This document shows, one piece after another, positions 1-64,000 of a DNA stretch of 64,000 nucleotides (position 1 is the stretch's first letter; every line of letters starts with the position of its first letter). The notes under the pieces were generated by a model, which saw nothing but the letters and a program-made list of their open reading frames with translations, did no database searches and had not been told where the DNA came from. The position numbers and the translations under genes were made by a program. Origin of the DNA: Hormiphora californensis (lineage: Eukaryota > Animalia > Ctenophora); contig CM035350.1 of the NCBI GenBank assembly GCA_020137815.1, positions 9,858,001 to 9,922,000 on the forward strand, read 5' to 3'.

Positions 1-1937
1 CCCCTGACTCAGGGCCTGAGCGGCGAGACACAATGAATTCCTCAAAATAGAAAGGAGTTGGAGTGTTTGGTTGCTCCTGGTTACCTGGATTGTGTCCACA
101 GAGTGACACACACAAATTGGTCAAGATGTAACTTGATCGCTCATGTGTCAGGATCTTAACTATTCCTTCTTGGGATAGGGTCAACCTGAAATCAGAGAGG
201 GTTCAGAACACCAATTCTCACTCTCAGGTCCTGATCCAACTTGTAGACCATAAAGTCGGATTTTTTGAAGTTGTCACCCCCCTTTTCGTGCGCGGAATGT
301 TTTTGCGCGTCACATCACATGTTAACGTGTGGTGTGCGCGTCAAAATTGATAAATTTCACATGCGCGGTCATTTTGGGGTGACAACTTCAAAAAATCCGA
401 CTTTACTGGATTGTGCGCGTCATTGGTGTACTTTCACCACTCCCGAGACTGCGCGCGCTCCCTCTCTCCCCGACCTCTGAGTGTGCGTGTGTGGGACACA
501 GAGGCAGGTGCTCCAAATCTGATAACCGACCTGGCAACTACAAGTGCTGAGTTACTGGCTGCCCATTGGTGGGGGTCAACAGTCAATACTCCCAGGATCG
601 GGAGGGCGTCTTCAAACGCGGCTTGTTGGAGAATCCAGAGGCGACCATCCGCAGATTCGGCCTGTGTGAGAGGATGATCTTAATACTGAAAGTTTTAATA
701 CTATCCGATCTATATCTGCCTTCATACAATATCTTTTTACATGTTCTACTGATCATACAGTGATGGTTCACCACAAGTATTCATGGTAAGATTGTTTAAA
801 AACACCGCTCCTATAGTCAGTGAGAGGGTGGCGGGACAGACACGGTGGAGTGACATGATAGAGGGGATGGTAGGGAATGGTTAAAAGCAATTTAAAAAAG
901 GAGGAACATGCTCATATTATTTGAGCTATTTATCGTTTACAAGTGTGCATGTTGTCACGACAACAAAGTGCCCCATTCAGATGCAATTGACCTGATGATC
1001 CCACCTCTCTTTGTATCCCTCTGTCTCCCTCCTTCTCTCTCCCTCTTTCACTCACTCACTCTCTACACATCTCCCTTTCTCTCTCACCACTTATTTCCCT
1101 TCGCTTCCCTTTCTGTCTCCCATATGACGCATTATCCCGGGATATGAATAGAAATGAATGGGATATGAACGATTATGTGTTTGACCCCGCCTCTTGGAAG
1201 TATTCGATTATAGAAATCTAAAAAGAGGGAAAACGGATCATAGAGTAGTATGTGGCTGCAGGGAGAGAATGGTGAACTATATGCCACCTTATATATTACT
1301 TCTAAACCTATACATTTCTTACTCTCCGATAGTAAACGAAATTTATATCATATGACCACTGCTCGACTCCTCTATACGATAATTGCCAGACTATACACAG
1401 TACAACTTATTACTGTACACAGTAATTACTGTAGTCCACATACACGAAATATCAAAACGACTTACTATGTTAGCTATAGTTCCTGCTGCGTTCATCACCA
1501 CGTTTTTATCATCGCTCATTAGCATGTTAACCAGGGCAGTAAACAGGGTGGGGTTGCTCTGTCCACTGGCAGCAGTGTTCCGAGGTACTGATAACACATA
1601 CTCCCTACATCGAGGGTGCTCCACTATGGTCCCTAGAATATGTACCACAGACTCTGTCAACCTGGGGGAGGGAGGGATATGGAGTGTATAACTTGGAGCT
1701 GTGACATTGAACCATAATTGGGGTCGTACTTTAGTTCGTAGGCCCAGGAGTGTGCACGGGGATACTTGAAGGGGTCGTTCAGAGACATGAACCTAGTAGT
1801 GCACGGGGATACTTGAAGGGGTCGTTCAGAGACATGAACCTAGTAGTTATCAAGCAAGACAAGGAAATATACTCAAAGAAAGACTGGACTAAAGCAGTCC
1901 ACTTTGGCGTGAAATAGACAGAAGAAAAGAGAGAAAT

Positions 1938-2014
<77 letters not shown>

Positions 2015-2774
2015 AAGAAGGGAGAGAGAGAAAAAAAGATAGCGGGAGTGAGAGAGAGAGAGAAGGAGAGAGTAATACAGACGAAGAAAGAAAAGAAGTT
2101 AGGGAGTGAGAAGTAAAATCAAGATTTAGAACAATTAGCAAATTACTTGAGAACTAAGCGGTCTTGCATGACTACGTGGTGCGTCCCAACATAAAGTCTA
2201 AATGGACTTTAGAGAATCCTAGTAGAACTAAACTTGTGGTGGAAGTGTAACGAATCATCAGAAAATAACATGCCTAAATTGTAAATGATATACCATTACC
2301 AAACTTCCAACCCGGCCGGTTTTATTTTCATACCTTTTATCGTCGAATTCAAGGAGATCGACGAGTCCAGCAATCGCCTCATGACCATTATCATGCTGTA
2401 ATAGTTTATACACCTGACACAGAGAGAGAGATAGTTACTCCACCCTGTCTTAGGACGTCTGTATCAAATGTTCGAATGTAAGTGTTACAAAATAATTGTG
2501 TGGGAATTCTATTCTTTATATCACCGCAAGTAGGGGGCTCGATAACATGCACTGTCTCTTCACACACTGCAGCCAGTATTATAGTACTACTAAGCAGCAC
2601 GTTCTAACCGCAACTCAACTTCTTACTAATAAAATCAGATCTTACCGCCGCTTCCGATTGCGTGTCAATGAAGTCAGTGAGCCAAGATAGGACGGTGGGT
2701 GCTCTGTAGACGTCTCGGCTGGCTAGATACGAGAAATACTTCTCCACGATGTCTTCACTTGGAGAACTTGTCAT
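1..2774 (-). CDS. Armadillo/HEAT-repeat-like protein, 5' part; exons 2646-2774, 2334-2395, 1466-1661, 531-661 and one starting at 185 toward the window edge
   Basis: GT-AG exons join in phase: MTSSPSEDIV...LVDLLEFDDKR|LTESVVHILGTIVE...LVNMLMSDDKNVVMNAAGTIANI|AESADGRLWIL...AASNSALVVAR|LTLSQEG. The helical L-x-x-LL...AA-x-I-x-N pattern is typical of ARM repeats. Confidence 0.7.
251..405. mobile_element. MITE, family A (TIR AAGTCGGATTTTTTGAAGTTGTCAC, TA-flanked; Tc1/mariner-like)
   Basis: Perfect ~30-bp inverted termini including TA. The same TIR recurs at 19395-19671, with solo ends near 3439-3462 and 17558-17585. Confidence 0.85.
1752..1847. repeat. 47-bp direct tandem duplication (intronic)
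   Basis: gtgcacggggatacttgaaggggtcgttcagagacatgaacctagta occurs twice in tandem. Confidence 0.9.
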
Positions 2775-4052
2775 GTTGTCTACTACGTTACCATAACACC
2801 TCCCTACCCTACATGTCAGTATGAGTAAGGATTAGTCATTTAGATTGATGCAGGTGATGCCTCTGTACTTTGTTATATGATACGGTTAAAGAGAAACAAC
2901 GATTTTGCAGTACTAATATTCAATTAAGAACAGGTCTGTAACAATTCATAGTGTGATGTGAGCCACAGATATTGAGAATAACACGTGAGCTACACTGTGA
3001 TACGAGTTGTCTGGCGTTGTGACCCCATCTGAGCGCACTGTCACCGCCAGACAGGATACGAGAGGGAGAAAAAGTAAAAGAGAAAAAGCAAGGGAGAAAA
3101 TTTAAGAGAGACTATGATGCAGAGTACGGCATGTGATCTCATAAATCCCTAACAGGAAGAGAGAAAGAAATCAAGAGAGTTACTTATTGAGGGATGTGAT
3201 CCAATCCGTGACGACGATTTAAGGTTGGTCGTCAGCGGATCAAGTATGGGCCTTGGCATATGTTGCAGACCCCATTTTTATTCTGCAATATGCAGAAATT
3301 TTCACCCCTATTCTCGTGCAATCGTTTTTTGTGCACCTCATTCCTTGTTTAATTTCCCTGTCTAATTTCCATGTTAACGAGTGATGTTCACGGCAAAAAG
3401 TGAAAAATGTCACAAAATTTGAAGTTTGAGGCGACTAGACGACATCAAAAAATCCGACTTTACTATGTAGTGGGAATTCTTGGCGTGCTAAAGTAGAGCA
3501 CGAGAATTTCAGAAGGAATCTGCAAAGCATTGAATTCACGCACGATTAGCACTTTGAAGAACACACGTGTTGTCAATCTGGCGCTCTGATTGGTCAAGCA
3601 ATTCAATTCAATTCAATTGTTACATTTGATACCCCGCAAATTGACTCAATATAGCTAAGAGATAAACGCAAAAAACAGAGAAAAAATAACTCGTAATTAA
3701 AACGCCAGAGCTCTTAAGCCAGCCTTCTTATGCGGCAGTCCATACAGAAACAGTAGATAGATCAAGGTGGGTACACACTGAGGGACTGTATGAATAAGTT
3801 AATTAAAATAGTTATAATTAAAAAGAAGAATTTAGAATTCCAATCATAAAAAGTAGTAGATTAATGATTAATAGTTAATTCAGTAGATAACGTTGTCGAT
3901 AAGCTATACGATTACTTGGTTAAGAAAATATGTTAAAAAATTCACTGTGCTCAGTATAAAAAGGGGCTAGACTCGGAACTCAGAACAGAACAAGACACGT
4001 AAAACAAGACAGACAGCGACTAGACAGATCTCTCTTCTAACAAAGCTACAAA

Positions 4053-6377
4053 TCAGCCAGCAGGACCGTATGACTTGTCAAAGAGGTGCGTCTTCAGCTT
4101 CGATTTGAAGAGTGACTCATCTGTGCAGCTTCGAATTGTTTGAGGCAGGACATTCCACAGTCTCGGTCCTGCTACTTGGAAAGCACGCTGAGAAGTTTTA
4201 TACTTAGTGGAAAAGTCTTTTTGGAGAAGTGTTGGATCATCATCATGTCTCAGTGATTTGCACTTTAGTTGCCGCCTTTGTATTAGACTCTGTAGGTAGG
4301 ATGGTGCTAGATTGTTGATGCACTTGAAAACCATAAGACAGATCTTGTAGTCAATTCTCGCTGTGACAGGAAGAAAGTGCAGCTGCTTTCTCAGTTCTGT
4401 AACTCCTCTCCATTGCCACCTTCCAAAGATGAATCTTGTCGCTGCATTCTGCACTTTTTGAAGGCGGGTGATGTCACTTTTATCAGCTCCAATCAATAGG
4501 CCATTGCAGTAGTCTATGCGAGAGTGTATAAGGGAGTGAACCAGCTGGACTTTGTTTTTCTTTGACAGTTTGTCGCCGATGCGCCTCAGGTTGTGTAAGG
4601 TCATGTTGCAGTCCCTGACTACCTTGGAGATATGGGCTTTCATGGTGAGCCTTTCATCAAATATAACTCCTAAATTCCTTGCCTGTTCCGAGGGACTGAT
4701 GTACGTTGCCGGTTGATCAGATCTACGCAGAGAGAAAGACTCATCATGAGCGATGGGATTTGTAGTTTTGTCAGTCCGCGATGATATAAACAGTAGTTCT
4801 GTTTTGGAGGGGTTGAGTTTCAAATAACTCGATGCCATCCATTGCTCGATTTCTGAGAAACATTGTCGAAGCTGATCTTCATTTTGTGTCCAGTTGTTGT
4901 TGGTAAACTTCACATATAGCTGAGAGTCGTCTGCGTAAAGGTGAATCCTCATCCCATGTTTGGCCGCAATTTTCTCGAGGTCTTTCGTGAACAGAATAAA
5001 CATAAGGGGCCCCAAGATGGATCCCTGGGGCACTCCAATGTATACACTTACTTCAGCAGACTGGGAATCACCTATTTTGACAACAGCTTTCCTTCCTTCG
5101 AGATAAGAAGAGAACCATTTGAGAGCTGTTCCACTGACTCCATACATGTGCTGCAGGCGACGTAGAAGGATTGTATGAGGAACAGTATCAAAGGCAGCAG
5201 AGAGATCAAGTAGAAGGAGTACTGCCTTACTTTTCTTGTCAGTCATCACGAGTAGATCATTAAAGATCTTCAGGGTGGCCGTTTCACATGAGTGTTTCTT
5301 TCTGTAGGCAGACTGCACTGTAGCAAACAGCTCGTGTTCTTCCAGGTGTTCCGTCAATTGTAAAGAAACGCACTTTTCGATGATTTTAGAGATGAAGCTG
5401 AGGTTGGAGATAGGCCTGTAGCTTCCAACATCGTTGCTGTCTAACCCTTTCCCCTTGTACACAGGCCGGATAACTGCTTTCTTGAGGACAGAAGGAAATA
5501 CCCCGTTGACCAGACTACCGTTGACAATTGCTTTAATGATGGGGATCAGCTCGTGTATACAGGTTCCAACGAGCTTAGAAGGAATGGGATCGAGGTCACA
5601 GATTTTATAATTCATTGAACGAATGATCTTCACCAGCTCGTCACTGGTTACAGGTCTGAAAGAGTCAAACTTAGGCAGGCTATTTTCATCCTCAAGACCA
5701 GAAGCTTCCTCGGTGTCAGCACGCATTGCTTCAATTTCTGTGTAGATCTTGTTGATTTTTTCTTGGAAGAATTCAATGAATCTCTGGCATAGTTCGTCAA
5801 GATCCGTGTATTCAGGAAGTACTGATGAATTTTCATCCTTTCCCAGCAGACCATTCATGATTCTGTAAGACTTCTGCATATCACCATCGGCTTCATCAAG
5901 CTTCTCCCGATAATATCCATTCCTAACTCCAACGATAAACTTGGTTGCTGCTTTAGCCTCGTCACGTTTAGTTCGGAGACTGTCCCACAGTTTTTCAGGA
6001 CACACAGATTTCAACAGCGTGGCCAGATACTGTCGTTCAGCTTTCCTCCTACGACGTTTAGCAGCTTGACAATCAGTGTTATACCACTTGGGGCCTGGAT
6101 CTTCAGGGACAATCATCTCAGTGACCGGGGCAAGTTCATCGAGAAACTCAGCCAACATCTCATCATACAGTTCAATAAGTTCCTCCACCTCCGAGGGAAA
6201 GTTTTCTATGTCACAGAGAGGGGACTGTAGGATTGAGAATATTAGCTGTTCAATATCCAGTGATTTCATGTCTCTTTTCTTCACCGAGACAAACTTCTTC
6301 CGCTGGGCTGTAACTCCATTTTCTAGGGTGAATGACACCAGGGCATGATCAGGTACAGCAGGAATCATATCCACTTG
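4053..6377 (-). CDS. L2-type LINE ORF2, C-terminal part (end of AP endonuclease plus reverse transcriptase)
   Basis: PDH end of APE, YRPISNLSFISKIIEK, LLLLDLSAAFDTV, GVPQGSILGP, YADDSQLY, RIDYCNGLL; no internal stops. Confidence 0.95.
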   Translation of the reverse strand, partial: QVDMIPAVPDHALVSFTLENGVTAQRKKFVSVKKRDMKSLDIEQLIFSILQSPLCDIENFPSEVEELIELYDEMLAEFLDELAPVTEMIVPEDPGPKWYNTDCQAAKRRRRKAERQYLATLLKSVCPEKLWDSLRTKRDEAKAATKFIVGVRNGYYREKLDEADGDMQKSYRIMNGLLGKDENSSVLPEYTDLDELCQRFIEFFQEKINKIYTEIEAMRADTEEASGLEDENSLPKFDSFRPVTSDELVKIIRSMNYKICDLDPIPSKLVGTCIHELIPIIKAIVNGSLVNGVFPSVLKKAVIRPVYKGKGLDSNDVGSYRPISNLSFISKIIEKCVSLQLTEHLEEHELFATVQSAYRKKHSCETATLKIFNDLLVMTDKKSKAVLLLLDLSAAFDTVPHTILLRRLQHMYGVSGTALKWFSSYLEGRKAVVKIGDSQSAEVSVYIGVPQGSILGPLMFILFTKDLEKIAAKHGMRIHLYADDSQLYVKFTNNNWTQNEDQLRQCFSEIEQWMASSYLKLNPSKTELLFISSRTDKTTNPIAHDESFSLRRSDQPATYISPSEQARNLGVIFDERLTMKAHISKVVRDCNMTLHNLRRIGDKLSKKNKVQLVHSLIHSRIDYCNGLLIGADKSDITRLQKVQNAATRFIFGRWQWRGVTELRKQLHFLPVTARIDYKICLMVFKCINNLAPSYLQSLIQRRQLKCKSLRHDDDPTLLQKDFSTKYKTSQRAFQVAGPRLWNVLPQTIRSCTDESLFKSKLKTHLFDKSYGPAG

Positions 6378-7740
6378 TCACCCCTCCCTCTCCACACCAG
6401 CTCTCTCCGGTGCTCCTCTCCTGGGTCACCCCTCCCTCACCACACCTGCTCTCTCCGGTGTTCCTTTCCTGGGTCACCCCTCCCTCACCACACCTGCTCT
6501 CTCCGGTGCTCCTCTCCTGGGTCACCCCTCCCCCTCCACACCAGCTCTCTCCGGTGTTCCTCTCCTGGGTCACCCCTCCCTCACCACACCTGCTCTCTCC
6601 GGTGTTCCTTTCCTGGGTCACCCCTCCCTCTCCACACCAGCTCTCTCCGGTGTTCCTTTCCTGGGTCACCCCTCCCTCTCCACACCAGCTCTCTCCGGTG
6701 CTCCTCTCCTGGGTCACCCCTCCCTCACCACACCTGCTCTCTCCGGTGTTCCTTTCCTGGGTCACCCCTCCCTCTCCACACCAGCTCTCTCCGGTGCTCC
6801 TCTCCTGGGTCACCCCTCCCTCACCACACCTGCTCTCTCCGGTGTTCCTTTCCTGGGTCACCCCTCCCTCTCCACACCAGCTCTCTCCGGTGTTCCTTTC
6901 CTGGGTCACCCCTCCCTCTCCACACCAGCTCTCTCCGGTGCTCCTCTCCTGGGTCACCCCTCCCTCACCACACCTGCTCTCTCCGGTGTTCCTTTCCTGG
7001 GTCACCCCTCCCTCACCACACCTGCTCTCTCCGGTGCTCCTCTCCTGGGTCACCCCTCCCTCTCCACACCAGCTCTCTCCGGTGTTCCTTTCCTGGGTCA
7101 CCCCTACGTCTCCGGTGTTCCTCTCCTGGGTCACCCCTCCCTCTCCACACCTGCTCTCTCCGGTGCTCCTTTCCTGGGTCACCCCTCCCTCTCCACACCA
7201 GCTCTCTCCGGTGTTCCTTTCCTGGGTCACCCCTCCCTCTCCACACCAGCTCTCTCCGGTGCTCCTCTCCTGGGTCACCCCTCCCTCTCCACACCAGCTC
7301 TCTCCGGTGCTCCTCTCCTGGGTCACCCCTCCCTCACCACACCTGCTCTCTCCGGTGTTCCTTTCCTGGGTCACCCCTCCCTCACCACACCTGCTCTCTC
7401 CGGTGCTCCTCTCCTGGGTCACCCCTCCCTCTCCACACCAGCTCTCTCCGGTGTTCCTTTCCTGGGTCACCCCTACGTCTCCGGTGTTCCTCTCCTGGGT
7501 CACCCCTCCCTCTCCACACCTGCTCTCTCCGGTGCTCCTTTCCTGGGTCACCCCTCCCTCTCCACACCAGCTCTCTCCGGTGTTCCTTTCCTGGGTCACC
7601 CCTCCCTCTCCACACCAGCTCTCTCCGGTGCTCCTCTCCTGGGTCACCCCTCCCTCTCCACACCAGCTCTCTCCGGTGTTCCTTTCCTGGGTCACCCCTC
7701 CCTCACCACACCAGCTCTCTCCGATGCTCCTCTCCTGGAC
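6377..7740 (+). repeat. 48-bp tandem monomer array (~28-29 units) at the 5' end of the RTEX-like LINE
   Basis: Unit CTGGGTCACCCCTCCCTC(T/A)CCACACC(A/T)GCTCTCTCCGGTG(C/T)TCCT(C/T)TC; two 33-bp variant units ~369 bp apart. Confidence 0.95.
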
Positions 7741-7802
7741 CACCACTTCGATCCCTACACCTGAGACCGCAACCGAATACTCTGCTCATTCTTCTTCTTC
7801 TC

Positions 7803-10475
7803 ATGGTACTCCCAGGCCTCAGCTTTAACGTATCCTGGTTAAGTGGAAGTGGTAAATCCCACAGTAGCACTTTTATAGACACCGAACCAGTCCCTGAGGA
7901 TCAGACTACACCCACCAAAGCTAAACCTGACGCTGAATTCGTTACTCCCCAAGCAACAACTCCTCATCTCAGCAACACCACTCCCCAAGCAACAACTCCT
8001 CGTCTCAGCAACAGATACCTGAGCCGGAAAAGAACATGCAGCGAACATTCCATAGACGGATCCATATTAGACAATATCGGGCAGGATACACCGTCCCGGA
8101 ATGAACCTGCATATTCACAGCTCGACTCCAGAGGCCCTGTATACGACCCAAAGACCAACACACAGATACTGTTTAAGTCTACAGAAACAGACTTCCTGGA
8201 TACCATTGACCTATTGAGCATTGGACGCCAAATAAGTCACGACCTGATGGAGATACATGGGAACAACACCCTCAACTCGAAGTGCAAACTAAACATACGA
8301 ACAGCCAGTAATGATTGTCCGAAAATATACAAGGACCTTATATCCGCACTCCTCAACACACGTCAATCAATCTACCCAGACATCCCCGGCGATGATTGGA
8401 ACAATCTGACAATCATCTCCACCTACAGCAGGGAAAATGAAGTCAAATTCGTCACTGCAAATGATGTCTTGACAATCGTCCATATCGGAAGATCGCAGAC
8501 TGTTCAATACAAATCAAAATACAATATAGTGGACGCTCCTCTCGACAAAATCAGTGCTCTATTCATCAACCCGAAACACAGGAGCTCTGTCAAGGTTATC
8601 ACTAGCTCCTCCTCTGAAGAATCCCTTGACTTCCACTACTGGATAGTCCCCACATTCAGAACTCCAATACAAAATCCCATTCCACCTGCTGTGGAACCGG
8701 AATCCATCAGCCACACAACAGACTCGGCAAGAGAAACCACTGCCCAAGCATCTGACGAAACGAACGATCCCAAACCAGAGACCCGGGTAACCATAACCCC
8801 AGAAGAAAAAGATCCAGATGGCGCAACCGAGTCCACAACCACAAAAGAGATCAGTCCTGAAACAAGCTCAGAAGTGGCAACACCGGACTCGCCTAACCAA
8901 ATTATCTTTGAACCCGACAGCAAAAACTTCATCAAAAGGGAACTGGCGACAAATATAATCACTTCGGCCAGCAAGAAAACCCTCAAGAAGCTCTGCGAAG
9001 CAGCCGACCACACCTTCACTGACATACTCGATGCAAGGATGCTCCTTCTCAAAGACCTAGACTCTATCTTTGAAGAAACTAGTAGGCCCTCGGCTAAGTT
9101 TTGCCGAGCCATGCTGGAACAGTTGACATCAACCGCCGTAAACTTGGAACTAGACCGACTTGAAATTGAGTCAAGTGTCAACACGGTGGCCTTCAAAAGA
9201 ACTCTACTGGTCAAACACTGGTGCGAAGATTCTGAATCTACCCCACATACAGCTAGCCAAAAACCCGTTACTGCAGCAAGCTTAAAGAAATCTTCCAGGA
9301 AACAGCAGATTAAGGCCCCGACCGATCAACAGAAGGTTGGAGAATCCTCAGAACACACCAATGGGAACAGACAGGAAGATGTAGCCAAACAACCCGCTCA
9401 GCCTGAATCCTCTAAAGATATCATAATCAAGCTAATGGAAGAAAGACTTCTCTCACTGGAAAGAAAGATGGACTCGATGTCAGCGGCAATGGTCGCCAGC
9501 GACAACGGAACAGAACTGCTCCTAAGAGAATCAGAAACGAAGATCAAGAACCTCCAGAAATCAGTGGAAGATCAGCAAAAACTCTTACAGAATCAGCAAC
9601 TGTTGATCAATCAACTTCAAACCACCACGAACAACCTGAACCAAGCCCTTGAGAAATGCACCAAGGACCTCCAAGAACTCCGACCTACCCCTAGCAACCA
9701 CCAACCATCCTACAACTCACGGAGGAGGCAGGGCTCTACTAGACCAGATCAAAGCACAACCAGCTCTGGCAACACCACTCCAAACACCATCAGTCCCCAC
9801 ATGAGGCAGCCCAACGCACAACCACCCACTCAGAGAGGAACCACAACTGCAAGTGGAGACCTCGCTCCAAGAAAACCAAAATGCTTCATAGCCCACGGCG
9901 CGGAAATGGACTCATTTGATAGGACGCTGTTCTCAAAATCTTTCGACATCGAAACACACAAGATAACATCACTAGAGGAGGCCAAGACTGAACCCTCACA
10001 TCCCAGTGAACTCCAAAAAGCTATCAGGAAGCATCGCCCCGGTGCCATCGTCCTTCACGTAGGCAAGGAGGACATCCTTAAAAAACTTAAAGACAAGCAA
10101 CCTATTTCAGCTGAGATAGAAATACTAAAGTCTGTGGTAAAAGGGATACTACAAAACACCCCCTCTAAGATCTGCGTATCTCTACCGATACCGGCTCCCA
10201 AACTACCATCTCTCGATGCCAGCATCAAAAACTGGAACCTACAAATATCCAGATTCATCACAGAACTCAGGAAAAACCCAGCCTTCACTAACCGGGTATT
10301 CACAATAAACAACGCCAGAATCGGTGAACACACTACAACCCAAGTTGCAACAGACAGTGGGATAGAAAGTATACCAACCGAACATGGTGGGAAAAAACTC
10401 TGGCTAAATCTCAGAGAAGGGCTAAACAGAATGACCAATCCTAACCACAAAAGAAGAACTCACAATGAAGAGTAA
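7803..10475 (+). CDS. RTEX-like ORF1 (~890 aa from first AUG after the array): putative degenerate AlkB-like fold, coiled coil, degenerate SGNH esterase
   Basis: Open frame 6345-10475 with ATG at 7803; heptad-rich LMEERLLSLERK...LEKCTKDLQEL; C-terminal PGAIVLHVGKEDI...KICVSLPIP resembles SGNH block III. Confidence 0.8.
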   Translation: MVLPGLSFNVSWLSGSGKSHSSTFIDTEPVPEDQTTPTKAKPDAEFVTPQATTPHLSNTTPQATTPRLSNRYLSRKRTCSEHSIDGSILDNIGQDTPSRNEPAYSQLDSRGPVYDPKTNTQILFKSTETDFLDTIDLLSIGRQISHDLMEIHGNNTLNSKCKLNIRTASNDCPKIYKDLISALLNTRQSIYPDIPGDDWNNLTIISTYSRENEVKFVTANDVLTIVHIGRSQTVQYKSKYNIVDAPLDKISALFINPKHRSSVKVITSSSSEESLDFHYWIVPTFRTPIQNPIPPAVEPESISHTTDSARETTAQASDETNDPKPETRVTITPEEKDPDGATESTTTKEISPETSSEVATPDSPNQIIFEPDSKNFIKRELATNIITSASKKTLKKLCEAADHTFTDILDARMLLLKDLDSIFEETSRPSAKFCRAMLEQLTSTAVNLELDRLEIESSVNTVAFKRTLLVKHWCEDSESTPHTASQKPVTAASLKKSSRKQQIKAPTDQQKVGESSEHTNGNRQEDVAKQPAQPESSKDIIIKLMEERLLSLERKMDSMSAAMVASDNGTELLLRESETKIKNLQKSVEDQQKLLQNQQLLINQLQTTTNNLNQALEKCTKDLQELRPTPSNHQPSYNSRRRQGSTRPDQSTTSSGNTTPNTISPHMRQPNAQPPTQRGTTTASGDLAPRKPKCFIAHGAEMDSFDRTLFSKSFDIETHKITSLEEAKTEPSHPSELQKAIRKHRPGAIVLHVGKEDILKKLKDKQPISAEIEILKSVVKGILQNTPSKICVSLPIPAPKLPSLDASIKNWNLQISRFITELRKNPAFTNRVFTINNARIGEHTTTQVATDSGIESIPTEHGGKKLWLNLREGLNRMTNPNHKRRTHNEE

Positions 10476-13400
10476 TTCTCAAGGTGCACCCGAGGCAAAC
10501 AGTTGCACGCTCAACATCGTGTCCTGGAACATTCACGGAATCAAAGACGCTAATCTTGGGCCCAAAACCAACTGTCATGAATTCCTCGCCCAACTGGGTG
10601 GTTCCCACGTATTCCTGCTACAAGAAACAAAGGGATCTGTTGAAGTTGACAGCTACATCTGCCACAACAAGACACGTCCCAACCCACGATCTGGCGGACT
10701 AACCATCGGCGTCCACTCAACTATAGCAGCACACACTAAACTAATCAAAACTGACCACGAGGACCTTCTCGCACTAAGGATTTCCAGGAAAATCACCGGG
10801 ACAGGGAAGGACCTCACCATCATTAATGTATACGACTCCCCACCCGAAAGCAGTTACAAAAAGAAATGGGCAGGTACCAGTGAGGAGAGGGACACACTCC
10901 ATGACCTGAGCCAACTGCTCCTATCTCTAAGGCAAACCGAGATCCTAATTGCCGGTGACATGAACGCTAGATTGAGTGGACTCAACACGATCCCACCGAC
11001 TCAACACATCTCTGATGACATTCTCTCCAGCGGAGACCCGTCTTATAAGGAACTCCGCACCAGCAAAGATACTGTCTGCAATGACAGAGGAGCCAAGCTA
11101 CTTGACTGTCTGTCATCAGCTGAGCTTACCATCCTAAACGGCTGTACAATTGGCGATCTAACAGGACAGTATACCTGTCACACGTACAATGGAGCTAGTG
11201 TTGTTGATTACATCATTGCCTCTGATAGCATTCGCTGCTCCACCCGATCTCTCAAGGTCAGGCCACTCCTGCCACTATCGGACCACTGCCCAATAGAAGT
11301 GACGCTTAACACCAAGACGACATTGAAAAGTGCAACAGCCCAAAGGAAGTTTCTAAACCTACCAGACGCTCCTCGGCGAACCAAATGGAAAGACACTACC
11401 GCCCAGCTACTCAAAGAACGGCAAATGAAGGACTCTGATGCTATCTCTGGGTTAATCCGGACAACCTGCAATTGCCGTGATGATGTGTACACCATGAACC
11501 AAAAAATATCAGATCTGCTTGCCGCCCAACTCAAAAGCACTGAACCAGCTGTAGACAAGAAAAAGAAGCACAAAAAACGATACACGAAATCTAAATGGTA
11601 TGATAAAGAGTGTGACATCCTACGCTTTGAAACCAACCGCCTTGCACGAGCCCAGGGCAAGGGGAAAACTGCTAACCCCAGGATCAAAGACCTCTACCAC
11701 CAGCAGAAACGATTGTATCGTCGAACAATGAGGAACAAGAAGAGCCAGCTCAAGCAAAACTTGAGCAGCAGAATTCTCTCATCCAAAACATTGAACTGGG
11801 ACACAATCGAGGAACTGAAACAGCAATTCGATCAAAAAGAGGAACTCAGCATCTCTCATATGACCGACTTCCACAGCTTCTTCAATCAGCTTTACTCCAA
11901 AAATCAGAACGAGAAAACTGACACCTGGAAAGCTGACATCCATACTAAAATCAATCTGCAATCAGACCTGGAAAATGCACTCAACCAACCTATATGCACT
12001 AATGATGTCGAAAAGGCTATCAAGGATCTAAAAAGGGGCAAATCGCCAGGCATTGATGGAATACCTAACGAACTACTCAAAGAGGCATGTCCCAACACGA
12101 TACAGCTACTCACACATCTGTATAACCAATGCCTCGAACACGGCGTGTACCCTTGGAACACTACGGTTATAACACCTATCCACAAAAAAGGGCCCAAACA
12201 TGACCCTAACAACTACCGAGCCATTGCTGTAGGGAGCAGTCTGGGGCGTGTCTTCTCCGCCATCTATCTGGAGCGCCTAGTGAACTTCAGGAAGACTCAC
12301 TGCCCGGACCCGCCCAACCAACAAGGCTTTGTGAAGGGTGCCCAAACCAGCGACCACCTCTTAACACTCCATACTGCCATTCAGAAAGGAATACAGAACA
12401 AAGGAAGGCTCTACACTTGCTTTATCGACTTTCGTAAGGCATTTGATGGCCTCAACAGAGACGCCCTTCTCCTAAAACTGCTAAACCTTGGAGTTCGTGG
12501 GAAGTTCTTCAATGTACTCGACCACATGTACAACAACTCCAAGGCTCGCCTAAAACTAGCCCAGAAACTCTCTGATCTCATTGACATCCAAATTGGTACA
12601 GAACAAGGGCATGTCACAAGTCCAGAGCTTTTCAAGTGTTTCCTCTTGGACCTATCCACAATACTCAATGATAAAGACCTAAAATCTGACCCAGTAGCAC
12701 TAGGAACAGCCCTAGTGACTCACTTGCTCTGGGCTGATGATCTGGTACTTATGTCAACCTCGGCTAAGGGTCTACAAAAACTCCTCGATGCCCTCTACCG
12801 GTTCTGCTCTGATTGGGATCTTACCGTTAACACCGAAAAAACGGCTATAATGGTCTTTAACCAAGCTGGGAGGAAACTCAAAGAATCCAATGGCTTTCTC
12901 TACGGCGACTCACACATCCCATCAACCAAGACCTATCAATATCTCGGTTTGACTTTCTCGGTGAATGGTAACCTACGAGAAGCCCAAAAACAACTGAGAA
13001 TCAAGAGCATGCGGAGCATTTTCGCCATAAAAAGAATAGTGGATATCAGATCAATATCCAAGCAAGCGGCCCTAAAACTATTTGATGCTCTGGTAGCACC
13101 TGTAGCAGGGTATGCATCAGCTATCTGGCTGCACGAAACAAGATTTCTCAAGACATCTATAAATGGGAAGCATGTGAAAACTACATCGAAGGACATCTGG
13201 GACGACCAAACAGAAAAATGTCAAACCAGCTTTCTGAGATGGCTACTAGGACTTCGGAAAAACACACCGCTACCTCCACTCTACGGGGACACTGATAGAG
13301 TCCCCCTGGCCGTAAGAAACAGCAAACACCTGCTGGACTTCCACAATAGACTATGTATCATGAGCAACACTCTCGACAACCAAAGCAAGCTAGTCGTACA

Positions 13401-13965
13401 CGCCTATAACGAACAGAAGCGACTACAGTTGCCCTGGTATCAAAGTGTCCTAAGGACCTCCGAGATATTCGACTCCAATGCCCACCACCCGCAGAAGACA
13501 CTTCTCCCTAACTCCCAACTCGTGCAGGCCCGTATCTCAGATTGGTTTTGGACCCAATGGGACGATATTCGCCACAGCAACCGGAAGCTTGAATTCTACA
13601 ACAGTGTCAAGACCGGACATGGCTTTGAGGATTACCTAGAAAGAAGGACGGCACCTGACTTCATCAAGTTAAGAACGAGTACCCACCGCCTAAAAATCGA
13701 AACCGGACGCCATAACAAAACTGACAGATCTGAGCGCCTCTGTGATGATTGCTCCTCGCCCGAGTCTATACCTCTTCTGCGTGCCCTCCCTTTCTTCGAC
13801 CCAATCATCCAAGATGAGTGGCACATGCTGAATGAATGCACCCGCACCAAATCAGCTCGAGACCGCCTAACAGATCAAGACAGAACCTCCCTTCGTGGTC
13901 ATGTCTTCCCCTCACATATCAATCATCATCTCTCTCACCTAATTCACACCATCATCAACCCATAA
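10465..13965 (+). CDS. RTEX-like ORF2: AP endonuclease, reverse transcriptase, C-terminal CCHC zinc finger (1166 aa)
   Basis: SWNIHG, LQET, GDMNA, VDY, SDH; PGIDGIPNE, FIDFRKAFD, GTEQG, LWADD; KLRTSTHRLKIETGRH...RLCDDC...DEWHMLNEC. Overlaps ORF1 by 11 nt. Confidence 0.95.
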   Translation: MKSNSQGAPEANSCTLNIVSWNIHGIKDANLGPKTNCHEFLAQLGGSHVFLLQETKGSVEVDSYICHNKTRPNPRSGGLTIGVHSTIAAHTKLIKTDHEDLLALRISRKITGTGKDLTIINVYDSPPESSYKKKWAGTSEERDTLHDLSQLLLSLRQTEILIAGDMNARLSGLNTIPPTQHISDDILSSGDPSYKELRTSKDTVCNDRGAKLLDCLSSAELTILNGCTIGDLTGQYTCHTYNGASVVDYIIASDSIRCSTRSLKVRPLLPLSDHCPIEVTLNTKTTLKSATAQRKFLNLPDAPRRTKWKDTTAQLLKERQMKDSDAISGLIRTTCNCRDDVYTMNQKISDLLAAQLKSTEPAVDKKKKHKKRYTKSKWYDKECDILRFETNRLARAQGKGKTANPRIKDLYHQQKRLYRRTMRNKKSQLKQNLSSRILSSKTLNWDTIEELKQQFDQKEELSISHMTDFHSFFNQLYSKNQNEKTDTWKADIHTKINLQSDLENALNQPICTNDVEKAIKDLKRGKSPGIDGIPNELLKEACPNTIQLLTHLYNQCLEHGVYPWNTTVITPIHKKGPKHDPNNYRAIAVGSSLGRVFSAIYLERLVNFRKTHCPDPPNQQGFVKGAQTSDHLLTLHTAIQKGIQNKGRLYTCFIDFRKAFDGLNRDALLLKLLNLGVRGKFFNVLDHMYNNSKARLKLAQKLSDLIDIQIGTEQGHVTSPELFKCFLLDLSTILNDKDLKSDPVALGTALVTHLLWADDLVLMSTSAKGLQKLLDALYRFCSDWDLTVNTEKTAIMVFNQAGRKLKESNGFLYGDSHIPSTKTYQYLGLTFSVNGNLREAQKQLRIKSMRSIFAIKRIVDIRSISKQAALKLFDALVAPVAGYASAIWLHETRFLKTSINGKHVKTTSKDIWDDQTEKCQTSFLRWLLGLRKNTPLPPLYGDTDRVPLAVRNSKHLLDFHNRLCIMSNTLDNQSKLVVHAYNEQKRLQLPWYQSVLRTSEIFDSNAHHPQKTLLPNSQLVQARISDWFWTQWDDIRHSNRKLEFYNSVKTGHGFEDYLERRTAPDFIKLRTSTHRLKIETGRHNKTDRSERLCDDCSSPESIPLLRALPFFDPIIQDEWHMLNECTRTKSARDRLTDQDRTSLRGHVFPSHINHHLSHLIHTIINP

Positions 13966-14090
13966 TACACACACTACCACCGCCCACCATACCTCTCCTC
14001 TCAACCCCCCTGAACCCTCTCTCTACCCCTCCTACTCCCACTTTTTTTATAGTTATATGACAATAATATTATTGTTAAGTACTTTTTAAT

Positions 14091-14153
14091 TTGAATCTTG
14101 AATCTTGAATCTTGAATCTTGAATCTTGAATCTTGAATCTTGAATCTTGAATC
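14091..14153 (+). repeat. (TTGAATC)9 3' tail of the RTEX-like LINE
   Basis: Nine perfect 7-mers directly before the host sequence resumes. Confidence 0.95.
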
Positions 14154-14796
14154 TATTGGAGATGGGAGAAGTACCAGGTAAGGTCTTGGCAAGGACCAAA
14201 TCCAGTGTACCACCCGCTATATGAGTAGGTTCCGAAACAAATTGATGAAAATGATGGTCATCGAGAAGCCCGAGAAAGGTTTTAGTTGATCCGGAACTGG
14301 TATCTTGCACATGTATGTTGAAATCACCTGAAATAACCACCTCTCCAGGTCGTTCCGAAAGGTCATGGAGCAACGACTCGAATTCATCGAAGAAGGTAGA
14401 AATAGGGCTGGATGGAGGGCGATAGATGCCAAGAAGACGGAGGGGTTGGAACTTGGTTCCCTGAGCTGTAGGATTGGAACTCTTTTGAGTGATGAGAGTT
14501 TCCACACACTCGAATGATGAAAATGAGTGCTTTACCTGAACATGGTGGAAGGATTTCCTCATGAGGATGGCGACACCACCTCCTCTAGAGCCACGCGGCC
14601 TGCTAACCAACTTGTAGCCATGCTCTCTAGTCTCTCTCTCAATAGCACTCTCATCTAAGTGTAACCACGTCTCGCTTAAACACACTGCATCAATATCACT
14701 GTCAGAAATACTCAATAAAACATCTAACAACTTGTTACGCAACGAGAAACAGTTAACAGTGGCCAGTTTTAACCCTACTGGTTTTTTGAACGAGCT
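14154..14796 (-). CDS. L2-type LINE ORF2, N-terminal part (AP endonuclease); no initiating AUG
   Basis: LKLATVNCFSLRNK, CLSETWL, RGGGVAI, GIYRPP, GDFNIH, PTHIAGGTLDLV; frame opens right after TGA at 14799-14797. Confidence 0.9.
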
Positions 14797-15995
14797 TCAT
14801 TGAACTTAGACAGATACAAGGGACAATCTCGACTGTTTGCAGCATGGGCAACATCTGACTTTTTCGCAACAGAACAGTTATTACATTTAGGAGTGAAACT
14901 TTCGTTAGATTTTGCCGTACAGTCTTTAGAAGAATGTTCTTGAGAACAGTGGGTACACACTGGACGTCTGTTACACACATCTTGCGTGTGGTGGAAGTCC
15001 TGACAATTATAACACTGAATAACCCGCACACGATCCACCACCCTACACGCCATATAACCAACATATACTACTCCTTGTCCCAGTATCTGCCGTTTGATTG
15101 TAGTAGGCAGCCTTAGTCCAATTGTACATGTATCAGGGACACGATCATTTACCCTGTAGTATATCACATCAATGTTATCATTGTCCAGTTGCTCATTTTT
15201 CTCCTTAAGCATACCAAGTATTTCCTGGCACCTCACCGAGCGATCAGTAGTTTGCCTCATGGAATCAGTAAGAGGGAAGTTGAGGACTGTTATCTTGCAA
15301 GTGGGTTCGGATCGAACTCTGACAGTTGTTGAAGAGAGGTCCTTATTGAGGGCATCTGCTGCCTTATCACCATCAGTACTGGGCACAGTAATGATCACCG
15401 CATTTTTCGTCTTGACCAACCGAGAGACTTTCGTTTTAGACAGGGCAGTCTCACTGAGCCTGTGTACTTCATCAACATCAGCCTCCTTGCAGTCAACGAC
15501 GATTTTCCTGTATGATGGTTTTGTTGGAGGGGCAGTAAGAGGTATGGCAGCTGGGAGCACTGTAGGAATGGAGGGGGTGGAAGGTTTTCCAGACATAGCA
15601 AGTTGGGCATAAGATGGTTGGAGTTGCTGAATGGTTTCTTTGACAGTCAGCTGGAGTTCTTCCCGGAATTGGATAAACCGTTCATCTTGTTGTTTTGCAA
15701 GTTTGACGAGGATATTTGCGTCACTGTTATTATCATTCTGAGCTGGTTTGTTGCATTGGGTAGCTTCGTTCCAAAGCGCTCTATAGGCGACCTTTATAAC
15801 CTTCCATAAGTCATTTCTACTGACCGTACGTTCGGTGTTTCCAGACATTTCTCCGTTATCTTGTAGCAGGCTAAACAGGTTCATTTGGGTGAGCATTTCT
15901 TCAACTTTCTCCAGCTCACATTGGATATCGGGTGGATCAGCCATCTCGTCTCTTTTATCAGACATGGGACTGCCCATCGTGGGCTGTTGATACAT
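14775..15995 (-). CDS. L2-type LINE ORF1, gag-like nucleic-acid-binding protein (406 aa)
   Basis: PSYA motif; QCYNCQDFHHTQDVC, CTHCSQEHSSKDC and CNNC...H...C zinc knuckles; ends SKNQ*. Confidence 0.9.
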   Translation of the reverse strand: MYQQPTMGSPMSDKRDEMADPPDIQCELEKVEEMLTQMNLFSLLQDNGEMSGNTERTVSRNDLWKVIKVAYRALWNEATQCNKPAQNDNNSDANILVKLAKQQDERFIQFREELQLTVKETIQQLQPSYAQLAMSGKPSTPSIPTVLPAAIPLTAPPTKPSYRKIVVDCKEADVDEVHRLSETALSKTKVSRLVKTKNAVIITVPSTDGDKAADALNKDLSSTTVRVRSEPTCKITVLNFPLTDSMRQTTDRSVRCQEILGMLKEKNEQLDNDNIDVIYYRVNDRVPDTCTIGLRLPTTIKRQILGQGVVYVGYMACRVVDRVRVIQCYNCQDFHHTQDVCNRRPVCTHCSQEHSSKDCTAKSNESFTPKCNNCSVAKKSDVAHAANSRDCPLYLSKFNEARSKNQ

Positions 15996-16135
15996 TCGAT
16001 CTACCTGCTCAAATTAATTTGTTTAAAGTAGTGTTGAAAAGCTTGCAGTCTTGTTAGTTTCGGTCGATCTTATTCGGCAAGGTTATTTGAAAAATCACAA
16101 GCTACCAGTTGGTAACGATTCTGCACTATTGGAGT

Positions 16136-16680
16136 ACAAATACAAATACAATTATAATTTATATCCCGCTTTTGGGCCTATGCATTGTTAGTGCTAGGAG
16201 GACGCCGTTTCAATCAGTCGATTGAAGCAACGCACCCACCACTAACAAGCCTTCTAAAGCGGCTCTTATAGGATTATAAGATCCTAAAGGCCTTAAAAAA
16301 CCGTCGGCAGTCATTCGATATAATATATATAAATGAATGTAGAAAATAAGGGTTATAAAATATCTAATTAAGAAATAGCGTAATTAATTCGTTGAGTGAT
16401 TAAGTAGTTAGATAATTGAGAAATTAACTAGTTAGATAATTGATAATTAACTAGTTAGATAATTAACTAGTTAGATAATTAACTGTTGATTAATAAGTAC
16501 ATAGTGTAAATACTAAGTAAGTAGTACTAGAAAACCCGTTGAAGTAAAGCGTAACTGTGAACTGAATACGACACGGGCATGTACTATAATAATATACCCA
16601 CTATAGAACACCATGAACACTGCACCCTGAACACTCTGAACACCCTGAACACCCTAAATACTCTCTATTTACAGATCCGT
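16136..16680 (-). mobile_element. 3' UTR fragment of a second L2/CR1-type LINE (or LINE-tailed SINE)
   Basis: Minus strand GCCGCTTTAGAAGGCT...hairpin...GCGGGATATAAAT plus short (TTGTAT)n tail, matching the 3' end motifs of the element at 3599; AT-rich UTR-like body. Far boundary approximate. Confidence 0.6.
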
Positions 16681-17238
16681 GAATTAAAGGAGAGTGTCTG
16701 AAGGAGGTTCAGAAACTCATTTAAACGGTGCAAAACGTCAAGAGTTTTAATTTTATTTTTAAAAAGAATTCAAAATTTTTTCAGTTTGATTTTTCGTTTT
16801 TATTTTGGAAGTGGAGGAGGAGAGCCGCGCGTCTTTTAGAAGACAGTTTGCGCTGGCGCGTCACGTGCCGCGCGCCGCGCGATTTCAAAAATTCAGAGAT
16901 TTGACCTCGTTTTTAAAGATGGCCGTTTTTCACTTTTTTTTCTTTTGAGTTTGTCCTTCGGCCTTCCGGCTTCCCCTTTTTCCCTTTCCCGGTTCCCCTT
17001 GAGTCTTCGTCTCTTCTAGATGTGGCGCGCTCATGGATAAGGTGTAATTTTGGATGTGGCGTGCTCTTGAAATTTTATGGGATCCCTAAAAAGTTCCCGG
17101 ATCGCCCATCGGGCACCGGTGATCGGATACCAAACGAACAGTATTAGGGAGGGGGATCGGGAGGCTCTGTAAGAATCTGACAATGGTGTAGTATTTGCAC
17201 AAAGAAGATTACAAGATTACTTTTAAGTGAAAGCGAAA

Positions 17239-17522
17239 CAACAACGAACTGGCTGGGAAACGTTAAAATCTGGGTGTTTTGAGTGTCAATTTTGAGTGTC
17301 AGTACTCACGGCTTTTTAGGGTTAGGTCTGGGGTTGTGGTAGGGGTTAGGGCTTGAGTTTTCCTATTTGATAAGCTTTGAATTAGCCACGGTCGAGTGGT
17401 TTAGTCGTTAGAGCTATTTTATTGTAAGGTACTTTTTATGAATGTTTATGAACGGCACCCGAACTGGCATAACGATCTAACCGGTGAGAGTCAGATGTGC
17501 AACGTGCAGCCAGTTCGTTGTT
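17239..17522. mobile_element. Nested MITE-like repeats: outer IR AACAACGAACTGGCTG around an inner TTAGGG-rich element
   Basis: aacaacgaactggctg / cagccagttcgttgtt inverted pair; the inner cgttaaaatctgggtg...ggttagg element recurs at 47265-48450. Confidence 0.6.
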
Positions 17523-17806
17523 TCTCTTACACTTTTCACAACTTTATCAGTTAGTCGTAAAGTCGGACTTTCTGAAGTTGTCACACTAAACGTTGACGGT
17601 TGAATTTGGTGATATGTATTTCTCTTTGACCCATACACCACACGTTAAAACGTGATAGGCGTGCAAAAAACGAGCACACAAGAATGGGGGACTATACATA
17701 CAGTTTGAGTTGCCTTCACTCCCTTGACTTTTTGTATGTTTAATGGAGTGGTTAGTTTAATTGAATTAACGCTCTTCAGTTTCCCGGGTAACCCCAGGTT
17801 GGATCC

Positions 17807-18991
17807 ATGGATGTCGAGAAAGAAGAAGCGAAGACATCGGAGCTGGTCAAAAGCTGCCTTTTCCAGATGAGAGCTCACAAGCTCGAGAAGATGGTCGAAA
17901 CGGTGAAAGAAGTGAGAGAGATCGACCGTCAAATTCCATCATTCTACAGCCGAATTAAAAAGCTGGCCATGTGCAGTACTGGGCAATTCCACCGAGAGGG
18001 TAAATTCCGTTACTGGTTTAAAGAAATTCACCGAGTATCGTGTAAAACAAGCCTACCAATCGATCAGTTATTCACCCGGGCTCTACGGTACACACAACAC
18101 TCCCTTGTTCCTTCCTCGCAATACTGTCACGCAACAAGGACCCTTCCTAATGGTCGGTATATGGCACAGTTAAAGAAAGGAAGGACCCTGACTATATCAT
18201 CATCACCCACTGCAGTCGAACAGTTTCACCTCACATCACCCCTTACCAATGTGACAGGATTCACTTGGGACGTGTCTCTACCATCTCAGTGTATGGTAGT
18301 AATCGGTTTTCATGGCTTGGTAATGAGTCGAGTGTTTGAGGGAAGGACGATCTGGGAAGGTAGGTCACCCACCCATGTTTGTTGTACCCGAGGACTCACC
18401 ATGGAAACCTTCATCACCCTAGGGGACAGGTTGCAAGTATGGGATATAAGACAATGTTATCCCGCTCTCTCTTGGCCCCATGCCTCCCTCTGTGCCTCGG
18501 GTGGGGACTGTTGTGTGGTTATCTCGGAACGGGAGGTTGTGTGTGCGGACAAAGAAGGGTTCCTCTCAAGGTACGACCTGAGGTGTGGCCCGGGGGTTCC
18601 TTTAAAAAGAGAGAAGACCTGGTTTAGCTCCATATTCAGTGTCTCAATATGTGGTGTCTCCTCCTGTGTCTCCTCGTGTGGAGGACAGAATGTTTTGGTG
18701 CAGAGTGTCACTGGGAAGGTCAGGGTGTTCGATAGTTCAAGTCTCACGTTACAAGAGGCAAGTTATGAAGGGCAGGAATCATTCAGTACTCTCCCAGGTT
18801 GTGTCTTTGGTCCAGATATGTTCCTGGCTGTAAACAACAATACTGGGGAGCTCATGGTGTTCGATACTGTCTTCAGAAAGCCTCTACTGAGAGCTAAAGT
18901 CGAGGAAGGAGTTATGTCTGCTGGTCAATTGGAGCCGGGGGTGGCAGTTTTATCAGGAATTAAAGGAGCTCAGGTGATCAAGTGTTTTTAA
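17807..18991 (+). CDS. Intronless WD40/beta-propeller-like protein (394 aa)
   Basis: Long ATG-initiated ORF with strand-ending motifs LQVWDIR, LSRYDLR, KVRVFDS, ELMVFDT; divergent, family not recognised. Confidence 0.65.
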   Translation: MDVEKEEAKTSELVKSCLFQMRAHKLEKMVETVKEVREIDRQIPSFYSRIKKLAMCSTGQFHREGKFRYWFKEIHRVSCKTSLPIDQLFTRALRYTQHSLVPSSQYCHATRTLPNGRYMAQLKKGRTLTISSSPTAVEQFHLTSPLTNVTGFTWDVSLPSQCMVVIGFHGLVMSRVFEGRTIWEGRSPTHVCCTRGLTMETFITLGDRLQVWDIRQCYPALSWPHASLCASGGDCCVVISEREVVCADKEGFLSRYDLRCGPGVPLKREKTWFSSIFSVSICGVSSCVSSCGGQNVLVQSVTGKVRVFDSSSLTLQEASYEGQESFSTLPGCVFGPDMFLAVNNNTGELMVFDTVFRKPLLRAKVEEGVMSAGQLEPGVAVLSGIKGAQVIKCF

Positions 18992-19268
18992 TACTGTGGC
19001 CTTTATCTGATAATATTGTGTACTAATTTCAACTCCAATGGAGTTATATCATCTTGACAAGTAGTTATTATCTTTGTGTTGGGTTTTTGTTTGAGTGTTT
19101 TCTTTTCGGCTTTTTGATAGTACTCGTGTGTGTTTTATTTGATTGTTTTTTCGCCAGGTTTTTCTACTTTTCTACAACTTCTGTGTTTTGTCTTCTGAAC
19201 ACCACCCACGGCGTGTACTTGCTCAATAAATCCCCTTAATAACCCAATCCCGAACTAGAAGGGTCAGT

Positions 19269-22047
19269 ATGGACAGTTACAAGAAAATAGAGAAGGTGGG
19301 AGAGGGAACGTATGGTGTGGTATACAAGGGAGAGCACAAACCAACCAAGACCATAGTCGCCCTCAAGAAAATCCGGTAAGTGTTCGTTATGCTCTAAAGT
19401 CGGATTTTTTGAAGTTGTCACCCCCCCCCCCCTTTTCATGCGCCGCGTCGTATTTGTGCGTGACAGCCCCCACTTGCTCTCACTTTTCGGCAAAAAGCCG
19501 CATGGCGCATATCATCGGAAAGAACATAATTCTGTGAGTCCGTAAAAGTTTTGTTTGACGAAATTGGTCAAGAAACAAAGGCGTGAGAGCTAAAACAAGT
19601 TTCCGATAAAAACTCGCCCGCCACCATGGGGGTGCAGGTGACCCGTGACAACTTCAAAAAATCCGACTTTAACCCTCCTTTACATTTGTGAGGGGTTCGG
19701 TGAGACAGGGCCGATCAAGGCAAGCCATTTTTCCAGATTTAGTTAACCTCAAATAATTCAAAGATCAGTTGGATTGATGGTGTAAAAATTAAGTGTGTGG
19801 TGTGTGGGAATGTAACAGTCATAAACAACGATATCAAGAAATTGACGGAAGCTTTTGCAACAGAAAATTGTGTTTCTCGTCTTCTGTCTGTTCAATTCTA
19901 ACCTCCCAATTCTAACCTCCCAATTCTAACCTCCCCTTCTTGTTGCAGTTTGCAGGCGGATGATGAGGGTGTACCCAGTACCGCCATCCGAGAGATTTCA
20001 ATGTTGAAGGAGCTGAAACACTGTAATATTGTCGGGTAAGTAGTAGGAGTGTTGGTAATGAAATTACCGCTCATCGCAAGCTCCCGGATACTACAGCGTT
20101 ATAGGAGTAACCAAGGAGTCTAGTTCTTTGATTCTCTATGTCTCTCCCTCGCTCATTCTCTCTCGGGGGTGTGAATGTGTGGGACTGTGGGAGAGTTGAA
20201 ATATACGTGGAAAATCACTTTGTGCTATAACCCTTCCAGATCCGTCCTGAGTTTATAAAACTCTCAATGTTTCCCGCTCTGATTGCTATATGATCTTTGA
20301 TCTACCGAACCCTCAAAGAGCGGTGTGAGCCACACAATTTGATCCTAATCCCCGCAGATTGCAATATAAGTAATATATCCTAATCCCCACAGATTGCTTG
20401 AGGTTGTCAACGAGAGTAATGTGTTGTATTTGGTATTTGAATTCCTGGATATGGATCTTAGGAAATACATTGAGAGTCAGCGGGACAAGCAGATAGACCC
20501 CAAACTGCTCAAGGTGAGATCAATGTTAGATTGCAGTAGGTGATCTTTGTTGAAGTGTCTGTGTGTGTTGTGTACCACCTCTCTCTCCCGCCGGAGCCGC
20601 TGTGTTGGACACACACCGCACACGCGACTAGCAGCAACTGTCGCGCAAGCGGCCATTTGGCGCTCTGTTTGAACATTTCGCGCGAGAAAGACGCGCAGTA
20701 CGAATTCTGAGGATCACATTTCTCTCTGTCTGTGTGTCTTGTCCGACCAAAATAAACAAGCAGGAGATGTTTCCAAACACTAATCCGTGACCCCTTTTCC
20801 AGAGTTATACCTACCAGATCCTCCTAGCGATTAAATACTGTCACAGTCACAGGGTCCTGCACAGGGACTTGAAGCCGCACAATCTTCTGATCGATAGCAA
20901 GGGAAAGATAAAGGTGGCAGATTTCGGTCTTGCTCGAGCATTTGGTGTTCCAGTCAGGGCTTATACTCATGAGGTAACAACTGATATCAGCAAATATATT
21001 GGGTGTAAATGTAACCATTCTAATTCTACTGATATAGGTTGTGACGCCACCCCCCTCTCCAATAGGTTGTGACGCCCCCCTCACCCCCCCCTTTTCATCA
21101 GGTTGTGACACTGTGGTACCGTGCCCCTGAGATTCTCCTAGGCCAGCTGCGTTACAGTTGTCCAGTTGATATGTGGAGTGTGGGGTGTATCTTTGGTGAG
21201 ATGGCCAATAGGAGAGCTCTATTCCACGGGGACTCAGAGATCGATCAACTGTTCAGAATCTTCAGGTATAAACCAGGAACCGACCGAATCAGGAAATACT
21301 GGTCCCTGATTGGCTGATAAACAGTCACGTGACCTAAATAACGAGTTCTGATTGGTTGTTTACTTGTTTCGGTCGGTTCCAGGTATAATCCAAGGGGGTG
21401 TAAGTGGTGAATCAATTGACGTCACATGTCAAGCTCTTCCTCTTTTGACAACCAGCTATTCAATTAAATGCAATATATGTGTTCACTTCTTCAAACCAGC
21501 ATCTCGTAGAGCACTCTCCTACAAACATGACAGTCCTGGTATTACTACCCTCTCACACACACACATACACATTACACACCCTCTCACCGTTACAAGATAA
21601 ATACTAGCAGCCCACACCACATTCTCTCAGGACGAAGGGTACACCCAATGAGCTAACTTGGCCAGGAGTAACAGAGCTTCCTGACTACAAACCAACTATG
21701 CCTAGCTGGCCCATTCAGCCCCTGTCCAATGCCGTACCCCGTCTTGAACCTGAGGGATTGGACCTTCTTGAGGTAATAACTGAATCCCATCATTTGAATC
21801 AACTTTTGTGTATCAGTTTGTTTACATCAATCTTGAGTCGCTTGACACTGTCTCCGTGCATTAGAATAAAAAGAAGTATGAACAATTCAACATCAATCCC
21901 CTCTCCCAGAAAATGCTGGAGTATCACCCTGCAGCGAGGATCAGTGCCAAGAGGGCCATCAACCACCCTTACTTTGACGATCTGGATAAATCAGCCCTCC
22001 CCGATACTGAGGTGTCCTACTACAAATCCCACCTGAGTGAGCAGTAG
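19269..22047 (+). CDS. CDK1: Cyclin-dependent kinase 1; exons 19269-19375, 19949-20035, 20393-20513, 20803-20973, 21102-21265, 21631-21772, 21910-22047
   Basis: [74 protein letters not shown]; all GT-AG and in phase. HGDSEID favours CDK1 over CDK2. Confidence 0.93.
19395..19671. mobile_element. MITE, family A, in CDK1 intron 1
   Basis: Same TIR as 251-405, TA-flanked, different and longer interior. Confidence 0.85.
21273..21383. mobile_element. ~110-bp MITE (TIR GGAACCGACCGAA) in CDK1 intron 5
   Basis: ccaggaaccgaccgaa ... ttcggtcggttccagg inverted termini. The minus strand translates as [19 protein letters not shown]..., a repeat I recall from Pleurobrachia gene models. Confidence 0.8.
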
Positions 22048-22551
22048 TTGTTTGTCGAGTGAGGGAGAGTGGGACAAAAAGAACAATTTGCAGAGACAAT
22101 GATGGGGTATAAGAAGAATATTGTTTTCCCCGAGGGGAGTTGTTGAGTAACTCAACGACGGGGGAGGGAGTATGATTATTTGTTAGCGTAGTGTATGTGT
22201 GGCATTGTAATAGGGAGCAGGTGAAGTGATACTGTCACGAGGGATTTTTACAAAAACATAAAAAAATTGCCAAACTCCAGTGTGAAAAGATGGAGATACG
22301 TTTTTCATTTTCAAATTAGCGTACAAAAATGCATCAATAGACAAACGACGTGCATTTTTACCAGTGCGTGATTGTTTTTTAATATTATAAATTCTAAACT
22401 ATATTCTAAATACTAAATATACTTTTATTTGGGCCTATGGAATAATTTCATGGAACAAAACATTATATTGGGGACAGGCGCCGTGTTGTGTTTTATGCGC
22501 TGCAAGGTCCCGCCGCGCCGCGTAAATTAAAAGTCGTGTCGAGATTTCCAC

Positions 22552-22630
22552 TTTTGAACTTTAGTGGAAGCTCTTACGGTAATTCCCACGAGCGTGGGAA
22601 ATTCTCACGCTGCGCGCATTTTTCCCACGC
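22552..22630. repeat. Left arm of a long-range inverted repeat with clustered CGTGGGAA motifs (partner 26494-26575)
   Basis: tagtggaagctcttacggtaattcccacg is the exact reverse complement of cgtgggaattaccgtaagagcttccacta at ~26537-26565. Confidence 0.8.
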
Positions 22631-23112
22631 CGAAAGCATATACAGTGCTGACAAAACAGCTGGGCTGCGCGTGGATTTCTCAAATTTATCGTTTCTTCGA
22701 TTCAGTTTTTAGTTTTTACTCTTCAGACAAAGCTCCTTTGATTCGTCGTTTCCCTACATAAAAGAAAGACATTCAGATGGGGCTGCAGGCTGCAGCTGCT
22801 GATGCTCACTTCCAAACAGGTAACACAAGATAAAGAATTGCCCTTCTGTAGTAATTGTAAATTGTGGTTGGCCCGTGGCCGTTGGAGCACCATTCTTTTT
22901 GGTTTTTCCATTTTTTCTTTTCTTTCTCCGTCTTTTTGGCCTGGGTGTCCGCGGACACCCGGACATCCACGAGTGCCGTCCCTGTGTCTCACGAGGGAGC
23001 ACTAAGAATCTACAAAAATGTTAAGAAAAGATTCCTAACTGTGAGGATACGGCCCTACAGAGAGACTAGATCGAATGGTACGGTACCATTGGTACTATGT
23101 AACCTGATCACA

Positions 23113-23190
23113 CACTAGATTATAGAATAGGTAGGTGCCCCGTTGGGGTTTTCCACTGGGCACCTATGACCTACATATTCTATCATCTAG
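23113..23190. repeat. Short imperfect hairpin element with CACTAGAT...ATCTAGT termini
   Basis: cactagattatagaataggtaggtgccc / gggcacctatgacctacatattctatcatctagt; termini resemble the element at 61589-62029. Confidence 0.45.
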
Positions 23191-23233
23191 TCAAGTCTAT
23201 CATCTAGTCAAGTCACAAGAGGGAGATTGGCAA

Positions 23234-23318
23234 TACAGTCGGACCCCGATTTAGTGGCCCCCGATTTAGTGGCAGGATTTTTTCCCCGAGGATGCCACTA
23301 AATCGGGGTCCGACTGTA
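23234..23318. mobile_element. 85-bp pogo/Tc1-like MITE (TA-CAGTCGGACCCCGATTTAGTGGC TIR)
   Basis: Perfect 23-bp TIRs flanked by TA. Confidence 0.85.
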
Positions 23319-23382
23319 TGTCTATGAAAAAGTTATTAACAGCTAGGCACAATATTACTTAACTCTCCCTATCATCCTCTAG

Positions 23383-25217
23383 GTTGAAGATCGTTTAGTA
23401 AAACCACTGTGTATCTACCCGACACCACGACCATCTCTGTACAATATGATGGACAGATATTTGGATCGGCCCTTTGTGGTAGAGTTTGTGAGAGAAAATA
23501 ATTCCAGGCTTGGTATGACGCTCTGTCTAAATGAAGAGGAACATCTTGCTGTCAAGAATATCGTGTCAACAGGTTAGTGCACGCTGTATATAGTTTAGAG
23601 GGGGATTTTGGAACATAGAGTGCAAGTGTGAGCACTTGAACAAAGTATCAAATTCCCTTCCATTTCCCTATATGAATGTCAGCGGGTGAAAATTTGTCTG
23701 ATATACCCCGCCCGCTATTAAAAGCAAGGATGTTTTTGCCGCTAAAACTTATAATCAATAAATCCTTGCTTATATAAAGTATAAACCCATCCCTTTGGTA
23801 GGGTTTTATACCATATACCACCCTCCCTGCTTCGCAGGTCGGGCAGTATATGGTGCAGCGAATCACCCTAGCGGGTGACCCGCTACATATAAACCCAGGT
23901 TTATTGATTACATATCCATCACCAGGTCCTGATCCCAGATCCTCTCTTCACCAGATCTAGTCTTGACTGACCTCACCTCTTCCCCCAGGTCTAATATACC
24001 AAGATGGCCGTCTCCGGTCGGGTGACGTTGTCCCTGCAATAAACGATGTCCCCGTTAGTGGCCTATCATTCGAACAGGCAGCCTACTACGACAATGCAAG
24101 AATAGGGTCCGACTAACTGTAATGAATGCCAATCTTGTCCAGTGCCCCCATCCGATGCAGAGCTGGAGATGCTCTTTAATATCGGGGATGGAGATAGCAG
24201 TGCACTTACCACTCATGAGTAAGTTTCAGATCACACGTTGCTACTTGCTATAATCTCTTACCAGTTCCAGTATCGATCAAATCACACCCCCTGCCTTGCC
24301 TTGTTCGACCTTGTTGCACTGTAGGCTAAGTTACACTATAGTAGCTGGAAAGTTACTCCGCCGTGATTAGGGAGGGAGAATTGTTAGAGATAGAGATGGA
24401 TATGGAGATGGAGATGGACTATGGAGATGGAGAGATGGAGAGATGGAGAGATGGAGAGATGGAGAGATGGAGAGATGGAGAGATGGAGAGATGGAGAGAT
24501 GGAGAGATGGAGAGATGGAGAGATGGAGAGATGGAGAGATGGAGAGATGGAGAGATGGAGAGATGGAGAGATGGAGAGATGGAGAGATGGAGAGATGGAG
24601 AGATGGAGAGATGGAGAGATGGAGAGATGGAGAGATGGAGAGATGGAGAGATGGAGAGATGGAGAGATGGAGAGATGGAGAGATGGAGAGGATGGAGAGA
24701 TGGAGAGATGGAGAGATGGAGAGATGGAGAAGATGGAGAGATGAGAGCTGCGCGCTGGCGCGCCTGGCGCGCTGGCGCGCTGGCGCGCTGGCGCGCTGCG
24801 CCGCTGCGCGCGCCTGGCGCGCTGCGCGCTGGCGCGCTGGCGCGCGCGCGCGCGCGCGCGCGACGCGCGCGCTCGCGAGAGCATTTCATAGTCTTTCTTT
24901 TGAATGGGATTCTTGTTGTGTGTGTTTACAAATTTTTAGGAGGGTCAGAACTCAGAACATAACAACCTGCTCACACTCCCCTGATACCGAGTGCAGATCT
25001 CTCTAAACCCTGTTCATCCTCTAGGTTTGACGATCAGTAAAACTCTACACTACGAACAAATAGTGACGGTGACAATAGTTCGGCAGGCTCTTGGCATCAC
25101 CATTCTGCATTCTGATTCAGGGAGGTAGCGACACACTCCAGGGCTGTATCAGGGTGTTGAGTAGTCCTGCAGTGGCGACTGAGATTATACCTAAGGATAC
25201 ACTGCTCAGTGTAGCTG
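23383..25217 (+). pseudogene. Decayed multi-PDZ-domain gene
   Basis: Exon 23383-23572 FVVEFVRENNSRLGMTLCLNEEEHLAVKNIVSTG. Exon from ~23989 LIYQDGRLRSGDVVPAINDVPVSGLSFEQAA, then frameshift to LLRQCKNRVRLTV. Second PDZ near 25025-25217 (IVRQALGITIL...* ...SPAVATEIIPKDTLLSVAG) with stops. Confidence 0.65.
24421..24876. repeat. (GATGGAGA)n microsatellite followed by (GCTGGCGC)n/(GC)n
   Basis: About 40 copies of the 8-mer, then an A-to-C transliterated version from ~24745. Confidence 0.9.
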
Positions 25218-26493
25218 GTGAGTACTGAACCTGATTGTCTTGTTCCACCCTGCTTCACCACGCCGCGAACAAATGTAACATAAGAACATTGTCGAGGGGA
25301 ATTCAGGAGAGGGAATAAGAGGGAAATTTTTACACAATCATACATACCTAGATATGTAATAACAGCTCTCCTTGCAGGTCCTGACTAACTGTACCCACGA
25401 CTGAGCACTAGAGATAATGAGAGAGGCTCCCATTCAAATCACATTTTAGTTGCCTCGCCACTTCGGATCCCGGCCAGATGAGAGGTACAAAATTATCGAT
25501 TCTTGTCATTTCTGATAGAGGCCCACCCCATGTGACACATTAAGATAAGGAAGGAAGCGGAGAAGACTGAAATCATCCCTTCTCAGAAGAGATGATTTGT
25601 GTCTCTTTCTCAGCTAGACGGTTGTCTTTTTGAATAGTCGATAAACCAAATTATAAAAGGAGCATGGTACTGGACGCTCTTTTAACTAACCTTCCCTCCC
25701 CCTCCCAGGATTATGCCGAGTACTGGTTACAACACCCTCTCTAGACGATTAATATCATCCATCTACAAGATATGTGTATCTAAAATCGATGCCTTGAATC
25801 AGCCGTTAGACCCGTTTCCCATAATAATATAACGGAATTTGACTAACTACGGTACGGACATCGGACACGTCTACTAAAGTTAGACACGGAGCTGTCACTG
25901 TCCGCATTCCCTACAAGATGCTGCTGTAAATTGAGATTTATAGGACTATAATTATCGTTAGATTAGGATATCACGAACTCTTTTTACCATGTTCTAGGGT
26001 TTGAACAAAACTCTTTGAGAATATTACATACATATATTGTGATCGATAAGTAGTGTCCAGAAAGTTAACAATTGTTTGTGATCTGTCTTCTTAGAACTTT
26101 GCGTTCAATTTGTTATAAATTCATCTAATCAGAATATTTATTTTGTACCCAATATATCAATTAGGAATGTTTCGGCGGAGGGTGAAACTTTCATACTTTA
26201 TCGTTGTAATTAGACGACGCTGGGGCTGGTTACAGCCATGACAGCACTCTTGGACTGGTTTCCCTTCCACCGAACTGTTCCTCATCGATGTTCCAACGTC
26301 AATAATGCAATCCATTGATGCAATGTGGCATGTGTGTGCAGTGTGATTGTAACGAAATTCTCAGTGACGTGCTGCTGCTGCAGTGCTCCGATGCTCGCGG
26401 CGCTACCCAAATTGGCCCAATGTTGTTAACAACTGCATCCTCAACATTTTAGTAGACGTCACGCGCGATAATTTTTTGCGCGTCGAAAGCAAA

Positions 26494-26575
26494 GCGTGGG
26501 AAAAGAGGGCGCGGCGTGGGAAATGTTCCCACGGTGCGTGGGAATTACCGTAAGAGCTTCCACTACTTCAAAATT
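26494..26575. repeat. Right arm of the inverted repeat; four CGTGGGAA/TTCCCACG motifs
   Basis: gcgtgggaaaagagggcgcggcgtgggaaatgttcccacggtgcgtgggaattaccg. Confidence 0.8.
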
Positions 26576-26967
26576 CGAACGTCCGTTTTACTTTTTTTCG
26601 TGTTCGGTTCGTTCCGTTTGCCGTCCTGTGACTCTTGTTGCTGGACGAACAACCCTAACCCATCCATTGGCTTGGTAATACATGAACTACCCTCACAGAT
26701 AGTGATTCAACTACTGTGAAAATGATCATGTCCAAACAGAATTGACCGAACGCACCGATTGCTCTCTAAACCTTGGTCTGGTCTATCAGATTTGGGTCGA
26801 AAACAATTGAAATTAACCTTGTTTGTTAGTTAACAAAGAATGGTATCCATGCAATCTTTGTGAAACTCGACAAACTACATTTCTACAGTATTATTATTAT
26901 TGTGAGCTGTGAATTTTTGTTCATCTTACCCCACGTGTATCCCACTTAACACATTCCCTCTCTGTAG

Positions 26968-28329
26968 ATGGTTAACATGCAAGATGATGAAAAAGTTGAA
27001 GGAAGGCAGCCACGATCAGAGGAGTTCCGTCCCCAGGCACCTCGAGATTACAAGAGGAAAAACTACTGGCAAAACAGGAAGGATAACAAACCGAACTCAA
27101 ACTATCGCCCTAAATCAGCAGACCAAGATGAGAAAAAGCCACTCCCTCACGGGCATTATCGGCACAAAAACTCGAACAAACCTCGGTTTGCTAAGAAGTT
27201 TGCTGAAAATTACAAGCAACAAACAAAATCGGATCCACCAGAGACGCCCAGTGATCCACCAACATCTTTATTACCTACCCCCACTGCCAAACCTGAAACA
27301 TCGAACCATCAATCCAACTCCGCCATATCACCCGATAAACCGAAACAGCAAGAACCCCCAGTACCAGAGAAGTCGCCTCTTATCCCTAGAGTGGACACAA
27401 TAACGACACCCAGAGTTGATATTATCACCTCTCCTCGAGTAGATATTATCACCACACCTAGGGCTGATATTATCACCTCTCCTAGGGCTGATATTATCAC
27501 CTCTCCTCGAGTTGATATAATCACCTCTCCTAGGACTGATATAATCACCTCTCCTAGGGCTGATATAATAGCCACACCTAGAGTAGAGATGACAAACGGT
27601 ATTAAAGCAGTTCCAACGCCGGAGAAAGATGTCTTTGAAAAGCTAAAGAGTGGAGAAGAAAATGCTCTTGAAAACTTGAAAGAGCTCTACGATAACATCC
27701 CTGATATCACCAAGACGGAGATCGTCTCCAAGGATCGGGAAGGCTGGACCGCTGAAGAGGATAGTTCCGAGGGAGGTCCTGACCATCACCATCATCACCC
27801 ATCGTCCATGCCAGGACCATGTAACAGATGTGGGTGTGGAACCCCTGCCTTCTTCCCTGGCATGTTCCCACCAATGCACCCGGCATATTACTACGCCATG
27901 TGGAACTTCCATTACCCCATCCCACCCCCTCCGGTACACCGTCTAGCCCACGCCCCATCCCTACCCTGCCCCGACCCAGCAGCACCTGGAGGGGATGCTA
28001 GTACAACCCACAAACGGTACATTTCCCGCTCCACCAGGACACCCGGTACTATACCCTTTGTGCTTCACTCCACGGATAACCTCCGGATTGTGAGTGTACG
28101 ACCTGCCGAGGGTGCTTCTACCTCCACCCCTTTCACCATCACCGCTGACCTCTGCAACGAAGAGGGTGACATCGTCGCGGAGAACTTTGTACTTCACAGT
28201 GAGGAATCACCCAAAATGTGGGAACAGTTCGCCTTCTCAGGGAATCACACCGTGTATTTCCGGATAACTGCACCTGATGATCCTGCTACGATTGTCCTGA
28301 CTTTACTTCACGAGGTCCTAGTGAAGTAG
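26968..28329 (+). CDS. Uncharacterised 453-aa protein: basic N-terminus, 8-aa PR(V/A)DIITS repeats, Pro/His-rich middle, beta-rich C-terminal domain
   Basis: Single long ORF; ATG directly after a polypyrimidine-TAG acceptor; 24-bp coding minisatellite at ~27385-27585. Confidence 0.7.
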   Translation: MVNMQDDEKVEGRQPRSEEFRPQAPRDYKRKNYWQNRKDNKPNSNYRPKSADQDEKKPLPHGHYRHKNSNKPRFAKKFAENYKQQTKSDPPETPSDPPTSLLPTPTAKPETSNHQSNSAISPDKPKQQEPPVPEKSPLIPRVDTITTPRVDIITSPRVDIITTPRADIITSPRADIITSPRVDIITSPRTDIITSPRADIIATPRVEMTNGIKAVPTPEKDVFEKLKSGEENALENLKELYDNIPDITKTEIVSKDREGWTAEEDSSEGGPDHHHHHPSSMPGPCNRCGCGTPAFFPGMFPPMHPAYYYAMWNFHYPIPPPPVHRLAHAPSLPCPDPAAPGGDASTTHKRYISRSTRTPGTIPFVLHSTDNLRIVSVRPAEGASTSTPFTITADLCNEEGDIVAENFVLHSEESPKMWEQFAFSGNHTVYFRITAPDDPATIVLTLLHEVLVK

Positions 28330-28639
28330 GGGAGGGGTGATTCCTCTCAATTGGTTCAAATCAATAGGTTATGGACGATACTAGTAACAATGGTATGTGG
28401 TTACCATGGTAACGATTGTATGAAAACATTACTTTTTCAAAGTTTTTATTGGAAGCTGTGAGTTGGAGGATATATAGAGGAGTTAGTTAGGTTGTGAGGA
28501 GTTAGGTTTGAAAGACATTGTCTTGTTTTACTAAAGCCGTTTCTATTTGTTTCTTTTTTCTAACGTTTTGTTCAGACTCACAGTGTTTTTTATCGACCTA
28601 ACTTTTAGCAATCCACAATCTTCCTTCTCACTAACTTGT

Positions 28640-33140
<4,501 letters not shown>

Positions 33141-33661
33141 GTGACACACAAGCGAAAGAATGCTTATGGTATGGTAAATTCTTGGTATAAATTTTAGCGA
33201 CAAACGAACAAACATTCAGAGGTCTTCCTTTCTGCGGTTAGAGCTGGTAATTATTCGGCCAAGTTACCTGTCTCCTCCTCTCGCTCTATCTTTGTATCTC
33301 TGTATCCCTCTATCCCTCTATCTTTCTATCTTTGTCTCCCGTCATATCTCTATCACTAAATCTATGCCCGACAACCTAATACCTCCTCGTAACTCCACTA
33401 TACTCTCAGGGCCATCTCTCTCATTGTGTCTACTACCCTCTACCGATAGCTATCTATCTCAATATCATAACCATAGATATACCCCCATATCTGCTTGGCA
33501 TTATCAGAGACTTGATCAGAGATTTGATCAAAGAATTTCTCTCTCTCTGGCCAATACACAATACAAACCCATATGTGCGTATCATGGTCGGCCCTTTACT
33601 ATGAGTTGCTCGGAGTGTAGATTATGTATGGTATCTCTTTGTGTCTACGAGACGACGGGCC

Positions 33662-33724
<63 letters not shown>

Positions 33725-34346
33725 AAGAGAGATGGGTGTGACGTGCTGCTGTTGTTCCTGTAACAATGCAGGCTCCATCGCCCCCACCACCACAATGGCA
33801 TGAGATAAATGAGGAACGAGTGTATGTTCTTTGAGAGAGGGCCGGAAAGAGAGAGAGAGAGAGAGAGAAAGAGAGGGGACGAGAGAGAAAGTAAAATATG
33901 AAGGAAGGATATTAATACTGGGTTTGATAGGAGAGGTACGTAAATTTCCCTGCCCTTCCCCCCCCCTTTCTTCCTCTCCTATGACGGCACATTTTTTTCA
34001 CGCCCAAAGGAGTGGTACAGAAAAGGAGAAACCAGTTTTAACAACAGGGAAACAGTGAAGAAATTAATACCGTGGTATAATCTGATTCTTAGAGAAATTA
34101 TCAAGCCGGTTAAAGTAACATTAGAAAACATAAAAAAGGGATAATCTTGGAAATTCCCATTTGTGGGTTAAAATATTGTGAAAATTCAACGTTCTAAGAG
34201 GCCCAAAATTGACAAAACTTCCCCTTCCTTTTTTCTCCCTGTGCAAATATCTAGAACAGGAGGGGTTTGAGGACAACTTTATTAACTTCTAACTTTTCTC
34301 CCCCCATGAAAAACCTTTTTTAGAAATTTGCCCCCAAAAATTTTCA

Positions 34347-34446
34347 NNNNNNNNNNNNNNNNNNNNNNNNNNNNNNNNNNNNNNNNNNNNNNNNNNNNNN
34401 NNNNNNNNNNNNNNNNNNNNNNNNNNNNNNNNNNNNNNNNNNNNNN
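34347..34446. other. Scaffold gap (100 N)
   Basis: Run of n; homopolymer-rich, low-quality-looking flank at ~33900-34346. Confidence 1.
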
Positions 34447-35009
34447 TGTGTTTCAGTTTGGTTGAGTCAAACTAAAATTAGAAGTGGATGGGAAGCAAGC
34501 TTTGTGTGACGTACGGCCCCTCAGTTCCCTCTTAAAGGCTGTAAATTGGAGAAGAGAAGATTTGAGATAGAGAAACTTTACATGTGTTCCTGAAACATGT
34601 CGCCTCATAGAAAGTGAAGGTGGTAATTGCCAGGAGGCATTTTCTTTGTGGGTCTCGTTAGAGGTGCCTTTGAGAATTCTATACCCCACCTTTTAAAGAG
34701 ATAGAGTGGGGGTACTTGAGAGACAGGGGGAAGAGGAAGGGCCTTTCAAAATAGAGCGGTGAGTTCTAAAACATCAACACACAGACACACTTAGTGACAC
34801 TGCACTGTACCTAATGTAACCCCCCATCTCTCTAATACGACACTCATTTAATAAAGTGTCTGAATCTGAATCTCACCTTCAGAGACAAGCAGAGATTATA
34901 TTAAACCCCTTCATACACTTCTGGCCTAACATTAAACATAGTTATACGTTTTTCGAAATTTCCTAAGATTTGGTGGTCCAGTCTCCTCATGGGATGCAGT
35001 GCAATGATG

Positions 35010-35067
<58 letters not shown>

Positions 35068-35099
35068 AGAGAAGAGAGAAGAGAGAGAGAGAGAGATGA

Positions 35100-35133
<34 letters not shown>

Positions 35134-35160
35134 GAGAGAGCCGAGAGAGAGAGGAGAGAT

Positions 35161-35201
<41 letters not shown>

Positions 35202-36256
35202 AGGAGGGCTGTAGGGAGAAAGAGGTATTGGCCTCAAAGAAGGAAGTGTACACAAAATGTATAACGGTGCAGTACAGTACATGTGCTTGCTGTTAACACG
35301 CTAAGACGTGCACATGTATACACCCGCCTACACTAAATGCTGTTCCCTCCTACTAAATTTGAGGAGAGAGAGACAGAAAGTTGGCGTGAAGAAATTAGGT
35401 TTGGTCCGGTGGTGGTGGCTTCCCTCGTGTGAAGGGAAATTAGGTTGGGTGGCGCCCTAGTAATACATTGGTGGCTGCATGATTCGCTGCAGTAGGTTGT
35501 ATGTCTCTCTCTATCTCTCTCTCTATCTCCTCACTACGTGTGCGTGTACATTCTGTCAACAGTGTGTCACACGCCCCTACTAGCAAGAACTCTCTCCTTC
35601 CTTATTACATCTCTCTCTCCTAATGCGAGGAATCTAGTTTTCTTTCCCCACTCTATAGAATTCCTCTCAACTTCTCCAGCTGTGTGTGTCTCAGTTGACC
35701 CCTGTTACCATGACGTTACCATGACGAGCTAATACATGATAGCTCCCAACAGTTTGGAGCCTCCTCCGCATGTAGAGAGAGAGATATAGAAGTGGGAGTG
35801 AGCTAGAGATAGAGACTGAAGCTGGTGGTAGTTAGAGCAGGATTAAATGAGAAAGAAATGGGAAGAAAATCGTACCGATCAAAGAAGATTGAGCTAATGG
35901 CACTAGTAATTACGTTCGTTTACCGCTAATCGTACCCTGTCCTAAATTGTCTCTTCCTCCTTTTTATCAAAACACAGAATTCTCTATATTTTCTCTGGCT
36001 CGGTGTTATATAACGGATATGAAATTTCTCTTAACAGCTGTCAACAGCAGCAGCTCAGTCGCCTCTGTGACAAGAGAGATAATGATAATGATAATGATGG
36101 GGGGGCTGAAAACTCACATATTCTAGAGAACCTTTCTCGATTTTATCATGACGTTACCATTTCCTAATACAGAGTTACAATAATTTGAAGTGTGATTTTA
36201 ATGATCTAAATAGAGGAAAGTGCGGGGTGAGTAGAAATATATCAATATAATGTAAA

Positions 36257-36333
<77 letters not shown>

Positions 36334-37390
36334 TAGATAGATAGAGAGATAGAAAGATGGAGGGAGAGAGCCGCGTCAAAGGCGTGTCACACACACACTA
36401 TAGAGTGCTGCATAGCATGCTTTAGAGCTAAATATAATCGCTTTCACTCCAATCAGTTTCTCTTTTTTCTTCTTTTTTTCTCTCCACTTATCCCTGTATC
36501 TCTCTCCCTCTCTTTCTATTTATCTCGATTTCCCGATTCACATGAGATTGAATAAAAAATGATCTGAATATATCCCTCTACATGTACCGGAAACCCTTTA
36601 TCAAAAAACTTTCTTATTAAGTTATCCCACCCTCCTATCCAGGAACCTGGAACGGAATCTATACTGCACTGATTGCGAAATAGCCCCCCCCCCCCTGATA
36701 CAGAGAGGTGTGCAAGTAATGTTATAGCAGCACAGGTCTGCGTGCAGTACAACACTCCTGCAGTACTACACTGCAGCACACCTGCGTGCAGTTCAACACT
36801 GCGTGCAGTACTACATATTACCTGCTACTCCTCCTGGTACAGTACTTCATCACCTGAGTAGTATGTGTGTGTGTTAAGTGCAGTGTGCTTCGTGTAATAC
36901 AAAGGCAGGGGACAATAATTCTACCTCACTGCAGTGCAGTGTAGAATGAAGGAGGGGGTTAAATCAGGGCCGTGTGATCCAACTTTCCTCTGAAAGTCAC
37001 ACAAGTTGTTGTCACGATGCCAACTCACACCATCCCTACTTGTTGTATAATCGTTACCAGGGTTACCGCGTCACAACATCACCTGTTACCAAGTCACATC
37101 TGTTGTCATTTGGGAACGCTTTCAGCGAGCTTCTTAGCAAACCTGTGATTTTCGTAGCGGATTTATTATTCTGACAGTCAAATTGCGGTGAAAGATTTAT
37201 GGTGATATATAGCCCAGAACTTGCCCCGATCTGCTAACTGCAGTACAACTCTATGATTAGACAAATATCTAGGCTCATCACCACTCTGGCCTCATGCAAT
37301 CTTTTCATAGTGTAGTGGTTGTCTGCTGAGAGGTAAAAATAGACATCTCACTAAAACTTCGCCATGCGTGTACTATCTTTCTCTCTCTCC

Positions 37391-37431
<41 letters not shown>

Positions 37432-37795
37432 CCTCTCTTTCTTTTTATATATTTCTTTCTGGCAGTGTTTACTAAAATCTTTCTGTAATCATTTACTTCT
37501 GTCTTCCTCGCCGCGGTACTTAAAGAACTGCGCTTTATGAGGTAATCGAGGTAAGTTTGATGATTTTATTTCGTGAATCGTTAGGCCGGGAAATGGAAAG
37601 AAAGTGGAGATAATATCAAAGATTGTAATTAAGACAGGAAATGAAAAAGAGGATTAATTGGTTCAAATTGGTTGAACGTGACGATTATATTTCGTTCGTG
37701 ATTGTTAAACTAATATAAACGGCCAAAGAACATGGAAGAATTAGTTAAGAAGAGGAATTAATAGGGATGAACTATGAAGAAGAAAGAATATAAGC

Positions 37796-37842
<47 letters not shown>

Positions 37843-38178
37843 GACGTGGTACCCGCTTCCGGTTGTAAACACAACCACGAACGCTAAATTTGAGCGACGT
37901 CGCTATTTCGGTACGTGGACCTGCGAGAGAAAGAGAGATACATGGATGGAAGTAGAGGGAGAGAGAAAAGGAAAAAGATAAAAAAGAAGCACATCTGTTG
38001 AACAAAAAACTACTACATTACTGGATATATTTTAGGACACCACTACCAGTTCCAATTTATACATATCTACACATGCATCATATGTGTAGACGTGTGTCTG
38101 TATATTTACTGAGTACTGCGTGATAAATGTACAGAGATTGTGAGTGCGGCGAGTGATAAAGTGTGTATCCGGTGAGAT

Positions 38179-38275
<97 letters not shown>

Positions 38276-38572
38276 ACCAGTCGTTCTAGAGATATAAACA
38301 GACAACAGCGAGAGTGGTGGATTAGCTCTGTTCATGTTTGACGTGGGCACAAAGGATCTGCTAAGGTCTCCCAAAAAGGAATAGAAAGAGGGAAAAAAAG
38401 AGAGAGAGATAGAAAGAGATAGAGAGAGATAGATAGAGAGGGGAGAGAGCCCTGTTTATACCTGACTGATTAGACATTGGGATCCCTCCCATGGGAGCAC
38501 AGATTTCTTTGTCTGCTTGTAGTAATTAGAGCATGGGGTACACGTTGACTCAACTTCGTTGAGGGCAATGAG

Positions 38573-38603
<31 letters not shown>

Positions 38604-39807
38604 GAGAGAGAGTGTGTGTATGTGCGCAATTTTGTGCCAGCTTTCCTTCCGGAATAATATGCTTGTGTGTGTAACGTAATTGCCGTAGGTCAAGGAAGAA
38701 GAGAGAAACACTCACAAGGATAAAGGAGATAGATAGATAGAGAGAAAGAGATAGAGAGAAAGAGAAATCATAACAGAATAAAAAATAGGGAGAACACAAG
38801 AAATATATGTATATGCGAATAAGTTGGCCAAGAGCATCATTGTGTCTATAATAAACGATGAATTTACGCCAAATAAAATTCACTTTGTGCAACCTCATTC
38901 GAGGCGAAGTCACGTTCCATTTTGGAAGATGATGGTTTGAAGAAGGAGAATATTAAACTCAGATCTCTGTAAAACATTTATTGGGAAAACAGCTTTATCA
39001 TTTACCCTAGATATCAACGGTGGAGGCAAGCTGTGTGCGAGATGAATGTGTTATTGGTGGGATGGCAATTACTCCTTCATAAAACATACCATCACCACCA
39101 TTCATCATCGCAACACGTAGCTGAACTACCAAAATAACAAATTCCTGTATCACATGCGAACATCACACACAGACAGACATCTCTCTCTTCATTTCTCATC
39201 TCCCTCTCCTCTCACGGAGGAGCTACGGGGAGTAGTAATACCAGTCTTTTCAACACTAGTAGTAGAATTCGGAAAAAAGAAAAATATATTCTCTCGTCTC
39301 TTTAATTAGTATCCCTCTAAAAGATAGAGCTTTCTCACAACGACATTTAATTACGTACAATTAACAGTGATCTGACTAGATCGAGTACTTCTCAATAACG
39401 TACACACACCTTGAGAAAGGGGGCTAAAACCAAGAGAGGAAGACACGGACATGGAGCAGGTTAAGACAGGACACGTGGGGGTTTATATAGAGTCGCAGGG
39501 ATACAAACACATAAAAATATTCGGATAAAAACTGGGTTATCAAGATACACGCTCAGTGCGGTGCGTTTCTCATAAACAAAGAGTCCCTCTCTCAGATACA
39601 CATCGAGTGTCTCTCTACCTCTCTCTTTTTATATGATCCCGTGCAATAGTTTCTTGTACAACTTGAACTTCAAAGAACTTTATTTACAAAGCCGTACACA
39701 GGGAGGTGGACCACTCCGCCGGAGTCCACTCAACCAAGGTGGACCACTCCGCCGGAGTCCAATCCACCGGCCACGTGATTAACAATACAACAATCACAGT
39801 GGGTCTA

Positions 39808-42800
39808 CTAGTTAGCGGACCGTTTTAACCTATTTTTCAGTTCGGTGAAGCTCCAAAACCGAAGTCTTGACTCAGTCCGGGCCTTGGTAGTGGGTTCTTC
39901 CTGAAACACGTTTACAGTCTTGGAATGGTGTGGATAAAATAATATATGGTCTTTAGGAATTAGGTGGGTCTTTGGATGGGTCTTGGGGTGAGTCTTTAGG
40001 TGGGTCTTGGGGTGAGTCTTTAGGTGGGTCTTGGGGTGGGTCTTGGGTTGGGTCTTTGGGTGGGTCTTTAGGTGGGTCTTGGAGTGGGTCTTGGGGTGGG
40101 TCTTGGGGTTTAGATATCAAACGGTTTTCTAATACTTGGGATGGTTCTTTGGAACAAGATGTAACACTGCAATTATACACTCTCCCTCCCTTGAAACTTA
40201 CTGAAGCGATATGTCTGGTGTCATGAGTGATGGGGGATCGAGGTGGGGTGGGCTTGGCACTCGTGGCCAGTTCCTCCCGGGACCGGACCGCCAACTTTGG
40301 GGATGTTATACCCGCCCCGCCATTTTGTTGTGCTTGTGCTTGTTGCTGTTTCGGTACCCAGTCGTACATGTAGTCCAGCTGGTAGTTATAGTGCCGCAAA
40401 ACCTGTGGAAAGGATTGGGTAAAATGCTGCAGAATAAAGGGCCCTTAGTTTTAACTTTTTGTGCTAAGAAGAAGAAGTTAAGAACTACTTGAATTCCCGA
40501 TGTATACCACCCTGATAAAAAGGAAAGCTCCAAGTGGGTTGCGACAATAGCTACAATCTCGCATGCCCATATTAGGGCATAAAGTCGAGTTCTTTTGGTG
40601 CACCACATTGTGGGGGGAGTTGACACTTGACAGATCACGCGGTGAACCACTAGCACTGCTCAATTTACAATTTTATTAAGTTGTAATAATCTCTTGACGC
40701 GATGGTGGTTCCCAAGAAGATTTGATTACTTTAGAGAGGAATATGAGAGAGAGAGAGAGAGAGACATCGATCATGTGTAGGTTGAGCCGAGCCGTCAGCA
40801 CGGACTGTAAAATGCTAGGCGCTACAAGGGTACCTAGACCTCCCCTTGAGCGTGCTCGACAACCTACGGACTGGGGTTTCCTGAAGATGGAGAGAGAGAT
40901 GGAGAGAGAAAAAGATAGAGAGAACTGGACACTGGTTCTTATACGGACTACGGTCGATGGGAAATGGGATCACTGATCAGTTACGAACTTACTTCCCAAA
41001 AAAACTATTTCCACTCCCACGACTACTGCTTCAAACACCCCCACTTCCCCTCAAAACCTAGTCTCATCCCCTACAACAGAACTTCCTTCTCCTCCCCTTC
41101 CCCTCAAAACAAGGCTGGATCCAGTTGACAGGTTTGAATTGTAGGACACATACTCTCTCAGACAAAACTGACACCTTATACTGTCAGCATAAAGTAAGAT
41201 AGAGCAAATTGTAACCACAAGTCTACTACTAATACACGTACTGTCTTTTTTCTCTCGCCCACCGTCTACCTATCTATCTAATCTATATATCTATCTGGGA
41301 TCTATCTATCTTTCTATCTATCTATCTGTCTATCTATCTTTCTTTCTATCCTTGTACCTATCTATCTTTCTTAGATCTATCTATCATCTATCTATCTTTC
41401 TATCTATCTATCTATCCTTCTCTTTCCCTACCTGTCTAAGGAGATGGTGAAGGTAGATGTAATTCGGTGTTTCCTCAAACTTCAACTTCTTTACGTAGTT
41501 CATGTATGCTTCGTATTCTTGGGGTAGATCCTATGGGGGGAGAGAGGTTTTAGAACAAAACTTTAAAGGAGAGTATTAACTTGGGACCACACACGACAAT
41601 GGGCGATCCTTCTAGATATATTTAATAGAAAAACGGTATAGTTTATTGAGTTTTGAAATGGCAAAAAGCATTTAGCATTTAGCTTACTTAGCAATGATAT
41701 CTGAGCAAGAATTCAAGTTATTTAGCTTACCTTACACAACATCTGAGGGGTATACTGTTTTTTCTTCTCGCAAATCTTTTCGTATTTTTGTTTTTTGTTA
41801 TTCGCCCGGAGCCCTTGCCAGGGAAGGACGCCCCGTGAGAAGTAGAGCATCACATAACCCAATGATTCCAAATCGTCACGACGACTGAAAAATTGATGTG
41901 AGTAACTGATGGCTAGGGAAAATGTGTGGCAATATATTCGAGTTATTGATCAGTTCCGCTTATCATAAAAATAAGTCATGATAACGTCATAGTGTGACCT
42001 GCCCAAAAAACAATGAATTCCAATGGGTTATTTCGGGCGGTATAAATTATAGTAGTAACTAGTAAGGGGTATAAATTATAATATATTCTTGTTTCCCAGG
42101 TACGAGACTGAACTTTATGAGACAATAATAGTGGCAGCCCCACCCCTTCCTCATCCCCCCTCCCACAGTGACACTGCCTCTAGCTTACTATAGTGTAAAT
42201 TACACAGGGAAGGGAAGGGAGGGGATGCGCTCTGACGATAGTAGTGTAACACACACGTCTCTTGCACGTCATATCACACATGTATACACATTCAAAAGGG
42301 GATATATTAGTTGTGGTGACGGAGTAACATGACGAAGTAATATATGACGTCATCATAGAAGTTAGGATATTATTTGGTATCCTGTGCAGTAGACCTTGCA
42401 AACCCTTAACAAGAAACCAGACACTTTATTCTACAGCTGCAGTACCATATAAACGCATCTAGCTACATATCGTATTCATGCTAGGTAGTATGTATAACTG
42501 TTACAGAATCACATACACATTATTAGAACACATCATGAGAGTTAAAATTATCTGTACAGTTCACAGCTGCACATGATTGTACAATTTCCAATAATATTGG
42601 CCGGTACGAACTGACACACACACACACACACACAGAGAGTTTAGCAACAGAGCTGTTAGCCATGATGATGATGATGATTATTCTTAGAGGTGGAGTGAGA
42701 AACAGAGAGAGTGGGAAATAGTGAGAGAGAAAGAGATAAAGAGAGCAAGAGAGGGAAAGATTGCGTGAGAGAAAGAACAGAAATAGTGAGAGAGAGAGGG

Positions 42801-45674
42801 AGGTATTTCAAGCAATTACACATGTTTGTTCTGGGGGAGGCACGTGTGTTATTATGATCTTTATTTCGTTTTTGTTTTCTTCTCACACACACACACAATA
42901 AGAAACAACATCGACAATATAATTGTTTCACAGATCATGATGTTTTACATTCAATCGCTCGGGGTGAATCTAAATGCAGATTGACCCAACCAGTTGTGGT
43001 GCAGCAGTGGTTAGTAACCACTGGTTACCCCCCCCCCCCCAAACAGTTTACATGTATACAAAGGGGGCGAGACTAAATACCCAATTCACCCTGTCGGCCG
43101 CCGTGTGTGATCGGTAGCCCAGGGCACAAAGAACTTCCTTCCCCGTCCACACACACACACACACACACACATCAGACAACGTTCTCTCCCCCGGCTCCCC
43201 CCTAAATTAGAGAATTACAGGTGTATGTGTCGCCCCTGTTCCACTTTCTACATGATGCACCATTGCTGTGAACATCCCACAGCATGCACTGCAACATGGT
43301 GTGACTACCACATCCCAGAGATATTGGAGTTCCCACGAAAATGCTCCACCACCACCATCCCTAAAACAACAACACCACCCCTCTCCTACCTCTGTTCAAT
43401 TCCGATGTGGGCGTTTGTACTGGCGTAACGGGCTGTTCCTGTCAAGCTCTTTCCATCACGATAGGGAATGTGCGTCCGGTTTTTGCCCATGCGGTACTTT
43501 TTCGCTAGACCAAAGTCGATCAAATAGACCTGGAAAATGGGAGTGTGTGAAAAAGGGACAGATTTTGATTTCGGCGTGTTTAAAACTTCTGCTGAAGTTA
43601 GCTAGCAGTTAAAAAACAAAATCAGTGAGAAACACATGTAGTAAGCAGAAGTGCAGACCTAGAAGTTACTGTGGGTAGGAGGCGCTATAGAACATTGCAA
43701 TGTAGTTACTACACGCAAATATTTACCACCCGTACATACATTTCTCTCACTCACTTTATATTGACAGGTAAACCCTTCCTTTCTTTTACTACGACATACA
43801 CACGGACAATCCCATCAATATACGGACCAACACCTAGAAACCTAACATAAAGACAAACACCTAGAAACCTGACAGAAAGACAAACACCTAGAAACCTAAC
43901 AGAAAGACAAACACCTAGAAACCTGACAGAAAGACAAACACCTAGAAACCTGACAGAAAGACAAACACCTAGAAACCTGACAGAAAGACAAACACCTAGA
44001 AACCTGACAGAAAGACAAACACCTAGAAACCTAACAGAAAGACAAACACCTAGAAACCTAACAGAAAGACAAACACCTAGAAACCTAACAGAAAGACAAA
44101 CACCTAGAAACCTAACAGAAAGACAAACACCTAGAAACCTAACAGAAAGACAAACACCTAGAAACCTAACAGAAAGACAAACACCTAGAAACCTAACAGA
44201 AAGACAAACACCTAGAAACCTAACAGAAAGACAAACACCAAACACCTAAAAGAAACAAGATTCTCGTCCGATACAAACCAGACAGGGAAGTGTAATACAA
44301 ACCGACTGATTAAATATTGTGAACAAACAAACTTATCACGGGATGAAAACTAAGTTACCGAAACGAAAACAACCCCTCTGATATCCCTTGTACATTTCCA
44401 ACGAATTATATACTTTCCGGTGGGTGTGTATCGACATGGGGAAGGGGAATGGGCACCAGGGGGGTGGTTGAAAATTACCGTTTTCGCGTTTTTCTCGCGT
44501 CCCATCAGGAAGTTATCTGGTTTGATATCCCGGTGGATGTAACTCTTCCCGTGAATGTACTCAATCCTGGCTACCATCTGATCTGCCAACATAACCGTTG
44601 TCTTGATGCTGAGGAGGGAAATATATTAGATCTGGGATATATTTATTGAACTCGGAAAATGAAAAAGGGATGATGCTGTTGGATGAATGCCAAACAGCTG
44701 GTTGTTGGCGAGTAAAGAACAGTGGTTTAGCTTTCAAAGCCGTCACACAACCATTAGATCGTGATAATGTTGGCAAATGCCAAATATATATTTGATATAA
44801 TATTGGTTTATTACCTAAACTGACGACCACACAAGTTGAACAGCTCCTCAAGGCTGTGTCCAAGAAGTTCTATAATCATAACGTTATAGTTTCCCTCGTG
44901 TCCGTGCCATCGGATGATAGGTATTCCCTGAAAGAGGGTGGATTAATTTGGACCATCGGATGATCGGTATGGATTAATTTGGAGATGTTCCAGTTGATTT
45001 GAATGGTATGAATTGAGTGGGAGGAAGGAATGTTCTCAATGCTCTCAATGCTTGTGGGAAATTCACACAGAGAGATGCGGTGAGAGACAAAGCAGAGTTC
45101 ATAGTGTGCAAGGATAGGGAAAGGTAATTAGAAAAGGGAAAGGGAAACAAAAGGAAGGGAAATTTTGCAATTGTTACACAATCCAGAAGAGGGTTCACAG
45201 AGTTGCTTTTATACATTCCATCTCCCTCAAAGAGGGAGAAAGAGAAACCGAGATGAAAAAGAGGAAGATATAAAATTAAACTCGTTTGTGAGCGAAAGAG
45301 AAAGATGAAAATGAGATGAGAAGGTGATGGAATCATTCAAAACACAACATGTTCTCTACAGATCTCATTATACATTATTGTTATATATCGTACCTTGCCC
45401 GGTGATAGGACACGATACAGTCGAGATTCGAAGGAGAGTTGGGGATGTTTGGCATTCGAGGGCTCGAGTTTAGCTGCGAATTCCTGTAATGATAGGTTGT
45501 CAAGCAGGTTCTGCGTGTACACACGACTCTCTAGCGATAATATCTCTCTCATTTTACCTGGCCGGTTTTCAAATCTATAGCGAGGTATATTTCACCGAAA
45601 GAGCCGCTGCCTAGTTTTTTAACGAGGTTAAATCTGCCAGCTGCGATAAATGTATTTGCTTCTCGACCAGGCAT
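39808..45674 (-). CDS. Casein kinase 1 family kinase; exons 45558-45674, 45394-45483, 44815-44927, 44479-44608, 43390-43529, 41731-41884, 41432-41530, 40202-40402, 39808-39900
   Basis: [90 protein letters not shown]; phases consistent. Isoform (alpha vs delta/epsilon) not resolved. Confidence 0.93.
39958..40110. repeat. 12-bp G-rich intronic minisatellite (GGTGGGTCTTDR-like)
   Basis: About 12 degenerate copies in the last CK1 intron. Confidence 0.85.
43830..44245. repeat. 27-bp tandem repeat (~15 copies) in a CK1 intron
   Basis: Unit CACCTAGAAACCT(A/G)ACAGAAAGACAAA. Confidence 0.95.
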
Positions 45675-46730
45675 TCTGTGTGTGTGTGTGTGACTTCTTG
45701 TTCCGTTACCAGTTCATATCATTACGGGGGGCTAAGAAGGGACAATTGGTGTCATGACAGCATATCATAAACATGAAGTATAGGAAAATACAGCTTTCAT
45801 ATTGGAACACGATCCTGATCAGATCTCATTCATTAGCTTTCATATTTCAAAGAAAATAAAACTGAACAAAGAGAACTAAGCTGCTCAGTAATGCATTGAT
45901 ACTCTAGACATCCACAATGATTTCAAGCTGAATTAATTGTCTACAGTCGAAAATGACTCATTGGTAAAACAGGAAAGCAGTGACTTATTTCCTCATAAAG
46001 CAGTCATATGCATATAATAACAAGTACCGACGATGAATCTGATCATTGCAACCATTTGGTTAGTTTATTTGGTAGAGTGAAGAGCTACGACCAATTCTCA
46101 TGTTCATACATTTAAAACTGTGTGAGACTCACACAGTGTTATTGTATGAACACTGTGAGTCGAATAGTAAGCGTTCTGCAAGTACAATTTTGGAATCTAA
46201 ATATAACACACATGTGTCAGTTCCTCCCTCAAAAATATTCTTAGTCTGAAAAATATCTTCATCCATTCCCTCGGTGCGTAGGGTCCCCAACAGGGGTTCA
46301 CGCCCATGGCTGATGGCAACTGCTCTTATCAAATCAAATCAACCCATTCCCCCAATTTGTACCTTGGACGACGCTACGTCTTCCACTGAGTTCACACTTC
46401 ACAGTTCATTGTTCACTGTTCGTCGAATGCTCTACAGAAGAACGAATTGTGAAAGTAACTAAATGCGGCCTGAGCGGTGAGCCTGATTTGAGTCTTGTGA
46501 TATGATTCGATTCTACACTGGGTTAGCACAATGCAGAGAACACAGCTTATAAACCATTCGGGATCGTGTCTGACTATATCTGGGTGCAGATGTGCGCAAC
46601 CAAAAAAAAGACCATTTTGAGACTTTTTTCAAACTCAACCACATGGCTGTCGGGTTGGTGTAGGGGTTGCAATTATTTACACTTGGCTGCAGTCTCCTGT
46701 ATCAGTGGCCGTTAAAACGCACATTAGGGA

Positions 46731-47028
46731 ATAGGGATCCCTAAAAAAGTTCAGTATTTACACAGAGTTTACACAGTCTTTACTCAGTCGTTACACCCAG
46801 AGCGCCCGCGCCGCTCTGGGTGTAACGACTGCGTCTTTCGCACTCGATTTGCAGCGTTTTCGGAAACTTTTTTCGCCGCAGCGCTCAATTTTGTCAATTG
46901 TGCAGCACACAATCCAATATTTTCTTGGAAAAAGCCACTGTGCGCAGCACGCGCCGCTCTGGGTGTAACGACTGAGTAAAGACTGTGTAAACTCTGTGTA
47001 AATACTGAACTTTTTTAGGGATCCCTAT
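46731..47028. mobile_element. Foldback MITE with ~73-bp TIRs
   Basis: atagggatccctaaaaaagttcagtatttacacagagtttacacagtctttactcagtcgttacacccagagcg and its exact reverse complement; related end near 17078. Confidence 0.85.
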
Positions 47029-47264
47029 GCAGCGAATGTGTTCGGCGAATGTCAGAGTGAGATTTTTTGAATTTTAAGCCCTTGACTTTTTTGGTTCGGC
47101 GAACTTTTTGAAAATGCCGATAAACGCGCGTTGAAATGCCGTGTTGTATGTAATTTACAAGCGCGTTACGTTCGCGCGGGGTCGGGTCAGTCGCGCTTTT
47201 TCCAATTTCATAAATTTGAAAAATGAAATCTTCTCTTCATCAGGAAAACGTTAAAATCGGCCAG

Positions 47265-48450
47265 CGTTAAAATCTGGGTGTTTCGTGAGTGCTGACAAAC
47301 GGTTTTTTAGGGTTAGGGCTAAAGTGGGGTTAGGGTTAGGGCTGGGGTTTGGGTTGGGGTTAGGCCTTGACATTTCCTACCAGATAAACTTTGATTTAGC
47401 CAAAACGGTTGAGTGGTTTGGCGGTTAGAGCCATTTTAGTGAATCAACTTTTTTGGCAGCGCGCACCTGTAAACAGGCCACCAAACACCCAGATCGTAAC
47501 GGCGCCCGTTAAAATCTGGGTGCCTTTCATTGCTAACAATTCGTAGTTTTGGCGCGCGCGACGGGTTAGGGCTATCCGTTAGGGTCTGGTTAGGGTTTGG
47601 TTTGGGGTTACCGGTTAGGGCTATCGATTCTCTAACTGATACCGTTTAGTTTACACAAATCGGCCATGTGGTTCCATGGCTATAGCCGTTTGAAAAAAGT
47701 CGGTCTAAGTATACTCTTTTGGCAGCGCGCACCTGTAAACAGGTTGCAAGGCACCCATATTATAATCGCGCCCTCTTCATCATCTTCTCTTCATTTTTTT
47801 CTCAACTTTTTAAAAAAAGTTCCCTGTTCTGAAGTTTGTCACGTTGCTCCGGTCTCCGTCGACCACCAACATAAAGCGTTACCCAAAGTATTGTCCACTA
47901 AATCTAAGATGTATTCTGCTGACATCAAATGCTATTTTGCGCGTTTTGGACGCGTGGACAACGCTTTGGGCGGCGCTGTAAGGGCAGAGGGCTATCTGAT
48001 TGAGTGGTGTTCCATATCAAATGTATAATTAACAAATAATCTTTGAAATAGCGAAAAAGGTGGAGGTTAGAGCTATTTTAGTGCAAGGTTCTTAATTGGC
48101 AGCACACACATCATACGGCATACCTGTAAACCGGGTGCCACCATAATCGTAATTCGTAACGGTGCCGCCAACCTCCAACTGTGTTTAAAAAAATGGAATT
48201 TTTGGGGTTTTCTCTCTTCCGGTTTTCAATTGTCTAATCATACAGCAACAAATAATAAGGGCAAAATTAAATCTGGGTGCCTTCCATTGCTAACAATTCA
48301 TTGATTTTGGCGTTCGAAACGTATTAGGGCTACCCGTTAGGGTCTGGTTACGATTTGGTTTGGGATTTTCGTTTAGTACTATGTATTGATTTTCAATCAG
48401 ATACGGTTTAGTTTACTCAAATTGGTTATGTGGTTGCGTGGCTATAGCCG
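47265..48450. mobile_element. Cluster of ~240-260-bp IR-bounded elements with internal TTAGGG-like repeats
   Basis: Copies at 47265-47501 and 47507-47768 (cgttaaaatctgggtg ... caccca(g/t)at), partial copies to ~48450; another at ~17261. Confidence 0.7.
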
Positions 48451-48803
48451 CATGAATTCACTTTCGCGCAAAAACCGCCCGGAAATTCCAAAACTATTCT
48501 CACGCATGCTCAATGAGTACTTATTCCCGTATGAATCTATTGTTCTTAATGAAGTTTCGAAATTTAATCATCCGTCATGCCACCTGGCACCCTGGCATTG
48601 TGTCATCCCCTAAATTGTTTCAAGATCAAGTTACATATACTGGATAGTTCTTATCACGCTCTCTCTATTCCTCTACATTTCTATCTATCTCGGTGGGAGG
48701 AGTCTTCTTCGTGTATCATGCACTGTCCGCTCCTGACTGCATTGTAGTGCCTTCTAAGGCACCCTGGTACTCATTCCATGATAATGATTGTATCTAACTG
48801 CAA

Positions 48804-48848
<45 letters not shown>

Positions 48849-49780
48849 TCTCAGTTCTCACTATCTCTCTCTGTTAATAGTAATGACTGTCAGAACTGTG
48901 CAATGAGTCTCATTACATCAGCTCTACGTTGCTAATCCGAGCCTCTAATTGTGTGTCTACATCTGTAAAGCATTGTTTACCGTCCCATTGTATCACAACC
49001 TCATAACAACACACTCTCTGTAGCTAGCTAGAGGGAGGAAGAGAGAGCGCTCAACAACTCCATCATGCCTGAAAAGGAATTTCAGTCAAAGGTAAGAGAT
49101 ATTGTAAGGTGTGTTTGTACCGCACTAGTTTGGGGGAACTAAAAATAAGTGTTTGTTGTAGATGTACATGTGTTAGTTCACGCAGCTGTGTATCCACTGT
49201 TTGTATGAGAACAGTGTGGAACTGTGGCGGAACACTCTGTGTGTATCGCACAACAGTAGATAATTAGATTGAGTCAGATCTCAAAAGCGGAAGTTTCAAT
49301 TTTAGTCTGTTGTGTACACTCTCTCTCTCCTTCTCTCACCCTCTCTCCTTCTCTCGTAACAATGTGAACTACACTGTATCATCTAATACTCACTGACCAC
49401 TGTACTAATGGTTGTCTCGGTGCGAAGAGTACATGTTCAGGCAGCCTGACAAACTAATGGGTACTCACTGTGAAGGTAGACTGCGAGTCTCCAATCTTTA
49501 GTAGACCAACTGACATCTTGGCGGTGTACCCCCTTTCCCTCTCTTCCAATTTATGTTTTCCCTCGCGCTCTCCAATACACTTTCTTCACCTCAATGTCTC
49601 TACTAAACTATCAATTCTTCCGATCCTCTTCATCTCTCCATCACTGGATCATGTCACACTACATGAGGTGTGTAACCCGTTTATGTAAAGCTTGTTTCAA
49701 ATGCAAGCCGACCACTACACATAACACACCCACTCTCTTCTCTATCTCTCTCCCTCTCTAATTCTCCTCCTCTCTCTTCT

Positions 49781-49903
<123 letters not shown>

Positions 49904-50173
49904 TTACATCTCTCTCCCTCTCTCTTCTTTTCTATCATTAAATGCAGACAGCACTGGCTTGAAAGACTCGCCGAAAGTGAGAAAGAGAAAGAATGGCCTG
50001 GCCTGGTAGTGTGTTTTAATCACTTTCGCATTATTATCCAATTTCCGCATGAGCAACAATGACGCATACATGCTAGTGCATCTAGACAGCCATAACATAA
50101 TATGCGTATCTAGGAGCATAACCACCATTATAGGATATATAGTGAAGAGAGCTGCCAAGACACAATAAAACAA

Positions 50174-50263
<90 letters not shown>

Positions 50264-51704
50264 GAGAGAGAGAGAGAGAGAACAGTAGTAATCAGTTATA
50301 TGACATGATACTCGTTGCTATGGAAATAGGCCACCGGAAAGTTATACCCTGCTCATTCGTATAATTCTCTCTTTGTCCGTTGTCTTATCTTTGATTCCTG
50401 TGTGCCAGCTATAATGCGTCCCTTTTTAATTTTCTTTCGACTTCGCATTTCAACATGTTGTAGTTCCAGTCCCAGAAACATCCTTATGATTTCAATAGTG
50501 CAGCAATAGTCGGCACCTTCACCACTCCAAAAACGCACACATAGCAGTGCACGTGTAGTATTAGTGCCGTGTGTTGTTTTACACGCAGTGGAAATACAAG
50601 TTCCTGTATACTACCACGAGGGTAATGTTGAGGTGACACGGGGAGAGAGAGGGAGAGAGAGGGAGAGAGAGAGAGAGGGAGAGAGCTGTATCTCGGAATG
50701 GGGTGGGGGTGGGTGGGAAGTCTTCTAGATGGTTCTAATCATTCTAGATCTTATGGGCCATTTTCCATGTCTCTTGACTGTTCATTATATGCCTCTTATA
50801 ACGGCAAAGAATTGATAATAGCAAACTTTATTTTCGATCCATGGCCTCTTCTTATAAGTCCATTGTATTGAAAGCAGCACAGGACCGCAAGTCTACACAC
50901 TCCCTATTTGTGTGTCCGTTTGAGTGTTTGAGTGTGTAGCGGACCTCATTCCATGTGTTTCTTGCTTGTGTGTGTCTTTCTAGAGGCCCTGGATGATGGC
51001 AATGATAACTCTAGGACCCGCCGCTCTAGACGCCATCGAGTGAGTTGAAATCGATGGACAGATATAGGCAGAGATAGAGAAGGAGATGGTGAGAGAGAGC
51101 TGAGAATGCCGTGGATTACTCTCTCTCGTTACTACGTGGGGGAGTATGAAAGCTGTGGGAGCTTGAGAACGTCGCTCGTCATCTATAGAGACGAAAGTCT
51201 TGGCTTTTGTCTCCTATCTATCATGCTCCGTTTGTCGTATGCAGCTGGCAATATACACATTTTTGATTTTTCACGTTCCTCAAGAAAAATATTGTTTTCC
51301 TCCTTTTGTGTTTTCCATATTATACATGCACCATTACACAACCAGTAATCCCATGATGTCCTGTGTAGACGAATAGAACGGTGAATAAATCACTAAACAG
51401 ATCCCTAAATAAATCCCTATGATCAGATTTAAAAGTCTGTGCGAAAGGAATGGAGAGAGAAGAGAATTGGTTTAGTATGGTAGATAGTGGTAATAGAGTG
51501 AATTAAAGGGAGATTTAATAAAACCAGGTGGCCTTGCACTATTTATGAACTGCCACCTGATCCCACCCTCCTCATGACTGGTCCCATTGGCCCTGAATTT
51601 AGTTAAGTTTTTTTACAGAAATATACCCCAGTGTCGAAATTTTCTTGAAGTGTTGAAGTGTTCTTTTGTCTTCTGTGATCGATCTTGACGATTTGAAAGG
51701 TCTG

Positions 51705-54290
<2,586 letters not shown>

Positions 54291-54322
54291 TAATGTAAAA
54301 GAGGAAGAGAGAGGAAGAGAGA

Positions 54323-54464
<142 letters not shown>

Positions 54465-55443
54465 GGAAGAGAGAGAGAGAGAGAGAGATAGAGAGAGAGA
54501 GAGGAAGAGAGAGAGAGAGAGCTGAAAAAGAACAATACAGCTGGCCATGTTTATTCAGCGTTATAGTGCGTGTACTGTGTAACGTCACTCTGTTGTTTTA
54601 GAAGATAACTGGAAACATCTAATGTAACACTACACTGTCATCATAATAATAATATGGTATGAGCCATGAGGGGAAGGAGGTTCTGCAGGAGCTGTGTTTT
54701 TCTAGGCTTTTACATAAATCTAGTTTATAATAAGGTTAAATATAAACGGACGCTCACTTGTCGCCCCGGGTATTTTACTTCCTTTCAAGTCTAGAAAGTT
54801 TCGAGTCTCTGACATTATGGGGTGACATGGGGTGATTGGGAAAGTGTTTGGGTGTGTGTATGGTGGACAGTAGTGAGGTCTCGAAGTGTTGATAGACTGG
54901 AAATAGGGCGGTACTTTAGTTCCACATACACACAGATACACAGAATACAGATACACACACTACAAAACCCCTCACTCTCCAAATACAAGTTCTTTTGTCC
55001 TCTTTGTGTATTATGGGCACCCTCTACTTGTGGTAATAGTAGAGGGTGTCCCAACCGCCCTCATGTATAATAACATGCTTAATGAAACACCTGGGCACCC
55101 TAGGCAGTTCTTTCTTTCGTTTTGATCGTGTTCTTTTTCGTATGAATATATTACTTATCTCCGACATAAAATATTCCCAATCATCAAGGGAATTCATCTC
55201 CATAGCAGCTGTAGGTCTTTTTACCAGAGAGATAAAGATGGGTAAAAAAGTGAAGCCATTCCAGTCCGAAGTATGCAAATGTAATATCTCTCCCTCACTT
55301 CTCACCCCATTTGTAAATAACTTCCCCTCACTTCTCGTGCTTGTGAATGTCGCATTAGCAGATCACTACATTCACACACTCAACAAGCTCTCACTTTCCC
55401 TAATTCCCCCATTCCCTCCCTAATTCGCCCCTTCACCTCTCAG

Positions 55444-58400
55444 AAAGAAGATAAGGAGGATACAGGACCGTTAAAGGATCGAGGATGTACCGATATTATC
55501 TGCCTTCTTGTCTTCATAGTTTTCTTCGCCGGAATGGTAAGTTGTCGATTGGCGCCCTTAGCAAGGTTAGTAACATGCAAACAAGTTAAGTTTCTTGCAG
55601 TTTTGGGATTTTAAAAACTCAGGCACCAGCCAAGTAACGAACTGATGACTCATGATTTATGAAAGCAGGAACTACTTTCGTATTTTCAAGGTCGTCACTT
55701 TTTTATCAGCCCCCCTAGAGAAGCTCTGACGACCCTCCCCCTCTTCAGGCGGTCCTGGCATACTTTGCCTTCCAATATGGTGATCCCTGGAGGATTATCA
55801 ATGGTTATGATAGTTTTGGAAACACGTGCGGATCCAACAACACTGCAGTCGAGGGTCTGGATGCCTCCCTCAACGGACGTGATCTCACTGACTACCCGTA
55901 TGTAACGCGCGATGTAACCCCCGTGGAACCAGAGTCCGATATTGCGCGGTAGAACGCGCAGACACTCGCCCACGGATCATGCTGCCATTCATTGTCAATA
56001 ATTGTAGTGCGGCAATGAACTGGCCCATTCCTTGATAATCCCAGTGTTAACTATTATCACCCTCCCAGATACCTATTCTACTTTGATTTCACCGTCATGC
56101 TGCCCACCTCTCTGGTGTCTCTTGGAGTATTTGATGGTACCGGGGGAAGTGTAGAAACGACCATGATGATTTGTGTCAAGGAGTGCCCTAGCGACCTTTT
56201 CATGGCATACACCTCAACCCCTCTCTCTGACTACCCCGACTACTCTGGGACTACCCGAATGAGTAAGTGTACCCCATCTCCCTCATCCCTTAGTTACATA
56301 ACTCCTTGGTAAGCAGCACTATAACAGGGGAAACTAGTTACTACTACTGCAGCTAGCCTAGATACAACTACCCTAGTTACTAGTTACTACTCTAGTTACT
56401 ACTACTGCAGCCAGCCTAGATACAACTACCCTAGTTACAAGTCTAGTTACTACTCTAGTGACTACTACGGCAGCTACCTCGGTTACAAGCTCTAGTGACT
56501 ACTACAGCAGCTACCTCGGTTACAAGCTCTAGTGACTACAGCAGCAGCTACCTCGGTTACAAGCTCACCCCCTTCTTTTCAGAGCACTACTACGACCAAT
56601 ATGTTAATGGTAGTAACTTCTGTCAATACGATCTCTTTGAAAATGACACCCTGACAGAACTTTTCGAAAATGACAACTACTCCGAAGTTAAAGATAACAA
56701 ATATGTCACTAAGACTGGCTCCTCGGGACCTTGTCCTGACTACGTCCTTCCTGCGTAAGTACTGAGAGATCAGGGAGGGAGAAAGAGAAAAAGAGGGATG
56801 GGATTTTTGTTGTACTGCTTATACAATACGATGCTGAGATATAATTCTAATGACCCTCTCAGGGATCCTGTGTTGAACCGTTGTATCCCTCTATTCGATA
56901 CGATCACGGACCTTGCCACAGACTTGGCATCGGACGAATCCTCTACCCTGACAGAAATAGCAGACAGTGTAACGGACGGAATCAACAGCATGTTCGGTTC
57001 CAACGTGTCCGCATCTGAGATCATGACATATGCAATGAGCGATCTGATGAACTCTTATCAAGAGCTGGCCATCATGTGTGCCTCCTCTCTCGTCATCTCC
57101 TTCATCATCATCCTCCTTCTGGGGTGGATCGCCCAGATTATCATCTATGCCATTGCCATTGCAACCGCCATTGCCTGCCTTGCCGGCCCCGCCTACTTCT
57201 GGTATGTGTGGTACGAAGCGTACCAGGATTACCAGGATTCAACCATCAAACTGGAGAGCACTTCCGAGAATGTAGATACCCTCATGTACTACGCCATCAT
57301 CATCTCTGTAAGTGTGGATATCAAAACTGTATTATATTGTGGGGAGGGGAGGTTGGTGGGGGTATGTTGTAACCCTCCTTTATGTTTGTATGGGGGTGGT
57401 GAGAAAGGGTTACTCAAACAAGGCAAGGGGTATGTTACAATATTTATAAGACCTATTCTCCCAGGTTATTTGTCTCGTGGTTCTCCTGCTGATTATCTTC
57501 CTGAGATCTCGTATCGGCCTCATGGTCACCCTCTTCAAGGAGGCTGGTTTTATGGTTATGAGGATGATTGTTATACTCTTCACCCCTATTGTGGTAAGAG
57601 AGTTGTGTTGTATAGCTAGCTAATTATTTGCGCCTAATAAATCTACCCACTTTACCCTGTGTTATAGTAGGATCTCACATTCCCCCTCCCCCTCACATCC
57701 CCACCCTTCCCCATTTTCAGTTAGCGTTATTCATCATGGCCTGGGCTGCTCTCTGGTCCTTTGTATCTGCCTACGTGTACACCTCAGGCACTGCTACCGA
57801 GCTGCTGTTCACGAGAGAGTACAACATGGACGTCCCTGAATCAATGGCCAACATCACCATGGTCTACTTCAAGGATCATGTAAGATAATTTATTGGGACT
57901 CGACCCTCGGGTCGGGGGTCCATTGGGTTGGGAACCATCGTGCTATTTCGTATTTAGGGAGAGAGTTGGATTTAATCTTCTCACCCCCTCCCATGCAGGA
58001 CTACATTAACTACGTCTGGTTGTACCACCTGTTCGGTCTCTACTGGGGAACTGAGTTCTTCCTGGCGTGTCATGAGATGGCCATTGCTGGTGCCTTCGTA
58101 CAGTTCTACTGGACTCGAGACAAGAGGAAGGTTCACTTCCCAGTTGTCCGTGGAATCTGGTGGGTGTTCAGATATCATCTTGGAACGGTGGCCTTCGGGT
58201 CTTGCATCATTGCCATCATTCAACTCATCAGAACCATCCTGGCTTATATCCAGAACAAGTGAGTACAACATGTGCTGCCATCTCTCTCACAGGGGGGATA
58301 TGGGGTCCATAACAAGGAACTGCACTTTGATTCCTTTGTTTTTAACTATCTTGATTGAGAGAGGAGAGATAGGACAGTCAGATAATAACAATGGGGTCGA

Positions 58401-61400
58401 TGACAATATATGTATATTTATTATAAACCCTCTTCTCCAACTAGGACAAAGGACAGTCAGAGTGAGGTCGTGAAATATCTGCTGATGTGTCTTCAGTGCT
58501 GTTTGTGGTGCTTCGAAAAGGTCATGAAATTCATCAACAGGAACGCGTACATTTATACAGGTTAGTTGCAATTTGTTTGTCAGATATAATGGTCGGTTTC
58601 TTGGACTCCTCTCTGAATAGCACCTAACTGAAAACTCTCCCCTCTCAGCGTTCAAGGGAAGCAACTTCTGCTCGTCTTGCAAGAAAGTGTTTGGACTGCT
58701 CCTTTCCAATGTGGTCAGGGTCGGAGTTATCAACTGTGTGGGGGCGTTCATTCTATTCATTGGCAAGTTCCTGGTGTGCCTCATCACTGGAGTTCTAGGA
58801 TACTTCATGCTCAAGGTAGGTGTTCATACAGGGTGGCCCAATAATAATGAAGCTGGGGTAGATGTTCATTACCTTATTACCGCTATATAACGGAACCTCC
58901 TATTAGTGTACCTTTAATTAACATACCTTTAATTAACGAAAATCGGTTTGGGTTAGCAAATTTTGACAAAAAGCACAAATACTGGGTTAAAATGGGGTTA
59001 AAATGGTAATTATGTTCCTATTGACATTCCTATTGATTGAGATATCAAGAATAATATTCTTTGCAATTGAGCACGGTTGTGAATTTGAGGCAGTTGTTCA
59101 AGACCCTTATGCATTTCAGTCACCATTGGTTCAAGGAGGGTTGGAAATTAAGGTCCTTTTTACTGTAAATGGACAGAACATGGGCTTGCCTCATTACAAA
59201 CTATAATTACTGAATAGTATGGACTATGGTCGACATTCGATGACTTGGTTTTATTTTTTTGCTACTCTAAAAAAGCAATTTTTAATTAAAGGAACATTAA
59301 TTTAGCGGAACCCTAAATTAACGATACCTAAAATTAACGAAATTTTTACTGATTTCGTTAATTAAAGGTTCCGTTATATATCGGTAATAAGGTATATGCC
59401 ACACAATGAGACAATCTGAATGAGTTCTATTCCTGACAATCCCTCTGATAATCTATATAATGATCTATAAATAAAGAGGTTTGGCAGACAGTCTGGTGAT
59501 AATTCCTGGCAACCCCCTCTGACAGCCAGCTTTATTTCCAATTTTGCCCTTTGTAAACATCAGATCTCCAGCTCCCCCTAATCATATATTTTTGTATTTC
59601 AGGACAACTCGGAGCTGTACTACTGGGCCATTCCCGTCCTGCTGGCATCAATCTTTGCCTTCGCTGTGGCCCATACCTTCTTCTCCGTGTACGAGATCGG
59701 AATTGACACCATATTTATCTGCTTCGCGGAGGACGAGACGATCAATGATGGAACCCCGGGCCGAGAGTACTACATGAGCAAGAACCTGATGGAGTGGGTG
59801 GACAATAGTGGGGAGGCTCTGAAGAATCTGAAGAGGAAACAGAAACAGCAGAAAGCACAGGCCAAGGCCGCCAAATCTGGTGGAGAAGTGGTAAGTACTG
59901 AACTATCTAGTGTGGCAGTGTGTGTTGTGAGGCATTTCTCAGCTGATTTTACTTTCACAGCACGCTTTACCTTGCTTCTCCTTGCACCGCTAACAGCGCT
60001 ACTCTTGAGTCTTGAAACCCTTCTTTTTATTTTACCTCTCAAAATTATCAGCCAAACTACAACTCTCTTGTTATAAAAAGTGTAAGTGTGTACCACCTCT
60101 GATCCAAACTTGTCCCAAATGTCGATCCTGAGCAATCAATATGTCCTGATTATAATAGTATCTGCTATTATTTGTCTGATTGTGAGTGTCTGATTGTGAG
60201 CGTCTGATCATAGCGCTGGCAAGCGCCCGGGGCCCAATCCTCCCTCCCCCCAACCATCCGTCCCTTAAAAATGTCCATTTTCCAAGAATTCCTGCTTCCA
60301 GTGAATGGAAAATCGAAATTGCGAAAAACAATTTTTTTGAAAATTTTGAAAATTTTTGAAAATTTTGACAGCGCTACTATACTTATTGTCTGAAATCGTC
60401 AATTTCAACTTTGTTTTAGACAACCTTCCCGTTGTCCTACGAACTTGCCGCTTGGTAGTTCGTGTTGCCTTGACACCTAGAGCACACGTTCAAAATTTCA
60501 TGCAAATCGGAGTTACGGTTTTTACGTTACAGAGGGTCGTATTTTAGACAAAATGTCCGTTTTTCGCGTCACGAACGACCGTAAAATAACCACTTTTTTG
60601 CGTACTTAATAGAGGCCAGAGTTTTAAAGCTATCACCATGAAACTTTGGGAGTCGGTAGGTCTAGTGGTGTACCTTGTATTAAAGCTTGGACAGAGAAAA
60701 CGGACAGTCATAACAAAAGTTATGACTGTCTTAAGTTTTCTTTAGCGTCTAAGACAGCCTTCCCGTCGTTCTACGAATACGCCACTTGGTACGTAATGTT
60801 GTCTCGACATCTTGAACACATGATCAAAATTTCAAGCAAATCCGAGTTACGGTTCTTCAGTTACGGGCATCTGACTGTATTAAGATTTAAGACGATTTTC
60901 AAAAAAAACCTAGAAAAGAGCAAATTAAACTATAAATCATGATTTTATCACATATATTTTTGCCAACGTAGGTCAACTGCTGTATTTTCAGATATAATTG
61001 GAAGTCATATCTAGATTTATGACTGTCTTAAATTTAAGACGATTTTAAAAACGCCTAGAAAGAAGCATTTCAGAGTCTAAATTAACATTGAATCAGATTT
61101 ATTTTATAAAATAAGGTTTACTGCCGCATTTTCAGTTATAATGGGTAGTCATATCTAGAGTTATGACTGTCTTAAATATAAGACGATTTAAAAAAAACCG
61201 AGAAAAGAGCGAATTAGCATCTAGAACCTGATTGTATCAGATATATTTGATTATCAATGGTTATCCGTGATCGTTATCCGTATCAAAATCAGAGAATAAT
61301 CGCGGATAACTAACCACGACAACTCATCGCGAATGAGTAATATGATAGTTACCAATCGCGGATAGCTAATCGCAAATATAGCTAATCGCGATAGCTAATC

Positions 61401-62800
61401 GCGATAATTAATCGCGATAACTTATAACGGATTCGTGATCAGTTATCCGCGATTGGTTGTCCGTGATTACTATCATATTCGTTATTCGCAACTGATATCC
61501 GAGATTGGATATCTGCGATTGAAAAAGTCCGTGAATCCCCAATCCACGTTTATTAAACTCAGCTAAGTAGTATAACAAAATGCCTGATACTAGATCCAAA
61601 AACCAAACAAGTTTGGTGGATAGCCGGGGCCGCAGAAATTTAAAAACATGCGAAAGTTTTGATACATGAACTTTCGGGGCCTGGGGTGCTGTTAAATTCG
61701 CGTTTCCATGATAGTCAGCCGTTCTTTCAAAACACACTATTATTCTGTAAAACAGACTCTGAAACGACACACTGTGTGCAGTATATTATACGTGATATGT
61801 GTGGAGCTGTACCTATGTATGATAATGTGGAATCAAAAATAATGATAACTTGCAATCATTGCGATAGTTTTCCTGGCGTATAGTTTGAAAATGTTGCTGG
61901 TTATAATCATGGAAACGTGAATTTAACAGCACCCCAGGCCCCGAAAGTTCATGTATCAAAACTTTCGCATGTTTTTAAATTTCTGCGGCCCCGGCTATCC
62001 ACCAAACTTGTTTGGTTTTTGGATCTAGTGTGTGCTATACAAGTTGTCTAATTCTGTGTGCTACATTATACAAGTTGTCTGATGTTGTTATGTGAGCTGA
62101 GAGATGTCTATGATGTTGTACTGTGAGCTGCGAGATGTCTATGATGTTGATTGTGGTGTGTCCATCATTAATCATGTGTGTACCCAGGCTGGTGACAAAC
62201 AGACATCCCCAATGTACCCGGACCTTGACGAAATGGTAAGAAATACAATGACGACCCTCCCTGGCCCTCCCCCTGGCCCTGAGCCCTCCCCAAACAATAT
62301 ACCCCAATTAGACTAATTACCAACCAATTAGACTGTCAAATCTTGTCTCTGTATCTTTCTATCCATTAAAACGCTAGCTAAGCTAGTTGAGAACGCTTTT
62401 AGCACCACAAACCCAATTGCAACCAAAATGTGCCCATTTTTTGCATCACTGTTTTGGCAACTTTATCTCCAAAAGTGGTTCAATATTTCAGGAGATGACG
62501 GAAAAATAGAAACCCTTCCTCCTCCCCCTCAGTAAGTTAAAACCATTCTCTTCTTCCCACACCCCCACACAATACATACAGCTACTGTTGCACCTCATCT
62601 ACATATTGACTGAAACTTTTCCATGTGTTTCTTGCACCTGACAGCATGTCTTGTTTCTGTGTATATCTTGTACATGTGTATGTTTGTGGTACTGATTTAT
62701 CATATCCCATTCATGATTATCTGTGATTCATCACTATGATCCCATCCGGGTGGTTTAGCACCTAACACTCCCCTCTTTTCAGCAAATGGAGGATATGTGA
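55444..62800 (+). CDS. SLC44A1: Choline transporter-like protein (SLC44/CTL1-like); exons 55444-55536, 55749-55897, 56069-56262, 56583-56754, 56863-57307, 57465-57593, 57721-57879, 57999-58258, 58445-58560, 58649-58815, 59603-59890, 62188-62235, 62783-62800
   Basis: RGCTDIICL, GDPWRIINGYDSFGNTCG, ICVKECP, VLNRCIP, RYHLGTVAFGS, CCLWCFEKVMKFINRNAY, FFSVYEIGIDTIFICFAED, NDGTPGREYYMS. Last two exons less certain; tentative upstream exons 49457-49475 and 50984-51039 fit phase. Confidence 0.9.
56330..56566. repeat. Degenerate intronic tandem repeats (ctagttactactactgcagc / gcagctacctcggttacaagctc)
   Basis: Two or three copies of each sub-unit in an SLC44 intron. Confidence 0.75.
58870..59394. mobile_element. 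Non-autonomous DNA transposon (29-bp TA-bounded TIR) with a HIRAN-like coding relic
   Basis: taccttattaccg(c/a)tatataacggaacct inverted pair; subterminal cctttaattaac repeats; internal IEISRIIFFAIEHG...QSPLVQGGLEI. Confidence 0.8.
60207..61535. mobile_element. Unclassified interspersed repeat(s) with internal direct repeats
   Basis: Recurrent ttatgactgtcttaa...taagacgatt units, paired aaatttca..caaatc.gagttacgg motifs and a gctaatcgcga array; intronic; boundaries uncertain. Confidence 0.45.
61589..62029. mobile_element. MITE with ~124-bp TIRs and (C)ACTAG...CTAGTG termini (CMC/CACTA-like)
   Basis: Near-perfect inverted arms actagatccaaaaacc...tttccatgat and atcatggaaa...ggtttttggatctagt. 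Confidence 0.85.
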
Positions 62801-64000
62801 AAACTTCCAAAACAACAAACACAAAAGAGATTGGAACAGAAGAGAAGTGAGAAAGACTGATCTAATTTGTCAGATAGGGCCGTCAGTTTGATAGTCCCTA
62901 AGATGTTGCACCCCCAGTAATTTAGTTCTATTGCTTGTTTTCAGCTTTTTGGTATGTCCAATTGTCTTTGTCTTGATTGCACACATCACCTAAATATTTT
63001 AGATCCTGCTAGAGCGAGTCTTCTCCCGGGGTTACATGTGTTTTGTGTTGAGTTGTTTTTAGGGGTTGGTAACGCAATTACCCCTACATTGCACTATCGC
63101 AATGCCCTATCTACAGAGGGGTAATTTCGTCACCAATTTTAGGGGCAAAGACTGTTAGTTAGTGAACTATTCTATACATTATTCCACATCGTATAACCCC
63201 ACTGTAACTCAGGGTGTATTACTAATATTCAAAATTGAAGTTTGATTTCCACCTACCATGGAACAATTGAAAGCGAGTTCTATAAAAATGTATTTTCGTC
63301 GAGATAGAGATTTTATTATAACCAGTAAAACTTTATTAACAACAGTTTTTTCTACAACATACATTTTCGAGACTTAAGATAAAGAGCCTTCCTTAACTAA
63401 AATGTCGCTGTGTGAGATTAATGAATATGGTCCACTGTGAAAGATAACCAGTATTTTCCTGTTTTTTAAGTTCGTTATTGTAGCCCGTTGAACTAATTAG
63501 TTCCCTAAAATTAAACAGTTGTCCTTTAATTGCTGTCTCCAATTACACGTTTAATAGCTACCGATGGTTCAACGGGAGTTGGATCTGTGACGTCACTTTT
63601 GGTGCGCGCAAATAAAAAGCCGCGCTACAATTACTCAAAATTGAGTGCGCGCGCGTATTTATCAGTTCGAAATAAAATAAAATCACTCGCGCTCCACAAA
63701 AAAAAACTAAATTTTGAGTTTTGACTGATTTTTCTGGAAATTTGTGAAATTATACTACTTCAGACTTCTGGTCAAAACAAGACATTTTTACATCACTTGC
63801 AGGAAGTTTATAGTCATTCCTTGATAGCCCTTTAACAGCTTGATGAGTTTTCTTGGTTCAACACGAGTGATTGGCTTCGCTAGACCTTTGGCTCGACTTC
63901 TATCGCTTTCCAAGGGAGATGAAGAGAGGGGTTTTGCCTTTCCATTCCCCAAACGCAGCTACCAGTTCTCCTATATGCGTAGTAGTGGTTCGGGCGGCCA

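Follow-up and report, generated by a model that had tools for sequence, protein, structure and literature searches.

A segment of the ORF1 protein (ORF1p) of a retrotransposon from the ctenophore Hormiphora californensis is predicted to form a 2OG-Fe(II)-oxygenase fold, most likely AlkB-derived, that lacks the iron-binding residues, and it probably acts as a non-catalytic binding module. We read it as a likely disarmed enzyme because these residues are missing from the domain in the window (the whole 64,000-nucleotide stretch of DNA that was analysed) and from five relatives. No description of an oxygenase-fold or AlkB-like domain in a LINE ORF1 was found in the literature consulted.

An intact LINE with a long ORF1

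The element is an intact, multi-copy APE-type non-LTR retrotransposon (LINE), and the traits of this class are present: an upstream ORF1, an ORF2 that encodes AP endonuclease and reverse transcriptase, a simple-repeat 3' tail and many copies with an excess of 3' ends. Its parts are as follows.

6377..7738, + strand: 48-bp unit repeated about 28 times (TRF period 48/96/144)
7803..10475, + strand: ORF1, 890 aa, intact
8112..8654, + strand: predicted 2OG-Fe(II)-oxygenase (AlkB-like) double-stranded beta-helix without Fe ligands (ORF1p 104-284; AlphaFold, Foldseek, VIA, ESM)
8427..8465, + strand: strand II region, the place of HxD in AlkB (ORF1p 209-221; located by strand order in the model and the anchor IVHIG = IVSVSLG)
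8628..8642, + strand: invariant D276-x-H278-x-W280 in the last strand (6/6 sequences)
8913..9230, + strand: second conserved domain with six predicted helices (pLDDT 82-92)
9408..9692, + strand: predicted coiled coil (heptad scan; weak coiled-coil family matches)
9867..10442, + strand: likely SGNH/GDSL-esterase-like domain that has lost the catalytic Ser and His
10465..13965, + strand: ORF2, AP-type endonuclease and reverse transcriptase (Pfam and PDB matches)
14091..14154, + strand: (TTGAATC)9 3' tail

ORF1 lies in an open frame from 6336 to 10475, whose earliest ATG is at 7803. The 48-bp array starts at the point where the frame of the host LINE is interrupted, and its position suggests that it is likely the 5' untranslated or promoter region of the element. 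The ATG of ORF2 lies inside the final 11 bases of ORF1. ORF2 matched RVT_1 (8.9e-28) and Exo_endo_phos_2 (3.6e-09) in Pfam as well as R2 and LINE-1 ORF2p in the PDB, and its C-terminus presumably resembles RTEX. A single contig of run X1 spans 7760-11153 without gaps and with 11 substitutions relative to the window, which bears out the earlier description of ORF1 as an intact frame, here in a multi-copy family. Contig depth in run X1 rises from 430 across ORF1 to 900-1870 toward the 3' end, these being raw values without a single-copy baseline. Among the differences listed between the window and the contigs of runs X1, X5 and X6, the only one inside the AlkB-like domain is silent (8177). A 181-base piece matching 8528-8708 was present at a depth of 7.8 in one oligo-dT metatranscriptome and may be DNA; a run under the same species label, presumed to be RNA, gave no match.

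A conserved domain between linkers

The first-pass annotation had placed a globular island at 8170-8660. The island is a real domain between linkers, ordered in the AlphaFold model and flanked by linkers of low confidence, but its limits are slightly wider, at about 8112-8654. The six motifs quoted for it lie in the single ORF1 frame and in the order given: TDFLD (8187-8201), CPKIYKDLISALL (8316-8354), WNNLTIISTY (8397-8426), VLTIVHIGRSQTVQY (8466-8510), LDKISALFI (8541-8567) and IVPTFR (8643-8660).

Five relatives of the domain were found as proteins, all putative LINE ORF1ps and one of them from the ctenophore Pleurobrachia. Three were retained from four phmmer matches; the fourth, P0006 (E 3.8e-4; PKD repeats), was discarded as a chance match. 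The other two came from profile searches of 7992 candidates, and a further profile search of 1441 candidates returned nothing new. When the window domain alone was used in a word-seeded search, none of 454 candidates matched, and the DNA of the relatives was not found in the viral contigs or JGI metagenomes searched.

The window copy is 25-27% identical to the five relatives in this domain, and the alignment of all six sequences contains 19 invariant columns. This conservation suggests that the AlkB-like barrel remained under selection. If the segment were instead a relic that serves folding or spacing only and is retained because the frame must remain open, then the low identity between window and relatives would be expected, as would the equal identity of domain and adjoining linker (25%) between the window and P0005 and the 70-base gap that some copies in run X6 carry within the domain. 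Length, gap pattern and invariant columns, however, were kept over 75% divergence, and identity was higher in the domain than in the linker for P0005/P0008 (53-56% versus 25-27%) and for P0003/P0004 (76% versus 52%), so that we regard a relic as improbable.

The fold is predicted to be that of 2OG oxygenases

The oxygenase barrel is invisible to sequence searches. Neither in the window nor in the relatives did the domain match any Pfam profile, PF13532 included, at cut-offs of E<=1 or 10, and phmmer and profile searches of the PDB gave no AlkB match, the best hits being unrelated proteins (E 0.45-1.5). Alignment of the family profile with 19 bacterial AlkB proteins by hhalign scored 12.3, a value equalled by 74 of 100 shuffles.

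Structure prediction gave a different picture. From the six family sequences, without templates and without AlkB in the alignment, AlphaFold returned a double-stranded beta-helix with a pLDDT of 63-87 across model residues 11-160. The five models had mean pLDDT values of 61.5-65.3, and confidence was lowest at the catalytic positions (63 in strand II, 57 in the last strand). A single sequence as input yielded a useless model (pLDDT 33). Foldseek found 83 PDB matches at E<=0.001, and in the rows shown, ranks 1 to 25 were E. coli AlkB or ALKBH3. In the VIA comparison (48,161 chains), where chance matches typically have Z 7-8, the domain reached Z 12-13, with about 165 of its 185 residues aligned. 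Human ALKBH3 scored Z 12.8 there (rmsd 3.8, 169 aligned) and Z 13.4 in a second structural comparison (rmsd 3.7, 167 residues), in which E. coli AlkB reached 13.2. All 50 VIA rows listed are oxygenases with a double-stranded beta-helix fold, judged by title or recall; identity to the structural matches was 4-16%. Thus, the 2OG-Fe(II)-like fold that had been proposed from motifs was obtained by AlphaFold and recognised by both Foldseek and VIA, and on the strength of the model the domain very probably has the 2OG-oxygenase fold.

An independent indication came from ESM features. For the relative P0008, 27 of 30 named matches shared PF13532 (2OG-FeII_Oxy_2) as top family set (score 0.92), with 146-152 shared features, which is below the 170 typical of true family members. 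The search with the window itself was weak (recognition 2166, below 2300; PF13532 row 0.89, 11% share). It is conceivable that the fold match is a prediction artefact of a shallow alignment, as sequence-level support is nil, just six sequences were available and the rmsd is 3-4 A or more. Against this stand the agreement of the five models in mean pLDDT, Z values far above chance and the result of a separate method, which pointed to this superfamily from another member of the family; an artefact therefore appears very improbable.

Which branch of the superfamily the domain comes from is less firmly indicated. Five of the best seven VIA rows are of the AlkB family (ALKBH3, FTO, ALKBH7, AlkB and Ofd2, which we take to be a member), FTO being also among the structural matches, and the best BFVD matches include AlkB-like proteins of plant viruses and giant viruses. 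Naegleria TET1 (12.3) and 2rg4 (12.5) lie within 1 Z of ALKBH3 in VIA, as does 3bvc (13.0) within 1 Z of ALKBH3 and AlkB in the second comparison, and because of these near-ties the scores do not separate AlkB from other 2OG families. Both 2rg4 and 3bvc are unnamed bacterial proteins. An origin outside the AlkB branch, be it TET/JBP, a prolyl-hydroxylase-like branch or a microbial or viral family that has no name, would be compatible with our preferred explanation and would fit these ties, the prolyl hydroxylase scores (VIA Z 11.1-11.3), the Asp_Arg_Hydrox cluster among the ESM matches of the window and the seemingly missing lid (see below). The Foldseek ranks shown, the top VIA rows and the dominance of PF13532 among the named P0008 matches speak against it. 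We consider membership of the AlkB branch reasonably probable and another branch possible, at clearly lower probability.

Iron ligands are missing from all six sequences

The HxD/E...H iron triad is the motif of 2OG-Fe(II) oxygenases (excerpt of PMC8892091). No His occurs in the strand II region of any of the six sequences, no HxD/E exists anywhere in the window domain, and a conserved His on strand VII was found in none of the six, so the earlier statement that the triad is missing was correct. Since HxD and the distal His are absent from all six sequences, the loss of ligands is family-wide. Canonical dioxygenase activity is thus highly unlikely, and the domain is predicted to be incapable of Fe/2OG-dependent dealkylation of DNA or RNA.

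In the structural superposition, all 11 E. coli AlkB rows have their end at offset 26, a comparison of alignment ends only. The end registers of ALKBH3, ALKBH2 and FTO presumably agree with one another. Judged from this register, H278 would sit at AlkB R204 and W280 at N206, and the invariant D-x-H-x-W may therefore occupy the old 2-oxoglutarate site. The RxxxxxR of AlkB (E. coli R204, R210) is absent, with H278 and T284 in these places if the last ten residues are gap-free. The window's PTFR had been equated with the RxxxTFR end of AlkB. This does not hold: the five relatives read HFWV(S/V/T)L, and the window Arg lies two residues past AlkB R210. A forced hhalign run did pair PTFR with LTFR, and we reject the motif because this pairing lacks significance and contradicts the structural register; the TFR motif is a coincidence.

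The model predicts that D276, H278, W280, N or H227 and Y208 are located at or near the old cofactor pocket. The polar residues Y176, D178, Q232, D244, D276 and H278 are invariant, which exceeds what a plain scaffold would need, and H278 would point into the barrel. The domain could accordingly still be an enzyme or a metal or ligand binder with a moved site formed by D276-x-H278 together with N/H227, Q232 or D244. We find this improbable, as a second conserved His is absent, H278 would stand where AlkB has its 2OG-anchoring Arg and the pocket would be crowded by W280.

The stretch from the first strand to the Asn/Tyr strand comprises 84 residues, compared to 102 in E. coli AlkB (about 18 shorter), and the strand at model residues 61-66 is flanked by just 3 and 7 residues. 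Set against the secondary structure of the E. coli protein, the model suggests that the nucleotide-recognition lid (Flip1, Flip2) is likely mostly deleted. The domain has a pI of 5.3-6.5 and a neutral to negative net charge in all six sequences; charge is a weak argument, because several active AlkB proteins also have a pI near 6.

These features bear on the idea that the domain supplies the structured RNA-binding part that is missing in an ORF1p of the esterase type, and that it possibly reads methylated bases and shields the element RNA from host writers or erasers. Nucleic-acid demethylases are the best structural matches, the excerpt of PMC3905857 reports esterase-type ORF1ps without a structured RNA-binding domain, RNA methylation is reported to affect human L1 mobility (PMC7873242, in part), and the conserved aromatics W280 and Y208 would lie at or near the old pocket. 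AlkB, however, contacts nucleic acid through its lids (PMC8892091, same excerpt), which here appear largely deleted; nothing in the domain corresponds to the last AlkB Arg, the charge is not positive and RNA could go to basic patches elsewhere in ORF1p. We therefore consider this reading rather improbable, and the methyl-RNA reader suggested in the first-pass annotation is weakened, since the lid is apparently lost and the domain is neutral to acidic.

Remaining domains of ORF1p

The six-helix domain is 31-35% identical to its relatives, and its only Pfam match was EAD1 (E 0.09). A likeness to two SAP/HeH motifs was considered, but its halves align no better than chance (57/200 shuffles), and this candidate was rejected. 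The structural match lists were filled by the AlkB-like domain, with none readable for the six-helix domain. A heptad-rich stretch was found behind the AlkB-like domain, where a coiled coil had been expected. The C-terminal domain had been described as a degenerate SGNH esterase. The loss of GDS/GxND/DxxH is evident in the window (HGA / GKED / none; HDG / GWND / none in three relatives), but SGNH identity is only hinted at: Lipase_GDSL_2 matched two relatives (E 0.0098 and 0.16) and not the window, and the domain profile was colinear with eight bacterial SGNH proteins at a score reached by 3 of 150 shuffles. Pfam found no RRM or CCHC in ORF1.

Comparison with known systems

Over 155-176 aligned residues (Z 12.4-13.4, 6-13% identity), the window domain shares the predicted beta-helix, along with an N-terminal strand and helices, with human ALKBH3 (8JNR, 2IUW), E. 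coli AlkB (3KHC, 3I3Q), FTO and ALKBH7. Unlike these proteins, it has neither HxD...H nor RxxxxxR; it is shortened in the lid region relative to E. coli AlkB and resides in a retrotransposon ORF1p. The order of predicted coiled coil and likely C-terminal SGNH-like domain, together with basic patches, is like that of the type IV ORF1p of CR1, L2 and RTEX (zebrafish ZfL2-1; PMC3905857, PMC4120745, both in part). The window ORF1p is about three times longer than esterase-type ORF1p, with the oxygenase-fold and six-helix domains in front, and its esterase-like part lacks the catalytic residues, whereas the ZfL2-1 esterase is reported to be active. Neither AlkB nor dioxygenase is mentioned in the main text of the ORF1 survey.

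Phalaenopsis Ty3/Gypsy elements likewise keep an AlkB-type domain, for which an excerpt of PMC9289625 reports demethylase activity and intact cofactor residues; there, an LTR element carries a recently captured, separate ORF that is close to ALKBH5/9B, whereas the LINE domain is fused into ORF1p, very diverged and disarmed. Plant RNA virus replicases, described in the same excerpt, also hold an AlkB fold within a multi-domain protein of a parasite with an RNA stage, and such polyproteins are among the best BFVD matches. Their domains are reported as active demethylases in replicases, whereas that of the window sits in a particle-forming ORF1p. Vaccinia C16-N, likewise part of a genetic parasite, keeps a 2OG-oxygenase fold that has no cofactor ligands and serves protein binding, namely to PHD2 (PMC9674614, in part). 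It is PHD2-like, poxviral and joined to a Ku-binding domain, unlike the window domain, and matched it at Z 10.6 in VIA (8AG3; rmsd 3.1, 142 aligned). Because identity is 8%, we regard C16-N as a parallel case without indication of kinship.

A proposed model for a probably disarmed module

Returning to the preferred reading of a disarmed AlkB-like fold, we propose that in a probably ctenophore lineage a host or viral oxygenase domain was placed before a coiled-coil and esterase ORF1p. The loss of catalysis and of most of the base-flipping lid would predate the divergence of the six sequences, which has reached 25% identity. The captured demethylase module of the first-pass annotation is thereby retained in part: the fold, with AlkB-family proteins on top, and the loss of metal ligands in 6/6 sequences agree with it, but the active ancestor is deduced rather than seen, because none of the five relatives retains HxD...H. 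The barrel was quite probably kept as a binding module, with roughly even chances of a protein partner and a smaller chance of nucleic acid. Following what has been proposed for ORF1p of the esterase type, ORF1p would form multimers through the coiled coil and bind the RNA by basic patches, while the dead barrel may be exposed on the particle as a docking surface. By analogy to C16-N and PHD2, the docking partner would more likely be a protein, either a host factor or another ORF1p, than a flipped methyl base.

More tentatively, old ctenophore LINEs might build their RNA particle from two disarmed enzymes. An AlkB-type demethylase without iron site and lid, its pocket refilled by D-x-H-x-W, would be a decoy or docking module against host RNA modification or silencing, converging on poxvirus C16, and a dead esterase would serve membrane or particle assembly.

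No part of LINEs varies more than ORF1, and the domain bears on the question of how ORF1ps of the esterase type build particles and avoid host control. An oxygenase barrel would add a module class to LINE ORF1, retained long after catalysis was lost. The reported AlkB captures in plant viruses and the orchid Gypsy elements are active, and the window domain would be their dead counterpart. With its small size, soluble appearance and few invariant residues, the domain lends itself to a direct search for its partner. Other ORF1s that are 'unclassified' may likewise conceal decayed enzyme folds visible only to structure prediction.

An ORF1 with a predicted barrel domain in a complete, nested LINE

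The predicted barrel domain (ORF1p residues 104-284, window 8112-8654) is part of ORF1 in a non-LTR retrotransposon that is complete and lies on the + strand.

Features of the element and its surroundings, in window positions
6377-7738, + strand: 48-bp tandem array upstream of ORF1
7803-10475, + strand: ORF1, 890 aa, first ATG at 7803, stop at 10475
10465-13965, + strand: ORF2, AP endonuclease (Pfam 3.6e-09) and reverse transcriptase (8.9e-28)
14091-14154, + strand: 3' tail (TTGAATC)9 after ORF2
14775-16013, - strand: ORF1 of the surrounding LINE, 412 aa, with C-terminal Cys/His knuckle-like motifs
17792-18991, + strand: stop-free frame, 399 codons, no Pfam match at E<=0.001
26968-28329, + strand: stop-free frame, 453 codons, no Pfam match at E<=0.001
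56759-57619, + strand: stop-free frame, 286 codons, no Pfam match at E<=0.001

All three + frames and one - frame are open across the array (16 codons per unit). The ORF1 frame continues through it without an ATG, and an upstream non-ATG start within this frame is possible. ORF1 and ORF2 overlap by 11 bases (10465-10475): the ORF2 ATG lies within the ORF1 end, in a different frame, which would suit coupled re-initiation. A second tandem array is probably present at 24345-25006, where five open frames of 168-211 codons overlap on both strands.

The element is nested within another LINE on the - strand and flanked by the endonuclease half (14086-14796) and the reverse-transcriptase half (4053-6377) of the latter. 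In this host LINE (4053-6377 and 14086-16013), ORF2 is interrupted right after the endonuclease domain, with both halves open; its ORF1 had no Pfam match at E<=0.001. No clear target-site duplication was detected between 6374-6377 and 14091-14160. As the left flank (6374-6377) terminates in CTTG, which is also contained in the (TTGAATC)n tail unit, insertion may have been primed by tail-target matching.

Of the sampled ORF1 words, 74-92% were present in each of six DNA runs, which come from two studies of a single organism; one run may be the source of the window itself. A single contig of run X1 covers 7760-11153 with 11 substitutions, no gaps and a depth of 430, and depth climbs to 900-1870 toward the 3' end of the element (relative depths, without a single-copy baseline). 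This gapless contig and the depth increase fit a young, multi-copy and often 5'-truncated family. Contigs of run X6 omit 70 bases at 8315-8386 (depth 568), inside the barrel domain, so a frame-breaking deletion is present within this domain in part of the copies.

Relatives and conservation

Four matches emerged when 1.84 billion representatives were scanned in full with HMMER; three were genuine relatives and the fourth, a PKD-repeat protein, was discarded. A profile search added two further relatives. Among the five, one belongs to the ctenophore Pleurobrachia bachei (EukProt EP00116 P010098), and the other four are ENA proteins. The three full-length relatives share the layout of the window protein, namely barrel domain, linker, helical domain, basic patch, coiled coil and C-terminal alpha/beta domain. 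Two relatives are encoded on contigs of 7063 and 7175 bases, a length that matches an entire LINE, and we infer that they are LINE ORF1s.

The barrel domain of the window is 25-27% identical to those of the relatives, and 19 columns are invariant across the six sequences. Between the relatives P0005 and P0008, identity is 56% in the barrel domain and 25% in the linker; between the window and P0005 it is 25% in both, without contrast. Set between this missing contrast and the invariant columns, the reading of the domain as a relic seems improbable.

Predicted fold of the barrel domain

The first-pass annotation had proposed a degenerate AlkB/2OG-Fe(II)-like domain, and the motifs that it quoted were all found in place. 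Sequence searches with the barrel domain gave no match in Pfam or the PDB, and the score of a profile comparison with bacterial AlkB was equalled by 74 of 100 column shuffles. AlphaFold reached a pLDDT of 33 from the single sequence, whereas the six-sequence alignment of ORF1p 101-481, used without templates or AlkB sequences, yielded two ordered domains. The pLDDT of the barrel domain was 63-87 (model residues 11-160) and fell to 57 in the final strand. At E<=0.001, Foldseek matched 83 PDB chains; ranks 1-25 among the rows listed were all E. coli AlkB or ALKBH3. In an exhaustive structural comparison with 48,161 chains, ALKBH3 came top (Z 12.8, rmsd 3.8, 169 aligned), followed within one Z unit by 2rg4, Ofd2, FTO, Naegleria TET1, ALKBH7 and AlkB, with prolyl hydroxylases at Z 11.1-11.3; all 50 rows listed have, by title or presumably, the 2OG-oxygenase fold. 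A second comparison gave Z 13.4 for ALKBH3 and 13.2 for AlkB. The structural matches to viral proteins comprise, among others, polyproteins of plant viruses and AlkB-like proteins of giant viruses. For P0008, 27 of 30 named matches by ESM features fell in the PF13532 (2OG-FeII_Oxy_2) set (score 0.92). The numbers of shared features lay in the range of distant matches, and the window's own domain gave weak leads only.

Membership of the 2OG-Fe(II)-oxygenase superfamily by predicted fold is thus well supported and held with high confidence. The domain is very probably built from the AlkB fold, and the AlkB branch is its likely source. Weighing the silent Pfam, PDB and profile searches against the ALKBH3 and AlkB matches, we consider an artefactual fold match very improbable. 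The annotation had seen something real that is invisible to standard searches.

Active site and lid

By strand order and the anchor IVHIG (IVSVSLG in AlkB), the HxD motif would fall between Y208 and G229. No His occurs in this interval in any of the six sequences, and no His on strand VII is conserved among them; H259 of the window and a post-strand-VII His in three relatives are not common to all. The metal ligands (HxD...H) are therefore missing, as annotated. Since the sole difference listed within the domain in contigs of runs X1, X5 and X6, besides the 70-base gap, is silent, we regard this loss as family-wide.

In the second comparison, every one of the 11 rows for E. coli AlkB ends at offset 26, which sets H278 at R204, W280 at N206 and T284 at R210, as read from alignment ends only and assuming no gap. 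By the residue numbering of these proteins, the rows for ALKBH3, ALKBH2 and FTO appear to agree. R286, which the annotation had taken for the arginine of an AlkB-like RxxxTFR end, was rejected, as it lies two places out of register and is missing in all five relatives. A metal site shifted to D276-x-H278 is improbable, with H278 predicted at the AlkB arginine R204. The residues that define the AlkB enzymes were looked for and not found, so by its sequence the barrel domain is not one of them.

AlkB proteins are described to hold nucleic acid through lids, Flip1 and Flip2 (PMC8892091). The matching region comprises 84 residues here versus 102 in E. coli AlkB, and the links around the strand at model residues 61-66 have 3 and 7 residues, so that the lid is likely largely gone from the predicted structure. 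The pI of the domain is 5.3-6.5 in all six sequences, and some active AlkB proteins are equally low. Binding of RNA or a methyl base, suggested earlier as a methyl-RNA reader, would suit an AlkB ancestry; with the lid apparently reduced, it appears rather unlikely.

Remainder of ORF1p

Residues 371-476 (window 8913-9230) are predicted with high confidence to form a six-helix domain (pLDDT 82-92) with 31-35% identity between relatives and window, above that of the barrel domain. It has a weak Pfam match to EAD1 (E 0.09). What we took for a SAP/HeH-like appearance found no support in a repeat test. The coiled coil follows downstream. Over its whole length, the C-terminal domain aligns with eight bacterial SGNH proteins, though weakly (3 of 150 shuffles scored as high), and Pfam GDSL_2 was matched in two of three relatives (E 0.0098 and 0.16) and not in the window. 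Catalytic Ser and His are absent in all four sequences covering the domain; three relatives keep GWND where the window has GKED. The proposed double pseudo-enzyme is therefore likely, the SGNH half being less sure than the barrel without iron ligands. GDSL derivatives lacking catalytic residues have been described in Athena retroelements (PMC5408684).

A candidate docking module

For orchid Gypsy elements, an active AlkB encoded by its own ORF has been published, and so has AlkB in plant RNA viruses (both PMC9289625). That an ORF1 can harbour enzyme domains is shown by NADAR in an oyster Tx1 ORF1 (PMC12477816). The mainly open-access papers searched, PMC11203168 and PMC6338049 among them, yielded no LINE ORF1 with a 2OG-oxygenase fold; a database note on one could exist.

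Esterase-type ORF1p is reported to multimerise via its coiled coil, and RNA binding by basic peptides, without a structured RNA-binding domain, has been proposed (PMC3905857). The window ORF1p, which has basic patches, is most likely a variant of this coiled-coil and esterase type. Its frame is intact and the barrel domain conserved, with the canonical ligands absent. Barrel fold and lid loss are predictions, from which we infer the following mechanism. ORF1p would multimerise through the coiled coil, basic patches would hold the RNA, and the dead, lid-less oxygenase barrel would, most simply, offer a docking surface. Vaccinia C16-N, a direct precedent, has the same fold (model match Z 10.6), also lacks cofactor ligands and binds host PHD2 (PMC9674614). 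By this analogy, a role of the barrel domain as a protein-docking module has roughly even prospects.
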